DNA from: a virus
Strand: one strand, 5' to 3'
IMG/VR virus record: IMGVR_UViG_3300005613_000021
Span: 32,537 to 96,536 of that record
DNA length: 64,000 nt
In this document: piece by piece, positions 1-64,000 of the stretch
Numbering within the stretch: position 1 is the stretch's first letter
How the letters are laid out: each line of letters opens with the position of its first letter
Translations under genes and position numbers: made by a program
Notes under the pieces: model-generated
Database searches by the model: none
The model's input: only the letters and a program-made list of their open reading frames with translations
What the model was told of the DNA's origin: nothing

Positions 1-492
1 TCTGATTTAAGGGCTATATGCACAGGAGACTTATGGAGAAGATATTTGTGTAGTAAAGATATTTTTGGTCCATCTATACATCTTAACGATGACCAAATAA
101 ACCTACTATCTCTGCAAAAAATGTATGATAATGTTAGAGGTCATCCAGACTGTCCAGAAGAAGATGTCATTATGGATTCTGATGCTTTAGACGGATGGTT
201 TTTAAATCAAAAAGATAAAGTTAAAGAAAGAAAGAAAAAAAACGAAGCTTTAAGCAAGGTTCGGGGTAAAGTAGGTAGTCATGATTTTATATACATTATG
301 ACTAATGGAGATAAGGAACAGATACAGGCTGTGGAAAGTATGAATGATTTGAGAGGAAAATCTCTTGTTAAATCAGTAAAAGAAACTGCTAAATCGGATA
401 AAAAAACCAATTGGCGAGATGTTCCATACATTAAGCAAGAATTAAAATCTCAAGCATTCAAGAATCAAAAACAAGGAGTACCTAACCAATGA
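1..492 (+). CDS. Hypothetical phage protein, 5'-truncated at the window edge
   Basis: Frame +1 is open from base 1 (SDLRAICTGDLWRRYL...) through the track's TTG start at 46 to the stop at 492; ATGA overlap with the next gene. Confidence 0.7.
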   Translation, partial: SDLRAICTGDLWRRYLCSKDIFGPSIHLNDDQINLLSLQKMYDNVRGHPDCPEEDVIMDSDALDGWFLNQKDKVKERKKKNEALSKVRGKVGSHDFIYIMTNGDKEQIQAVESMNDLRGKSLVKSVKETAKSDKKTNWRDVPYIKQELKSQAFKNQKQGVPNQ

Positions 493-812
493 AACAGGAA
501 AGAGTTGTAGAATTAATAAAAGCTATAGAAAAAAGATTTCAAACAACAATGATAGGTTCTTTAGCCAGGATAGAAGATCATTTCGGTTTTATTTGGGGAC
601 ATGATAAAGAAATGATATCTATAGAACAATCAGACAATAGAAATGTATGGCAAGATTTAAGAGAAGATATTTTAGATCACTGTAACTATCAAATGCGATC
701 AACATTGACAGATTTAAGAAAATTTCTACAAGAAGAAAATAAAGATCAAGTTAAACTGACCAAATCTTGTAAAATTGACACACAGTTAAGCAATAGTAAC
801 CAAGGAGAATAA
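489..812 (+). CDS. Hypothetical protein (tail-module region)
   Basis: 107-aa ORF with AGGAG RBS, coupled to the upstream gene. Confidence 0.75.
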   Translation: MKQERVVELIKAIEKRFQTTMIGSLARIEDHFGFIWGHDKEMISIEQSDNRNVWQDLREDILDHCNYQMRSTLTDLRKFLQEENKDQVKLTKSCKIDTQLSNSNQGE

Positions 813-814
813 TA

Positions 815-1678
815 ATGAGTGAAGATTCTTTTGTAATGGAAATTAATGACAAGAAGGTTGAATTTTTAGTAAAGTCACCATCTTTTAAAGACCAAAGAGA
901 GGCACAGAAAGTTTATAATCAAGCATTCTCAGACGCCGTAAAATCTGGATGTATTGTTCGAGGAAGACTTGAAGATCTCTTAAAAGAGCAAGGTTTGTGG
1001 GACGATAAGAAGGAAATGAGACTTAATACTATTCAGCATGAATTATTAGGCCATGAACAAACTTTGTCTAAAGGCGGTATCAGCTTACAAAGAGCAAGAG
1101 GAATTGCTCTAGAAATGAGAAAATTACGAGATGATTTAAGAGAGCTAATTAGTTCTAGAACTAATTTAGATAATAATACTGCAGAAGGACAAGCTGATAA
1201 TGCTAGATTTAATTACTTAGTATCTGTGTGTTTGGTGTATTCAGAGAATAAGAAACCTTATTTTGTTAGTTATGAAGAATACTTAAATAAATCAGCAGAT
1301 CCTGTTGCTATTAAAGCAGCACAAATTTTGGCATCTAGATTATATGGACTAGATGATAGTTATGAGAAAAATTTACCAGAAAATAAATTTCTTACAGAAT
1401 ATAAATTTGTTGATGAAAATTTAAGATTTATTAATAAGCAGGGTAGACTAACAGATTCGGAAGGTAGGCTTGTTGATGAAAATGGTAGATATATCAACGA
1501 AGATGGTGAATTTGTTGATAAAGACGGCAAAAGGGTAGATAGGTCTGGAGAATATGTCGTTGAATTTAAACCATTCTTGGATGAGGATGGAAAACCTGTA
1601 AAGCTGGAAACAAAGAAAGTTGAAAATGAACAATCTGAAAAACCTAAAAAACAGGAGATACAAGATACAGCAGAATAG
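815..1678 (+). CDS. Possible tail assembly chaperone with 7-residue (D/N)xxG repeats
   Basis: 287-aa charged ORF immediately upstream of the TMP; AGGAG RBS; function inferred from position only. Confidence 0.45.
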   Translation: MSEDSFVMEINDKKVEFLVKSPSFKDQREAQKVYNQAFSDAVKSGCIVRGRLEDLLKEQGLWDDKKEMRLNTIQHELLGHEQTLSKGGISLQRARGIALEMRKLRDDLRELISSRTNLDNNTAEGQADNARFNYLVSVCLVYSENKKPYFVSYEEYLNKSADPVAIKAAQILASRLYGLDDSYEKNLPENKFLTEYKFVDENLRFINKQGRLTDSEGRLVDENGRYINEDGEFVDKDGKRVDRSGEYVVEFKPFLDEDGKPVKLETKKVENEQSEKPKKQEIQDTAE

Positions 1679-1708
1679 TATTGGTTTTGGAACCATGGTA
1701 TTTTCGAA

Positions 1709-1750
1709 AAGAGACACTATATTCTTTACAGGGTATAGTGTCTTTTCTTA
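1709..1750 (+). terminator. Hairpin followed by U-rich tract upstream of the TMP RBS (terminator/attenuator-like)
   Basis: agacactata (1712-1721) pairs with tatagtgtct (1734-1743), extendable with G-U pairs; followed by tttcttatt, then AGGAG at 1753-1757. Confidence 0.5.
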
Positions 1751-1767
1751 TTAGGAGATAAAACAAT

Positions 1768-4700
1768 ATGGCACAAGGCTATAATCTAACAGTACAATTG
1801 AATATTCAAGGTCCTAAAAACCTAAATAGCGTTGTTAATAACATTAACCAGAAACTACAAAATATACAAGCTACTGTTAATGTTAAAACTTCCCCTCAAA
1901 CAACGCAAGCCTTGAAAAACATAGCCAATGCTTCTAAAGGAGTTAAAAATAATGCCGATGATGCTGCTAATAGTATGGAAAAATTTGGCAAATCTGCTGG
2001 CCTCGCGATTAGGCGTTTTGGTGCCTTTACTGCTGCTACCGCTGGCTTCTATGCGGTTACTAGGGCTACGACACAATCGCTAGAAAAATTTATTGAGTAT
2101 GATAGACAACTTACTAGAATTGCTCAGGTGACTGGAACAGCTAAAGAAAGCTTAGGCAATCTCTCTAATACTATTACTCAGCTTTCTACTAGTTTAGGTG
2201 CTAGTAGTTCTGAATTGGCTAGGGTTTCGGTAATTCTTTCACAAGCTGGACTTTCAGCTGAACAAACAAGACAGGCTTTGGAGGCGTTAGCTTTAACTAC
2301 TTTGGCCCCAACTTTTAGCGATATTAATCAAACTGTCGAAGGTAGTATCGCTTTGATGAAACAGTTTGATATTAGCACCAAACAATTAGAAGCTTCTTTA
2401 GGCAGTATCAATGCTGTCGCTGGTCAGTTTGCTGTAGAAGCTGGTGATATTATTACAGCTATTCAGAGAACTGGTGGTGTATTTGCTGCTGCTAGTAATG
2501 GTGTGAGTCAGGGAGTAGATGCTCTTAACGAGTTTATTGCTGTTTTTACTAGCGTCAGAGCTACTACTCGTGAAAGTGCTGAAACAATTGCTACTGGCTT
2601 AAGAACTATTTTTACCCGTATTCAAAGAGAAGATACTCTTGATGCTCTTAAGGCTTTTGGAATAGAACTGACTGATCTAGAAGGAAAATTTGTTGGGCCA
2701 TTTCAAGCTATACAAAGATTATCAGAAGGGTTAAGAAGTTTAGATCCTAGAGATGTAAAGTTTAGTGGTCTAGTAGAAGAACTTGGTGGTTTCAGACAAG
2801 TTGGCAAAGTCATTCCTCTTATTCAACAATTTACCACAGCTCAACAAGCCCTTAATGCTGCACAACAAGGGTCTGGATCTCTGGCTCAAGACGCCGCCAT
2901 AGGTCAACAGTCTTTAGGTGTTCAAATATCTAAAGTACAACAAGAATTTGATGCTCTTATCAGGAGTATTGGTCAAACAGCAGAGTTTAGACAATTTATT
3001 CAACTTAGTCTTGATCTGGCTAGTGCATTAATACAAATAACAGATGCTGTTAAACCATTAATTCCAGCTCTTACTGCTTTAGGTGCGGTTGGACTTGCTA
3101 GAGGTATTCCTTCTATTGCTAGAGGATTCAAGAAGAGTATTGGAGCTACTGGATATAACAATGGAGGTGTTGTTACTGGTAGCTCTTTAAATTTTGCTGG
3201 TTCCTACAATAGTGGCGGTTTAATTGGAGGAAAGCCAGGAATTGATAAAAATATTATTCGTGCTTCTAAGGGTGAATACGTTATTCAAAAACCTGCAGTT
3301 GATGCTTTAGGAACGTCTTTTCTTGATAATTTACAAAAAAACAAACAAGTACCAGGGTATGTAACAGGAGGCTTAGTAGACTATCCCTCATCAAGAAGAT
3401 TTGTAAGAAGTAGTAACTTTACCTATGAGAAACCTCCAGGAGTTAGCATAACAGAATCCTTGCAAAACGAAACCCCATTAGCTTTTCAAAGATTTGATGC
3501 TGTTGATGTTGATATTAAAAATCAGGGATTTAATGGCAAGGCACTAGCTGAAAAAGTATCTAACAAAAATTCTGGTAAAACATATTTGAGAGCATTAGAG
3601 AGTGGGGACTATAGAACCAGAGGTATTGCTTTTGAAAATGTATTATACGACACTAAACAAGTTTCTTATAAGCCAGAAGGACGTAATGCCACCTCAAGAA
3701 TAGACAATATGAGAGGTTCAAATTTTGTAGAAATTAAAAGCGTACAAGAAAGAGTTCCTAATGAGGCAATATTAGATAAAACTATTGGTGCTATTTTTGC
3801 TTCTAGAGGTGGTATAGATGAAATGGTAATGCAAAGAGCTTCTAGGTCTGCAGTTACTAGTAAGAAAGATATTTTAGATGTTGGACAGGTTTCTGTGTTC
3901 TATGACACAACATCATTAAGAGACATTCAAAAAACAAAAAAAAACAAAGAGTTGACCTCATCTTTAAAATCTACAGCTGTTTCTAAAATTGGTAATATTA
4001 AATCTAGAAAATTGCCAAGAGCGTATACCGGAGGTAACCAAAAAGAAGGAGACATTAGAGTTACCAGAGGTGAATATGTAATCAACAAACAGGCTGCAGA
4101 ACAAATAGGAATAAATAGATTAAACGAACTTAACAACGCTCATAGAAACAATATGGCTGAAGACCTACCTAAATTTCATACTGGTGGAGCAATTGGTTCT
4201 ATTCCTGGATATAATACAGGTACTACAGTTGATAATGTTAGTCGGGATAGAGGTATCGGCAGTACTATCGGCCTAGTGTTTGCGTTACAAGGTGCTGCTA
4301 GTCTATTCTCCACAAGTATAGAAGAGGCAGCTTCTCAAGGGGCCGCAGAAATGGGGGCTGGTATACAGGGTGCTGTTTCTGGTATTAATCTTGGTATTGT
4401 TGGTGGAGAAATTGCAGGCTTTATTCCAGGCTTGTCCAAATTTTCTGGAGGGATAGGATTAGCTACCGCTGCTGTTGCTGGAACAGCTTCGGCATTTATA
4501 CAATCTAAAAATGCTGCTATTGATTTTGCAAATAAATTATCTAAACAGAGAATAGAAGATGCAACACAGAAAGTATCTTCTGCTCTTGACAAGCTAAGTA
4601 AAGAAGCAAATAATTTTAATGCTTTTAGACAAGCTGTTTCTGGAATAAGACAGTCCACTCAAGAAATTAGTTCTGTAAGAAGTAGACAAATTGAAAGTAA

Positions 4701-7700
4701 TAGATTGGGTTTTGCTAATATCCCAGAATACTTATTGGGAACTACAGCCACAGGAGAAAGAACTCAAGAACAAATAGCTGTCGGAACATCCCAAGAGACG
4801 CTCTCTGCACAAAGATCATTAGTATTAGAAATGAGAGGATTTAATGCTTATTTAAGCACTTTGGGAGGATATTTAGGAGATAATCAACAAGCACAAGAAA
4901 ATCTCGCTAATGCAATTAGAGGCATTAATGAAGTAAGAGCACAAGAAAGTGCTAGAGAGTTTGCGGGAGTGGCAGATTCAATTACTCAACTTGTAGAACA
5001 AAGACTAAAAGCAGGTATTGGTATTGATCAGATAATAGACAGTCAACAATTTAAATCTTTCAGCGAGGCTTTGGCAAGAGCAAATCCGCAAGTCGAAAAA
5101 TTTATTTTAAATACACAAGCAAATACATCATTATCAGCAGAAGAAAAAAAACAAAGAATAGATAGAGTAGTAGCTCAAAGAGCAGAAATAGAAATTATAC
5201 AAAGAACTGCAGCTTTTAGACAACAAATAGAGATAGATAATGCCGAAAAAATTGGTAGAAATTTAGAAACTATTTTGAGTAGAGTGTTCAATAGTTTTGA
5301 ACAAATATTTAATCGTACTGCTTTAGATATAGGAAGATCTTTTGATATAATAAATACAGACATTGCTGCGTTGTCTGGTAACGCCTCTATAGGTCTTGGA
5401 CAAGATAGAGGCTCTAATATTCTTTCTAATCCTTCAGCATATAGTAAACGAGAATTCAATTTGGTTGTCAGCGGACTTAAGCCCATACTGGGAGACCAGG
5501 CAGAAACAATAGCTGGCTTGGCTAGGGGTTCTGTTTCATTAGAAGCAGGAATAATATCTGCAATAAATAGAGTTGTAAAAGAAAATCCACAAGCTACTGA
5601 TACTGCTGTTGCAAGATTGGTAGGTCAAGAAATATCAAATCTGGTTACTGAATTAAATCTACCTCCAGATGTAGCAAGGACTTTATCAGATCAAATTAGC
5701 GCAGGTCTACAGAAATTAAGAAGTAAGGGTAAAGACCAAATAGGATTAGATTCCCAAGATGTCAGAGAAAGCGTATCTGGTTTCGCCAGCACAATAGACG
5801 CACTAAAGGGATCACTGAACACACTATTATCTGCACAAAAAATATATCAGTCAGGATTAGAACAATATACCAAGGTATTAAATAATATTACAGGAATTTT
5901 AGCACAAAGAAATCAGTATGTTTCAAAGAGTTTGGAAATTCTTGCTCAGGGAGCCATTAATCTGGACGAAGCTTTTGGTAGGATATATAGTGCTAGAGAT
6001 ATTAGCATACAACAAGAGAAAAGCATAGAAAGACAAACATTTGGTCTGTCAGATCCTGATGAAATTTTTAACAAAATTATAGATTTAAATTCTAGAAGAC
6101 AATTATTACAAACTAATTTACAGTCAGCACAAGATCAGGGGCCAGCTAGTTTTGCTCAGTTTAGAGACCTTAGTGTTGAGTTAGTTAACACCAATGTCGA
6201 ATTAAATAATATGCAGCAGGCTTTACAAACTCTTGCTGACAGTTCTAATGTAGCTCAAGCAGCACTTTCTGAAATATCTAGAGTTCAACAACAAAGACAG
6301 CAGCAAGCTGGATTTTTGGAAAGTTTGGTTTCTTCTACTCCAGAACAGATAACAGCTCTTAATCAGGCATATGCTGACTTACAAAGACTTCTTTCTGGCC
6401 AAAGTAATACTATTTATACAAGCATAGAAGCTCAAAGAACATACGCCCAAACATTGAGACAAACAAGAAGTACATTCCAAGCCCAAGAAGCTGCACAGGG
6501 AGTATTAGCACAAGAAAGAGGCAACGTAACGTCTTTAGTTAAAGAATTAGCTCCATTTCTTGGTTCTTCACAAGAAGCGAATAATTTAAGGGCAGAAGTT
6601 TTAGCAAGGCAAGTCAATCAATTGGGAATGTTAACTCCACAATTTTCTAGAATAATTGAGTCTATTAGAAATCCTGAAGGAGATCCACAGCTACAAGAAG
6701 CTATTAGAGTTTATAGAGAGGCCGTTACTGAGCAGTCTAGGGCAAATCAATTACTTGGGCAGATTCAAGCTATTAATGCTAGGATGGCTGAGCAAAATAG
6801 CGCACAAGCAGTGGTAAATGGTCTTGCTAAAACAGTTCTTACTGTGAACGTTAATAATGCTGGAGACATAGCAGCGGCCATTCAACCTGCTGTATTACCT
6901 CAACCAATAGTTCCTCAAGGAAGAGCTAGTGGCGGTGTTATATACGCAGCTGCTGGACAACAAGTAGAAATGAAGTCCAGAGGGACAGATACAGTACCGG
7001 CGATGTTAACACCTGGAGAATTTGTTGTTAATAGACAGGCAACAGCAAAGAACAGAGGATTATTAGAAAGTATTAATAGCGGCAAAACACAATACTATCA
7101 ATATGGAGGTTTTGTAAGCAATCTGTTTGATGCAAATCAACCCAGAGGAAAAACAGAAAAAGTTCCTGCCCTAGAACAATGGCAACAATTAGCTCAGGGA
7201 GTCAGAACCGCACCTAAACTTTTTACTGCTAGTAGTTTTGTTAATTTTGACAGAGCCCAAAACATTACAGTTGAAGACACTCTTCCTCAAACACAGGGCA
7301 ATTCAACCTTAAATGATATACAAGACTTAAAAACTTTTATATATAAACAATTTAAAAATGATTCAAATATTCTTCCAGGACGCGTTTCTGATATAGTGGT
7401 AGAAAAAGCAGGAAAATTTGATGCTAACTTACCTAGTACTGTCGCTGATTTTGGTACAGCTAGCAAAATTGCAAAAGCAGCCATAGAAATAAATCCAAAT
7501 ATAAAAAGCATAAAGGATTTTCCTGACTTTGGTTTCGGCATAGAAAGAAAAGTAGACACAGCTTCTCCTTTAGTTAGGCAAATATCTCAAAAAACAAATA
7601 TTCCTATACAAAATATTCTTGATTATATTGGGACCAGAAGTACAAGATATCCATATCTTGATAGCTTGATGCTTGGGGCCAGTCCAGAAGATTATATCAA

Positions 7701-10700
7701 TATATATCCACAATCTAAAGGAGCCGCATCAGCAACAGAAGTGAGTGCTATTAGGAGGGGTTTGTATGGTGTTGATACAAGAAACACCAATCTTTCACCA
7801 TCACAAAACTTAAACGAACAGACATATCCAGAATACAATAAAAAATTTAACAGCTTTAGATTGGTGAAACCTAATTTGAATGGTATTGATATAAATTCTT
7901 CTCCACCTACTAATGCGTTTGCAGATTCTTGGAATATTACTGGCAAGAACTATGGTCTATATTCATCTATAGGTCCGATACAAGCGGAACCATTTGGACC
8001 AAAGGTGACCTCTAAACCAAGAGATTTTATTAGACGTGGAAGCATAAGTATTAGCGGTAATGGTTCTAGCGGTGAAGTATTTGAAGGAACAAGAGTGATT
8101 GGAGATGATTTATTAAAAAGAAGTAAAAATATCTACGATAGATATATTGACACCAAAGAAATATTAAAAAATGGAGTCGCAGAAGATCCTGAAGTAGAAT
8201 CATTTATAAAAGAGTTAGAGTCCTTGTATAGTGGAGAAACACCATTTTCACCATTAAATGCTAAATTTTTTAATGATAAAAGAACTCCTATTATGGGTTT
8301 AAGTTCCTCTGTCTATAGAAGTTTTAACAGATTGGCGCAAGAAGACAAATTATCGGCTGCGATTCGTTGGCCTCTTGGTTTGAATGGTAATTTTAAAACA
8401 CTTGGCTTAATAAGAAACGAAGAACAAATAGATCGCTTGAAATCTCAAACAGATTTAATTAAAAAAGAGATAGCCGATGAAGAAAAGTCTAAATTTTCTA
8501 TAGTCAATAAAACTGCTAAAATACCTTTTAAGGCTGTTACCCCAATAGATAAAAGACTGGCTAATTTTCCTGCTTTTACAAATATTGATTTTAGCGTTCC
8601 ATATAAAGAATATTCCGGTAATCTGTATGACGAAATACAAGGTTTATATGACGATAAAAAAAATAAAGCGATAATTCCTAATTATGAAAATTATAGAAGT
8701 TTCTTAAAGGGTGACTCCAATAATGATCTGCTATATGGAAATTTACAGGCTTACTTAGGCAATATATTTAATAACTTAAATAATAATAGATCCGAAATCT
8801 CAGAATATTTATTTTCAGATAATGCCAAGCTAAATACTAAATTGTTTAGGCTTGCCTCTGTAGGATATAAAGGATCATCTAAGCCTAACATTTATTCTTT
8901 TGGTACAAAAGGATTATTTACTAGAGACTTTGCTGCTACAGATAATTTAGCTAGAGACATCGATAAAAAGAAAGACAAATTATTAAAACCAGCACCATTT
9001 GAAAAACCTATAGAACAGAAAGCTGAAGACGAATTTGCGGTAAAACAATATAATGATATGTTTACAGATACTAGGGGTTATTTTGGTAGAGCCCCAAGTT
9101 TCAGGCAATATGTTAGAACTGGTGGAGCAGGTATAGCTAGAGATATCCAAGAAGCAAAAAAATATTCTCAAGGTCTATCTGGACAATTCTTAGTTAGTAC
9201 AAATAATGGCAATCTTGCATTGCCAATTAGAGCTATGTCATCAGGTTTTTCTGAAGCATTTGCTAGTGTTGGAACAGGCAAACTTTCTCCTTGGACTGAT
9301 AGAATTGGAAGAGTAAATACGGCAGCTGCTGCTGCAAGCTTTGGTCAGTCATATTGGCTGCAGAATTTTGCTGGTGCTGAGGGCGTTGACCTAGAACAAC
9401 AATCAGACCCTAATGTTGTGGAAAGAGCACAGAGGGCTATCGAAGGAAATCCTAAAACTCCAACTACTATCAAAGAGTGGTTTGATTTGTATATGGATCC
9501 ATATCTGAAATATAACCAAAGAGGCATTAGAACTAAAGGATTATCTAATATATATCGCAGCATGGTGGATCAGTCATATTATGAAAAGAAGAGGAGAGGA
9601 CCCGTCCCTAGTGCTCAAGAAGCGGCAGCATATTTTACTAATCTTGGATCATGGTATGATGGAATCAGAAGGTGGCCTGGACAAGATGGAATAGTTGAAG
9701 ATCTTGATGGAGAAAAAGATATCAAAGAAAGAGCAAGATATCTTTATAGGAATAGTAAAAACTTTACAGGGGGTCTTTATAATACAGCAAATAGATCACA
9801 TTTAAGTTTGGGTGGAGGTATTTATGGGGGTTTGCCTACATTCAACCAGATATCGCTGATTAATGGAGTTAATCCACGAATAATGCAGCAGGTGATGAAT
9901 GAGGGTGTTGCTGCACAGGCACAGTTACTATCGCGGGGAGGAGAAGTTGACCCACTATATCTTGCAGAAGGTGGGCCGGTATTACTTGATAAGGCATTAA
10001 AACAACAGGCCATATCTCAACAGAAACAAACATATAACCCATTTGCTGGTCCGTCTTCTGAAGACAGATATAGAGAAGAATTACTACTCCAAAGACAAAG
10101 ACGAGAAGAACAAATAGCAGAGTTAAGAGCATCTACTCCATTTACTAAAGCAATACAAAGAGCACCTAAAGATGCATTTGGCAACACAACAATAGCACCA
10201 AATGCTACTATTAATGATAGTATTAGAAATATACCGGGATTTGGTTTAGACATTCTAGGAACGTTTCCAGGAATTGTAGGATCATTGGTTACTGGACCAG
10301 GAGCAGCAGCAGAACAACTTTCTAATGCTGTAACTGGTGGAGATAGTCAGTTTATGTCTGACATGTTTAGATATAATTTAAGCACAGGTACTGCACTAGG
10401 ACCAAGATTAGCATCTGGTATTTATTCTGAAGATATGATGTCAATGCCAGGATCTTATATTGCTGGAGGTAGTCAAGAAGATATAGTATCTCAAATGCAG
10501 CCAGCATCAAGGGTGGCGGCTACCGCTTTAGACTTTGTAAGTCCAGATATTGGGGATATCCCTAGAGGTATTAAAACTGCTAGTGCTTTAGGTTCTCTTT
10601 TAGGTTTTGTAAAGAAAGCGCCGATACCCAAAATTACTATGCCAGACAGACTTGGTGGATATGTTGCTGATTTAGAATCTGTCTTAAAAACCAATAAAGG

Positions 10701-13638
10701 CTTATCATTAGAAGATCAGACTTCTTTGGCTCAAGATATATTTACTCTTAGAAGTAAAATGAAAACAAGAGGTAGAGAGGGAGCCAGGGGGGCTGATCCA
10801 GAAATAGATGCTATTTTAAAGAAATATGAAACAAAGCCAGAAATTGAAGCTGGAGATGTTGGAGGGGCTGGAAAAACACCAGCTATTGATCCACAAGAAC
10901 TTACTTCAACAGGCAGATACAAGTTAGACACAACAATAGCAGCCCCCAAAAAAGAAATGGCAGCTCAAACTGGCAAAGCAGAACCACCAGCAGAAATTAA
11001 AGAAATTCTTGATCAAGGTAGGCAATTTTACGAATCAAGGAATACAACACCCACAAAAGACACATCATTAAACGATGCCATTGTAACACAAAGGGCTGAG
11101 GCAATGAGTCCTGAGCTAGAAGAATCAATGCGTCTCGGCCAAGAATTTGCCAAAGAAAGGGCAGCAAGGCAAACTGAGAATGCTAGCATAGTAGCCGAGG
11201 ATGCGAATAAAGCAGCCGCACTTAAACAGCAAAGAGAGGAACAAGCTGCACTGAAACAGAAACAAGATGCGTCAGCAGCTGCACTTAAACAACAAACAGA
11301 CAGGGAACTATTGCAGTTTGCTAAAGAGCAAAAAATTAACCCTAGAATTCCTCCTGGAGTTGATAAAAGAAGATTTGATACTTGGTACAGAGACAGAAAT
11401 AATCCAGCATATAAAGACGTTAAGAATGCTGTCATTAATGATGTCCTGGCTAGAGCAGAGTTCAGACAAGCACAAATGGGCGAAGTGCCGAATAGAATAC
11501 CTGGAGTAGATAGAGATTTATTTGAATATGACTTTGGTGATGTTGTTAAAATAGGTCCTGAACGTACTGGAACTGTAGGTCTTCAAGCTAGTGCAAATGA
11601 GAAAGAATATGCAAAAATTGCTAAAATAATAGCTGAAAAGCAGGGTAGGCCTTTTACTATTATTCAAGCTAGAGATATGATTGCTGAATCGGTAGGTTTA
11701 TTGCATTCTGATATGCCTGATTTAGAGCAGTTAGCGAAAAGGGGATTATTCCCATCAAGAGCAGAAGTTGGAACAACATTGGCTCCTAACCAAGAGCTAG
11801 GCAAGCCATTACCATCAAGTCCGCTAGAGGTGTTTGAGCAGATGTTTCCTGAATATAAAGCCACAGGAGGAATAGTACAACAACCAAAATATTTAGCTAC
11901 AGGTGGATCTACCAGTGTGGCTATGACACCAAGAGGAACCGACACTGTTCCAGCGATGCTTACTCCTGGCGAGTTTGTGGTGAATAGAGAATCCGCCAAA
12001 AATAACATGGGTCTGCTTAAGGCTATTAATCGTAGAAAGGGTGGTATAACTCCTACTTATTTACAACAGGGTGGAGAATTAACAAAAGATCAGCAAAATT
12101 TAGTAAATATGATGGGAATTCCACAATTTAGACTAGCAGACGGAATTAATCCTAGACTACCAGAAGAAGTAGCTATGGCCAAAAACATAGCTAGCAATAC
12201 ACTCAAACAAGAAAATACTCAAAGAGAAATGATGGGAGATACCCGTTTAGCTGCTCCTCAAATAGAAGAAATAGTTAGTAATTTCTTTAATAACGCAAAC
12301 TTATCTCCAAACAACGAATACGGAGAAGTTGGTTTAGACAGCTTAATTGGTGGTTCTAGATCTGCTATTGGTAGAGAACTAGATATGCAAACAGTATTTA
12401 AATACGGAATAAGTAATCTTAGCGATGCCCTATCTACAAGTAGAGGTAGTCCTTTAGGAGAAGTATTATCTGATCAAGACAGATTCACAAGAGATCAGAT
12501 TCAAGCTTTGTTGGAACGTACAGGAATTATGAAAAAATATGTTGCTCCAACATTTAATCTAAAAAATGGAGGAAAGGTAGAATATTTAAAAGGCGGAGGA
12601 CAGCTAGTAGATTACAGTCCTAAGGGTACTGATACTGTTCCTGCTATGCTAACTCCTGGCGAGTTTGTTGTTAATCGTGAAGCAACTCAAAAGAATCTTG
12701 GACTATTAAAAGCTATCAATAAAAGTAGTGGTGGTGTGGTTCGTAACGGTGTGTTATATGCTGCTAACGGAGGTCCAACAATAGATGATACTCGTGCTGA
12801 AATTGCTGGACAAAGAGCTTTTGATAATTTGTGGAGCGCTATAACTTCATTAGCTTCGGATATTGCAGGATTAATGATACCATCTACAGAAGTAACACCA
12901 GCCGCCACGGCCACCTCAAGAACAGAAGAGATGATCAGACCATCTGTACAATCTACAGACAATGATTGTTGTGATAGGATCATATCAGCTTTAAGAGAAG
13001 GTTCTGTGTCAGATATTCAGCCCCCACCTATGGATTTTGGTATGGTTAATCAACCACAGACACCTATGACAGACGATGGCACTTCTACCAGTATGTCATC
13101 TATTGCTTCTGATATTTTTTCAGCAATAAGAGAGAGTTTTTCTCAAACTTCAATCTCAACATCAACACCAACAACACCAGTCGAATCTGCTACAAAAGCA
13201 GATGCTCCCAGTATTGATTTTAGTCCATTTACCCAAAGTGTAGCAGATTTTAGCAGTGCATCCGCACCACTAACTTCTGCTATACAAACACTGTCACAAG
13301 TCGATTTTGGTGTAATAAACAATGGAGCAGCTAGCCTATTATCTAGTTCTATAGCTCTTGGAGGATCTTTTGGTAGATTTAACGAGTCTGTCAATCAATT
13401 TTCGCAAAAAACTAATGATTTAATTTCGGCTATAAATGGAATGAGCTTAGATGGTACTATTACTGTGGGAGGCAATATTTCTGTGCAACCAATGACTGTA
13501 AACATTGCTGGATTAGAAGCAATCGAAGCAAGATTACAGGGTTTTGGTGAGTATATAAGCCAAGCCTTGGCAGCAGGCTTAGCTCAAGCTAATCCAGGAT
13601 TTGATACGTCCGCAATTACAGTGAGCACTAGTATTTAA
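1768..13638 (+). CDS. Giant tape measure protein with additional cargo-like regions
   Basis: N-terminal TP901-type tape measure core (FIEYDRQLTRIAQVTG..., Ala/Gln/Ser-rich helical, IATGLRTIFTRI), Gly/Ala hydrophobic segments, repeated GTDTVPAMLTPGEFVVNR modules; located ahead of tail genes. Confidence 0.9.
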   Translation: MAQGYNLTVQLNIQGPKNLNSVVNNINQKLQNIQATVNVKTSPQTTQALKNIANASKGVKNNADDAANSMEKFGKSAGLAIRRFGAFTAATAGFYAVTRATTQSLEKFIEYDRQLTRIAQVTGTAKESLGNLSNTITQLSTSLGASSSELARVSVILSQAGLSAEQTRQALEALALTTLAPTFSDINQTVEGSIALMKQFDISTKQLEASLGSINAVAGQFAVEAGDIITAIQRTGGVFAAASNGVSQGVDALNEFIAVFTSVRATTRESAETIATGLRTIFTRIQREDTLDALKAFGIELTDLEGKFVGPFQAIQRLSEGLRSLDPRDVKFSGLVEELGGFRQVGKVIPLIQQFTTAQQALNAAQQGSGSLAQDAAIGQQSLGVQISKVQQEFDALIRSIGQTAEFRQFIQLSLDLASALIQITDAVKPLIPALTALGAVGLARGIPSIARGFKKSIGATGYNNGGVVTGSSLNFAGSYNSGGLIGGKPGIDKNIIRASKGEYVIQKPAVDALGTSFLDNLQKNKQVPGYVTGGLVDYPSSRRFVRSSNFTYEKPPGVSITESLQNETPLAFQRFDAVDVDIKNQGFNGKALAEKVSNKNSGKTYLRALESGDYRTRGIAFENVLYDTKQVSYKPEGRNATSRIDNMRGSNFVEIKSVQERVPNEAILDKTIGAIFASRGGIDEMVMQRASRSAVTSKKDILDVGQVSVFYDTTSLRDIQKTKKNKELTSSLKSTAVSKIGNIKSRKLPRAYTGGNQKEGDIRVTRGEYVINKQAAEQIGINRLNELNNAHRNNMAEDLPKFHTGGAIGSIPGYNTGTTVDNVSRDRGIGSTIGLVFALQGAASLFSTSIEEAASQGAAEMGAGIQGAVSGINLGIVGGEIAGFIPGLSKFSGGIGLATAAVAGTASAFIQSKNAAIDFANKLSKQRIEDATQKVSSALDKLSKEANNFNAFRQAVSGIRQSTQEISSVRSRQIESNRLGFANIPEYLLGTTATGERTQEQIAVGTSQETLSAQRSLVLEMRGFNAYLSTLGGYLGDNQQAQENLANAIRGINEVRAQESAREFAGVADSITQLVEQRLKAGIGIDQIIDSQQFKSFSEALARANPQVEKFILNTQANTSLSAEEKKQRIDRVVAQRAEIEIIQRTAAFRQQIEIDNAEKIGRNLETILSRVFNSFEQIFNRTALDIGRSFDIINTDIAALSGNASIGLGQDRGSNILSNPSAYSKREFNLVVSGLKPILGDQAETIAGLARGSVSLEAGIISAINRVVKENPQATDTAVARLVGQEISNLVTELNLPPDVARTLSDQISAGLQKLRSKGKDQIGLDSQDVRESVSGFASTIDALKGSLNTLLSAQKIYQSGLEQYTKVLNNITGILAQRNQYVSKSLEILAQGAINLDEAFGRIYSARDISIQQEKSIERQTFGLSDPDEIFNKIIDLNSRRQLLQTNLQSAQDQGPASFAQFRDLSVELVNTNVELNNMQQALQTLADSSNVAQAALSEISRVQQQRQQQAGFLESLVSSTPEQITALNQAYADLQRLLSGQSNTIYTSIEAQRTYAQTLRQTRSTFQAQEAAQGVLAQERGNVTSLVKELAPFLGSSQEANNLRAEVLARQVNQLGMLTPQFSRIIESIRNPEGDPQLQEAIRVYREAVTEQSRANQLLGQIQAINARMAEQNSAQAVVNGLAKTVLTVNVNNAGDIAAAIQPAVLPQPIVPQGRASGGVIYAAAGQQVEMKSRGTDTVPAMLTPGEFVVNRQATAKNRGLLESINSGKTQYYQYGGFVSNLFDANQPRGKTEKVPALEQWQQLAQGVRTAPKLFTASSFVNFDRAQNITVEDTLPQTQGNSTLNDIQDLKTFIYKQFKNDSNILPGRVSDIVVEKAGKFDANLPSTVADFGTASKIAKAAIEINPNIKSIKDFPDFGFGIERKVDTASPLVRQISQKTNIPIQNILDYIGTRSTRYPYLDSLMLGASPEDYINIYPQSKGAASATEVSAIRRGLYGVDTRNTNLSPSQNLNEQTYPEYNKKFNSFRLVKPNLNGIDINSSPPTNAFADSWNITGKNYGLYSSIGPIQAEPFGPKVTSKPRDFIRRGSISISGNGSSGEVFEGTRVIGDDLLKRSKNIYDRYIDTKEILKNGVAEDPEVESFIKELESLYSGETPFSPLNAKFFNDKRTPIMGLSSSVYRSFNRLAQEDKLSAAIRWPLGLNGNFKTLGLIRNEEQIDRLKSQTDLIKKEIADEEKSKFSIVNKTAKIPFKAVTPIDKRLANFPAFTNIDFSVPYKEYSGNLYDEIQGLYDDKKNKAIIPNYENYRSFLKGDSNNDLLYGNLQAYLGNIFNNLNNNRSEISEYLFSDNAKLNTKLFRLASVGYKGSSKPNIYSFGTKGLFTRDFAATDNLARDIDKKKDKLLKPAPFEKPIEQKAEDEFAVKQYNDMFTDTRGYFGRAPSFRQYVRTGGAGIARDIQEAKKYSQGLSGQFLVSTNNGNLALPIRAMSSGFSEAFASVGTGKLSPWTDRIGRVNTAAAAASFGQSYWLQNFAGAEGVDLEQQSDPNVVERAQRAIEGNPKTPTTIKEWFDLYMDPYLKYNQRGIRTKGLSNIYRSMVDQSYYEKKRRGPVPSAQEAAAYFTNLGSWYDGIRRWPGQDGIVEDLDGEKDIKERARYLYRNSKNFTGGLYNTANRSHLSLGGGIYGGLPTFNQISLINGVNPRIMQQVMNEGVAAQAQLLSRGGEVDPLYLAEGGPVLLDKALKQQAISQQKQTYNPFAGPSSEDRYREELLLQRQRREEQIAELRASTPFTKAIQRAPKDAFGNTTIAPNATINDSIRNIPGFGLDILGTFPGIVGSLVTGPGAAAEQLSNAVTGGDSQFMSDMFRYNLSTGTALGPRLASGIYSEDMMSMPGSYIAGGSQEDIVSQMQPASRVAATALDFVSPDIGDIPRGIKTASALGSLLGFVKKAPIPKITMPDRLGGYVADLESVLKTNKGLSLEDQTSLAQDIFTLRSKMKTRGREGARGADPEIDAILKKYETKPEIEAGDVGGAGKTPAIDPQELTSTGRYKLDTTIAAPKKEMAAQTGKAEPPAEIKEILDQGRQFYESRNTTPTKDTSLNDAIVTQRAEAMSPELEESMRLGQEFAKERAARQTENASIVAEDANKAAALKQQREEQAALKQKQDASAAALKQQTDRELLQFAKEQKINPRIPPGVDKRRFDTWYRDRNNPAYKDVKNAVINDVLARAEFRQAQMGEVPNRIPGVDRDLFEYDFGDVVKIGPERTGTVGLQASANEKEYAKIAKIIAEKQGRPFTIIQARDMIAESVGLLHSDMPDLEQLAKRGLFPSRAEVGTTLAPNQELGKPLPSSPLEVFEQMFPEYKATGGIVQQPKYLATGGSTSVAMTPRGTDTVPAMLTPGEFVVNRESAKNNMGLLKAINRRKGGITPTYLQQGGELTKDQQNLVNMMGIPQFRLADGINPRLPEEVAMAKNIASNTLKQENTQREMMGDTRLAAPQIEEIVSNFFNNANLSPNNEYGEVGLDSLIGGSRSAIGRELDMQTVFKYGISNLSDALSTSRGSPLGEVLSDQDRFTRDQIQALLERTGIMKKYVAPTFNLKNGGKVEYLKGGGQLVDYSPKGTDTVPAMLTPGEFVVNREATQKNLGLLKAINKSSGGVVRNGVLYAANGGPTIDDTRAEIAGQRAFDNLWSAITSLASDIAGLMIPSTEVTPAATATSRTEEMIRPSVQSTDNDCCDRIISALREGSVSDIQPPPMDFGMVNQPQTPMTDDGTSTSMSSIASDIFSAIRESFSQTSISTSTPTTPVESATKADAPSIDFSPFTQSVADFSSASAPLTSAIQTLSQVDFGVINNGAASLLSSSIALGGSFGRFNESVNQFSQKTNDLISAINGMSLDGTITVGGNISVQPMTVNIAGLEAIEARLQGFGEYISQALAAGLAQANPGFDTSAITVSTSI
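6982..12678 (+). repeat. Three identical 18-aa repeats GTDTVPAMLTPGEFVVNR in the TMP (6982-7035, 11935-11988, 12625-12678), plus two diverged copies with GEYV cores near 3271 and 4069
   Basis: Read directly from the translation; the DNA copies differ at many synonymous positions. Confidence 0.9.
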
Positions 13639-13661
13639 CACTATCATAGTAGGTCTTAATT

Positions 13662-16600
13662 ATGTCTAATAAATTTTTTAATTACAGATACAGAGCAACT
13701 GCACCAGCAGCAGCATATGGTACAGCAAATTTCAATGTAAATGATAGTGCTGGTTATAATACCATCCATTCTCTGGTTGGCACCACCGCTGGATCTCAAC
13801 AAAGATTCACTTATAGTTTGACAGTAGCGAATCAGTCTAGCGTATATGAATACGGAATTGGATATTTGACCAGTCTTGGTGGAGGGTTATATCAATTTAC
13901 AAGAGAGCAATCTGTTTCTTCTAGTCAAGGAGACAATAGTAAAATAAATATTTCGTTAGCATACGGAAATGTAACAATCGATGTTATTGCACCAAATCCT
14001 AGCTATACGAATTATAAAAGATTAAATAGTAATTCAACACTATCAAATATAAATAGCACTTATTTTGTTGATGCTACTGGAGACATTACTTTATCTTTAC
14101 CAGCTATTGATATTGATTCTGTAATTATTGGCATAGCCTTAACTTCTTTGAGTGGATCGGAAAACGAAAGAACAGATGCTGTTACTCTTGATGCTAATGG
14201 ATCAAATACTATAAATGGCGGAGCTACCTATGCCTTAAGTAAGAAAAATGATTTTGTAAGAATTATATCTGATATAGACAACAATAATTGGATAGTATTA
14301 GACCCTATACAAGATACAGCTTCTTCGAGCGGTCCAAATGGGGCTATTCAATTATCTGACAATGGTGTTCTTGGTCATAATAATGGATTTTTCTTTAATG
14401 ACGATGCATTATTCGTGGGTGGAGATGATGCAGTATCGGCTGTTGTTCAAGTTGGTGGAGAATTAATGAACACAATCTTTAATCTTCAGTCTGGAGACCT
14501 AGATTTTACAATCAATACCAACGGTATCGGCAATACTTTTTTTGTTGATGGGTCAACTAATAATGTCGGAATTAATACTAACACCCCATTAGATTTGCTC
14601 AACATAAATACCGAAGGAGTGGAAGGTATTACTATTAGTACTTCTACTAGTGGATCTATTCCTACTATTGCTTTTGTTAATAATGATCCAGATTTTACTG
14701 AAGGTTTGGACATTGGCAGAATTGATTTTGTAGGTTCTAATACGGCAGAAGAAAATATTACTTACGCTAGAGTCATAGCAGAAGCATCAGATGAGACCGA
14801 TGGTTCAGAGCAAGGATTACTAAAATTTTTAGTAGATAACAACGGGACTTTACAGAATGTTGCTCTATTAAGCTATGAAGATATTCAAATTGGTCCAAAT
14901 AATTCTATATCTGGTGGTATTGTTATAGGTTCTAATACTACCAATAAAGGAGATAATGTATGTATTGGTTATTACAATACTAATTGTGGTGTTAGTAGTA
15001 TTAATATTGGACATCAAAATACTATAGAAAGCGGTTCGTATGCTGGTGCTATCGGATCAGCTCATACAGTAACAGGTTCTCATGTTTGGTTATTTGGTGG
15101 TTCTGGAGCAGACATTACTGGCAATAATAGTACTTTTTTATTGTCTAACGATAATAATTATATACAAGTTAAACATGATCAGCAAAAAAGAGTAGGAATC
15201 TATGTGGATTCTACAGGAACCGATTTCAGTATTGTTAATACCAGAATATCTTCAACAGGGACACAGCATCTGCAAAACTTCTTGTTTAGAAACAATGCTG
15301 GAGATCAAATTACAGGAATTTCTCAAGGTATCATTGTTGATGATCCTTCACAGTCTGGTGAATATACAAGCTTTTTTTTAAAGGTTTTAGAGTCCGGCAA
15401 CTTAGTTGATGTATTAGATATATCTGCTGATTATGTTAGTATTTCAAATGTATCTGGTTTATCAAACACTGTGTTTATAGGAAGACTATTAGAGATAAGC
15501 GGTACAGGAGCAAATAATACTATTATTGGTGTTTCTAATGTTCTTTCTGATAATAGTGGTAACAATACTATTGTGGGATATAACAATGAGTTAGCGACTT
15601 CTGGTAATCATCATGTTGTTACTTTAGGAAGCAATAATACTTCTGATGATAACTATACTACAACTGTTGGTGTTTCTAATCGAAACAGCGGATTGTATTC
15701 TGCTGTTGTTGGATATAATAATGGTGTTTATGGGGAAAATATTTCTATTGTTGGTGTTAATAACGATGTGTCTGGAAATAATTCTGCTGTTCTTGGTTAT
15801 CAAAATAATATAGATAATATAAATTGTTATGTATTTGGACAGGGCAATTCTTCTGTATATTCAGGAGTTACAATATTAGGAAACGACATTACTGCAACAG
15901 GACACGAACATACATACATAAAAAATACCACTGTTGTTATTACAGGAGACTATATAGCTCTTGATGCTACATCAGACATAAACTTTAAGTCTAGACCTAT
16001 TTTGGAAGGTAGTGGTTATGTTTTGGTTAGTGGAGATAGTGTTAGCTATTTAGTCAATGATTCTAATTATGTTTCTAGTGGAGATAATATTAGCGAATTA
16101 GTTAACGATTCAGGATATATTAATAGTCAGGCCAACGTAACCGGCATTTCTTATACTTCAGGAATTTCGTCTGGAATATTAGTCCTAAGCCATCACACAG
16201 GAACAGTAACCGGCATATTAAGTGGCGTTGCCCATAGTGGTCAAAATATTAGTATTTTTGCTAATGATGTGGGATATATTACTGGAGAAGCATATGTTAC
16301 TGGTATTAATTATGATGGTTCAGGAGAGTTGGTTTTAAGTCATCATAGTGGAACTGTTACTGGAATTTTAATAGATGTTGTACATAGTGGGGACAACATT
16401 ACTAATTTAAATAATGATGCTCTGTATATTACAAGTAGTGATTTTGCTAAACCTAAATTAAAATTCGATGTTTCTGCAACAGGAGATAATACTTTTATAT
16501 TCAGTGGTGCTGGCACCGATGGTGTTGGAAACGACGAAAACCCAACTCTGTATTTGTACAAAGGATTTAATTATGATTTTGACATAAACGTATCGAGTTC

Positions 16601-16775
16601 TCATGCTTTGGAAATAAAATTAGGATCTTCGTTATATACTAGTGGATTAACAAATAATACTGGTGTTAATAGTGGTATTGTGTCTTGGAGCGTTAGACAT
16701 GATACTATTAATAGTGGAATTTATTATATTTGCTCTAATCATGCTGCTATGAGTGGAGATATTAGAATAGTTTAA
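13662..16775 (+). CDS. Tail fibre/spike-like structural protein with GxxN beta-roll repeats and C-terminal cupredoxin-like domain
   Basis: NVGINTNTP fibre motif, ~14-residue (I/V)GxxN repeats, repeated SxLxNDxGY and LVLSHH(T/S)GTVTGIL segments, C-terminal NPTLYLYKG...H...YYICSNHAAMSG. Confidence 0.7.
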   Translation: MSNKFFNYRYRATAPAAAYGTANFNVNDSAGYNTIHSLVGTTAGSQQRFTYSLTVANQSSVYEYGIGYLTSLGGGLYQFTREQSVSSSQGDNSKINISLAYGNVTIDVIAPNPSYTNYKRLNSNSTLSNINSTYFVDATGDITLSLPAIDIDSVIIGIALTSLSGSENERTDAVTLDANGSNTINGGATYALSKKNDFVRIISDIDNNNWIVLDPIQDTASSSGPNGAIQLSDNGVLGHNNGFFFNDDALFVGGDDAVSAVVQVGGELMNTIFNLQSGDLDFTINTNGIGNTFFVDGSTNNVGINTNTPLDLLNINTEGVEGITISTSTSGSIPTIAFVNNDPDFTEGLDIGRIDFVGSNTAEENITYARVIAEASDETDGSEQGLLKFLVDNNGTLQNVALLSYEDIQIGPNNSISGGIVIGSNTTNKGDNVCIGYYNTNCGVSSINIGHQNTIESGSYAGAIGSAHTVTGSHVWLFGGSGADITGNNSTFLLSNDNNYIQVKHDQQKRVGIYVDSTGTDFSIVNTRISSTGTQHLQNFLFRNNAGDQITGISQGIIVDDPSQSGEYTSFFLKVLESGNLVDVLDISADYVSISNVSGLSNTVFIGRLLEISGTGANNTIIGVSNVLSDNSGNNTIVGYNNELATSGNHHVVTLGSNNTSDDNYTTTVGVSNRNSGLYSAVVGYNNGVYGENISIVGVNNDVSGNNSAVLGYQNNIDNINCYVFGQGNSSVYSGVTILGNDITATGHEHTYIKNTTVVITGDYIALDATSDINFKSRPILEGSGYVLVSGDSVSYLVNDSNYVSSGDNISELVNDSGYINSQANVTGISYTSGISSGILVLSHHTGTVTGILSGVAHSGQNISIFANDVGYITGEAYVTGINYDGSGELVLSHHSGTVTGILIDVVHSGDNITNLNNDALYITSSDFAKPKLKFDVSATGDNTFIFSGAGTDGVGNDENPTLYLYKGFNYDFDINVSSSHALEIKLGSSLYTSGLTNNTGVNSGIVSWSVRHDTINSGIYYICSNHAAMSGDIRIV

Positions 16776-16788
16776 TAAGGATTTTTAA

Positions 16789-18279
16789 ATGTCAATATCT
16801 GTAGAAGGAATAAATTTTACGAGACCCTCTGTGAATTTTTCCACAGAATTTAGAAAAGATTCTGATGGAAATAATATAGGGCAAAGAGATACCATTACTA
16901 TACAAGATGTTGTTTTAAGTAGTGATAATAATGATTTAGCTGGATTTTATAGCAATCTTGTAGACAAGCTTACTGATACAGAAATGGTAACTGTTGACTA
17001 TCCCGGTAATAGTGGGTCAGTAGGTAGGATTAAAAATCTTAGTTTAGATAATGATTCTGATTTTGTTAATAAGCTTTCTTATTCCGTTACTTTAGAAGCT
17101 ATACCTCAAAGAAGTTTATATAGTCTTTATGAGTTAGGTGATCTTAGTGGGGTTGTCAATTCATTGACAGAAAGCGAGAGTTGGGATGTTCCTTATGATC
17201 TTTATGTCTTAGCAATTCCTACAGGTCAGGGCACGGGTTTTTTTTATAACAAACCTATCACTTATGAATATAATTTAAATTTTTCTTGTGGTTATCATCC
17301 TAGCGGCTCAGGAATAACGTCAAGCTTAGATGCTGCCAATAAAATATTAACAACTTTAGGAAAAACTTCCCCAAGTAGCGGATTAGTTTCTGGTATAGAC
17401 TCAAGGTATATCAATTGTGGCGTATCTTCTGTGCAATTAAATAGAGGTACTGATGGAACAACAACACTGAATATTAAGTCCTTGTTTCTACCTAGCGGAA
17501 CAGGTGCCAATCCTGGTAATTTTACAGCTTCTTTAAATAGAAATGAATCCAAAGATGAGATACAATATTATTCTAATAGAGATATTAAAGTAACTATTAA
17601 TGCACTTCCTGTTGGTGTTGGCTATACTTCTAGTGGAAATACTCCCTGGAGTATTACTGGGGTGCCTACTGGATTAGCAGAAAGCGCTTATGGTGTTATT
17701 GAATCCATAAAAGATGCTCTTATAGACACTAGTGGAATGATAGAAATAGAAGAAACTATGCCAGGAAAAAAACAGAGTTGCAGCCTGCCGCATACAGCCT
17801 TAACTTCTACAGGGTGTTGGAGCACAAAATTATTTAGCATGACTAAGGACTACTCAAATAACAGCGCTACTTTGAATATTGAACAGACTACACAAAATAT
17901 TGGTATGTGTGATTATAGTGCTAGCGGATACAAGATTAATTATGAGATTATTAAACATAGCCCTAGAGACAAACAGAAAGTTTATGCAGAACCAAGAGGC
18001 TGGTCTAGTCCAGATTATTGGGTGCAAGATATGAACACATTTAAAGATGAATATTATGAATACAGCATAAACGTGGCATCAACATTAGCTTGTTCTAGAG
18101 GAGATACTGGAATCACTGGTATAGCTAATACTGTTTTTACTGGTATAGATTTACTTTCTGGATCTGGCATTATTACCAGTAAAGTAATTAGTGTGAGTAA
18201 AGACACATGCTCATTAAAAATTGTACAATATTCGGGTGAAAATTTATCTGAAACAGGCATAGGTTATTCAAATCCCTAA
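16789..18279 (+). CDS. Putative tail/baseplate structural protein
   Basis: 496-aa Ser/Thr/Gly-rich ORF within the tail operon. Confidence 0.55.
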   Translation: MSISVEGINFTRPSVNFSTEFRKDSDGNNIGQRDTITIQDVVLSSDNNDLAGFYSNLVDKLTDTEMVTVDYPGNSGSVGRIKNLSLDNDSDFVNKLSYSVTLEAIPQRSLYSLYELGDLSGVVNSLTESESWDVPYDLYVLAIPTGQGTGFFYNKPITYEYNLNFSCGYHPSGSGITSSLDAANKILTTLGKTSPSSGLVSGIDSRYINCGVSSVQLNRGTDGTTTLNIKSLFLPSGTGANPGNFTASLNRNESKDEIQYYSNRDIKVTINALPVGVGYTSSGNTPWSITGVPTGLAESAYGVIESIKDALIDTSGMIEIEETMPGKKQSCSLPHTALTSTGCWSTKLFSMTKDYSNNSATLNIEQTTQNIGMCDYSASGYKINYEIIKHSPRDKQKVYAEPRGWSSPDYWVQDMNTFKDEYYEYSINVASTLACSRGDTGITGIANTVFTGIDLLSGSGIITSKVISVSKDTCSLKIVQYSGENLSETGIGYSNP

Positions 18280-18293
18280 AAGGAATAAAAGAC

Positions 18294-19796
18294 ATGATAT
18301 CTGGTATAGGAGGCATATCTTTTGTGCCTCATGCAATGATAGATATTTCTCCTCAGTATTTTTATTATGGCGATGATGTTATAGGAGGATTTTTAAACTT
18401 AGAAATACAGGGTACACATCATGCTGAAGATAGTGATTCATATACTTCTTTTATAGAATCTGTTGTTGGTCTTATCGATAGTTGTGCCACTATTAATATG
18501 TCAAATGAATGTACTCCTGAAAGCACTATAGATAAATTAGATAATTCTGTTGGAGTTGTGAGAGATGCTAGAGTTAGTCCTGTTGGGGGATTAGATATAA
18601 ATTACAACATAATTGTAGAATGTTCAAAGGATAGTGACAAAAACAAATTAATAGTGAATAATAGTGATATCGATTTTGAAACCATACTTGGAAATGATAT
18701 GATAGTTAGAGCATATTCTGAATCAATAGTGGTCAATTATGCTGATACTAGCACTTTCTCTATTAATGATAAAAAACTAGTCAAAAATGCTGGCAAGTTT
18801 ACTATACAAATAGAAGTGTCTGCTTATGATAATGATCAGTGCGATACTAATGATTTAAATTTTGAATTACTTATGCAATTTTTAGAAAATAGAGTAGATA
18901 CTATTGTTACTAGTCCTAGTGAGGTTAATATTAATATACCTTCTACTTTTGTTACTTGTGCTACGAATATAAAAAAAACAACAAAGAAAACTAGCGCTAG
19001 TATCGATTTTGACTTACATATACTTCCTCAAAACGATACCAAGGCTATTGTAGAATTTAGTGAAACTTTTGAATCTGATCAGCTAAAAGGAGGTAAAAGT
19101 ATTACAAAAATAAAAGGATCTATATTAGGAGTTGATAGTAGCCAGACTGTTTTATATCCAAACTATGATGGTTATGATAATGCTTCAGCCGCTTATAATG
19201 ATATTAGGGAATATTTTGTTAGTGGTATTACAGATCTTTTTGTATCTAATTGTTCCAATGGTAGTGGAACAGGTATGCCCAATATAGGAGATACATGCTA
19301 TCAATTGACCAGTACTAGGTTGTCTGAATTTCCATCAGCCAATAAAATAGATTTTGAAATGACCTATAAAGATACAGAGACTTGTGATTTATTGGGTTAT
19401 AAAATATCTAGTCAATATGAAGAAAGACCTTCCGTAAGTGGTAGGGCAGAACATTTTGCTCCTGGTAGACAGGCTAGTTATAAACCTTTAGTATATGCTA
19501 GTCAAGCTACATCAGCCCCTAAATATAAATTAACAATAAAAGGAGAATTGCCTAGCAGTTGTTTACAACAATCTGTTGGTAAAAGCAATACAGTGCTTAA
19601 AAATAATAGTTTGTTTGCTAATAGTGTCAACATGGACAGTCTTATTACAGAATTAAAGTCAGCTGTTAGCGGAGAGCTTTCTGATCAAAAAGATATTTGG
19701 TCATTAACTGGTGGAAATATAATGCAAATTAATAAAGTAGAAACAGAAGGTAGATACACATATAGTATTACAGAGGAATACATAGAATGTCAATAG
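18294..19796 (+). CDS. Putative tail/baseplate structural protein
   Basis: 500-aa ORF of similar size and composition to its upstream neighbour; possibly a distant paralog. Confidence 0.55.
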   Translation: MISGIGGISFVPHAMIDISPQYFYYGDDVIGGFLNLEIQGTHHAEDSDSYTSFIESVVGLIDSCATINMSNECTPESTIDKLDNSVGVVRDARVSPVGGLDINYNIIVECSKDSDKNKLIVNNSDIDFETILGNDMIVRAYSESIVVNYADTSTFSINDKKLVKNAGKFTIQIEVSAYDNDQCDTNDLNFELLMQFLENRVDTIVTSPSEVNINIPSTFVTCATNIKKTTKKTSASIDFDLHILPQNDTKAIVEFSETFESDQLKGGKSITKIKGSILGVDSSQTVLYPNYDGYDNASAAYNDIREYFVSGITDLFVSNCSNGSGTGMPNIGDTCYQLTSTRLSEFPSANKIDFEMTYKDTETCDLLGYKISSQYEERPSVSGRAEHFAPGRQASYKPLVYASQATSAPKYKLTIKGELPSSCLQQSVGKSNTVLKNNSLFANSVNMDSLITELKSAVSGELSDQKDIWSLTGGNIMQINKVETEGRYTYSITEEYIECQ

Positions 19797-22700
19797 ATAA
19801 AAGTAAAGAACTATACGACAAAATATTAAGTGAATTAGAGTTATTTTCTGATGAATTAAGTTTTGATGCTATGGCTACAAAACCAGCCATAATAAATCAG
19901 TATAATTTACTTTCTAATATTCCAGTAAACCTTAGTGTATCAAGTGGGAATCATGTTGTTTTAGGTCATAGAATTCCCATGAGCTATATTGATATAAATA
20001 GTGTTAGTGATTGTGATTCTGATTGTAATATACTTAGTTTTTCTGGTATTAACGCTAGTGGAGATATAACATACGCAACAGATAATATTATATCAATTAA
20101 AATAGAAAAGGATATTAGTTCATTCGCTGCCGGATCTACTATCAGTGGTAGTGATGAAATTAGTTTTACTAGCACAGGAGTAACTCCCGGTTCTTGTTCG
20201 GGATTTTCTGATTACAGCATATCTGATCAAATATCGGTGGATAATGCTTTAATTTCTTTCGTAACAGGAATAGGTTCAGAAATACCTTTTAGTGGAGGTA
20301 GCGGTAATGTTGAATCATCTTATTTTGAAAGATTGGGTTCTGGAACATTTATTATAGCCCCACCATTATCATCACAAGATGATTATTTTTATATCTATAC
20401 AACTGGAACTTCATCATATCGTGGTGTTGCTCATCCTTCAGAAACTGGAATAAAACAAGTAGTAGGAGGATCGTCAGAATGGAGTGCATTATCAAATAAT
20501 TTTATTTTATGTCTTTATAATTCTGATCCTTCTTCTATTTTTAAATATAATGTAGAACAAGATAATTGGACTGCTATAAATCCTTTTAATACTGGCATTA
20601 ATACTGAACTTACTAATATTATAAAACTAGAGAATGATGCAGGCTATTATTTAGTATTAGGCACTGGTACTGGTGAATATGTTTTATATAATAGTATCTT
20701 TGATTTTGCAACAGGCATACTAGATTCGACCGATGAAGGATACAAAATACTACCTGCAAACATAGCTTTGATTCCTAGTTATGTAACTACTGGATGTCAA
20801 TGGCAGGTTGATAGTTCTCAAGACATGAGACTAGGTGACAGTGAATATCATATATTTCTTACTGACTATGATTATAGTGGTAACTTAACCTATCCATTAA
20901 AACTAAAAAATATTAATTTTTCTCCGATAATAGAAAATGGTGATTTTGTATTGTCTGGAAATATTGTCAGCGGAACTACTTATCTTAGTAATTATTTAAA
21001 TTATCGTACAGATATTATTAATGTAGCAGATAAACTTGTAATATCTCTTTCTAGCACAGGTACTAATAATAGTCAACTTGTTATATGGGACAATAGCACA
21101 CTAACAACAGACAGCATCTATTCTTCTGAGAAAAAAAATAGATTGGTCAGATTAGTGAATGACCAAATACTATGGTGCTCATCTAGTAATAGTGGTATTT
21201 CGACAGTAATAGATCCGTATGAGATAAAAGAGTACCCGTTTCCTGTTCCACTAACAGGCAATATTAGTGTTGCTACTAGCTGTCCATTAGAATTTAGAAC
21301 ATTGATGCTGGATGCTGCTGGCACAAACGCATATATTGTTAATGATTTAGACAGAACTTACGAAACCCTATCTTTTACAGGCTCTTTGTCTATGGGTAGG
21401 TATCATGATATTATTGTGCTAGATCAGCTACCAAACAGCTCTGATCATTCTCATAACTTTTATTTGATGCCTGATGAAACTTATTCTAATGATTTTCCTA
21501 AAGCAAACCTTATTACCATATCTACAACAACCACCTCTTTTACCGGCATCACTATTGATGGTGATTTTACTATAGATGAAACAACTACTACTGGCTTAAT
21601 TGAGATAGGTAGATTTTTTGTTCCATCAGGAGCGGATGATGAATTTGTTGGGACTTATACTTTTGGTATGGACGATGCTTTGGGCAATAGTTCTATTTTT
21701 GATTTAACCTTTAACAATGGTAGTGGTATTATTTATGTAAAATCTGGAATATATTTAGATTATGAAGATCAAAATTTTTATTATGGATATATAACTGGAG
21801 TAGACCTTTATGTTGATAGGGGTAATTCTAATAATAATTTTACCCTAAGATTACTACCAGTTAATGAAGCCCCTACAGGAATAGTATTTGATCCCCCAAA
21901 TAGTGGTGGTTACAATATTAATATTCCTGTTGATGAAGATAAACTTGTTGCAACTTTTGATGTAAAAGATCCAGATACTGTATTTACCGGTATTTTTGAC
22001 AGATTAAAACAATTTAATAATGTTATAGGTGTTTCAGGTGTGGACGCTGATATCTTTAATGTTAATTTTAATGATATTTTACAAGAAGGTAGTATATTTG
22101 TAAAGAATGGGACAGCTTTTGATATTGATAGCAAAGACTTGTATGAATTAACTTTATACGCTGGTCAGAGTGGGTCTGGCTTTAGCACATCTGGAAATTG
22201 GACTCTATACCTAACAGACAATCCGCCAATATCTATAGATATAACACCATCTCAAACTGGTCTTCCAGAAAATTTTATTCCTCCACAGACAGGTTTTAAG
22301 CTATCTGATTTTATTGTTCAAGATAATGATACTAACAGAAATAATTTTGTAAGTCTTATTGGTAATGACGCCAGCTATTTTAGTATCGATTACGATTTTG
22401 CTAGTGGCACAGGCTCTTTAGTATTAGAGCCAGACGTTGTACTAGATTATGAGACAAAACCTACAGTTACTGCAACTTTAGTGGCAGGAAATCTACCTGG
22501 TATATATTCTGCAACTAGAACATTTACAATTAATGTACAAGATGTGGAATTTGAAATATCAGGAATTACAGCAACACCAGATATATTTTATCTTTATGAA
22601 GACGTAGACACTTCTACTGGTAGTATTAAACTTTGTGACTTAAAATGGACAGATCCTGATTTAGATCTTAATCCTGGTGCCGATATGGTTGTTTTTGATT

Positions 22701-25609
22701 TGAGATATACTGGAACTAATTTTGGTAGTGCTTTGGATAAATTTACAGTGGTGGATAATAGTACTAAATATCCAAAAATATACTTAAAACAAGGAGCCGT
22801 ATTGGATTATGAAGTAGCAACTAGATATGACATATTCGTTTACGCCAGGCCAGATTTTAATCAGGATTCATATGGAACTCAAATCACTTTAGTCGTAAGA
22901 GATATTAACGACCCACCCAATGTAACATTTGATCCAACGGGGATACTTTTAGCAGAAACGACACCCTCCAATGCTGGCTCCTTTAAAGTTTGTGATATTG
23001 TTGTAGCGGACGAGGAACTATCTTCTGTTAATTTTGCTTTGACTGGACAGGATAGTTCTTATTTTACAATGCAGATTAAAGAAGGAATACCAAATAGTTT
23101 GTCTGGCGAAAATGTTGGTAGTATATATTTTAATAGCGGCATCAATTTGAATATAGACAGTAAAAATAGCTATACTGCAACAGTTTTAGCTACCGATTCA
23201 AGTGGATTAGTTGGAACGGGTAATTTTACAATAGAGATAACCGACGATCCATTTTGTGAATACAGAATAAACCTAGTTTCTCTTGTTAACAATAATTGTG
23301 CAAATCAAGAGAACGGTAGGATAGTGCTTGATATTTTATACACGGGAGAAGATAACAATAGTTGCACAATCAATAGCCCTCTTTCTGTTTCATGGATTAA
23401 TTTACCATCTGGAGTAAGCTCTTCTTTTGGAGGTAGAAATCTTAATAATTTACCGACAGGAAATTACAGTGGCTTTATTTATGGTGGAGAAATACCTTTA
23501 GAGGAAATTTCATACACTATAAGTTCCACTTCTGATTTAGAATTCTTACAAGCAACTAAAATTTACAATAGTTGTGAGACAACAGGAATATTACAAGTTG
23601 TATGGCAAGGAGGAGTTCCTCCTTATTATGTGTCTTATGGTACTGCAAGAGCAGTAGTTTCTTCTGGTTTTAAAGCTAACTTAAACGTGATAAATAATAC
23701 GGTAAATATCAGTCCAACAGTGCTTGATTCATTAGGCTGTGAGGTTTCTTCTGAAGAAGATATATCTTTTGAGTTTCCTGGGGTTTCTTTTGTAGAATAT
23801 CAATCTCAAAGCCCTCCTATTATATATGATGACACTATAGAAAGTTTTAAATTAAATGTCTCTAATGGCGATGGTCCAAATCAAGTTGAAATATATCATA
23901 CTACAACAGGCGAAAGAGATAGTCTATTTGCTTCTTTTGATATGTTTGATACAACGATATTAGAAAGTATAGATAAGTCAAACAATATATATTATTACAA
24001 TTTCAAAAATACTTTATATCCAGGCTATTATATTTTTGATTTTATAAATTCAGATGGTTGTTCTGTGTCTTCTTCATTGTTATTAGCTCAGAACATAACA
24101 CCAATGTCTTTAAATGTAGACATACAACATGACGCCCCTTCAGATAATGGTTCTTTTACTATTTCTCAACCAATATTAGAAACATTATTTGTTCCATATA
24201 AAATGATACTAAATAATAGTAATGTACTATCTTATATTAATGGTATTACAGAAAAAACAGATATAAAATTTGAAATAAATGGAAAAATTTATAAAAGAAA
24301 ATCCCTTAATGGAGTAGTCAACTGTGATGATTATTCGATATTGAATATCAAGTTTTTAGGCATAAAAGACACAGATTGGTATTATACTATTAGTTTTTTT
24401 CAAGGGTTTGATCTTACAGATGCTGAATTAAATATTCTGAGCTCTGATATTTATTTAGTGCTGCCTAATGAAGAAAAGATTAAAATTGTAACAGAATTAA
24501 ACAACAATATCAATACTATTAAATTATTGAAAGGTTCTATTATTACTGGAACTTCCAGAATAGCACAATATTCTTATAATAGAGAATTAGGGTTATATTA
24601 TTTTGAACAAAACTACATACCTTTGGAAGCTAAGTCTTTTGTTTTTGACACATTAACCTTAACTAATAAATATATACCAGGAACTGTTACTAGAATAAGC
24701 TTTTTGGAACATCCTGATATCTCAGATAATTTAAGATCAGATCTTCTTGAATCAATATCTTTTTCTGGTACTGATACCCAATCAAGGATTTTAAATAATA
24801 GAAAATTTTTACTGGCTTTAAATAATTTTGGAAAATCTACAATTATGTATAGTAAAACAGAGAATTATTATACTCATGACGGGTCTATCGTTAATAGTAT
24901 TACTGGAGGTTATGGGGAATATAATATCAATTATTATTATTACAATAAGGAAACAAAGTGCTTGAATTTATTAAAATATAATAATGAAACATTAACAGAA
25001 GCAGAGGCACAACCTATACCTCATGGATCATATGTAGTTAAAATTAGAGACATATATGGAAATAAAATAAAATCTGTAAACAATATTGCATATGATACTG
25101 TTTACACAAATTATCTAGATTATATCTTAAATACCTTAGACACTACTACAGAAAACATGAACTTTGAATATGGAGATATTTTGGTTAATATAGTTGATAC
25201 AACCAGACAAGACATACCCGATGATGGAGGACTACCAGGCTCTGAACCAGAGACACCAACCCCGGTGCCTCCTGCTACTCCTTCAAATAGGGTTACCGAA
25301 ACAACATATCGGGTATCGCCCAACACCGATTATAAAAATTCTGTTACTATACAAACTTCTCCAATTAAAGTGTCATTTATAGTTACCGGTCCATATGGGT
25401 ATAGTAAAAAATTCCACGACACATCAATACTAACACAATTGCCTCCTGGTGTATATTACATAGAAGGAGACAAAACAGATCTAAGGAATAAGTATCTATA
25501 TCAAGACAAAAAGAGTTTTGCTATAAATAAAAATACAAATATTTTTGTACAACTAAGATTTAATTCATATCGGGATACAATACAGATAGAAGATACTTGT
25601 GAATTATAA
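19787..25609 (+). CDS. Large virion adhesin-like protein with cadherin-like and SprB-like repeats
   Basis: LDYE x3, VNEAP, DINDPP, DPD Ca-binding motifs (~21550-23250); then GGVPPY, DSLGC, PGYYIFDFINSDGC, GSYVVKIRDIYG SprB-type motifs. Confidence 0.7.
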   Translation: MSIDKSKELYDKILSELELFSDELSFDAMATKPAIINQYNLLSNIPVNLSVSSGNHVVLGHRIPMSYIDINSVSDCDSDCNILSFSGINASGDITYATDNIISIKIEKDISSFAAGSTISGSDEISFTSTGVTPGSCSGFSDYSISDQISVDNALISFVTGIGSEIPFSGGSGNVESSYFERLGSGTFIIAPPLSSQDDYFYIYTTGTSSYRGVAHPSETGIKQVVGGSSEWSALSNNFILCLYNSDPSSIFKYNVEQDNWTAINPFNTGINTELTNIIKLENDAGYYLVLGTGTGEYVLYNSIFDFATGILDSTDEGYKILPANIALIPSYVTTGCQWQVDSSQDMRLGDSEYHIFLTDYDYSGNLTYPLKLKNINFSPIIENGDFVLSGNIVSGTTYLSNYLNYRTDIINVADKLVISLSSTGTNNSQLVIWDNSTLTTDSIYSSEKKNRLVRLVNDQILWCSSSNSGISTVIDPYEIKEYPFPVPLTGNISVATSCPLEFRTLMLDAAGTNAYIVNDLDRTYETLSFTGSLSMGRYHDIIVLDQLPNSSDHSHNFYLMPDETYSNDFPKANLITISTTTTSFTGITIDGDFTIDETTTTGLIEIGRFFVPSGADDEFVGTYTFGMDDALGNSSIFDLTFNNGSGIIYVKSGIYLDYEDQNFYYGYITGVDLYVDRGNSNNNFTLRLLPVNEAPTGIVFDPPNSGGYNINIPVDEDKLVATFDVKDPDTVFTGIFDRLKQFNNVIGVSGVDADIFNVNFNDILQEGSIFVKNGTAFDIDSKDLYELTLYAGQSGSGFSTSGNWTLYLTDNPPISIDITPSQTGLPENFIPPQTGFKLSDFIVQDNDTNRNNFVSLIGNDASYFSIDYDFASGTGSLVLEPDVVLDYETKPTVTATLVAGNLPGIYSATRTFTINVQDVEFEISGITATPDIFYLYEDVDTSTGSIKLCDLKWTDPDLDLNPGADMVVFDLRYTGTNFGSALDKFTVVDNSTKYPKIYLKQGAVLDYEVATRYDIFVYARPDFNQDSYGTQITLVVRDINDPPNVTFDPTGILLAETTPSNAGSFKVCDIVVADEELSSVNFALTGQDSSYFTMQIKEGIPNSLSGENVGSIYFNSGINLNIDSKNSYTATVLATDSSGLVGTGNFTIEITDDPFCEYRINLVSLVNNNCANQENGRIVLDILYTGEDNNSCTINSPLSVSWINLPSGVSSSFGGRNLNNLPTGNYSGFIYGGEIPLEEISYTISSTSDLEFLQATKIYNSCETTGILQVVWQGGVPPYYVSYGTARAVVSSGFKANLNVINNTVNISPTVLDSLGCEVSSEEDISFEFPGVSFVEYQSQSPPIIYDDTIESFKLNVSNGDGPNQVEIYHTTTGERDSLFASFDMFDTTILESIDKSNNIYYYNFKNTLYPGYYIFDFINSDGCSVSSSLLLAQNITPMSLNVDIQHDAPSDNGSFTISQPILETLFVPYKMILNNSNVLSYINGITEKTDIKFEINGKIYKRKSLNGVVNCDDYSILNIKFLGIKDTDWYYTISFFQGFDLTDAELNILSSDIYLVLPNEEKIKIVTELNNNINTIKLLKGSIITGTSRIAQYSYNRELGLYYFEQNYIPLEAKSFVFDTLTLTNKYIPGTVTRISFLEHPDISDNLRSDLLESISFSGTDTQSRILNNRKFLLALNNFGKSTIMYSKTENYYTHDGSIVNSITGGYGEYNINYYYYNKETKCLNLLKYNNETLTEAEAQPIPHGSYVVKIRDIYGNKIKSVNNIAYDTVYTNYLDYILNTLDTTTENMNFEYGDILVNIVDTTRQDIPDDGGLPGSEPETPTPVPPATPSNRVTETTYRVSPNTDYKNSVTIQTSPIKVSFIVTGPYGYSKKFHDTSILTQLPPGVYYIEGDKTDLRNKYLYQDKKSFAINKNTNIFVQLRFNSYRDTIQIEDTCEL

Positions 25610-25636
25610 GAACAAACCCAACAACAGGATAAAGTT

Positions 25637-28600
25637 ATGACTTGTCAAGATATTAATCCAACATGCACCTTTAAATATTTAGAAGCAGTTAGTGTATGGG
25701 GTCAGGTTCCTCCACCAGAACAGTTAAAAAATGTATTAGGAGACGCAACTGGTGAAGATGATCCTATGAAAAAGATTCTAGGATTTACTTGCACATTGGG
25801 AATGGGTACTTCATCAAGCACCCTTACTATTGATCTTTCTGGTTTTCATGCAGATGCTGAGGACACTGTTGGCAGAGTAGCTATATTTAAATGTGATGAG
25901 TTTGGTTTCGGGGGAGTAATTAAAAGCGTAGTTCATTCAGAAAATAGTAATGGGCAAAAAACCAAAATAGAGATGACAGATTGTAAAGAATTACTGGTTC
26001 GTTATGATCTTTTTCTTAATGAGTGGCACGATACAACTAATAGTGTTAGTAAATCAGGTGGTTTCGTTAATATTAATTACAGGGGTTGGAATTGCACAAA
26101 TGTTCACAGGGCCATAGAAGGAGATAGCTGGGGGGATTATATTGCTAGTAACTACGGAGGAAAACAGGTTGGAATAAATAATTACGGTACGGCTCTTCCT
26201 GATGCTGGCCAGGACTGCGCGAAGTTTGGTACTAGTACAGATGGAAAGGTATCTCAAGGAAATACTACATATTACAAAATATGTCAAGCATTAACAACCT
26301 TATCAATTCGTTGGTTTAATACCAAATCTTATCCTTTAAAAATTTGGATTGATGCAGTAAGAAATATAGCAAGTGAAATACCGTATGTAGCAACATCTGC
26401 AAAGTCTATGACACTTTTAGATCTTATCAACAATGTTTGCGAAGAGGCTGGTTACGATTGGACTTTTCACACTCCAGATGGTAATAGTATTTATATGAGA
26501 TTTATAGATAAGAAACAAGAAGTTGCATTTGGAGAAGTAAAAAATAGAATATTGAATGCCAAAAATAGCGGAACAAATAAGCTGTTAAACTATTCGATAG
26601 GTGCTGAGTTTAAAAACGAAAAGACCAGAAGAGTAGTATTAGGTTCTAAAGTTAATTATATTAAAGAATTATATTTCCCAAGCAATAATCAAAGTGGAGG
26701 TATTGAAAATAATGGTCGGGCACACAAAGTTGCAGCAGTTTTAGGTTTTACAAATGACGGTAAAGCAATTTATGCAACAGATTCTGCCGGTCAACCAACT
26801 ACTTACGCTTGGGACCTAAATATTAATACTAGTACACTTAATGTAGCATTATCAACAGTGGGTTTTCCTGGATTTGGAACATCTACTATATTAGGCGAAA
26901 TAGAAATGATGGCCACTTCAAATTTAGCAACATGGAAACTATTTGGAATTTTAAATCCAGCCAGCATTTCTGCTAAATGTATGAATCATCTTGGAATTGA
27001 TAGAGCAACTGCTTTTAGTAAGGTTTCTACGGCTGCTGCCGATACTCATAGTCAAGCACAGGCTGCTGTAGAGGCTGTAAAATTTTCTACAAGAAAAAAT
27101 GTTGGAGAATTAGTATACGAAGAAGTATGTTATTCTTGGATTAAAAATTTTTATGATCGATATTACGGTAAATACTATCTTTGCATATTGCCCAAAAAAA
27201 TGTGTTACAATGATCCAACAGGATATATGCAGGCAAATGACATATTTCTTGGGCCAGGATCTGCAGCTTTTATGATGGACGAACCTACTGATAGCGGATG
27301 GGGAGATTTTACTAACAATACTATTGGTCTTAACGACTGGACTAGATTCAAAGACAATAGTGGCAAGACTAAATGTTTCTGTAGAATAGACGGCACAGAC
27401 AATTTGGTAAGAAACGTTTTCAATTCACAAAGAAGCTTTTTTACAGATCCTTCAAGAATACAGTCAGATTTTGCTGTACAAGGCAATTACATATATTCTG
27501 ACGCAGAAGTGGATGGGCGGGTATTTTTTGTAGATGATGGAACTGGCAATAGTTCTATGGGAATACTAGTAAAATTACCTAATATTATTCCCCAAGTATG
27601 GAATGATACTAGCAACAAGGGATTAAATAGTCATGGTTTAAGACTATTAGATCTCTTCAGTGGTAGTACAAGTTTTATAAATGGGGCTTCACAATATGGG
27701 GGAACTACTGATTTTAGTTATGCAAATGTTTTTAAGGCGGCAGACTTGGCTGCTAGAATAGATTCTGCTGCTATTCCACTCAAAAGTAAAATAGTAAATT
27801 ATGGACCATGGCTTTCTCATGATAGAAGTAGCGACTGGGATGACGGAGGAGTGGAACTAAGACATGTTGAAGACCTGAATCCTTGGACATATGGTGGATA
27901 TGCCAATATGAATACGGCTGGAAGTAAGTTGGCTACAGATGGTTTAAAAAATAGGGTGAGATATGAATCTGGTAGTATAACTATAGCTGAAACACCACAA
28001 CAAAATATGGAAGGAGGAGGAACCAGTAAAACAGATCCTGTTATAGCTAGTATAGTTTGTAAACTTGATGCTGGTGGAGCTACTACAACATATAATTATC
28101 AAACATATGTACAAAAATTTGGACAAAGTGCTGAAGCCTTTAATAATTATACTAAATTACAAATCAGTAACAGAAGATCAAATGCCAATATCTTAAAAGA
28201 TATGAATCTAGAAATTAGTAGGGCATTTTCAAGTGCAATGAGATCTTTTGGGAATATCAGAGAAAGGTTTTTTGAACAAATGTCTGTTCCTTTGAGCACA
28301 TCCTCTAGTAGTTTGAATAATGTTTTGATTTTGAGCTATCCTGATACTCTGACATATCCAGGAAGAATAGAGGCTGGTATTGATAAAAAATATACATCTG
28401 ATTATTTTCAAGATCAAAATAATTACAGCAAATATGCTATTGTTAGTTTAGATATGATTTTTAGTCCTTTTTCTACTACTATTGGTCCCGGCCCTGCTAT
28501 GCCAGGTTTTACTGCAGCTTTAGGTAGTAGTGACTATCCTGCAAACGCCACAAAGCCCAGAGTTCCACCAACTAGCTCAACACAAATAATACCAATTTAT

Positions 28601-29455
28601 AATCTATCATTAAATCCTTACAGCACAAGTGCTATGATGGGTAATTTTAACGGAGCTGGTAGTGGTCGCGGATTCTATACAGAATATATTGCTTTCGGCA
28701 GTGTTCCGGCCAATACTTTTGCAGCCAACGCTACGCAAGAAAGTTTTAGAGACAGTCAAACAAATCTTCGTGGTGCTGCACTTAGAGGCCCATTAGTTTT
28801 GCACTCTTGGGGATATGATACCAATGGGCAGCCCGTACCAGGTAGTCCCACTACTTTTAATAGCGGATGGCTAGGAAACCCCAGTAGCTGGCCTATTGGA
28901 CCAATTGATTTAAGATGGGACAGAAGGAGAGGCGTCTGGGTATCTCCTCCTTCCGCTTCTTTGGTAGTAGCAGAATTAACATCTGATCTGACTATATATA
29001 GTTCTGCAAGTGCTAGTATTATTAATGTTCCTAATTTATATAGCACAAGTATAAATGGGTCAATTACTGTTTATGACTTTATAGGACAAGGCATTAGTGC
29101 AGGGTGTAGGGTATTGGCATATCATTTTGGTCCTGGGGCAGATTATATGGTTGTTAATGCTGGCATGTGTTTAGTTAAGGCTGATGCTCATGGCTGCGAA
29201 CCTTCTACTAATGTTGGACAACCAATGATTCCGCAAGATAAGCATCTTTATGGCTTTGGTCCTAATGGTAGACCAGCTATGTACAGCATAGAAGAATTAT
29301 TTAGTCAGCCCAATCTTACAGGTGGAAGTTTAAAGGTTCTTGGCTACGAAGAACTCAATGATAATGGACACCCTTGCATGGTAGACATTAGTGTTATTGA
29401 TTGTAGCGGTAATTCATTAGGAGGGGGAGGAATAATAGAAAATGAGATTGATTAA
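25637..29455 (+). CDS. Putative tail hub/tip protein
   Basis: 1272-aa last gene of the + strand structural operon; hub-like LLDLINNVCEEAGYDW segment; positional inference. Confidence 0.5.
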   Translation: MTCQDINPTCTFKYLEAVSVWGQVPPPEQLKNVLGDATGEDDPMKKILGFTCTLGMGTSSSTLTIDLSGFHADAEDTVGRVAIFKCDEFGFGGVIKSVVHSENSNGQKTKIEMTDCKELLVRYDLFLNEWHDTTNSVSKSGGFVNINYRGWNCTNVHRAIEGDSWGDYIASNYGGKQVGINNYGTALPDAGQDCAKFGTSTDGKVSQGNTTYYKICQALTTLSIRWFNTKSYPLKIWIDAVRNIASEIPYVATSAKSMTLLDLINNVCEEAGYDWTFHTPDGNSIYMRFIDKKQEVAFGEVKNRILNAKNSGTNKLLNYSIGAEFKNEKTRRVVLGSKVNYIKELYFPSNNQSGGIENNGRAHKVAAVLGFTNDGKAIYATDSAGQPTTYAWDLNINTSTLNVALSTVGFPGFGTSTILGEIEMMATSNLATWKLFGILNPASISAKCMNHLGIDRATAFSKVSTAAADTHSQAQAAVEAVKFSTRKNVGELVYEEVCYSWIKNFYDRYYGKYYLCILPKKMCYNDPTGYMQANDIFLGPGSAAFMMDEPTDSGWGDFTNNTIGLNDWTRFKDNSGKTKCFCRIDGTDNLVRNVFNSQRSFFTDPSRIQSDFAVQGNYIYSDAEVDGRVFFVDDGTGNSSMGILVKLPNIIPQVWNDTSNKGLNSHGLRLLDLFSGSTSFINGASQYGGTTDFSYANVFKAADLAARIDSAAIPLKSKIVNYGPWLSHDRSSDWDDGGVELRHVEDLNPWTYGGYANMNTAGSKLATDGLKNRVRYESGSITIAETPQQNMEGGGTSKTDPVIASIVCKLDAGGATTTYNYQTYVQKFGQSAEAFNNYTKLQISNRRSNANILKDMNLEISRAFSSAMRSFGNIRERFFEQMSVPLSTSSSSLNNVLILSYPDTLTYPGRIEAGIDKKYTSDYFQDQNNYSKYAIVSLDMIFSPFSTTIGPGPAMPGFTAALGSSDYPANATKPRVPPTSSTQIIPIYNLSLNPYSTSAMMGNFNGAGSGRGFYTEYIAFGSVPANTFAANATQESFRDSQTNLRGAALRGPLVLHSWGYDTNGQPVPGSPTTFNSGWLGNPSSWPIGPIDLRWDRRRGVWVSPPSASLVVAELTSDLTIYSSASASIINVPNLYSTSINGSITVYDFIGQGISAGCRVLAYHFGPGADYMVVNAGMCLVKADAHGCEPSTNVGQPMIPQDKHLYGFGPNGRPAMYSIEELFSQPNLTGGSLKVLGYEELNDNGHPCMVDISVIDCSGNSLGGGGIIENEID

Positions 29456-30174
29456 CAATAGTTATCAATTATTTTTATAGACCTATTTTCTGTGTATGGT
29501 TCGGTTGTGGTGTATGCCAGATAATTTTTATGTATAGAACATTTATACAAACCACTTAAAATATTCTGTTCTTTTTTTAAATTTTCATCCAATATAATAG
29601 AATTATTACCTTTTCTTGAACAGTATGTGACGACAAATTTATTAGAATCAAAAATTTTAGATATTCTTATAATACTTGCATTATCAATAATTTGATTAGT
29701 GCTAATTTTTTTTCTACTAACAATATCAATAATGTCTATATTTTTACCTCTATTTTCGGAAGAGGTGCAATATAACAAACCGTTGTGTAACACTCCATTA
29801 AAAGATCTGTGTAGTACTTTAATGTTTTTATATTCAGCATCAATACTAACTACATAGTAATATACAGCAGACTGGGGGTTTTTTTTAAATCCACAAGTAT
29901 ATGTCAAAAGAGAACTGTCCGAATAAACACAAGGATTGCATTCAACTAAGACATAACCATAGCCTTTGACATATTTAGGTAAATTTATTTTTGATGCAAT
30001 TTTATTATTCTTTATATCTTCAATTAGGTGTATTTTCCAAGGTTTGATGGAATAAATCTGTTTACTAAATTGATCAAATATAGTTTTTTTTGCATAACAG
30101 CACAACATATTTATAGTTCCATTACTGTCATAAAGATATGGTTGACTATAATTTTGTAACTCTATAGTATTCAT
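29452..30174 (-). CDS. Hypothetical protein
   Basis: 240-aa ORF, TAATG-coupled to the Cys-rich gene; its stop overlaps the stop of the convergent + strand gene. Confidence 0.65.
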   Translation of the reverse strand: MNTIELQNYSQPYLYDSNGTINMLCCYAKKTIFDQFSKQIYSIKPWKIHLIEDIKNNKIASKINLPKYVKGYGYVLVECNPCVYSDSSLLTYTCGFKKNPQSAVYYYVVSIDAEYKNIKVLHRSFNGVLHNGLLYCTSSENRGKNIDIIDIVSRKKISTNQIIDNASIIRISKIFDSNKFVVTYCSRKGNNSIILDENLKKEQNILSGLYKCSIHKNYLAYTTTEPYTENRSIKIIDNYC

Positions 30175-31232
30175 TACTCAAAATCTAGATCGTCTATATT
30201 GATAGACAGAGGATATCCTGGCGGAGGATATCCTGGCGACGGAGGCTTGGTAGTGGTAGTGGTTGGGCCAGGTGTTGTAGTTGTAGTTGTAGGGGGACAA
30301 TAACATTGGTAATCAACAATACAATATATTTGTCTAGTATTGGTTGGAATACCATCGCAGTAACACTGGACTATGACCACACCCCATAATCGCTGGGGAT
30401 AGCACCCCGAAGGGCATTGTGGTATTGTGACTGGTGGGCATTGGGCGCAATAGTAACTTCCCTGACAGCCGTCCCCTGGAGGCGGCGGCTCTCCGGGTCC
30501 TGGCTCTGGAGGGGGAGCACACACCCAATCCACTATACACCAATGCACTCGACCACAATTGTCCTCAAAAAGCCGATAAATAGGATATAGTATATTCGGT
30601 GGCGGACAATCTGGTGGTGGTGGGACTGGTGGACATGGATATATGGGTATACAAGGTTCTCGCGTAGTTGTAGTACCTGTTGGTGGTGGTAACGTTGTTG
30701 GTGGTGGTGGTAACGTTGTTGTTGTACAGCAAGGGGGTAATGGTGGATATATTTTACCAGTACCTGAAGGACAGCATGTTTGGTCATACCCATCACAATT
30801 AAAACAGTGTTCTGGTTCTCCATATTGAGTTACCCATGAATCTAATGTTCTCCAATCATCTGGTGTTGCTTCTGGTTTTAGAGGATTTTCACACCTAACT
30901 TGAAGCTCCATATATCCTGGATAAAGTTCGTATGGTGGAGTAAAGCAGCAAGCTCCAGCCCCACCCATACCAAAAAATATGTAACTAGGATCCCCAGTTC
31001 CTAAAGGTGGTGCTGGTTCTTCGTCATCTCTTACTACCACAGGTCCAGAAAGAAAAAGAAATGGATAGCTTGTTTCTATTATTCTCCATTCTACTGGAAG
31101 AAGACATGCGCAACAGCAATAAAAACCTTCTAAACCTTCTTCAGATCCTAGTAAGGTTGGTTCCCAGCTATCGCTTTTTAAGCTGAAACCACTACCATCT
31201 TGACCTGCCGACCCTAGTAAGACGAATGACAT
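30174..31232 (-). CDS. Cys/Pro/Thr-rich low-complexity protein
   Basis: 352 aa, about 29 Cys, poly-Pro and poly-Thr tracts, two CPPV...CP...YP...CIVD modules; collinear with flanking - strand genes. Confidence 0.75.
   Translation of the reverse strand: MSFVLLGSAGQDGSGFSLKSDSWEPTLLGSEEGLEGFYCCCACLLPVEWRIIETSYPFLFLSGPVVVRDDEEPAPPLGTGDPSYIFFGMGGAGACCFTPPYELYPGYMELQVRCENPLKPEATPDDWRTLDSWVTQYGEPEHCFNCDGYDQTCCPSGTGKIYPPLPPCCTTTTLPPPPTTLPPPTGTTTTREPCIPIYPCPPVPPPPDCPPPNILYPIYRLFEDNCGRVHWCIVDWVCAPPPEPGPGEPPPPGDGCQGSYYCAQCPPVTIPQCPSGCYPQRLWGVVIVQCYCDGIPTNTRQIYCIVDYQCYCPPTTTTTTPGPTTTTTKPPSPGYPPPGYPLSINIDDLDFE
30209..30238. repeat. 15-bp tandem duplication gaggatatcctggcg (PGYPP-type repeat)
   Basis: Exact copies at 30209-30223 and 30224-30238; a second repeat tggtggtggtaacgttgtt occurs at 30681-30699 and 30702-30720. 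Confidence 0.85.
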
Positions 31233-31237
31233 TGGTT

Positions 31238-31555
31238 TTAACTACCTTGCCATTTATACCATCCTCTATTTGGCATGTAGTCACCCTTTTCATCTTTTCT
31301 TTTTGGGAAGAGAGTTCCTCCCTTTTTATGTTGACCAAACGCGAGAGTGGCACCACACTTCGTGCATTTTAGCTCATAATACTCATTGTCTTCTACTGTT
31401 CTTACGGCAAATCTAATGTTCGTATTTTTACACATACCACATTCTGACTCGCCAAAAATTTCTTGAATAGAAGACAATTCTTTAAAAACTTCTTTTTGAC
31501 CTTCGCCCTCAACTTCGAATTGTAGTGTATCACTTACTTTATATGATGCTTTCAT
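31238..31555 (-). CDS. Small zinc-ribbon protein
   Basis: CGMC and CTKC pairs. Confidence 0.7.
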   Translation of the reverse strand: MKASYKVSDTLQFEVEGEGQKEVFKELSSIQEIFGESECGMCKNTNIRFAVRTVEDNEYYELKCTKCGATLAFGQHKKGGTLFPKRKDEKGDYMPNRGWYKWQGS

Positions 31556-32226
31556 TTCCAGCCTTCCTCATATCCTAAGATGGTTTCGGGTATATTGCTA
31601 GTATCTTGTTGATAACTAGATAACTGTCTTATAATAGATACACCATTGTTATGGTCAAGTTTATCAATATCTATTGATAAATTCACACTTTCTAAATATT
31701 TTATAGCGTTTATATTTAATCTTTTACATAGAACGTCCATAAAATTTAACTGATTATTTGTAATCTTACCAGCATTATGACCATCAATATCGTCTTCTAT
31801 TTCTTCTGCAATTTCTTCAGCAGCAACAACTTTACGAAGCTTTAAACCTCTTCTAAGAGCCCTTCCTTCAGCCCTTGTTTCCGCAACAGCCACTGGATGA
31901 TTTCTGAAAATCTTATCACAATTTCCCCAATATACGTCTGCAGCGCCATTAACAGTCCTGGTTTTAATATGATTGTCCATATCACAATCGTTTAAAACAT
32001 ATGTCACAGAATGAACCACAGTAGCTCTATTGCCATTATTAGGTTCTGGAGACTGAGCAATGGTTGATGATGAGTCAACAACGGTACATTCAAGAGCTAT
32101 TTCAAATATTCTACGCAGACCATCTGTAGTTGGATTGCCTTGAATTTTTTCATCTTCAGACAAAAGCTCTAAAACATAATCTGTCCATTCAATATCGTTA
32201 ATGCTAGGTTTCTTATTTTTACTCAT
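31552..32226 (-). CDS. Possible Rad52/Sak-like single-strand annealing protein
   Basis: AVAETRAEGRALRRGL resembles the AETxAxGRAL motif of phage annealing proteins; C-terminal ITNNQL helical module. Confidence 0.45.
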   Translation of the reverse strand: MSKNKKPSINDIEWTDYVLELLSEDEKIQGNPTTDGLRRIFEIALECTVVDSSSTIAQSPEPNNGNRATVVHSVTYVLNDCDMDNHIKTRTVNGAADVYWGNCDKIFRNHPVAVAETRAEGRALRRGLKLRKVVAAEEIAEEIEDDIDGHNAGKITNNQLNFMDVLCKRLNINAIKYLESVNLSIDIDKLDHNNGVSIIRQLSSYQQDTSNIPETILGYEEGWK

Positions 32227-33004
32227 TGTTGTCCTCTATATGAAATAATTTTTCCTTTGAATTTTGTATATATCCCAAAGTTTTCATTAATCTATCAGCA
32301 ATCAAATGCGCTCTTGCTTTGGAATAGTCCTTTGTCTGTTTTATTCTAATCAATTTCATTCCTTTGCCAAGTATAAGTCCCGTTTTCTTTTCGTCGTACC
32401 TTTTATTTCTACTTAAAGAATCCTCTCCCCACACAGGCTCAAAATGAGAAGGACCATCAACTTCTATTGCTACATTTTTTTCTGGAACATAAATATCAAT
32501 TTGAAGTTTAGTATTTGCTAAAACTTCCTCTTTATGAAATTCCGGTTTGAATCCACCTTCTATTAAACTAGCTAATAAAAATTTTTCTAATTTAGATCCT
32601 TCTACACTAGATTTTCTAATGGCTATATGTGCAGAATGTAGCATATTTTGCTTTTGTACTTCATCAAGATTATCCCATCTTTTTTTGCTGTCTAATTTTC
32701 TTTTTTTTCTTTCTTTTTCAGATAGACTGTCCCATGCATTATAGACACCCATAGATATTTTATTTTTCTCATTTTCTGTTCTACTTTTGCCCATAGTAGG
32801 ATGAACAGCTTTTCCTTCACTCAACACATTTTTTTGTGCTTCGCTTTTAGTTCTAATTGGTATATTGAATTTTATCGCGTCTCTTCTGATTTTATTTGGG
32901 TATGTATCGTATTTTTGTGCTATTTCACCAAAAGACATTTTTTTTTCTATATATAATTGATAAAGAAGTTTTCTTTTATTGGTGTCATTCATTTGCTGGT
33001 ACAT
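32219..33004 (-). CDS. Vsr/DUF559-like endonuclease with N-terminal HTH and basic helical DNA-binding region (putative free-standing homing endonuclease)
   Basis: IDIYVPEKNVAIEVDGPSH...YDEKK...GMKLIRI; N-terminal MSFGEIAQKY HTH. Confidence 0.75.
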   Translation of the reverse strand: MYQQMNDTNKRKLLYQLYIEKKMSFGEIAQKYDTYPNKIRRDAIKFNIPIRTKSEAQKNVLSEGKAVHPTMGKSRTENEKNKISMGVYNAWDSLSEKERKKRKLDSKKRWDNLDEVQKQNMLHSAHIAIRKSSVEGSKLEKFLLASLIEGGFKPEFHKEEVLANTKLQIDIYVPEKNVAIEVDGPSHFEPVWGEDSLSRNKRYDEKKTGLILGKGMKLIRIKQTKDYSKARAHLIADRLMKTLGYIQNSKEKLFHIEDNNE

Positions 33005-33389
33005 TTAAAATATCCTTTATAGACTTAATATTCTTGATATCATCATACTTTTCTTTGAACTGTTGGAATAATTCTAGATTATCATAGATGTAATATTTAT
33101 GGTGCGGATATATTTGTGGTAAATCAATCAATCCCTCGTCCATAATAATGACATCTTTTGCATCGCTGACTAAATAATATGTATTAAATTGAGGAATAAA
33201 AACATTATGTTTTACTTGTATTTCATCACAGTATATAGCATAATTGAATTCTTTTTTAAAGTCATTGTTCAAAGACAACATTAACAATTCTTTAAAACAC
33301 GCACTATCATAATGAGTCTGATTGAATTTTGAACAAGCCAGAGCTAAATGTCTTGATACATATTCATATTGTTGTCTTTTTTGTGTCAT
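32985..33389 (-). CDS. Hypothetical protein
   Basis: 134-aa ORF in the glycosyltransferase operon. Confidence 0.6.
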   Translation of the reverse strand: MTQKRQQYEYVSRHLALACSKFNQTHYDSACFKELLMLSLNNDFKKEFNYAIYCDEIQVKHNVFIPQFNTYYLVSDAKDVIIMDEGLIDLPQIYPHHKYYIYDNLELFQQFKEKYDDIKNIKSIKDILNVPANE

Positions 33390-33391
33390 GA

Positions 33392-34087
33392 TTATCCTAT
33401 ATATTGTTGTAGGGATTTTTTACTAAAAATAAGATGAGCATCTTTACTTTTTATGTCTGTTTTTTTACAAGTTAAGTTTTTTGATATACAGCTATTGATT
33501 ATTTCAAAAATGTATTTGTTCTTATCTCTTTCTAAAGAAAAATTTTCTAAAATAAAAGATTTTGCTTTTGTGTTTATACAGTTGATACCTATATGTTTGT
33601 TTTCTAGACCAAAAAATATATTTTGTACATAATCATTTTCGACAACACACCCGATTTGAAGATCATTATTTTGTTTATGTCTATTTCCTACACAACATAT
33701 ATTCATATCACATTCTGTATTATTTGCAATGGTATCAAAAATTGCTAGATGATTTATTATTAATCCACACTCTATATTAAATACTGTATTGTATTTGGCA
33801 AGCTCCAACCCCTTTAAAAAGCACCCGGCATAATTTACATTTTTCTTATTTAAATGGCAGTATTTTATATTTAATCTTTTGTTTTCTATGTATTTGATAG
33901 TTTTATTGTGTTCTATGTTGTTCACAAAAATAATTTCATAATCTATATTATTACAACTTTTTTGTATTGCTTTGTATTGTTTGTATAAAATTGTATTTTT
34001 CTTTATGCTATATATTGCTTTTGATCCTAGTGATTTTATCCCACTATCATAATATGGAGAGCTTATAACAAAACTAATTTGATTCAT
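33392..34087 (-). CDS. Nucleotidyltransferase/GT-A fold-like protein (degenerate)
   Basis: N-terminal GIKSLGSKAIYSIKKNTILYKQ resembles the GxRMxxxxPKxLxxxxxxxIL start of sugar-nucleotide transferases. Confidence 0.45.
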   Translation of the reverse strand: MNQISFVISSPYYDSGIKSLGSKAIYSIKKNTILYKQYKAIQKSCNNIDYEIIFVNNIEHNKTIKYIENKRLNIKYCHLNKKNVNYAGCFLKGLELAKYNTVFNIECGLIINHLAIFDTIANNTECDMNICCVGNRHKQNNDLQIGCVVENDYVQNIFFGLENKHIGINCINTKAKSFILENFSLERDKNKYIFEIINSCISKNLTCKKTDIKSKDAHLIFSKKSLQQYIG

Positions 34088-34505
34088 TTTTTATTGCTGT
34101 TATTGAGTATTCGTAAGCGTTAACATAAAATGTCGATTTAATCTTTAGGGTCTTTATTTGACTTATCATAGAAATTATTTCATCTAATGTATAGCACAAT
34201 ATTCTTCCAGGATGATAAATTATTCCCCTAAAATGAGATACGTCTAGATGAAATTTAGAACAATACCAACACATTTGCAATATATCTGGACCTTTAATGT
34301 GTAACTGTCCATTGTCTTCTAATTTATTTGATATTTTTTCTAGTGTTTCCGGAATTTGTTTTATTTGAAGATAATCAAGAAGATCTGCTATATAAATATT
34401 TTCGTACACAGAACTTAAATCATTTATTTCATCAACAGAATAATATCTATAGTCCTTTGGATGTTCTACTTCTTCGTCTATTAATATTGCTATGTTTTTT
34501 TTCAT
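34074..34505 (-). CDS. Methyltransferase-like fragment
   Basis: IYIADLLDYL...LEKISNKLEDNGQLHIKGPD matches the post-motif-I part of class I SAM methyltransferases; no GxG motif visible. Confidence 0.45.
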   Translation of the reverse strand: MKKNIAILIDEEVEHPKDYRYYSVDEINDLSSVYENIYIADLLDYLQIKQIPETLEKISNKLEDNGQLHIKGPDILQMCWYCSKFHLDVSHFRGIIYHPGRILCYTLDEIISMISQIKTLKIKSTFYVNAYEYSITAIKNESN

Positions 34506-34506
34506 A

Positions 34507-34962
34507 TTAATTTTTAGCCTTAAAAGTTTTTTGTAATATATTATTAATAGCTTTTTCCCACATCTCTATATTGTTTATGTTAATTTCTATTACTTCGTTA
34601 CACGCTTCTTTTCCCCAAGACATTCCTATCGTCTCGGAAATAGATATTTGATAATGTGTTATTTGTGGCTCTGGAACTTGTGAAATATTTAAATTATCTG
34701 GCTTTGGCTTGTGGTCTACAATCAAAAGAGGACTATGATAATAATAACATAATCCTATACAAGTATCCAAGATATCTAGTCTATTATTGCATATAATAAG
34801 ATCTATATTCTTATGCGAAAAAATTGATTCTTCTATTGTAGCAACATTTGATGACCCATATATGCTATTCAATATTTTAATAAAAGGCTTGTTATCCGAA
34901 TGAGAATATAAAATATTCTTTTTTTTGTTGATATTTTTTAATATTGTATTATATACTAGCAT
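34507..34962 (-). CDS. Hypothetical protein, possibly a glycosyltransferase-derived domain
   Basis: IDLIICNN...PLLIVDH segment resembles GT-B N-terminal domains; operon context. Confidence 0.4.
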   Translation of the reverse strand: MLVYNTILKNINKKKNILYSHSDNKPFIKILNSIYGSSNVATIEESIFSHKNIDLIICNNRLDILDTCIGLCYYYHSPLLIVDHKPKPDNLNISQVPEPQITHYQISISETIGMSWGKEACNEVIEININNIEMWEKAINNILQKTFKAKN

Positions 34963-36014
34963 AGTAAGTCATTAATATTGGATATGTCATATTTTTCTAG
35001 TTGCTCTTTAGTTATCTTATCGCTACTATATCTGCCATAATAGGCTTTTATCATTGTGTCCCTCAGACTATTGCTTTCCATAGTATAGTTACGACTATAA
35101 AGACAAGAAGAAATATTGCAAGCATACGCATCAACTTTATATATCTTTTCAAAAAATTCTGAAGCAGCTAGTTTTTCATTACATATTATATCCTTCTTTA
35201 GCAAGGCTGCTAAGAAAATATTATTGTTATAATCGTCTGTTCTACAACAATCAATAAAGCAATCTATTGAATTATATAGTTTAACCGTTGATGTTTTATC
35301 GTATATTCCATTAAAAATATGGGGCAAATTTTCTTTTCTATTTATGTTAACGGAACGTGCTATTTCATTAATTCTTTGGTTGATTTGGTCACTATCTTCC
35401 TTACTATCTATGCCGATTGTTTTAATAACCAATCCACAATTTTTATTAACCAAACTATTTATGTAAACATATATTAGTTTTTCCCAATCGTATGTATCAT
35501 TAAAAGATACTTCTGTATAGAAATAATATTTTTCTCCATTTGCCCAATCTAATTTCTCTTTAGTATTATAATCTGTATTATTGATATCTATATAATTGGG
35601 ACAATATGACACATTACACATTAGGTTTTTGGATAATAAATATAAAAGTTTTCTATATTGTTTTTGAGAATTTACTACGATTTTATCGGCAAAACACATC
35701 TTAGTATTTAGTATAGGTTCGTCAATAATATTTGATGCTGGATATATGGCAATATGTTTTTTTATTGCTTCGTTAAAACAATAAAAATTAGGATCGCAGT
35801 CTTGTATACATATATCATAATTATCAAGATTATTTTTTTCTAGCTCCAATAAATCTTCTGGGGTTTCGTTGAAAAATTGTCCAGGATAATATATTGGTAC
35901 TATTCTAAGTAAATGTTTTTTCTTGTATAGTCCCCTGATATTGTTTAAAGAGGACCTTCCCCTATTTGACTCTTCGTTGTAGGGTCCTATGTAAAGAATT
36001 TTTTTATTGTCCAT
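34956..36014 (-). CDS. GT-B (GT4-like) glycosyltransferase, diverged
   Basis: KILYIGP start, ADKIVVNS, LVIKT, LYNSIDCFID; the EGxG motif is degenerate. Confidence 0.65.
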   Translation of the reverse strand: MDNKKILYIGPYNEESNRGRSSLNNIRGLYKKKHLLRIVPIYYPGQFFNETPEDLLELEKNNLDNYDICIQDCDPNFYCFNEAIKKHIAIYPASNIIDEPILNTKMCFADKIVVNSQKQYRKLLYLLSKNLMCNVSYCPNYIDINNTDYNTKEKLDWANGEKYYFYTEVSFNDTYDWEKLIYVYINSLVNKNCGLVIKTIGIDSKEDSDQINQRINEIARSVNINRKENLPHIFNGIYDKTSTVKLYNSIDCFIDCCRTDDYNNNIFLAALLKKDIICNEKLAASEFFEKIYKVDAYACNISSCLYSRNYTMESNSLRDTMIKAYYGRYSSDKITKEQLEKYDISNINDLLC

Positions 36015-37605
36015 ATTTGAGAAATTCAGAATTATCTTCTATGGTTTTTGATCTAATTTTTTCTAATAGTACTTTATGGTTTAATAGCGCTTCTAGATTA
36101 GCCTTTGCCGTCTCTATTTTGTATGGTACTGTGCTATTTCCCGTATTGGCGTATCCATTATTTAGATTCATTACCATAGTTTGAATATATGGTGTCTTAA
36201 GCAGATGTGGGCTTTGTAAGACATCTTTAACAATATCGTGAACAAATTGTCTATTAGAAGAATAATTCACTTTTAGTGATGGATTAACAGATAATGGAAC
36301 ATTCCACATATTTTTAGGTTCTAATGCATCAAAAATATCTATATACCTATCTGTTGTTTTGTCCCAACTATATTTTTCTATTATTTTTTCTCTAATCAGC
36401 TTCTTTTTGCGTATTTTGTTTTCTTTTGTGTCTTGCATATGCTGTATGATTTTGACTACAGCCTCGCTGTCATTAGGTATTGCTCTTAAAGCTCCTGTAT
36501 CTAACTCTTTAAATAGAGCGTATGATATTTTATCTGCTTCTAATTTATCTGTAACTTCGCTCATAGCACTATAATCAACCGAACAAATAGGAACACCACA
36601 TGATGCAGCTTCTAGCTGAGGTATTCCTAAACCTTCACATATAGCATATTGAATATAAAGATCAAATAAATTATATACGTTTTTGAGTTGTGAGTCTGTT
36701 AATCCTTTTACTACGTTTGGCATATGGGCTGCTTCGTTTGAGCAAAATGGACATATTGCTTTAGCTCCCTTCCATGTAGACGAATGTACTTTTGAACACC
36801 TGTCGCAATAGTATGTAAATAATACGAAGTTATAAGCCTCATACTCCTGCAACAATGTGGGGATGTCCCATCCAGATCGTTCTGGATAGCTTGTATGCAG
36901 ATACAAATATACATTCGTTTTTTGGGTTAATGCCCTAACTTGTTTAACTATACCCATTAAGTTGGGAATTAGTTTTCTTTTTTGATTTCTCATAACAGAA
37001 CCAACTACATAAGCATCCTTAGGAATAAGGTGATGAGCCCTGTTTAATGTTGAAGAATAATTAATAGGACGAAAAACGTTTGTATCTACTGAGTCGGAAA
37101 CACTTGTTATTGCGTTCATTGTGTTTCTAGATTGTTTTAGATAGTCTACAGCCCAATCTGTATGTCCCAAAACTACATCTGCTGTACTAAAGCTTTGCAA
37201 CCATTGCATTTGTTGTGGTGTAGAGTCTACTGTTGGTGCAATGACCCAATGAAAATATGGCCTAAGTAAAGAAATGGATTGATATTCTAGCATCCAGGGA
37301 TCTCTTATATCAAAAACGATATCTGGTCTAAAATCTAATACTATTTGATCGAATCTCCATTTTCCAAAAACGTTGGCTGGGTCTTGGTTGTATATTTTGG
37401 TTGCTTCTTTGTCTCCTTCTGTAGCATTTGGATAAACCTTCCAAGGCACCGACTTAGAATCTTTTCCACTATTAAAACAGCTTAACTCTGCTATATCGTA
37501 TTTTCCAGTTTTGTGCAATCTAGACAGGATTTCTCTAGTATATAGACCGAATCCTGATTTGGCGATATGATGTTCACCAACCATTAATATTCTTTTTTTT
37601 CTCAT
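36004..37605 (-). CDS. GT4 family glycosyltransferase with Cys4 zinc insertion
   Basis: SGFG, RNQKRK, YNLFDLY, CEGLGIPQLEAASCGVP (E-x7-E motif); CDRC...CPFC insertion. Confidence 0.9.
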   Translation of the reverse strand: MRKKRILMVGEHHIAKSGFGLYTREILSRLHKTGKYDIAELSCFNSGKDSKSVPWKVYPNATEGDKEATKIYNQDPANVFGKWRFDQIVLDFRPDIVFDIRDPWMLEYQSISLLRPYFHWVIAPTVDSTPQQMQWLQSFSTADVVLGHTDWAVDYLKQSRNTMNAITSVSDSVDTNVFRPINYSSTLNRAHHLIPKDAYVVGSVMRNQKRKLIPNLMGIVKQVRALTQKTNVYLYLHTSYPERSGWDIPTLLQEYEAYNFVLFTYYCDRCSKVHSSTWKGAKAICPFCSNEAAHMPNVVKGLTDSQLKNVYNLFDLYIQYAICEGLGIPQLEAASCGVPICSVDYSAMSEVTDKLEADKISYALFKELDTGALRAIPNDSEAVVKIIQHMQDTKENKIRKKKLIREKIIEKYSWDKTTDRYIDIFDALEPKNMWNVPLSVNPSLKVNYSSNRQFVHDIVKDVLQSPHLLKTPYIQTMVMNLNNGYANTGNSTVPYKIETAKANLEALLNHKVLLEKIRSKTIEDNSEFLKYGQ

Positions 37606-37641
37606 ATACTAGAGATCTCCTATTGACTAGATTAATTAAAA

Positions 37642-38025
37642 TTAAAACGCTACTGCTTCTTCTTGAGATTGAACAGTATCATTATTCTTTTTTAGCTTAG
37701 TAAGCTTAGAGAAATTATTGACTCTAACCTTCATGCTATTATGCTTAACTCCGTCTTTTTCCCACTTATCATTGCGCATTGATCCTTCGACAAAAACCAA
37801 ATCCCCCTTTCGGAATGATTCAGCAATTAGTTCAGCTCCAGAATCCCAAGCTTCGCAAGGAATATAAGAAACAATCTTATCCTTAACACCATTGTTTTTG
37901 GTATATTCTCTAGATACAGCAACAGTAAAATTGATTACTGAGATAGACCTATTACCATTATCAATAGTTCTTAGCTCTGGATCTCTTGTCAAATTACCAC
38001 GTAGAATTACTTGATTCATAATCAA
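37642..38025 (-). CDS. ssb: Single-stranded DNA-binding protein (probable true start ATG at 38019)
   Basis: NQVILRGNLTRDPELR, FTVAVSR, KGDLVFVEG, acidic-Phe C-terminus; GAGGAG RBS. Confidence 0.95.
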   Translation of the reverse strand: MIMNQVILRGNLTRDPELRTIDNGNRSISVINFTVAVSREYTKNNGVKDKIVSYIPCEAWDSGAELIAESFRKGDLVFVEGSMRNDKWEKDGVKHNSMKVRVNNFSKLTKLKKNNDTVQSQEEAVAF

Positions 38026-38063
38026 ATCTCCTCAAGGTTCAAAAAATCTCACTAACACTTATT

Positions 38064-38091
38064 ATTGTATTCTCTGTCCGTATTTTGTCAA
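38064..38091 (-). promoter_or_regulatory. Sigma70-like promoter upstream of ssb
   Basis: Minus strand reads TTGACA-N16-TACAAT. Confidence 0.55.
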
Positions 38092-39203
38092 GCTTGTGGA
38101 ATAAAAATCTTTTCTGCTATCAAACTATCTTTTTCCTTGGATCTTGTACCTTTAATTATTACAATATTGTTATCAAATAGAATATTTTGATAGGTTCTAT
38201 AAGCTTCTGGAAAAACTATTACAGAATCTAAAACTCCGGTATTGTCTGACATACTAACAAAGGCCATTTCAGCACCTTTGTTTTTACCAGATTTAGTTTT
38301 TACAACATTGATATTCTCTATTTCTCCAGCAATTACAATATGTTGTTGATGTGTTTTTAAAAATTCTCCACAAGTACAATTAGTGTGCGAAACATCATAC
38401 ATATCAATTTTTGAGCAGGATATTGAGTATCCCAGTAATTCGTATTCTTTATCAGATATCCACTCTATTGAATCCTCTAGGTCAAATGGTGGCTTGTCTA
38501 TCGAATTAATATGGCTTTGTACAACATTTTTTCTTCTGGTGGTTATTTTATCTTTTAGAAGACTATTTAGTATTTTTTTAAGATTTGAATTATTAGTAAT
38601 GTATTTTTTACAAATCTCTATTTCTTTCTTTGTCAGATCACTAGCAATAGAGTATTCAAATAACATCTTATTTCTACTTTGATTATAATGATCCATAGCT
38701 CCAGAAGATATCAAGCCTTTAACTGCTGTACTATTAATATTTAGTAGTACATTAAACAACAAGTCTGTCCAGCTTGTATTTTCTATTACTGATTCATCTG
38801 TCAGGGTTAAGAGTTTATTGAATACGGATTGTCCAACTCCTTTGATGTCTGTTAGTCCAAAGTATATGATTTTATTCTTTAATACAAAATATCTATTGAG
38901 TTTTCTTATGTCTGGAGTAGACACATGAATATTCATTTGAGAAGCATTTTGAATCAATTCTTTAATTTCTTGTTGAGAATCTATTTTATCTTTAGCAAAT
39001 TTCAAGTATGAAGCAAAAAAAGTTCTAGTGAAGTGAGCTTTGCTGTATGCTGATAGGTATGCGTTCATGGCATAGCTCACAGCATGTGAGTTGGACGTTG
39101 CTATTCCATTAGCATAGAATAAATGTTTATCATTATTTACTTCAATGTCTTTTGTTGGTTTAATTCCAATTTTGCTAATTCTTGTAATTTTTGCATTACG
39201 CAT
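38088..39203 (-). CDS. dnaE: DNA polymerase III alpha, C-terminal part, preceded by a 38-aa C-intein
   Basis: MRNAKITRI...DIEV...HLFYANGIATSN then SHAVSYA; HhH GLTDIKGVG; OB fold MAFVSMSD; GGAG RBS. Confidence 0.95.
   Translation of the reverse strand: MRNAKITRISKIGIKPTKDIEVNNDKHLFYANGIATSNSHAVSYAMNAYLSAYSKAHFTRTFFASYLKFAKDKIDSQQEIKELIQNASQMNIHVSTPDIRKLNRYFVLKNKIIYFGLTDIKGVGQSVFNKLLTLTDESVIENTSWTDLLFNVLLNINSTAVKGLISSGAMDHYNQSRNKMLFEYSIASDLTKKEIEICKKYITNNSNLKKILNSLLKDKITTRRKNVVQSHINSIDKPPFDLEDSIEWISDKEYELLGYSISCSKIDMYDVSHTNCTCGEFLKTHQQHIVIAGEIENINVVKTKSGKNKGAEMAFVSMSDNTGVLDSVIVFPEAYRTYQNILFDNNIVIIKGTRSKEKDSLIAEKIFIPQA
39090..39203 (-). mobile_element. Split intein, C-half (38 aa, terminal Ser-Asn, +1 Ser)
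   Basis: Blocks F/G: KPTKDIEVNNDKHLFYANGIATSN/S. Confidence 0.92.
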
Positions 39204-40051
39204 TGTTTTTCTCCCAGAACTTCATTTTCCCAAAACCTTATTAATTTATGACCATGCTCTTGACAAAACTGATTTTTCTTTACATCTCTGTATCTGTTTA
39301 TTTTTTGAGTATTTGTTTTCGGTCCATCTGGATAAATTTTTGGATTACTATGAAAATAATCTCCATCTATTTCTATAAGAACATTATAACTAGGAAGATA
39401 GAAGTCAAAAGCCCAACTTCCAATTATATATTCTTTTTCGTATTGTATGTTATTTTGTTTTAATATTTCTGCAAACTTTCTTGCTGGCAAAGTATCTGTT
39501 TGTGGAAACTCTCCATTTTTTATTCTTTTTAGTGTTGCTTGTCTCATTAATTCCTTGGAATATTCAGAATGTTTATGTCCTGTATGTCCATGTATATTTC
39601 TTTTTTTTGCTGAAATAGACTGCTTTGTTTTTGTTTCTTTTTTTACGATTCTTCCTGTTTGTTTTTTAGACATTAATTTACCATACTCTGAATTCTTTTT
39701 ATTCAGACCTATGTTCCAGGGTTTCATTCCAAACATTGGATTGGCTTTTCCCTGTCTTGTTGTCTTTGCTTTTTCAGACCATTCTATTACTCCTGGGTTT
39801 CTTCCACACGCAAGTTTTGACCATCTAAATAAACTACCATCCTTAATTATTTTTAGTTTCTTTTTACATTTTTTACAGGGACATTCAGGACCTTCTCCAA
39901 AATACTGTTCTTTGTTCATTTTGTGTTCATTTTTTAGATGTAATAAAAAATAATCTGTTTTATAACAGCCTCTTTGTTTGTATTGTTCACTTATTTCTTC
40001 TATTGTTTTTCTACAAATACGACAAACAGAAAAGCTTATTGGTGTATACAT
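39137..40051 (-). mobile_element. Free-standing Vsr-like (EDxHD/DUF559) homing endonuclease between the split intein halves
   Basis: FDFYLP...IEIDGDYFH...RDVKKN...LIRFWE; NUMOD3-like GHKHSEYSKELM and NPMFGMKPWN; N-terminal Cys/His clusters. Confidence 0.85.
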
Positions 40052-40081
40052 TAGTATGTCTCCTATTAAGAAATCTCATGC

Positions 40082-40966
40082 TTATTCATACACCATTATG
40101 TCTAAGTCCATAGCAATAATTTCCCATAAAGGATGTTTTTCTCCATCGTTACATAAAAATTTATGATCAAGAGTACACGTTATGGTATAATCTCCATCAA
40201 GCTCTATTTCAAATACTTCTTTTTTTCCACTGTCAATGACATCTAAAACTTCCGTATATTGATCACCATCGGATGTTGGACATAAGACCATATCTCCAAC
40301 TTTTATATCGTCAAGGGTTTTTATTCCATCGGGCGTTTGAACAACTGTTGATGGGTCTAAGCATTTATTAAATGAATATCTTTGGCTTTTTTCAATCCAT
40401 GAAAAAATCTGATTTGCTTGATCTTGAGAGATGATATCCATTTTTTGGCATCCAGACAAAAACTTATCTTTAAGTTTAGCCATTTCGTCTGCCTTTTTTT
40501 TGCCGATGGCTTTTCTAAGCATGTCTGCTTCTTGTAGGTTAAACCCAGCGAGATCTTTAGCTATTTGCATCGCCTGCTCCTGGTATACCATTTCTCCAAA
40601 AGTATTAGATAAAATTGGCTCCAGAGATGGATGAAAATAATCTACGGACTCAAGGCCATTTTTCTTGTCTATAAAGTGAGAACTAACGGTTTTCCCATCA
40701 CGCACAACTTCCAAACATCCCGGCCTCATAATACTAATTAGTGCAGATAATTGTTCTATGGAATTAGGCCTGAGTTTTTTTGACATACTTCTACCAAGCC
40801 TAGACTCTAATTGAAAACACCCTTTAGTGTTTCCGCTAGATATCAAATCCCACGTAAGAGAGCAGTCCAAATTGATATTATTGATATCCGGATCAAAAAT
40901 TATATTGCCTTGCTCATCTAAAGGGAATTTACATCCACATTTTTTATATTCAAAATATTTGGTCAT
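40082..40966 (-). CDS. dnaE: DNA polymerase III alpha, middle part, fused to a 93-aa N-intein
   Basis: GCFQLES, IMRPG, VYQEQ, ADMLRKAIGKK, RYSFNK then CLDPST...TLDH. Confidence 0.95.
   Translation of the reverse strand: MTKYFEYKKCGCKFPLDEQGNIIFDPDINNINLDCSLTWDLISSGNTKGCFQLESRLGRSMSKKLRPNSIEQLSALISIMRPGCLEVVRDGKTVSSHFIDKKNGLESVDYFHPSLEPILSNTFGEMVYQEQAMQIAKDLAGFNLQEADMLRKAIGKKKADEMAKLKDKFLSGCQKMDIISQDQANQIFSWIEKSQRYSFNKCLDPSTVVQTPDGIKTLDDIKVGDMVLCPTSDGDQYTEVLDVIDSGKKEVFEIELDGDYTITCTLDHKFLCNDGEKHPLWEIIAMDLDIMVYE
40085..40363 (-). mobile_element. Split intein, N-half (93 aa)
   Basis: Block A CLDPSTVVQTPDG, IKVGDMV, block B ITCTLDHKFL, then stop codon. Confidence 0.92.
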
Positions 40967-41646
40967 GCAAAAGAATTCCTAAATTTAATCTTTTTTGCTT
41001 GATTTCTATGAAGCCTTAAAAACCTTGTTAAAATTTCTGCACAATCTTGAACATCTTTTAGTGCGTCATGAGCATTGTCTTTTGACATACCAAAATAATC
41101 CCTCATATTATCCAAAGACAAGCTTTTTATTTCGCTGTTGTTCTCAAACCACAAAAACATCAAATGCATAAGATCTAGTTTATCTCTAGGATGAAAAATA
41201 TTATTGCTTTTATCTTTGCCAACATTTTTATATTTATTTGCTAACCTATCAATGATAGGTATATCAAATCTTAGTATATTGTAACCAGCTGCTATAGGGG
41301 CTGAAAACATACTTTTTCTAGAAGATCTAGTATGATATTTATCTAGATAGTTAATAAACTGGTTCCAAGATTGTTTTTGAGAAGGATACTTTTTCCAATT
41401 TTCTAAAATTTCAGTTGATGTACACTGTTGTGCTTTTGCATGAAATTCTAGAAGATCTATACCATATTCATGACTAGGATTTTGGTCTAAAAGCTCAGGC
41501 TTAAAATTAATATTAAATTCAGAATTAGGAATGATTTCTAATTTATCTGGATCTATCATTATGCAGGCCAATTGCACAGGACTACATTCGTTTGGATCTT
41601 TACCGTCTGTTTCGAAATCAAAAACACATATTTTATTTTTCAACAA
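40963..41646 (-). CDS. dnaQ: DEDDh 3'-5' exonuclease (DnaQ/epsilon-like)
   Basis: ExoI VFDFET, ExoII GYNILRFD, ExoIII HDALKD. Confidence 0.88.
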   Translation of the reverse strand: MLKNKICVFDFETDGKDPNECSPVQLACIMIDPDKLEIIPNSEFNINFKPELLDQNPSHEYGIDLLEFHAKAQQCTSTEILENWKKYPSQKQSWNQFINYLDKYHTRSSRKSMFSAPIAAGYNILRFDIPIIDRLANKYKNVGKDKSNNIFHPRDKLDLMHLMFLWFENNSEIKSLSLDNMRDYFGMSKDNAHDALKDVQDCAEILTRFLRLHRNQAKKIKFRNSFA

Positions 41647-41821
41647 TTCTTACTACCTCCTCTAGTGGTCTAAAAACAGCTGTGGTTTTACCATCTTGTG
41701 TTTTTGCATTTAGTTTGATTTTACAACACGAGACTCTTTCTTCCTTTACTTTAATATATCTTGTATTAACCTGTCCAGCCTTAATAAAAATGTCGTTGAT
41801 TTTTAAGTCTTTAAATTTCAT
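41633..41821 (-). CDS. Small basic hypothetical protein
   Basis: 62-aa ORF exactly filling the gap between dnaE part 1 and the exonuclease. Confidence 0.65.
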   Translation of the reverse strand: MKFKDLKINDIFIKAGQVNTRYIKVKEERVSCCKIKLNAKTQDGKTTAVFRPLEEVVRIVEK

Positions 41822-41822
41822 T

Positions 41823-43700
41823 TTAAACTCCCATTTTTAGCATTTCGGAAACATTCATAATTTTATCTAGGACTGCGACTCCTAGAATATCAAATTTAAT
41901 TACCCCTATGCTTTCGAGATCTTGCATTTCCATACCAGCTATAAGATTTTTGTTTTTTGTATCATAAACCATAGGGCAAATATTTGTTAGTGGTTCTGGG
42001 GCTATTACCACACCAGCAGCATGTTTGGATTGATTTGTTTTTGTTCCTTCTAGTCTAATAGCTTGTTCAAAGCGTTTTGACAAGGGACCACTGAGATTTC
42101 CATCATTATCTATAGAACACCACTCTTTCAAGTCCTTAGCCTTGTTCTCTAAGGCCCACTTGATAATAGATGCTTCACCATATTCTTTTTTCATTTCCTG
42201 TAATTCATCAGAAATTTTAGCTTCATCAGGAATGTTTTTAGTGATCTTATTCATGTCTTCAAATGATAGGTTTCCGTATACTCTGAGCACGTCTTTTAAA
42301 GAACCTCGACCTTTCATGGTATTAAATGTTAACATTTGAGAAACTTTGTCAGATCCATAAGTTTGCTTTATATAGTCAATTATATTTTCTCTTTTATCAA
42401 TTGGAACATCGATATCAATATCTGGCATGGACACTCTATCTTTAGTATTCCTGCCAGCATTATAGAATCTATCAAAAAGTAAATCATATTTCATTGGATC
42501 GATAGATGTAATTCCAAGAAGATATGACACTAAACAGCCTGCTGCGCTCCCTCTCCCTGGTCCCGGAAGCCAATTGGACTGTCTTATATGATGCACTATG
42601 TCTTGAACAATTAAAAAATAGCTAGATAAATTTGCTCCATGAAGCACATTAAATTCATATTTAAGTCTTTTAACATACTTATCTTGTTCTTCTTTAGATA
42701 AACTATTAAGGTTATGACTCCTCCATCCTGTTCTACACAAATCTCTTAGGTAGTCTGAATCTGATTCATATTTTTTAGGAAATTTAAAAGGAGGAAGTAC
42801 GGGATGGCTGAGTATATCATATTCCTCACATAAAGAATCTACATAAATAGTATTGTCTATTTCTTCTTCTGTGTGTAGATAGGACATTTCTTCTGGAGAT
42901 GGTATATAATACTTATCACTATTAAAAAAACAAGATAGCGGTACGGGCATGTTGGTCTGTAGTTTGTGATTTATTTGAGATAAAGTAGTCTTCATATTAT
43001 TACAAAGCAGTATTCTTTGATCTACAGCATCGCTCTGATTTGCGTAGTGAGCATCTGGTGTGCATATAACCTTGGCGCCCGACAGATCTCCAAGAGTTCT
43101 TATACATTCTGTTAGTTCTATCTGTATAGAATTAATGTCTTTATCTATTAATTGTGCTTCTAGAAAGACATTACCTTGACCAAAAACATCTGTTAGTTTA
43201 TCTATATGATTTTTTCCATTCTTTTTCCAATCATCATCTATAGCATCATTAGTCATTACCTGTCTTGCTAACGTAGAACCTAAATGCCCAGTAATGGCCA
43301 ATATATTTCCGTCAAGCAAATCCCCAAGAGTATCTAAGTCAAGTCTTGGCTTATGATAATATCTATCTGGATTATTGCTCTCAGATACAATCTTTATTAA
43401 AGTTTTCCATCCTGCTAAATTTTTTGCCAAAACAACAAGATGGTCAAGTTTGGTGTTTTCTTTATTTTTTTCTTTAGAACAAGATTTAGATATATATAAC
43501 TCACAACCTAAAATAGGCTTGATGTTATTTGCTCTTAAGTGACTAAAAAATTGAACAGTACCTGAAATTGAACCATGATCGGTGATGGCGCATGATGACA
43601 CGCCAATATTTTTACATCTTTTTACAATATCAGAAGGTTTACTAAGTCCATCCAATAAAGAATAATGCGTATGTACATGGAGGGGGACGTAATTTTTCAT
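41823..43700 (-). CDS. dnaE: DNA polymerase III alpha, N-terminal part (PHP + palm)
   Basis: HVHTHYSLLDG, TDHG, GPGRGSAAG, RVSMPDIDID, HAAGVV, KFDILG. Confidence 0.97.
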   Translation of the reverse strand: MKNYVPLHVHTHYSLLDGLSKPSDIVKRCKNIGVSSCAITDHGSISGTVQFFSHLRANNIKPILGCELYISKSCSKEKNKENTKLDHLVVLAKNLAGWKTLIKIVSESNNPDRYYHKPRLDLDTLGDLLDGNILAITGHLGSTLARQVMTNDAIDDDWKKNGKNHIDKLTDVFGQGNVFLEAQLIDKDINSIQIELTECIRTLGDLSGAKVICTPDAHYANQSDAVDQRILLCNNMKTTLSQINHKLQTNMPVPLSCFFNSDKYYIPSPEEMSYLHTEEEIDNTIYVDSLCEEYDILSHPVLPPFKFPKKYESDSDYLRDLCRTGWRSHNLNSLSKEEQDKYVKRLKYEFNVLHGANLSSYFLIVQDIVHHIRQSNWLPGPGRGSAAGCLVSYLLGITSIDPMKYDLLFDRFYNAGRNTKDRVSMPDIDIDVPIDKRENIIDYIKQTYGSDKVSQMLTFNTMKGRGSLKDVLRVYGNLSFEDMNKITKNIPDEAKISDELQEMKKEYGEASIIKWALENKAKDLKEWCSIDNDGNLSGPLSKRFEQAIRLEGTKTNQSKHAAGVVIAPEPLTNICPMVYDTKNKNLIAGMEMQDLESIGVIKFDILGVAVLDKIMNVSEMLKMGV

Positions 43701-44740
43701 TCTGTACTTCCAGGGGCTTTGTAGTGTCCTACATTATAGCCGGGAACTGTGTATTCGTCAACTGTTTCTTTCAAACCCTTGATGCTAATGTCATGTGCTA
43801 CCTGTTCGCATTTAGTCATAGGACTACCAATGTTGCAAGTCTGTCCATCTCTATATTCTATAATAGGAAGAATATTTGTTCCCTCAAAAGTGGTTTTTCC
43901 ATAATGGCATAATTTTGTACATTTCCATGTTTTGCTTAATTTAGGTTGGGTAGTAGACTGTATTTTTTTGAATTTTTGTTTAAGTAATTCTTCTGTTTTG
44001 TATAGGTCTTTTTTGTCAAAAGTCATACTAAAAGGACCGCCATCATTGATAAAATAAATAGTAACAATACAGTGTTCTATTTCTGGATAAAGTTTACTGA
44101 CGGCATAAAAGTATATCATTAATTGTGGATCAACCTCTAGTTTTTCTTGAGTCTTTTCTTCTCCTGTCGCCCAATTAAGTCTACGCCCTGTTTTCCAGTC
44201 TATAATTTCTAAAGTATTTTCGTTGGGTTTTGTTATAAGATCTATCGTACCTTTAATAGATAGCTGCCCTTCTAAAGGCCCGTCTTTTGTATCATACTTA
44301 AATTTAGCCCACGGCTTATCTATTGTAATGTCAAATTGTTGTTCAGGATACAGGATATTTCTATTTCTTGGATCAAACATGCCATTTTCATAATTGATTG
44401 CTTTATATGTCCATTTAGAACAATCTTTAAAATCTATGGGCTTCCATTCGTGGTGGGTAAAAGCGCTTGTGTAATGGGTGTAAATAGAGTCTATAATACC
44501 GTCTAAATCATAATCTTGAACATCAACCTCTCCAATGATATCATCTATAAAAGTTCTGTTGCCCTCTTGAGTATGGTATTTGATGAAAGCTAATATTTCC
44601 AATACCTTGTGGACAATAGTTCCTTTGTCTGCTTTTTTGTTTGAAGGTGATCTATATCCTAAAACATAATCGAATAAATATTGTTGTTCACACATATTAT
44701 GAGTATTATATGATGAGCTTCTGAAATATGTTATTATAAT
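43697..44740 (-). CDS. Cas4/RecB-like PD-(D/E)xK exonuclease with Fe-S cluster cysteines; start probably upstream of the track's 44695
   Basis: GTIVHKVLE, GTIDL, IIDWKTG, QLMIY, C-terminal CTKLC; frame stays open upstream as IIITYFRSSSYNTHNMC. Confidence 0.85.
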   Translation of the reverse strand: MIITYFRSSSYNTHNMCEQQYLFDYVLGYRSPSNKKADKGTIVHKVLEILAFIKYHTQEGNRTFIDDIIGEVDVQDYDLDGIIDSIYTHYTSAFTHHEWKPIDFKDCSKWTYKAINYENGMFDPRNRNILYPEQQFDITIDKPWAKFKYDTKDGPLEGQLSIKGTIDLITKPNENTLEIIDWKTGRRLNWATGEEKTQEKLEVDPQLMIYFYAVSKLYPEIEHCIVTIYFINDGGPFSMTFDKKDLYKTEELLKQKFKKIQSTTQPKLSKTWKCTKLCHYGKTTFEGTNILPIIEYRDGQTCNIGSPMTKCEQVAHDISIKGLKETVDEYTVPGYNVGHYKAPGSTE

Positions 44741-45321
44741 GGTAGCACCCTCTTATCTTTTAGGAATTGAAATATAAGTTTATTTTTATCAACTATTTCC
44801 ATATCTTGGTTTTCTATTATCAAATCAAAATGAAATGGGTCGTACCTATCCTCATCTAACGCTATCTCGCTTTCGTGAGAAGAGTTGTAAAGGTTTCTAT
44901 TAAGTTTTACTACCAGGCCCCCAGCATTTTTAACCGCTTCAACCTCGTTAGGAAAACGACAATCAGCAATCAAAGATAATGGTAGGTTTTCGTCTTGTAT
45001 TTTCCTTATTGTAGCATCAGCCCAAACGTTGTGTTGCATTTTTCTAAACACATTAGTTCCCACATATTGCATTACTTCTCTAGCTGTCATGGTTTTATTA
45101 GTATCGGGCCATAGACAATTAACTAATTCATTTTTATTATCGTCAGAACCATAGCACTGATCATATGTTAGACCAAATATATCAATGCACATTTTTTTAA
45201 GAGGATCAGCAAAGTTATATATTGCCGAATTTTGTTGCGTGGTTTGAGAAAAAACATTAGCAGTAAATTCACATGCAGTAGTTTTACCAGATTGTTTTCT
45301 TCCAGCAAATGCTATAATCAT
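44734..45321 (-). CDS. Deoxynucleoside monophosphate kinase
   Basis: GRKQSGKT, FADPLK, REVMQYVGT, DCRFPNE. Confidence 0.9.
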   Translation of the reverse strand: MIIAFAGRKQSGKTTACEFTANVFSQTTQQNSAIYNFADPLKKMCIDIFGLTYDQCYGSDDNKNELVNCLWPDTNKTMTAREVMQYVGTNVFRKMQHNVWADATIRKIQDENLPLSLIADCRFPNEVEAVKNAGGLVVKLNRNLYNSSHESEIALDEDRYDPFHFDLIIENQDMEIVDKNKLIFQFLKDKRVLPL

Positions 45322-46475
45322 AAATTTTCCTTTATAAACTGTTTAATCTGAATATCAATTTCTTCATTTGTCATTTCTCCTATATCAGATTTCGATATTT
45401 CTGGGAAAAATAAACGATATGTGTTTTCACACTTGCTTTTAATTTCTTGTGCCGCTTTTTTTCCTGCTTCATCATTATCCATAATAACAAATAATGTCAT
45501 AGCGCCAGAAGAATCCAAAATCAGTTTTTGCCTATCGCTCAGATTACATCCAAAAATAGCTACACTATTATGTATATTATTTTCTTCTAGTCTCCAGACA
45601 TTGCCTGGACTTTCTACAAGAATCGCATAACTATCTTTTAAAATATATTCTTTTGCATGCCAAAAATTATACAAGTGATTTTGTGACTTAAATCCATAGC
45701 TGTGTTTCCATTTAGAGTATTGCCATTGTTTTTCTTTATCTGGACAATAATTTTCAGGGTCGTGGAAAGAAGAACAAATATCGCACTTATTAAAAATACT
45801 CCTTCCTGTACATCCAATTAAATATTGAGCGGATTGGTCATATACTGGTACTACAACTCTTTGATACATTGGCTTTTGAGGATTGTCACAGAACCCAACA
45901 TCATACTTTACCAAAACACTTTCTGTAAATCCCCTGTCTATATAGTATGTTGATGGTATTTGTATATTATTTATTACTGCTTGTCTATTGATTTTATTTT
46001 CTATTAATGGTTTTTCTACAAATCTATCTACAATTCTTGCAAAATTGTTTTTGTCTTGCTTTATCGCACTAAATACCATTTCTGTTTCAATCTTGTCAGA
46101 CACTAACGACTTTGCAAAATTCATAGCCTCTTGAAATGAACACATTTGGTCTCCATCTTGACACCAATTATATTTCCTAGAAGATAAAACCCCTCTTATA
46201 AAACCCAAAATAGAACCCTTGAAATATTTTTCGCATTGATGAGTTCTACATTTCCAATTCCCCCTATATGTGTCACCCTCATAATACAAATTAAGCGCAG
46301 AATCATTATCTCCGCCATGTATAGGACAAGGCATAGTTAGCATTTTAGAATTGTCCCTATAATCACATAAATCTAGCGAAGATAACACATCTTCTATATT
46401 ATCGCAAAGAGAATCGCATATTACTTTTAGTTCGTTTTGGCTATGCGAACGGTATTTCTTCTTTATCATTGTCAA
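45318..46475 (-). CDS. dnaG: DNA primase
   Basis: Zn-binding CPIH...CRTHQC, GRS, LYN, TOPRIM ILVE...MDNDEAG. Confidence 0.88.
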   Translation of the reverse strand: MTMIKKKYRSHSQNELKVICDSLCDNIEDVLSSLDLCDYRDNSKMLTMPCPIHGGDNDSALNLYYEGDTYRGNWKCRTHQCEKYFKGSILGFIRGVLSSRKYNWCQDGDQMCSFQEAMNFAKSLVSDKIETEMVFSAIKQDKNNFARIVDRFVEKPLIENKINRQAVINNIQIPSTYYIDRGFTESVLVKYDVGFCDNPQKPMYQRVVVPVYDQSAQYLIGCTGRSIFNKCDICSSFHDPENYCPDKEKQWQYSKWKHSYGFKSQNHLYNFWHAKEYILKDSYAILVESPGNVWRLEENNIHNSVAIFGCNLSDRQKLILDSSGAMTLFVIMDNDEAGKKAAQEIKSKCENTYRLFFPEISKSDIGEMTNEEIDIQIKQFIKENL

Positions 46476-47889
46476 CTACAAATCCTTCTTCTTCGTCCAT
46501 ATTGCTATTCATTAATTCAAGTTTAGTTTTGCCTTCTGTAATTTTGGCACACCAGCCCTTCATATTACAGTTGATATAGTCATTATCGTCTAATCCTCCT
46601 CCGTGTCTACTGATAACAGGTATTAGTTTTCTATTCCCAGCAGAAGGGCCATCTTCAGATATTTCTTCGTCGCTTTTTCTCTTAAAGATAGTAAAGTTAC
46701 TACACAACCAAATAATTCTATCTGATCCACTAGCAGTATCAGTACTTTCTTTTGTTATGCCATCTCTATTTAATTGGATAAATGAAACTATTGGTATTTT
46801 GTACTTACTGGCAAAATTATGTAAGCTGGTCATCATAAAACCAAGTAGTTGATACTCCTTCATATCTGATGATAATCCTTGAGTATCCATAAGTTTTAGA
46901 TAATCATAGAACACAACGCAATCCTTAGCTGTGCCATCGTCATTCAGTCCCACATCTTTAATTAGCCACCTTTTCATAATAGACAGTTGCTCATCAAAAG
47001 ATTTGCCAGCAATAGATTTGTGATAAAATTTCATTTTGCTTAGTTCTTCTGCTGCTTTGTTTATTTTATTTAGCGAAGCGTGGGATTCTGCAAATTTACC
47101 AGTCTCTATCTTGTTGATCTCTATCTCAGTCATCATAGCAATAAGTCTATTTATATGGTCTACTTTGGTCATTTCAGTATCCATATTTAAAACGGGGATA
47201 CCTCTCTTTGCTATGTTTAAACCCATGTTATCAGACAGTAATGTTTTGCCTGTTTTTGGTCGTGCTGCAATTACGTTGATTGTGCTTTTTCTTAAGCCCC
47301 CTCCAATAGATTGATCATATACAGGAAAGCCAGTAGGAATACCTACTTGGTCTATTGGGTTCTCTATTAATTCTTGAATATATTCTTCTAATCCTTTAGA
47401 CATCTGCTCTGGGGCAGCATCGTCATTATTGATAAGATTAGTAAAGTCAAATATAGGATCTTCTGCTAGAGAAATAATGTGAGATATTGTTTCTGATCCA
47501 TTTATGGAGTCGATATTCTTTTGTGCATCACCAAGCTGTTTCTTCAAAAGTCTAGCTATTTTTAGTTTACATATTTTACTAGCAAACTTTTTTACGTTGT
47601 CTATATGTATGGGAAAATTTAAAACAGCCTGAAGATGATGCAGTTCTTCCTTTTTAGCAAAATAATCTGAGTATCCTAATTCTTTAGCTTGAGAAAGTAT
47701 TGAGGCTATATCAATAGCAGTAACATTTTCTTCACATAGTTTTTTTATGCAATCAAAAATTAGCTTATTACTATCTATTGTAAAGCATTCAACATCAACA
47801 ATATCAGAAATTTCCAAATAAATATTATCAGTGTATTTGCAAATTCCAGACAATACGGCTCTTTCAGCAGCAGTATCACTGAGACTCAT
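46441..47889 (-). CDS. dnaB: Replicative DNA helicase
   Basis: AERAVL start, GIPTGF, AARPKTGKT, DYLKLM, QLNR. Confidence 0.95.
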   Translation of the reverse strand: MSLSDTAAERAVLSGICKYTDNIYLEISDIVDVECFTIDSNKLIFDCIKKLCEENVTAIDIASILSQAKELGYSDYFAKKEELHHLQAVLNFPIHIDNVKKFASKICKLKIARLLKKQLGDAQKNIDSINGSETISHIISLAEDPIFDFTNLINNDDAAPEQMSKGLEEYIQELIENPIDQVGIPTGFPVYDQSIGGGLRKSTINVIAARPKTGKTLLSDNMGLNIAKRGIPVLNMDTEMTKVDHINRLIAMMTEIEINKIETGKFAESHASLNKINKAAEELSKMKFYHKSIAGKSFDEQLSIMKRWLIKDVGLNDDGTAKDCVVFYDYLKLMDTQGLSSDMKEYQLLGFMMTSLHNFASKYKIPIVSFIQLNRDGITKESTDTASGSDRIIWLCSNFTIFKRKSDEEISEDGPSAGNRKLIPVISRHGGGLDDNDYINCNMKGWCAKITEGKTKLELMNSNMDEEEGFVVDNDKEEIPFA

Positions 47890-47892
47890 TGA

Positions 47893-48285
47893 TCAACCTC
47901 CAGACCTAGAACACGCATTACACTTATACCTAGTTGGTTCATTGACTAATACCGGATTTATTTCCTCTTTCTTGCCACATACACGACAAGACACCTTAAT
48001 AGTATTGAATGAACGGGTTCTTGGACAGGGATCTAGAACCTTAAGTTTTTTATCAATTGCCGTATCTTCTTTAAACATATTTCTTTCCGGCATACTATCA
48101 AATTTATTTGTTGAAGTCGTCTTGGTTTTTTTTATATTGGCTACGATACTATTTTTGGTTGGTGTTGTTTTTCTTGTTGATTTTTTCTTAGGCTTCTCTT
48201 CTTCTGTTGTCTTTTCTTCTTCGTCATCAACCAAAGCCATAAGTAATTTATAGATTTGTTCAACTGTTTCTTTTTTATTGCTCAT
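47893..48285 (-). CDS. Hypothetical protein with C-terminal zinc ribbon
   Basis: CRVC...CNAC. Confidence 0.7.
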   Translation of the reverse strand: MSNKKETVEQIYKLLMALVDDEEEKTTEEEKPKKKSTRKTTPTKNSIVANIKKTKTTSTNKFDSMPERNMFKEDTAIDKKLKVLDPCPRTRSFNTIKVSCRVCGKKEEINPVLVNEPTRYKCNACSRSGG

Positions 48286-48757
48286 TTCGCACCTTGTTTC
48301 TTTGTATGTTTAGCAGAATGTCCGAAAGATTTTTAATTCCATTGGCCATGTACTGTAGACGATCAGCTCTCATTTTGGCATATTTTTTTATTTTATTTAA
48401 TGCGTTGGCATTGTCATTATGCTTAATTGCTTGAGAAGATTTTTCAACATAGCCGTATCCTTTATATGAATTGATTTCATCTGCTATTGTTTCCTTAATA
48501 TTTTCTTCTGCCCAATTACATCTTGCCAATTCTCTGTTTAAGCTTCTTTGAATATGAAAACTAAATTGTCCTAATCTGTATGCTATTTCTCCACAATCTT
48601 GTGGTGTCATAGTCTCTAAAACTTTTCTGTCCATAGAAAAATAATGCTCTAATTCTTCATTAGCAAATTGATCGTTTTTATATTGAGGTAAACCTATGCC
48701 CTTTTCATACTCATCAAGTATTTCGTCCCACTCTTTTACTTTATCTTTAGTGTTCAT
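48275..48757 (-). CDS. Hypothetical helical protein
   Basis: 160-aa ORF coupled to its neighbours between recA and dnaB. Confidence 0.65.
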   Translation of the reverse strand: MNTKDKVKEWDEILDEYEKGIGLPQYKNDQFANEELEHYFSMDRKVLETMTPQDCGEIAYRLGQFSFHIQRSLNRELARCNWAEENIKETIADEINSYKGYGYVEKSSQAIKHNDNANALNKIKKYAKMRADRLQYMANGIKNLSDILLNIQRNKVRNEQ

Positions 48758-49154
48758 TTAATCTATCTTCCCATTCCTGTATACTTAGATTATAAGGCAG
48801 TTCAATATAAGTAATGAAGTTTTTTTCACACCACTCTTGTTTTTGCCTGTCTTTTTTCTGTGCTTTGAGAAAATTTAATTTTGTAGTATGGTAAAACGGA
48901 ATAAACTTATAGTGCTGTTCGCCGTGTACCTCTATACATTTTTTAATCATTGGGATATAAAAATCTAAAAACAATGTATCTTTTCTATTTATAGGTATAG
49001 ATACTTCTTCTAAGATTTGTAAAGTTGGATACTTTGTATGTAACAGTCTTCTTGCCTGAATATGATAAGTCGATTTATTTGTGGCTGTTGCTTTTGATAT
49101 ATATCCTTTTAACTGCCATTTTTTAATATTGTCATCCAGATCAATAATATCCAT
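48747..49154 (-). CDS. Stand-alone Vsr/DUF559-like nuclease
   Basis: LDFYIP...IEVHGEQHY...KKDRQKQEWC...YIELPY. Confidence 0.75.
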   Translation of the reverse strand: MDIIDLDDNIKKWQLKGYISKATATNKSTYHIQARRLLHTKYPTLQILEEVSIPINRKDTLFLDFYIPMIKKCIEVHGEQHYKFIPFYHTTKLNFLKAQKKDRQKQEWCEKNFITYIELPYNLSIQEWEDRLNEH

Positions 49155-50161
49155 TATAAACCCAACGCTTGATTGATTTGTTGAGACAAAGAATCATAAA
49201 CATCGCCATTATTTATTAAAAAGTCTCTTGCTTTTTCTGCTCCTTGAAACTTAGGATTGTCTTCAACAGTTGTGAAGGTATACCAAGCCCCACCCTTATT
49301 AATTAAGCCAATATCTACAGCAAGATTAAACAATTCCATATACTTATCTATACCTTCTCCATACCTAATATAACTTGTGGTTGTTGCTCCAGGAGGCCCA
49401 AGAGCAGAACACACCACTTGCCATTCAACCTCTTGTCCTATTTGTGTGTTTTCTTTTCCTAGTAGCCAAGGACTAAATCTTTTTGCTCTTAGCTTAATGT
49501 CTGTTTGATAAGCAATAGCCTGTCCAGACTTTTCTTTGAATTCAGCACCATATCCAGTAGGATTTCCCATAAGATGTGTAATGCCTATTACTATATTTTT
49601 ATTTACAGGAATAACATTGGCAACTTTTCTGCAAAATTTTGCTAATAGCTTTGCTCCATCAGCTCTTTGCATTTTATTCATATCACTAGTTATTTCTGCC
49701 TCTGTACATAAAGCAGAATATGAGTCTATAATTACGATGCTTCCTGGCTCTTGATTAATAATTTGTTCAGCTATTTGTAGGTATTCTTCTGCATGTAAAA
49801 TTTTCCCTTGAGTAGAACCTATCAGGGTAAATCTGTTTAAGTCTAAACCCTTAATTCCCTCTATATCTCTCTTTTTCAATCTACCTTCGATGTTTAGATA
49901 ATACACATGTCTAGGCTTTTCTAAGCTTCCTTGGTATTTAGGATCCAACGCAGTTGCGGCTAAACTTAAAGAAGTAACTGTTTTACCACATTTGGGCTGC
50001 CCAGTCAATACCACAAAGCTACCTTCTGGAACACCACCCTGCAATGCCATGTCGAGTGCTGGACTAACTGGGATAACTATTGTTTGTTTTTCTTTTATAG
50101 AATTTCCGGAGAGCAATATGTCATCTCCAAAAGTTTTCTTAATTGTTGCTTCAATTGTCAT
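49154..50161 (-). CDS. recA: RecA-family recombinase
   Basis: LDMALQGGVPEG, GQPKCGKT, IIDS, YGEGID, GAWY, FQG. Confidence 0.92.
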   Translation of the reverse strand: MTIEATIKKTFGDDILLSGNSIKEKQTIVIPVSPALDMALQGGVPEGSFVVLTGQPKCGKTVTSLSLAATALDPKYQGSLEKPRHVYYLNIEGRLKKRDIEGIKGLDLNRFTLIGSTQGKILHAEEYLQIAEQIINQEPGSIVIIDSYSALCTEAEITSDMNKMQRADGAKLLAKFCRKVANVIPVNKNIVIGITHLMGNPTGYGAEFKEKSGQAIAYQTDIKLRAKRFSPWLLGKENTQIGQEVEWQVVCSALGPPGATTTSYIRYGEGIDKYMELFNLAVDIGLINKGGAWYTFTTVEDNPKFQGAEKARDFLINNGDVYDSLSQQINQALGL

Positions 50162-50571
50162 TCTAAATCCTTAAGTTTGGATATGATATTTTTCTTTGTT
50201 TTTCCTATCATGTATTTATTGTTTTCTTTTCTTTCATAACTATTATTTAAACTAGTGTTTTCTGATTTAAGCTTTTCTTGTTCTTGCTCTATAATAGCTA
50301 TTAGATGTGGAGCCCTCAAGGAATAAATTTTTAAGCTTTTCGGGCTATTTAAAGCTCTTATTATTGCTTTGCAGTCATATTTTTTTAAAAGTTTATTAGC
50401 AGAACCTATTTGATTTCTATAGTATGATGCCCAGTCTTTATGTGTCCAAAATCTATAATGCAAGTCTAGCTTATTTTTTTTTGCATAGTGCTCGCATATA
50501 ATCTCTGTAATATATTGTGCAGCACTCACTTCCTTATTATTTGAGTACTTTGAAATATATTTGTTATTCAT
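50158..50571 (-). CDS. Hypothetical protein
   Basis: 137-aa ORF, coupled overlaps. Confidence 0.65.
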   Translation of the reverse strand: MNNKYISKYSNNKEVSAAQYITEIICEHYAKKNKLDLHYRFWTHKDWASYYRNQIGSANKLLKKYDCKAIIRALNSPKSLKIYSLRAPHLIAIIEQEQEKLKSENTSLNNSYERKENNKYMIGKTKKNIISKLKDLE

Positions 50572-50899
50572 TAATTTTGTGGATACTGTGGCTGTGACGA
50601 GATACGGGTGTAGATAATGATTTTTTAAATGCGTCTGCTGTTTGAGATGCTTCTTTTGTCATTACTGCTACAGTATTATTTCCTTTAGAGTCTGTTTTCC
50701 TAATCATTAAATCTTTAGATTTCAATGGTCCTGATTTAGTAGTTTGTATAGCATTATTCTTGTTTGGTTTACAGTTTTTTTCGATGAATTTATTTACAAC
50801 ATCTGTAGGTATTTTAAGCTCTTTAACAATTTGTGTAACTTCATTTCCTTCAGACACCATCCATTGAATAGCGTACTTTTGTGATTTATTTAGTCTCAT
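50564..50899 (-). CDS. Hypothetical protein with possible N-terminal HTH
   Basis: EVTQIVKELKIPTDVVNKFI. Confidence 0.55.
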   Translation of the reverse strand: MRLNKSQKYAIQWMVSEGNEVTQIVKELKIPTDVVNKFIEKNCKPNKNNAIQTTKSGPLKSKDLMIRKTDSKGNNTVAVMTKEASQTADAFKKSLSTPVSRHSHSIHKINE

Positions 50900-51285
50900 A
50901 GTAACTCCCTATTTGCGTTATTGAGCCATGCAATATTTTTTGTTCTTAAAAAGGATATATATAAGTCAAAAACTTTTGAATTTACCCTCTTAAAATTAAA
51001 TTCGTTTTTACCTATTTTAGCTAAGACTTTATTTGGTCTGCCCTCTGAAAATAATCCTATAGGATTATATACTCTATTATCTAATCCTATTTTTATAAGG
51101 TGTTGACCATTGATGCTTTTAGCAAATGTATTTTTTGTTTCCCTATTCTGTCTAGTGTTGCCATCACTATCTATAAAATCCTGCATTCCAAATACAGTGT
51201 AGAATTTATCTTCTTTTTTTTTAGTGTGTGTTATATTAGATCTATCTACGGTAAATTCTTCAAATTCTGTCATAATTATCTCCAC
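50896..51285 (-). CDS. Hypothetical protein
   Basis: 129-aa ORF, coupled overlaps. Confidence 0.65.
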   Translation of the reverse strand: MEIIMTEFEEFTVDRSNITHTKKKEDKFYTVFGMQDFIDSDGNTRQNRETKNTFAKSINGQHLIKIGLDNRVYNPIGLFSEGRPNKVLAKIGKNEFNFKRVNSKVFDLYISFLRTKNIAWLNNANRELL

Positions 51286-51617
51286 TTTACTTTATTCTGT
51301 TTTTTAATCCTAGACATGCCCTTTGGCAATTCTTTAGCTAAGTCATTATCTTTATATTCATTATGTTTTTTATCTAATGCTATTCTTTCATCTGAAGAAA
51401 ATCTATCACGATTACGATTAGCTAAGTCTCCTATAGTTTTTAGTTCACTATCGGACTTTTTCACAGACGCAGATTGGCTTAGAACATCCTCAATATAATT
51501 TCTTCTACACGTTTTGTTGCACTTCTTACATTTGGTTTTTTCCTTATAGTCACGTATACTAAAAAAAAGTTCAAAAGCTGTATCGCAAGTTTCGCAAAAA
51601 TAACTATAATTCGGCAT
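51276..51617 (-). CDS. FmdB-family zinc-ribbon protein
   Basis: MPNYSYFCETC...FE...CKKC signature; start moved to 51617 (TAATG overlap with the HNH stop, AGGAG upstream). Confidence 0.8.
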   Translation of the reverse strand: MPNYSYFCETCDTAFELFFSIRDYKEKTKCKKCNKTCRRNYIEDVLSQSASVKKSDSELKTIGDLANRNRDRFSSDERIALDKKHNEYKDNDLAKELPKGMSRIKKQNKVKWR

Positions 51618-52186
51618 TATCCTATCAAGTCTCCTATGTAAGTATGCCATTGCTCTGGTAGGTCATGCAATATAGTATCCAATTGGTATGCTAATGGCAA
51701 GTATTTTAAAGTTTTTTTTGGAATAAAAGGCTCTTTCTTTAATGGCATATTTGCTTGTTGTGGTGTTTTATTTGATTTTTTTAAATTACAATGAATACAA
51801 GCTGTAACTATATTTGTCCAACAAGTTGGGCTACAGCTTTCTTTCCAAATTGATTTTGGTATTACATGGTCATATGTTAATTTATTTATAGAAAACTTTT
51901 TATTGCAATATTGACACGTAAAATTATCTCTAATAAAAACATTTTTACGTGAAAAATTAACATCCTTATTGAGAATCTTAAAATACTTTTTAGTTTTAAT
52001 AATAGATGGGATACTTATAGGTCCATTACAACCAATAACTGTATCTGTATTATGATATTCTATAATGTCTATGTTTTCAAAATAATCGTGACTATATCTA
52101 AAAAACCATATCATGGCTTTTTTCCAATCTATGATTTTTATTGGAGTATAGTCAGCATTTAATACTAGACAATTTTTATGTGTCAT
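51617..52186 (-). CDS. HNH endonuclease (McrA-like)
   Basis: LVLNADY, RDNFTCQYC, LTYDHVIP, NIVTACIHCN. Confidence 0.92.
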   Translation of the reverse strand: MTHKNCLVLNADYTPIKIIDWKKAMIWFFRYSHDYFENIDIIEYHNTDTVIGCNGPISIPSIIKTKKYFKILNKDVNFSRKNVFIRDNFTCQYCNKKFSINKLTYDHVIPKSIWKESCSPTCWTNIVTACIHCNLKKSNKTPQQANMPLKKEPFIPKKTLKYLPLAYQLDTILHDLPEQWHTYIGDLIG

Positions 52187-52917
52187 TGTAATTTGTAAAC
52201 GATATCCGCAATGATTGGATTTCTAATGATATCTGTAGTTTCTAGAGCAGAAAAACCTATATTTTTGGTATCTTGTAATTTATTTATTATTGTTTGAAAA
52301 CCACCCTTTTTTCTATCTTCTAAATCTGACTGTTCAGTATCTCCAGTAAGAATCATTTTACTATCCATTCCAATTCTTGTCAATAGCATTTTTAGTTGAT
52401 CGTAAGAAGCATTTTGACATTCATCTGCTACTATGAAAGCATTATGAAAACTTCTACCTCTCATAAGGCCAAGTGGAACTATCTCTATTTGATGTGTATT
52501 TTGTAATTTTCCACGATGTCTATCAGATAGAAAATAATTAATCTCATCAAACAATGGCAACAAATAAGGATGCAATTTTTCTTCAGCTGTTCCAGGTAAA
52601 AACCCTAGTTTTTCTCCAGCTTCTACAATAGGTCTTGTAATTATTACCTTTTTAATTTTGTGATCAAGCAAATATTCTAATGCCATACCAACTGCGATAT
52701 GTGTTTTACCAGACCCAGCAATACCTTGACAGAAAGTAATAGTATTTTCAGCTACTGTTCTAATATACTCTTTCTGATTAATTGTTCTAGGCTTTAGTCT
52801 ATTTTTAAAACCTACTATAATTTCTTCAGGTTTTTCAAATCTGTCTTTTTTATTGTCTAGAACACTAAAATTTTTATTGGTATTATTGCGATTTTTTCTT
52901 TTTCTCAAGGTAACCAC
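52183..52917 (-). CDS. phoH: PhoH-family ATPase
   Basis: GIAGSGKT, LGFLPG, MRGRSF, DECQN, LTRIG, GDTEQSD, IRNP. Confidence 0.95.
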   Translation of the reverse strand: MVTLRKRKNRNNTNKNFSVLDNKKDRFEKPEEIIVGFKNRLKPRTINQKEYIRTVAENTITFCQGIAGSGKTHIAVGMALEYLLDHKIKKVIITRPIVEAGEKLGFLPGTAEEKLHPYLLPLFDEINYFLSDRHRGKLQNTHQIEIVPLGLMRGRSFHNAFIVADECQNASYDQLKMLLTRIGMDSKMILTGDTEQSDLEDRKKGGFQTIINKLQDTKNIGFSALETTDIIRNPIIADIVYKLQ

Positions 52918-52936
52918 CTTTCAGGACAGAATAGGT

Positions 52937-55135
52937 TTAAATTAAACATGCTCCACCAGCACAACTAATCTCTTCTATTCCAGCGGTATTGTCCTCGGTT
53001 TCATGTAGTTGTGTATAATCAACCTTGGTAAAACTATTATATAGGTCAGTATAAATTTTCCAATTATATACATCTTTCATACAATAAGTTAAACGCCTAA
53101 TATCGTCGTTAAAATACTTTTTAGCAAACCTCCTCATTTTAGTGGCAAACATTTTTTTATCTTCACCGTCTTTGTCTGTTTCTTGATTTAATGTCATGTA
53201 GTCACACGATGCCCACAGGTTATTGTTGAAGGCGTTCAAGCCCAATTCAATTAAGCCAGAACACCACAACGCAGCATCTCCATATTCTTTAACAATCTCT
53301 CTGCTTGTATAAACAGTAGTAAATGGCGCCTGGGGATAGTCTTTGTCTCCGCTTTGAGGAATAAGACTGATACCTGCAAAATATTTGCGATTGTCATAAA
53401 TATATTTGGTTACATCTTCCCATTCTTCTGTCTTAACCGTAACAGTATTGCTAACGTTGTGACAAAGATAATCTTGAGTACATAAAGATCTATTTTTACC
53501 TGACTGTACCCAATTTTTTTGAGTATCTTTAACAACTGCAAGCATCTCTACGGCAGGAAGCTGATTTTTTAATTTAGAACCATCTGGAACTTCTATTGGG
53601 AATTTAATAACTTCATCAGTATTATTAGCAGACCAAGCAGATTTCTCACATGCATGAGGGTTATAGCTTTTAAAATATTGATAAGGAGGCTCTAGCACGT
53701 TGGCTTGTACATGCCTAATATATCTTTTTGCATGATGTGGATGTATACCTGAACTAGTGCCAAGCATAGAGCTAGATGTTCCCTCTGGCTTTAAACAAGT
53801 AACTCTTGCTGCCTGATTTATTTCTATCTTTTTAGACATTTCTTTGTTTGTTTCTACAGCAATTTTGGCACCAGCTTTTAATACCTTTTCTGTTAGTATT
53901 AAATCGTGCTTTTCCATTATTCCTGTCATTGAAACTCCAAGGAGAGCCTCTCTCTCGAAAATTTCTTCACTGTTTTTACCCAAATATTCTAATCCTGTAA
54001 ATCCAGCCTGTAAAGTACCTATCAACGCAGCTGCTTTGCATCTTTCATAAAAATCATCTTCATCTGCAATAGAAGAACAATTAATAGTGCTAAGATTGCA
54101 TCCTTGCCATCCTGATTCTCCTGTTTTTTCATTAACAGGCCACAGCGAGATTTCAACGCAAGGGTTGAAAACCATTTCTGTTGAATCGCCCCAAATAAAT
54201 CCTGGTTCTCCAAATTCTTTAACGCTCTCCATGAGATTTTTAAAATCTTCATACGAAGTACCATCTTTTAATAATAATGCCGAATTATTGCTTCTGGCTC
54301 TCTGTGGATTATCTATATACCAATTGCCGGTTTTAGCCTTTGCCATTTCTTCATCGTCTGCGCTGAACAAAGCCAAAGACGCACTTCTGCGCACGCCGCC
54401 CGATAACACAGCATCGCTACTGTGCATAACAATATCATAAGCATCAATGGGTCTGAGTTTTTTTTGTTCATTTGCTACACACCTGTCTAATAGTTCTCTA
54501 ATTTTTTCTAGTCCATTTTGTAATGGTTCAAAGCCTGGGGCTTTTCCAACACCAGACGTTAATGGAGAACCCTTTGGTCGTATTTGAGAATAATCAAAAA
54601 CTATATATTGATCTTTATACTCTTTAAATTTTGGTTCACTTGGCTTATTAAAATAAGAACTTAGCAACACACCAAGAGAATCAGCCCAACCCTCTATACT
54701 ATCTTCTATTACATATTTTACGCCCTTGTCTTTGTCTTTGGGCGTTTGAGAAAGTGTTGGTAGTTTTGATACATGGTGTTTTTGAACACTAAAGCCGGTA
54801 CCGCTGCCGCACAATAATAGCCAAAAACATTCTTGAAAAAACCTTAAACGATCACAATAACTTGCTGTACAATTATATAGCTTTGAATTACGCTTTAGAA
54901 TAGGATCGCCACCAAATTGCAAACACCTTTGACTACCCAGAATTTTCTTCTTGAACATCAAATCATATGCCCAATTTATTTCTTCGGCAATATTTTTGTC
55001 GGCATATTTGGTATGCATCATATTTCTCACTCTGTCTACGGCCTCTTTCCAAGTTTCTCTGCGACTTTCACTTTCAATCCAACGAGCATACTTACTAACA
55101 AATGTATAATTTTGAAGTTCATTTAGTGCCGACAT
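52937..55135 (-). CDS. nrdJ: Class II (B12-dependent, monomeric-type) ribonucleotide reductase
   Basis: YNC, SGGVRRSA, FNPCVEI, CNL, KPEGT, C-terminal CAGGAC; no adjacent NrdB. Confidence 0.88.
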   Translation of the reverse strand: MSALNELQNYTFVSKYARWIESESRRETWKEAVDRVRNMMHTKYADKNIAEEINWAYDLMFKKKILGSQRCLQFGGDPILKRNSKLYNCTASYCDRLRFFQECFWLLLCGSGTGFSVQKHHVSKLPTLSQTPKDKDKGVKYVIEDSIEGWADSLGVLLSSYFNKPSEPKFKEYKDQYIVFDYSQIRPKGSPLTSGVGKAPGFEPLQNGLEKIRELLDRCVANEQKKLRPIDAYDIVMHSSDAVLSGGVRRSASLALFSADDEEMAKAKTGNWYIDNPQRARSNNSALLLKDGTSYEDFKNLMESVKEFGEPGFIWGDSTEMVFNPCVEISLWPVNEKTGESGWQGCNLSTINCSSIADEDDFYERCKAAALIGTLQAGFTGLEYLGKNSEEIFEREALLGVSMTGIMEKHDLILTEKVLKAGAKIAVETNKEMSKKIEINQAARVTCLKPEGTSSSMLGTSSGIHPHHAKRYIRHVQANVLEPPYQYFKSYNPHACEKSAWSANNTDEVIKFPIEVPDGSKLKNQLPAVEMLAVVKDTQKNWVQSGKNRSLCTQDYLCHNVSNTVTVKTEEWEDVTKYIYDNRKYFAGISLIPQSGDKDYPQAPFTTVYTSREIVKEYGDAALWCSGLIELGLNAFNNNLWASCDYMTLNQETDKDGEDKKMFATKMRRFAKKYFNDDIRRLTYCMKDVYNWKIYTDLYNSFTKVDYTQLHETEDNTAGIEEISCAGGACLI

Positions 55136-55288
55136 ATTTACTCCTTAGAAATAATTGACTTAGCCCTTATTTAAGAATGATTTGGTCATATGATATGATA
55201 AATCGTTAGTTAGAGGAAGCAAGGGCCTAATAAAAATATGGGTTATGCTAATAACATACACCGTTAAACAAAGATGCTAAAACGTTTT

Positions 55289-55750
55289 TTAAAAATCTAT
55301 TTTTCTGATCCAATCGAAGTCTGGTGTAGTGTACACGATTTGTATTTTAGTTTGTTTGACAAAAATATCGAACCTTTCTTTTTCTTTATCGTCAAATAAT
55401 TTTGTTCCATGACTATCTGCCATTACTACCCTGGTGATTCCTTCTTGCCATAAAGCCATGATGCAATCATTACAACTTTGACCAGTTACATAAGCGATAC
55501 CATTATCTGGTCGTATTACGCAATTGCTTAGAGCATTTCTTTCTGCGTGAATCATCCATGAGTATTTTTCTGGACGAGAAGTAGGCAGAAATGAATCATT
55601 CATACCTTTAGGAAAACCATTATAACCAACACTTAAAATTCTGTGTTGTTGATCTGTAATTACGCAGCCGTGTTGAGTGTGTATATCGTGACTTCGTTGT
55701 GAAACAACTTTAGCAAGTCCGAGAAAATAGTCTGTCCAGTTTGGTCTCAT
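55289..55750 (-). CDS. dCMP deaminase
   Basis: RS.D, GYNG, HAERNA, CNDC; start reassigned to MRPNW at 55750. Confidence 0.9.
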   Translation of the reverse strand: MRPNWTDYFLGLAKVVSQRSHDIHTQHGCVITDQQHRILSVGYNGFPKGMNDSFLPTSRPEKYSWMIHAERNALSNCVIRPDNGIAYVTGQSCNDCIMALWQEGITRVVMADSHGTKLFDDKEKERFDIFVKQTKIQIVYTTPDFDWIRKIDF

Positions 55751-55756
55751 ATAAGT

Positions 55757-55785
55757 ATTGTAACCGACAGTAAATAGATAGTCAA
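55757..55785 (-). promoter_or_regulatory. Sigma70-like promoter, probably giving a leaderless dCMP deaminase mRNA
   Basis: Minus strand TTGACT-N17-TACAAT-N6-ATG, no SD. Confidence 0.6.
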
Positions 55786-56528
55786 GAGCGTCTTTTGGCC
55801 ACAATAGACTTGTATAGTCTTTTTTCGGGTTTGTCTAATAAAACATTTTGAATAGGCCATACTTCAATAATATTTTCAATTTTCCATCCGATACTACTTA
55901 TCATCCTATCTATTGTATCTATGCTTAAACTCCACCAAGTTCTTTGGAAATTATTAAATGAGGGCATAAAAGTAGAGCCATTTTTATCAGGAAAAGGATT
56001 GATTAGTACAGCAAATTCTTTAACTCTATATAGCATATTCATTAATACTAATATCGGATCTCTAACATGAGATAACATGGTACCAAAGACCGCCCCATCG
56101 AAACTTTCTAAACATTCTGGTAAATTATCATATATATTGGCGCGATATATTTTGCATTTAGATTTAAATTTTTCGTATGCATAATAATAGGAGTTATACA
56201 TTTTAGTGTGACAATTCAGATGTTTTGCTGGAATATATCCTGGATATTTTAATACATCCCAATAAGAACCATCAGGCATGTCAAAAGAAACTACATCAGC
56301 ACCCAATTTCTCCATCTCAAACGATAGGTAACCAGAGGCTGCTCCCACATCTATAACCCGCTTACCTTCATAATTAATATTGCCTAAATATTCTTTTATA
56401 CAATATCGAAGATCCCAATTTCCGTTTACCATAGTCCCATCCGGAAAATCAAAAGAGTGATAAAATTCGCAATCTTCTAATTTAATATTAGTTTTTGGTT
56501 GTGTGTACATTAGTATTCGTATCTCCAT
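55782..56528 (-). CDS. Class I SAM-dependent methyltransferase
   Basis: GKRVIDVGAASGYLSFEMEKLGA, MLSHVRDP. Confidence 0.88.
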   Translation of the reverse strand: MEIRILMYTQPKTNIKLEDCEFYHSFDFPDGTMVNGNWDLRYCIKEYLGNINYEGKRVIDVGAASGYLSFEMEKLGADVVSFDMPDGSYWDVLKYPGYIPAKHLNCHTKMYNSYYYAYEKFKSKCKIYRANIYDNLPECLESFDGAVFGTMLSHVRDPILVLMNMLYRVKEFAVLINPFPDKNGSTFMPSFNNFQRTWWSLSIDTIDRMISSIGWKIENIIEVWPIQNVLLDKPEKRLYKSIVAKRRS

Positions 56529-57157
56529 TTATCAATAACATATTTTTCTTTATCTGCTACTATATCTATTAGTTCTTGGTTATAAAAATCTTTATAGATA
56601 TAGTCTTTGTTCTTGTTTAGTTGTAATAATTCTATATTTTGAATATTTAAACTATTGCAAAATGTTTTGAAGTCATTTTGTAAGTTTTCAAATTTCTGAA
56701 TATTATTTACTATACATTGACCATTTTCTAAAAAATAATGAGATTGATTAGCAATGGAATTTATATAGTGTTTTAAAATTTTTTTATCACAATTATCATA
56801 ATGTTCTTGAACACTTAAAATACTTTTTAATGCTTTTTTATCTAGTTCATTTATTATTGTAGGGTTTTCTGTGCAATACTTTATGTGTTTATGTGTCCAC
56901 ATAAAATATGAAACATATCTCTGCCAAGGATTTCTTATTCTTACATAGGAAACATATTTGTTCCAATCAAAACCAGAAGCTAATAATTTATGCTTAACAC
57001 TACTAGCAGAATCATGAACATAATACTCTTTATCCATTGATCCATTACCAGATATATCTATATGAATATTAGATCTAAACAAAGTGTTTAAAATGGATAA
57101 AGTTCCCGTTTTAGGTATATTAATAATAATGAATTGATGTTTGTGTGAAATAATCAT
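56510..57157 (-). CDS. Sulfotransferase (Sulfotransfer_2-like)
   Basis: PAPS-binding motifs IPKTGTLSI and RNPWQRYVS; KFENLQNDF; YKDFY. Confidence 0.85.
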   Translation of the reverse strand: MIISHKHQFIIINIPKTGTLSILNTLFRSNIHIDISGNGSMDKEYYVHDSASSVKHKLLASGFDWNKYVSYVRIRNPWQRYVSYFMWTHKHIKYCTENPTIINELDKKALKSILSVQEHYDNCDKKILKHYINSIANQSHYFLENGQCIVNNIQKFENLQNDFKTFCNSLNIQNIELLQLNKNKDYIYKDFYNQELIDIVADKEKYVIDKWRYEY

Positions 57158-57175
57158 ATTATAGTAATTTTCATT

Positions 57176-58144
57176 TTAGTCATAATGATAAGTCTCTATA
57201 CGATAAGCCTTTAAAGGAACGTTGAAAATTTTGCTTGGCCATATTGTGAATCCAGACCCCCAACTGTAAATACTGTAACTAATATTAATTTTACTGTTAA
57301 TTAAACATTCTAGATCTAACGCTAAACAATATGCTTGATTATCAGAAAAACTATGAGAATATGCTTTCGTATATTTTAATAATCCAGGCTTACAAGATGA
57401 ATGAACACTATCAAAATGTGTTATTATGATTTTTGAATTATTTTTTTGAGAAACATACTTTTTAAACTTGTTGCAGTCTGATAGCAATATTATTTTGGAT
57501 AAATTATTATCTTCTAAGTTTCTTTCAATCAAAAAATAAAGAAAATCAAAATCGTGTTCAATTTCTCTTAAATTGTAATTATTCAGTATGTTCTGTGGTA
57601 TCTTTTCTGAAGTTTTTTGAAAATTAGGAAGGGTTTGTCTGTCTCCTAGTCTGAAATGTATTGTTCCATAGTCTTGTATTTTATTAATTGTTTTTTTGTG
57701 TTTTGTTTTTATTTTTTCGCATACTATAAGGTTATTTTTTAGAAAATTCTTAGTATCATCAGGTATGTCATAAGATAGAATTTTTTGTAAAGGATTGTCC
57801 CCATAAATATCTAAATAGTAAGAAGACATTAAAACTGGATTTTTATTATCAGGTTTTGTCTGAGTAGTTTTTTCTGCTATAAGATTTATAATACTTTTTA
57901 GTCTATTGTTGAATGGTCTATTATTCTTTTGTTTAAAAGCCAATTTTTCTACATCTAGTATATAATCCATATTATATGATGATTGTTCACTAGAGCTGAT
58001 ATATTTTCCTATGGTGTGATATTTCCAATCTATAGAAAAATTAATGTCATATTTTTTACACAAGGAGTGAAGATGGACGGATCCCCTTAAAAAATCTCCT
58101 ATACCACCACCAAAATTAGTGTGGTATGTATTAATTATTTTCAT
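57176..58144 (-). CDS. Fucosyltransferase-like GT-B enzyme (GT11/GT23/O-FucT clan)
   Basis: GGGIGD, IHFRLGD (HxRxxD), LLSD, D..L..S, SGF motifs. Confidence 0.65.
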   Translation of the reverse strand: MKIINTYHTNFGGGIGDFLRGSVHLHSLCKKYDINFSIDWKYHTIGKYISSSEQSSYNMDYILDVEKLAFKQKNNRPFNNRLKSIINLIAEKTTQTKPDNKNPVLMSSYYLDIYGDNPLQKILSYDIPDDTKNFLKNNLIVCEKIKTKHKKTINKIQDYGTIHFRLGDRQTLPNFQKTSEKIPQNILNNYNLREIEHDFDFLYFLIERNLEDNNLSKIILLSDCNKFKKYVSQKNNSKIIITHFDSVHSSCKPGLLKYTKAYSHSFSDNQAYCLALDLECLINSKINISYSIYSWGSGFTIWPSKIFNVPLKAYRIETYHYD

Positions 58145-58386
58145 TTAACTATTTTATTGTATACCAGTAGGGCTAAAACAGAGCCTCCGACACCCATAAT
58201 AATCCCCCCAGCACTTAGTACATTCTCCATCCCCAATAAATAAGATATGGCTCCACCCGCATAAGAGCCAGATACTCCTAGTGCTACAGTTTGAAAAAAT
58301 CCCATTTTTTCTTCTCCTGGAACTATGCTTTTGGCAATAGATCCTACAAAAATACCATATATGCACCATATAAAAATATTAATCAT
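58141..58386 (-). CDS. GlsB/YeaQ/YmgE (transglycosylase-associated) small membrane protein
   Basis: GIFVGSIAKSIVPG...LGVSGSYAGG...GGSVLAL; three hydrophobic segments. Confidence 0.85.
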   Translation of the reverse strand: MINIFIWCIYGIFVGSIAKSIVPGEEKMGFFQTVALGVSGSYAGGAISYLLGMENVLSAGGIIMGVGGSVLALLVYNKIVK

Positions 58387-58765
58387 TATTTACTGCTCCT
58401 ATGAGAGTGTGTACTTCTTTTTCAGACAAATCACTAGACACCTCTAAAATAGCATTTTTTAATTCGTTTTTATATTTTTTGTAATCTGCTATACTCATTT
58501 TTTGTCTAATTATTTTTTTAAGTTTTAGGTTAGTATACCAACTGTTTTTTAATCCAAGAGATCTAAATTGTTCTTTATAAAACGAATCTAGATCATCGCC
58601 ATGTAATTCTTTTGTTTTGTTTTTTTGACATTCTTGAACAACCCTGATGGCTGTAAAACATATACTTATAACCATTAATAATGCTATTATGCTGCCAAAT
58701 TTTTGATCTGGTTTGATGCTGGTTTTATTAAGAATTTTTGTTCCTATAGTTTCTAGTTCCGTCAT
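58379..58765 (-). CDS. Membrane-anchored hypothetical protein
   Basis: One hydrophobic segment FGSIIALLMVISICFTAI. Confidence 0.65.
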   Translation of the reverse strand: MTELETIGTKILNKTSIKPDQKFGSIIALLMVISICFTAIRVVQECQKNKTKELHGDDLDSFYKEQFRSLGLKNSWYTNLKLKKIIRQKMSIADYKKYKNELKNAILEVSSDLSEKEVHTLIGAVNND

Positions 58766-58815
58766 AATGATTTAACCCTAGAGAATAATTCTAATAAGCA
58801 ATAAATAATACACCA

Positions 58816-59664
58816 TTATTCGTATTTTTTTCTATCGTCAAAATATTGAGCTATTTCTTTGATCAAGCTGGGCTTATATGGTATAGAATATAGGTTATTA
58901 TTATCCAATCTTAGGTCTTTTGAGGGAGTAAAGTTATGTTTTACAAGTATATTATTTCTTGAATGATATCCCCTATACTGTAATTTTCCGTGATATAAAT
59001 GTTCTAATGATCCTTGCACATAACCTATATTTCCCTGAACATTTTCATAACTATCCCATGCCCATAATAAAAATTCTTTTCTGTAAGGTGGCAATAAATC
59101 TATAATTGTCCTATGGTTCCACACACCCATCCAGACAAGTAATTGTAAAACATCAGAATTGCCTACAGGATCACAATCATAGAGATGATTATCTACAAGA
59201 ATATTTCTCCTAAACGCCCAAGCAAAGCCTATAGCGGGAAATTTTATGTCTAAGTTATCAACTATTTTTTTCCCTAAGCTATAATTATTGTGATAAGAAT
59301 TTATATATGGTTTTTCAAAACAGCGATCAAATAATTGAACAACTTTATATTCTGATAATGACTTTTCTGTTTGTTCTAGTAACAAATGGTTATGAAAAAT
59401 AACATCTGTGTCTACCCAAGCAATACTGTCTACTTGTGGAGGTAGTTCGTCTATTGCTATATTCAAACACCTTTCTTTTTGCCATAAAATATTATTATAG
59501 TCTGCATTTATTTTGATACTATCGTCTATAAAAAATTTTTGATTTGGAAGAGCTAACTCTACGGTGATAATATCGTAAGGAAATTTTTTTCGAAATTCTA
59601 TATAGTTATTTTTTATCTTGGTTGAGTTACTAAAATTAAAATAACAACATATAAACTTTAACAT
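58816..59664 (-). CDS. GT-A fold glycosyltransferase-like protein
   Basis: WQKERCLNIAI, WVDTDV (DxD), HLYHG. Confidence 0.7.
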   Translation of the reverse strand: MLKFICCYFNFSNSTKIKNNYIEFRKKFPYDIITVELALPNQKFFIDDSIKINADYNNILWQKERCLNIAIDELPPQVDSIAWVDTDVIFHNHLLLEQTEKSLSEYKVVQLFDRCFEKPYINSYHNNYSLGKKIVDNLDIKFPAIGFAWAFRRNILVDNHLYDCDPVGNSDVLQLLVWMGVWNHRTIIDLLPPYRKEFLLWAWDSYENVQGNIGYVQGSLEHLYHGKLQYRGYHSRNNILVKHNFTPSKDLRLDNNNLYSIPYKPSLIKEIAQYFDDRKKYE

Positions 59665-59970
59665 CTATCCTTTAAAGATTTTTGTCTTTGGTGAAAGACG
59701 CTCATCTTTACTCTCTGTTTGGATATTGGATTCTTTTTCTGGTTCACAATAGCCACAATCAACCTTAGCTATACCATCTCCACTAATATACCACCCCTTA
59801 CCTTTACATACAGGACAATCTTTGCGTTTGTGTTTTTTAATTTGTGGTTCTTGTTGCAATGAGGCTATTTTAGCTCCTACTAGTGTGACCACAGACAAAG
59901 TGCTATATTGGGAAACATTAGACGACAACATAACACTCGCAATCAATATAGAAAATAATATTGTTTTCAT
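59665..59970 (-). CDS. Secreted or membrane protein with DnaJ-type zinc finger
   Basis: Signal-peptide-like N-terminus; CPVCKGKG...CGYC. Confidence 0.7.
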   Translation of the reverse strand: MKTILFSILIASVMLSSNVSQYSTLSVVTLVGAKIASLQQEPQIKKHKRKDCPVCKGKGWYISGDGIAKVDCGYCEPEKESNIQTESKDERLSPKTKIFKG

Positions 59971-60131
59971 CTGTTAAATACCCTATCTAAAAGATCTTTA
60001 AGGGGTCTTTTTACTGGCTTAGGAGAAACTATATCTTTATTTTTGGTGGCAAATATTTTTATGATCGATAATATAAAATCGGTTATAATTTTAATAAATC
60101 TATTTAGAGCAACTTTATCTAAAAATTTCAT
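59967..60131 (-). CDS. 54-aa basic amphipathic protein missing from the ORF track
   Basis: MKFLDKVALNRFIKIITDFILSIIKIFATKNKDIVSPKPVKRPLKDLLDRVFNR*, with ATGA overlaps at both ends. Confidence 0.75.
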   Translation of the reverse strand: MKFLDKVALNRFIKIITDFILSIIKIFATKNKDIVSPKPVKRPLKDLLDRVFNR

Positions 60132-62071
60132 AAGTAATCTCCAAAACCGTAATCTGGAAGTTTTTGAGGAGGAAATCCATTAAAATCACTAAAGGCATAA
60201 GCTCCGTTTTGCCTTAACATACCTTCGGCCACATCGGCGTGTATTAAAAAAGAACCATCTGGGATAGGCCCCCATTCTGGATGACCGCCAGAGTTCCAGC
60301 TGTTGCCGCACCATACCGCCCTACCATTACGCCTAACATACATTATATGATTAGGTACTGTGGCGCAATAAATTTTACCATTATATGGCAATAATATCGG
60401 AGTTGTACCATTGGATTCTCTTGGTGTTAAAGATATTGCTTTAATGTTTAGCCTGTACTCTTTGTGTCTTGTGATGTTTTTATTGTTATTTTTACCATTA
60501 TCTCTTCCAATTCTATTAATCTCTATAATATCAGCAGCCATGCCTATTTTTAATATAAGTTCTTGCATGTCGTCGGCTAATTGTTTGGAAGATGTATAAA
60601 AATTCATTTTACCATTACTAATTGATCCGTCGCCTAACATAATAGCGTCAAAAAAAATCTTTTGTTGTCTGGAAGATAAGTCTTTCACATAATTAGGAAT
60701 ATGCTTTTGGTGTGCTTTACCAAATATTTTTAATTCGTTGTACAAAGACTTGTCATAACACACCATATTTTTAGAAAACTTAAACGGCAAATTATCTAAA
60801 CATTTTTTCATCATTAGTTGAGAATCTAGTTTGTATTGACTAATTCCAATATGACCATAACTTTTGGTTTCTCCACTAGATAATACTTTATTATGCAGGG
60901 ATGCGTGACCTTCTGATATAAAATAACCCAAAAACTCTAGCCATAAATCCATGGCAATGATGTGTTTGCCTATTTTAATATTTAATATTTCCTTACCGTT
61001 CCATTTAGCATTTTTTTTGATGTGTAAATACTTAGGACAATTTTTTGATTCAACTATACTCCAAGAGGCCGGATTGTCTAAATCTGAATGTAATTTACCA
61101 ATATACATGTTATGATTATCTGTGACAAGTAAATCAACGCCTCTGAAATGATAGTGATTTAAATAACCATTGTAATTATATTCAAATTTTTCTTGTATTT
61201 GTTGCCATTCTAGATTGTGATTATTGGGGTTGAGAGTAGCCAATATGTCGCTATCTGATAGATTTTTAAAAAATTTCCAACCTTCTTTAGTAAGTACCTC
61301 GGTATCATCTGAATAACAACCCCAAGAATTTTGAACTAAAAATGAAGGTTCTCCATCTGTATCATCACAAGCCGACCAGCACATCGCATGTGCCCATGAG
61401 CCACTTTTACGAGCAAACCCCTTAGAGTCTCTACGATTAGAAAATCCATAACTGGAACATACACTTAAACCATAACCATTAGCTAAAGCATCTCTAGCTT
61501 CTTCTACTGTTTTTATTAATGATACTGTTCTTATTTGATGATCATCTGCTAAATCTATAATATCATCCGGAATCCCTCTACTGCCCCACCCCTTACTAAG
61601 TCTTGGCTGATATTTTGTTAAATCAATGATACCAGGATAGTTTTTGCGTAATAGTATTCCTCCTGTTTTACTAACAAAAGTAGCGGCCCTAGAACAACTC
61701 ATCCCTTCTCCGCCGTGACCCCTAAATCCATAAATCCCCTCTGTTGCACCAAGAGATATCCAGCTTTCTTTGTCGCCCTTAATGTCTATCTCTACTGCTC
61801 TTGTTAAATCACAAGCATTCCTAGTTGCGAAACTTACACAATCCCCCTGCTGTTGCCTTGTTGTATAAGCGTTCTTATCAAATTTCAATACAGATTTAAA
61901 AGGTGTAGATAGCTTACCTTTTCCACTATCTTTAATACGCTTTGCTCCATCTTTAAAATAGGCGTATTTACTAGTCTCTATAAGTTCATCAAATATGTGC
62001 TGCTCCCACAAGCATCCACTAAAACCTTTACGATATTCGTTATAGAGTTGATCTGGTGTCATTCTTGGCAT
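60128..62071 (-). CDS. Papain-like (C1) cysteine peptidase interrupted by an intein
   Basis: QQQGDCVSFA (oxyanion Gln, catalytic Cys), WAHAM (His), LVQNSWG (Asn); extein resumes SWNSGG...DGSFLI. Confidence 0.85.
   Translation of the reverse strand: MPRMTPDQLYNEYRKGFSGCLWEQHIFDELIETSKYAYFKDGAKRIKDSGKGKLSTPFKSVLKFDKNAYTTRQQQGDCVSFATRNACDLTRAVEIDIKGDKESWISLGATEGIYGFRGHGGEGMSCSRAATFVSKTGGILLRKNYPGIIDLTKYQPRLSKGWGSRGIPDDIIDLADDHQIRTVSLIKTVEEARDALANGYGLSVCSSYGFSNRRDSKGFARKSGSWAHAMCWSACDDTDGEPSFLVQNSWGCYSDDTEVLTKEGWKFFKNLSDSDILATLNPNNHNLEWQQIQEKFEYNYNGYLNHYHFRGVDLLVTDNHNMYIGKLHSDLDNPASWSIVESKNCPKYLHIKKNAKWNGKEILNIKIGKHIIAMDLWLEFLGYFISEGHASLHNKVLSSGETKSYGHIGISQYKLDSQLMMKKCLDNLPFKFSKNMVCYDKSLYNELKIFGKAHQKHIPNYVKDLSSRQQKIFFDAIMLGDGSISNGKMNFYTSSKQLADDMQELILKIGMAADIIEINRIGRDNGKNNNKNITRHKEYRLNIKAISLTPRESNGTTPILLPYNGKIYCATVPNHIMYVRRNGRAVWCGNSWNSGGHPEWGPIPDGSFLIHADVAEGMLRQNGAYAFSDFNGFPPQKLPDYGFGDYL
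60302..61318 (-). mobile_element. Intein (339 aa) with LAGLIDADG homing endonuclease
   Basis: Block A CYSDDTEVLTKEGW, block B VTDNH, LAGLIDADG motifs FLGYFISEG and FFDAIMLGDG, TSSKQLADD, blocks F/G YNGKIYCATVPNHIMYVRRNGRAVWCGN/S. Confidence 0.95.
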
Positions 62072-62574
62072 TATTTACTACCCTCGTAAAAAGCCCAACT
62101 TAAAGCCCTAAAAGCATCACAGGCCTTTTTTCTCATGTTTTCATCTAATACCACATCGTCTTCTCCAATAGCTTCAACAATTAGTTCTTTGCAAGATTCT
62201 GCAAGATTTGGGTATTTATTTTTAATATTTAATCTAAGCATTTTACCAGCAAGACTGTTTGCTTCACGAATAGAGGCAGTATCTTTAATAACTTTATCAG
62301 TATTGTCTAATTCTATTAGTGTGGCCATATCACAATATAGTGAGGATAATTTTAGACAATCTAATCTTTTGGTAGAATCGTTTGATTCTTTTAGAACTGA
62401 AACCACAGACCGGGCTTTTTCTAATAAGGCTTCGTCGCTAGGGGCGTCTATAACATAGCTCTCTACAGCAGGAGTGGTCGGTTTTAAAATATCTGTGGGC
62501 GAGTACTTACCAAATAAACCAAAGCCTATTAAGACGATTCCAACAGCTAGCACTAATTTATTCTTCATTTTCAT
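62071..62574 (-). CDS. N-terminally membrane-anchored hypothetical protein
   Basis: KNKLVLAVGIVLIGFGLFG signal/anchor. Confidence 0.7.
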   Translation of the reverse strand: MKMKNKLVLAVGIVLIGFGLFGKYSPTDILKPTTPAVESYVIDAPSDEALLEKARSVVSVLKESNDSTKRLDCLKLSSLYCDMATLIELDNTDKVIKDTASIREANSLAGKMLRLNIKNKYPNLAESCKELIVEAIGEDDVVLDENMRKKACDAFRALSWAFYEGSK

Positions 62575-62965
62575 TCTCCTGCTTTAATCCTAAATCCTCA
62601 CAAACCATAGGAGAAAGATAAGGAAACATTTGATCTGCTACTTCAACAGCTTTTTTGCATCCGCTTTTTTCTGCTAAGTCTCTTGTTTGTTTCCATGAAA
62701 CTACTAGATCGAAAAATAAATTACGGTCTTCTACTTGCTCTTTAGAAGAATCTACAATTTCTTTTATTTTATCGGCTAAATTACTATCTGAATTATTTGA
62801 ATTTTTCCCTTTAAATTTATTAACAAAATCCAGGACCATTTTTTGTACCGGGCTCATTTGATCCTTAAATAGAATCCACAATACAACTCCTACACCTGCA
62901 TAAAGAGCCAAATCCGTTGGTCCTAAACTTCCGCTAAATTCCTCAAAACTTTGTGTGAAATTCAT
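62558..62965 (-). CDS. Single-TM hypothetical protein
   Basis: LALYAGVGVVLWILF. Confidence 0.7.
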   Translation of the reverse strand: MNFTQSFEEFSGSLGPTDLALYAGVGVVLWILFKDQMSPVQKMVLDFVNKFKGKNSNNSDSNLADKIKEIVDSSKEQVEDRNLFFDLVVSWKQTRDLAEKSGCKKAVEVADQMFPYLSPMVCEDLGLKQENENEE

Positions 62966-63435
62966 TCTACCCTCACTATATATTTAAGATTATTAAGAAA
63001 ATCTACTACTACTTTGCGTTCTGTGCTTACATTAGATTGTACACTAACTGGCTCTTTCGGTTTAAATACTCCAACTTGCCTAAATGTAGCCACCATAGCA
63101 TCAATACCAGAACCTACAAGAAGCATAAGAAAACTTTTAACATGACTATGTATTATTGGTTCAACTAAAGAATGAACCCACGGAATATCCACAACAGTAA
63201 AAATTTTGTCATAAAAACTACCTATTAATTCCAATGCTAGCTCTTTTTTCTCTGGACTACTAAGATTATCTCCTAGATTTTCAATAAGTTGAATAACAAC
63301 GGCGGTCAATAGTTGTAGTATTTTCCACACCTCGCTTAGTGCAAAGCTCTTAACTTCTGCTACAGACTTTTTTGTTTCTTCTATTAATTTTTCGATTTCT
63401 TCTCTAATAAGATCTTTTGTGCTTAATTCGCTCAT
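62962..63435 (-). CDS. Hypothetical helical, possibly membrane-associated protein
   Basis: 157 aa, amphipathic helices, SSPEKKELA. Confidence 0.65.
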   Translation of the reverse strand: MSELSTKDLIREEIEKLIEETKKSVAEVKSFALSEVWKILQLLTAVVIQLIENLGDNLSSPEKKELALELIGSFYDKIFTVVDIPWVHSLVEPIIHSHVKSFLMLLVGSGIDAMVATFRQVGVFKPKEPVSVQSNVSTERKVVVDFLNNLKYIVRVE

Positions 63436-63444
63436 TTTTATACC

Positions 63445-63930
63445 TCATACAATAATGTATTTTTTAATATCTTGAAATATGTAATCTCCAACGCCACTAA
63501 CTTTAATTAAATCTTCTGGTTCTTTAAACTTGCCATTTTCAATACGATATTCTACTATTTTTTGGGCTGTTGCTGGGCCGATACGAGGTAGTTGAATTAG
63601 TTCTCCTATTCCCGCTGTATTTATATTAATTACCTTAAGGTTTTTGTCTACCCCTACATAATCTTCTAATTCTTTTTTGAGATTTTCCTGCTCTTTTTGC
63701 TTGGTTTTCTCTTCTTCTATTTTTTCTTCTTTTCGTTTTTTGATATATCTAGCCAAAATGAATGCTTGTCCACCCAATAATATGACGCTCTCTACCACAT
63801 GAGTAAATACATCGGTTAAGTCATCTTTTGTGTCTGGTTCTTGTATTACTCCAAAAAGAAATAGTCCGCTCATTATGAAGCTAACGAGAGTATACCAGAA
63901 TTCACTAGTTTTATAGGATGCTTTTCTCAT
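63445..63930 (-). CDS. Two-TM protein fused to a ComEA-like helix-hairpin-helix DNA-binding domain
   Basis: KTSEFW followed by two hydrophobic segments; ININTA...LIQLPRIGPATAQKIVEYR...GKF...DLIKVSGVG. Confidence 0.85.
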   Translation of the reverse strand: MRKASYKTSEFWYTLVSFIMSGLFLFGVIQEPDTKDDLTDVFTHVVESVILLGGQAFILARYIKKRKEEKIEEEKTKQKEQENLKKELEDYVGVDKNLKVININTAGIGELIQLPRIGPATAQKIVEYRIENGKFKEPEDLIKVSGVGDYIFQDIKKYIIV

Positions 63931-63940
63931 AATGTATTAT

Positions 63941-63947
63941 ATACACC
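63941..63947 (-). promoter_or_regulatory. GGTGTAT motif, candidate phage promoter element (also 58808-58814, 55256-55262, 40088-40094, 31638-31644)
   Basis: Same 7-mer on the coding strand in three short intergenic spacers and upstream of two more gene starts, each followed by AT-rich sequence. Confidence 0.45.
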
Positions 63948-64000
63948 AAAAGTCGAAAGGAGGACGCTCCGCTAGACGACGCCCCACTTGGTCAGCAGGT

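Follow-up and report, generated by a model that had tools for sequence, protein, structure and literature searches.

The DNA analysed here (the window) is a 64,000-nucleotide stretch of a 96.5-kb IMG/VR record that CheckV rates as 66% complete. The source is an uncultured siphophage. A single ORF on the plus strand, at 1768–13638, encodes a protein of 3,956 aa that is the tape measure protein (TMP) of the tail and belongs to the TP901/PF10145 type. The Pfam model PF10145 (PhageMin_Tail) matches with an E-value of 7.5e-22 and 78.6 bits against a cut-off of 33.2 bits, PHROG tape-measure families match down to E 1e-32 (phrog_28), and 978 giant TMPs are related to the protein, which belongs to a large environmental family. 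Beyond PF10145 and the TMP PHROGs, sequence searches of Pfam, NCBIfam, the PHROGs and the PDB returned nothing for the modules or for any insert described below. Two proteins encoded downstream of the gene have recognisable features: one of 1,037 aa is hit by a PHROG for a baseplate/fibre connector (E 4e-11), and one of 1,940 aa contains a cadherin domain. The ORFs upstream have no match. If it were all-helical, the TMP would have a computed length of 593 nm. Its segments are as follows.

1768..13638, plus strand: TMP gene, 3,956 codons and stop (single ORF, PF10145, PHROG matches, giant relatives)
1768..3141, plus strand: block s0, aa 1–458, N-terminal, helical, conserved (in 213/241 relatives)
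3142..3393, plus strand: module 1, aa 459–542, diverged GEYV type (profile E 1.5e-14; present in an alignment)
3394..4017, plus strand: insert s1, aa 543–750, predicted PD-(D/E)xK nuclease-like (invariant motif residues, AlphaFold2 model, structure search)
4018..4209, plus strand: module 2, aa 751–814, diverged GEYV type, N-flank shortened (profile E 6.7e-15)
4210..6909, plus strand: block s2, aa 815–1714, helix-prone tape, conserved (in 180/241 relatives)
6910..7131, plus strand: module 3, aa 1715–1788, identical core at nt 6982–7035 (profile E 3e-32)
7132..11844, plus strand: insert s3, aa 1789–3359 (1,571 aa), non-helical, aromatic-rich, near-unique to this phage
9916..9990, plus strand: relic of a sixth module within s3, aa 2717–2741, core deleted (LSRGG ... 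LAEGG; full module at that place in relative P0004)
11845..12096, plus strand: module 4, aa 3360–3443, identical core at nt 11935–11988 (profile E 1.3e-27)
12097..12546, plus strand: insert s4, aa 3444–3593, unique (no related segment among 241 proteins)
12547..12795, plus strand: module 5, aa 3594–3676, identical core at nt 12625–12678 (profile E 2.5e-29)
12796..13635, plus strand: C-terminal tail s5, aa 3677–3956, presumed hub-binding end (in 16 relatives, at their C-termini)

By a crude measure of helix propensity, the helix-prone fraction is 0.66 in s0 and 0.64 in s2, compared with 0.24 in s3, and helix propensity is bimodal among family segments of at least 400 aa. The modules mark the borders between two helix-prone blocks, which are conserved, and inserts that are non-helical, in agreement with an earlier note on this DNA that set helical tape segments against compositionally different regions and took the modules to delimit units of different kinds. 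Block s0 contains the PF10145 domain (aa 134–328, nt 2167–2751) and is covered by 103–120 of the 120 best relatives.

The repeated module and its flanks

A profile search finds five copies of a ~75-aa module in the TMP (E 1e-14 to 3e-32), the same number that had been recognised earlier from a GG...GE(F/Y)V pattern. The module profile gives no sixth copy in this protein, even at E 100. A hidden copy within s1, suggested by an iterated s1 profile that was contaminated by a module-bearing second copy in relative P0008, was dropped because the clean module profile gives none there. The module combines Gly-Gly flanks with a near-invariant D-T-V-P-A-M-L-T-P-G-E-F-V strand and a short hairpin of helices, both predicted. 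The AlphaFold2 model of the module alone, computed from a 150-sequence alignment, has a pLDDT of 60, too low for a fold search; modules 1 and 2 appear in structure models as a short strand and two helices.

The 18-aa core GTDTVPAMLTPGEFVVNR is identical in modules 3, 4 and 5, starting at aa 1739, 3390 and 3620 (nt 6982, 11935 and 12625), and is written in differing codons. Any pair of cores has 6–9 identical codons among the 18, against 8.6 expected from independent synonymous draws with this gene's usage, so the synonymous sites of the core are saturated. Since the codons of the three cores differ like random synonymous draws, the copies are old and maintained by protein-level selection, which bears out the earlier preference for purifying selection over recent duplication. 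The two diverged copies of GEYV type, in modules 1 and 2, map to aa 502 (nt 3271) and aa 768 (nt 4069), within the regions where such copies had been noted earlier (~3205–3330 and ~4021–4140). Between any two modules of the gene the longest exact common run is 17 nt, and module DNA identity is 56–57%.

The earlier note had also listed 13 xxGG motifs, which it took both to flank the modules and to divide the protein. All 13 fall within module envelopes. The 439 module residues contain 16 GG pairs against 3.0 expected, and the 3,517 non-module residues contain 19 against 24 expected; family-wide, GG density is 3.8 per 100 aa in modules versus 0.8 elsewhere. The GG pairs are conserved flanks belonging to the module and are not independent junctions. 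The further pair reported at 9928–9975, LSRGG/LAEGG (aa 2724/2735), is present. It is the positional counterpart of a complete module in P0004 and is a module minus its ~45-aa core. Core-less GG pairs of this kind recur in relatives, including at domain boundaries.

Counted across phage TMPs, as had been proposed, the module profile has hits in 13,007 protein clusters, and a single giant TMP can contain as many as 10 copies. All 241 relatives that we fetched carry several copies (3–8 among the 120 closest). In these relatives copy number correlates with protein length (r 0.72), the median gap between modules is 870 aa, and the module core is ~90% conserved over hundreds of copies. The last module is followed by a median of 141 aa in the family and by 280 aa in this TMP. 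Pfam and NCBIfam hold no model for the module, and no Thermus phages are among the organisms named for a BLAST search with module 3.

Phage lambda gpH contains one module, at aa 732–785 (E 0.005 in a PDB-wide profile search), so the single copy near the gpH C-terminus given in the earlier note is indeed there. The module is also found at aa 1015–1089 of Pseudomonas phage JBD30 gp46, and mycobacteriophage Douge gp16 has two copies, as do TMPs of some Gordonia phages. Besides lambda and JBD30, the motif is common to many actinophage TMPs. JBD30 residues 1022–1066 are predicted to form a hook of two helices and a β-hairpin that anchors the TMP in the baseplate (PMC11445458), and this hook coincides with the JBD30 module. 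T5 pb2 was rejected as a module carrier (E 0.2; 33/200 shuffles score equally well).

Segments between the modules

The core of s1 spans aa 578–729 (nt 3499–3954). Five of its residues, E623, D646, E655, K657 and K671, are invariant in 19 homologues. The AlphaFold2 model is α/β with pLDDT 70–94 across the core, and it places E, D and ExK in a helix-strand-strand arrangement (helix 176–189, around strands 208–210 and 213–218 in model numbering). This arrangement agrees with the PD-(D/E)xK pattern, whose E falls on the first helix, whose D falls on strand 2 and whose (D/E)xK falls on strand 3. A VIA wide structure search with s1 is dominated by PD-(D/E)xK nucleases, with FAN1 VRR_NUC as the best match (Z 4.5, rmsd 4.7, 82 residues aligned), followed by CdiA-CT (Z 3.6), Card1 (3.6), Cas4-family proteins (3.4) and many restriction enzymes, all of them below the Z 8 caution line and weak in absolute terms. 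Foldseek with a 391-aa model gave nothing significant at E 0.001 or better. The motifs and the model together point to a PD-(D/E)xK nuclease-like domain with predicted activity. Of the cargo units that the earlier note placed between modules, at least s1 is thus a folded, enzyme-like domain. The closest relatives have E-V-R instead of ExK, without the lysine, so catalytic activity may be dispensable.

The slot between modules 1 and 2 has other contents in some relatives. An ADP-ribosyltransferase-like domain lies there in relative L004, preceded by a core-less GG pair; its assignment rests on one Pfam match barely over the cut-off (25.4 bits, cut-off 23.4) together with motifs. The putative domain occurs in 29 of the 241 relatives; of its 31 copies, 25 occupy the module 1–2 slot, and STS and ExE motifs are conserved in all 29 sequences. 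Profile matches to known transferases in the PDB reach only E 0.03–0.05, and two other carriers gave no score in whole-protein scans. In some relatives a single slot holds both the s1 domain and the transferase-like one; others have the transferase-like domain instead.

Inserts s3 and s4, about 1,700 aa together, contain no recognisable domain. Over most of its length s3 is covered by 0–7 of the 120 relatives; it is a singleton in clustering, has no shorter stand-alone homologues and has no match in Pfam, PHROG or the PDB. In the ESM Atlas, aa 1789–2720 gave scores of only 0.82, under the level of a lead. No family match was found for s4. Most of the C-terminal half of the protein is without counterpart in relatives, whereas conservation extends to the modules. 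Collinearity with the closest relatives holds across modules 1–3 and through aa ~2150–2700, contrary to the swapping between close relatives for which a check had been proposed. The earlier picture of interchangeable effectors strung on the TMP is therefore borne out in part: there is an enzyme-like unit, and some relatives hold an additional or different enzyme-like domain in its slot, but the closest relatives are collinear.

Proposed enzyme delivery and alternative readings

The usual view of TMPs is that they serve as rulers and also open a channel. For this one we lean towards a giant TMP in which joint modules set off enzyme-like inserts that are ejected into the host. The conserved chassis consists of the N-terminal PF10145 block, the ~900-aa helix-prone block and the C-terminal tail. 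An old, TMP-specific joint module of ~75 aa punctuates it, and non-helical inserts that vary between relatives lie between the joints. The entire chain would occupy the tail lumen, the chassis helical and the inserts largely extended. At infection it would leave the tail before the DNA, and the inserts would thereby enter the host and fold into ready-made enzymes there. Between the units, the joints would be flexible hinges that bind partners, either by docking to the hub or tube or by pairing chain with chain; they may also be sites at which the chain is cut.

A nuclease-like insert in a ruler implies that enzymes may travel into the host by way of the tail, and enzyme delivery by this TMP is plausible given the precedent of the P23-45 TMP–RNA polymerase. 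In Thermus phage P23-45, gp96 is a TMP of 5,002 aa that has a functional virion RNA polymerase fused to it (PMC10770324). It resembles the proposed system as a giant TMP that takes an enzyme into the host, and differs in having a single N-terminal polymerase, a different domain. Two TMPs in which motifs of cell-wall hydrolases are embedded, T5 pb2C and that of mycobacteriophage TM4 (as cited in PMC12617516), likewise hold an enzyme that acts at entry, the role that we propose here. Those enzymes act on peptidoglycan, whereas the insert here is nuclease-like and that of some relatives transferase-like. Polyvalent proteins (Iyer et al. 2017, PMC5512222) are also giant delivered proteins and string together nucleases, ADP-ribosyltransferases and other conflict enzymes. 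Unlike this TMP they are packaged in the head or delivered by conjugation, and a metallopeptidase that they contain typically processes them (PMC5512222), whereas no peptidase domain was found here; this TMP has one recognisable domain (s1), and relatives pair s1 with the transferase-like domain. Tape measures are not mentioned in that paper (PMC5512222). In a literature search of incomplete coverage, which leaves absence unproven, we found no description of the module motif and no account of TMP-embedded nucleases or transferases or of TMP polyvalent proteins.

Lambda gpH has the same module, which follows a Gly-rich cleavage zone and precedes the C-terminus that binds the hub, and is expelled before the DNA, as this TMP would be. 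It has one module, 853 residues and no inserts, compared with five modules plus a relic and ~2,000 non-helical residues here. The gpH residues ~690–817 are unresolved in virions (PMC12617516). In JBD30 gp46, where the predicted hook coincides with the module, docking and cleavage are speculative (PMC11445458). In T5 pb2* the stretch ahead of the cut docks in the opened hub (PMC10038345). T5 pb2 has only a flank-like motif at its cut and no significant module.

If delivery by this TMP is real, the tail lumen would be a second route, besides the head, for ready-made enzymes. A motif common to lambda, JBD30 and many actinophage TMPs would gain a function, and the joints would mark possible sites for swapping passenger domains in engineered phages. 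The motif adjoins the lambda gpH cleavage zone, unexplained for 40 years, and offers a defined element to mutate.

The strongest competitor, which we nevertheless consider doubtful, is that the protein is only a very long ruler for an unusually long tail. The modules would then be remnants of an ancient duplication of units that resemble lambda gpH in having a tape and a C-terminal module, non-helical stretches would be extended spacer in the tube, and the enzyme-like folds would be decayed or incidental. The median inter-module gap is indeed close to an ordinary TMP length such as that of gpH, one module here has lost its core in an unbroken gene, s3 and s4 show no detectable domain, and the closest relatives have another residue in place of the s1 catalytic lysine. 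The tail of Nodularia phage vB_NpeS-2AV2 (2AV2) measures 795 nm (PMC6293099, Table 1) and its module-bearing TMP has 3,404 aa, equivalent to 2.3 Å per residue; counting helix-prone residues at 1.5 Å and the rest at 3.3 Å gives 803 nm, which fits. The earlier note had suggested comparing tail length with helical-only length. Because the 2AV2 tail exceeds the all-helical length of its TMP, the non-helical parts seem to count as ruler length, and the inserts are seemingly not pure passengers. Against a ruler alone, the core is identical in three copies despite saturated synonymous sites and is highly conserved in relatives, far beyond the needs of a spacer. The s1 insert keeps its E/D/ExK/K set across homologues together with a confident globular model, the transferase-like domain keeps STS and ExE, and P23-45 provides a proven TMP-fused enzyme that works after ejection (PMC10770324).

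Cleavage at the modules would make the TMP a true polyprotein, which we regard as unlikely. Each module would be a processing site whose Gly-Gly flank either cleaves itself or is the target of a protease from the host or the tail, yielding a train of about six separate proteins freed in turn at ejection. In line with the proteolytic processing stated in the earlier note, lambda gpH matures to gpH* and gpHC (PMC12617516; Tsui and Hendrix 1983, via that paper), through a cut in the Gly-rich zone at about residues 690–710, immediately upstream of its module (PMC12617516). T5 pb2 is cut after R1127 (PMC10038345), where the R is followed by AEGGMMY, a context that resembles the module N-flank [KR]-A-x-G-G-[VIM]-[IV]-Y. 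A K or R directly precedes the flank in four of the five modules here, and core-less GG pairs stand at domain boundaries in relatives, as in L004. However, T5 has no significant module, the K/R is only about 36% conserved at the flank position, and the JBD30 cleavage site is a prediction. The 96.5-kb record (66% complete) contains no C39, C48, S78, ClpP, JAB or NlpC/P60 peptidase and no match to PF03412 or PF02902; within the TMP or its segments no peptidase family was found at E up to 10, and none in NCBIfam. At 70 of 71 related loci, all modules lie in one frame that is stop-free from first to last. A cut-and-dock element is just as improbable: here the Gly-Gly flank would be cleaved after tail assembly, much as happens beside the one copy in lambda, and the core would anchor the new end in the tail, giving an ordered protein train with the nuclease in the first slot and s3 and s4 as cargo, re-equipped by unit exchange. 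If true, it would give lambda gpH cleavage a defined sequence context.

Very improbable is the suggestion, also made earlier, that the modules are DNA-level recombination joints whose conserved DNA provides homology for exchanging the segments between: 38/39 nt (97%) of the module 5 core recur in the record of a marine virus that is unrelated, and searching 50,697 phage records with the first 25 kb gave no other nucleotide match; segment families also occur at differing slot positions in different relatives, but joints within the gene are unlikely because common runs reach at most 17 nt, conservation is at the protein level with codons randomised, the closest relatives are collinear across modules 1–3, and no breakpoint mapped to a module.

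Pfam matches to staphylococcal-nuclease, EF-hand and SHD1 domains are listed for some relatives of more than 5,000 residues.

The tape measure gene and its modules

Profile matches show that the open frame at 1768–13638 encodes the tape measure protein (TMP) for the tail of a siphophage that has not been cultured: residues 17–462 match several tape-measure PHROGs, and a Pfam tail domain lies within them. Large tail genes follow on the 3′ side, and two neighboring products among them are probably adhesin-like fibre proteins. The window was taken from an IMG/VR virus contig of 96.5 kb that is rated 66% complete. A module profile based on 632 copies from relatives returned exactly five modules, the number given in the earlier note.

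Features of the TMP gene and its surroundings (aa, residues of the window TMP)
1768–13638, + strand: TMP gene, a single open frame of 3,956 residues
aa 134–328, + strand: PhageMin_Tail domain PF10145, Pfam match, E 7.5e-22
aa 459–542, + strand: module 1, profile match
aa 751–814, + strand: module 2, profile match
aa 1715–1788, + strand: module 3, profile match
aa 3360–3443, + strand: module 4, profile match
aa 3594–3676, + strand: module 5, profile match
downstream of the TMP gene: 1,037-aa protein, baseplate/fibre connector PHROG match
19787–25609, downstream of the TMP gene: 1,940-aa tail-region protein, cadherin domain PF00028, E 2e-8

The 18-residue peptide GTDTVPAMLTPGEFVVNR occurs at residues 1739, 3390 and 3620, with codons that differ among the copies. 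Each pair shares 6–9 of 18 codons, compared with 8.6 expected if synonymous codons are drawn independently with the usage of the TMP gene itself. Synonymous sites are thus saturated, and the identity of the peptide is kept by selection rather than by recent duplication, as the earlier note had argued. Over their full length, the three good module copies are 51–54% identical in protein and 56–57% in DNA. The xxGG motifs described as flanking the modules are present, but all lie inside the module envelopes, at two conserved profile positions (N-flank [KR]-A-x-G-G-[VIM]-[IV]-Y, C-flank [YF]-x-x-G-G-x-V), and GG is not enriched beyond composition in residues of the window TMP outside the modules. 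The additional LSRGG/LAEGG pair is also real; by its position, which is that of a complete module in the relative P0004, it is a module with a deleted core. Within the module 5 core, 38 of 39 nt (12631–12669) are the same as in Marine virus AG-345-O18 (MH319758.1), the sole nucleotide match of the window's first 25 kb in the phage collection.

Conserved blocks and inserts in a giant TMP family

The window TMP has at least 978 relatives of 2,175–6,923 residues. Several modules are present in all 241 that were fetched (3–8 copies among the 120 closest), and copy number increases with protein length (r 0.72). Modules are spaced by a median of 870 residues, with a median of 141 residues between the last module and the C-terminus. 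At 70 of 71 IMG/VR loci, the modules occupy one shared frame that has no stop from first to last. In the IMG/VR relative L013 (3305–16185), the TMP frame is split into three overlapping frames (3305–12100, 12048–14474 and 14458–16185), the last of which retains a module 135 aa before its end. Possible explanations are an error in sequencing, a gene that is genuinely split and a frameshift.

Residues 1–460 and ~850–1790 of the window TMP, together with the module regions, are common to almost every one of the 120 best relatives, whereas residues 550–800 are found in ~30 and residues 1800–3300 in 0–7. The closest relatives are collinear with the window TMP, without swapped segments, up to residue 2698 (P0004) or ~2150 (P0002 and P0003) only. 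The two conserved blocks are helix-prone (0.64–0.66 in a crude helix-propensity window), while the long third insert (aa 1789–3359) scores 0.24 by the same measure and contains more aromatic residues, in keeping with the earlier division into helical and compositionally different segments. Across the family, segments of ≥400 residues are bimodal in crude helix propensity; non-helix-prone segments contain about half of all inter-module residues, and the window TMP is typical. Precomputed Pfam labels mark additional inserts in giant relatives (P0101, P0016, P0023, P0030, P0069–P0075, P0027 and P0121), namely staphylococcal nuclease PF00565, EF-hands, SHD1 PF03983 and PF16581.

The first insert, between modules 1 and 2, is a probable PD-(D/E)xK domain and putative nuclease. 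Across residues 539–734, 19 homologues share the invariant elements RG..FE..L, R.D, E.KS, K and G......D, whose counterparts in the window TMP are E623, D646, E655, K657 and K671. An AlphaFold2 model of residues 440–830 (pLDDT 70–94 at 578–729) places the Glu on a helix, with the Asp and ExK on or beside consecutive strands. For this part of the model, a search of 48,161 PDB representatives returned mostly PD-(D/E)xK nucleases with low Z-scores: FAN1 VRR_NUC (Z 4.5, rmsd 4.7 Å, 82 aligned), a CdiA-CT DNase, Card1, a member of the Cas4 family, cap-snatching endonucleases and numerous restriction enzymes. Foldseek gave no significant match with this model. The closest relatives carry a diverged form of the domain, in which the lysine is replaced. 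The relative P0008 contains a second, diverged segment of this type (aa 3067–3257), with a full module in place of the nuclease-like core; it misled an iterated first-insert profile, and its likeness may be due to homology or to an alignment effect alone.

In some relatives, the slot between modules 1 and 2 holds what we regard with moderate confidence as an ADP-ribosyltransferase-like domain. The IMG/VR relative L004 (3896–6385) matches the exoenzyme family PF03496 there at 25.4 bits (cut-off 23.4). The domain is present in 29 of 241 relatives, with its STS and ExE motifs conserved, and 25 of its 31 copies lie between modules 1 and 2, often ending directly at module 2; some of these relatives have it side by side with the nuclease-like domain. 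PDB profile matches to ExoT, iota toxin Ia and Lmo0066 reach only E 0.03–0.05, and two carriers gave no Pfam match in whole-protein scans. In L004, a core-less Gly-Gly pair (YNLGG...FASGG) immediately precedes the domain.

Some known TMPs carry cell-wall hydrolase motifs. In P23-45, the TMP is a fusion with an active virion RNA polymerase (PMC10770324). Polyvalent proteins combine nucleases with ADP-ribosyltransferases, but were never described in tape measures in that work (PMC5512222). The literature searched contained no description of the module or of TMP-borne nuclease or transferase inserts.

Distribution and possible roles of the module

Neither Pfam nor NCBIfam contains a model for the module. 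Copy counts with a five-copy profile, as the earlier note had suggested, gave matches in 13,007 clusters among 1.84 billion representatives, with up to ten copies per protein in proteins of 7,800 residues. Annotated TMPs in which BLAST detects the module come from phages of Gordonia, Brevundimonas, Nodularia, Ralstonia, Burkholderia and Rhizobium. Mycobacteriophage Douge gp16 has two modules, both beyond its resolved part, and JBD30 gp46 has one (aa 1015–1089). The single lambda gpH module mentioned in the note was found by the profile at aa 732–785.

The module may be a docking element, a cutting site or both. Its fold is poorly predicted in isolation (pLDDT 60); in context, AlphaFold2 predicts a short GE[FY]V strand followed by two helices. 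The module core coincides with JBD30 residues 1022–1066, for which a hook made up of two helices plus a β-hairpin was predicted; by that proposal, a speculative cut at residue 1066 would come first, and the hook would then anchor the TMP in the baseplate (PMC11445458). Cleavage of lambda gpH in a Gly-rich zone directly upstream of the module removes a C-terminal fragment of ~14 kDa, and residues ~690–817 are invisible in virions (PMC12617516). T5 pb2 is cut after R1127 (PMC10038345) in a sequence, R|AEGGMMY, that resembles the module N-flank, but the profile detects no significant module in T5. Searches of the 96.5-kb record, at its 66% completeness, turned up no candidate protease.

Tail length

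The proposed comparison of tail length with helical-only length was made for the cultured Nodularia phage vB_NpeS-2AV2 (L076:5983–16197, KU230356.1). Its 3,404-aa TMP has two adjacent modules (aa 982–1130), and the first 1,200 residues from the N-terminus are non-helical. An all-helical protein would span 511 nm, compared with a listed tail of 795 nm (PMC6293099); assigning 1.5 Å to helix-prone residues and 3.3 Å to others gives 803 nm, a single data point from a crude helix measure. This suggests that inserts are extended in the tail tube and add to the ruler, an arrangement compatible with ejection and later folding rather than with inserts as mere passengers. By the same reckoning, the tail of the window phage would be ~0.6–1.0 µm long.
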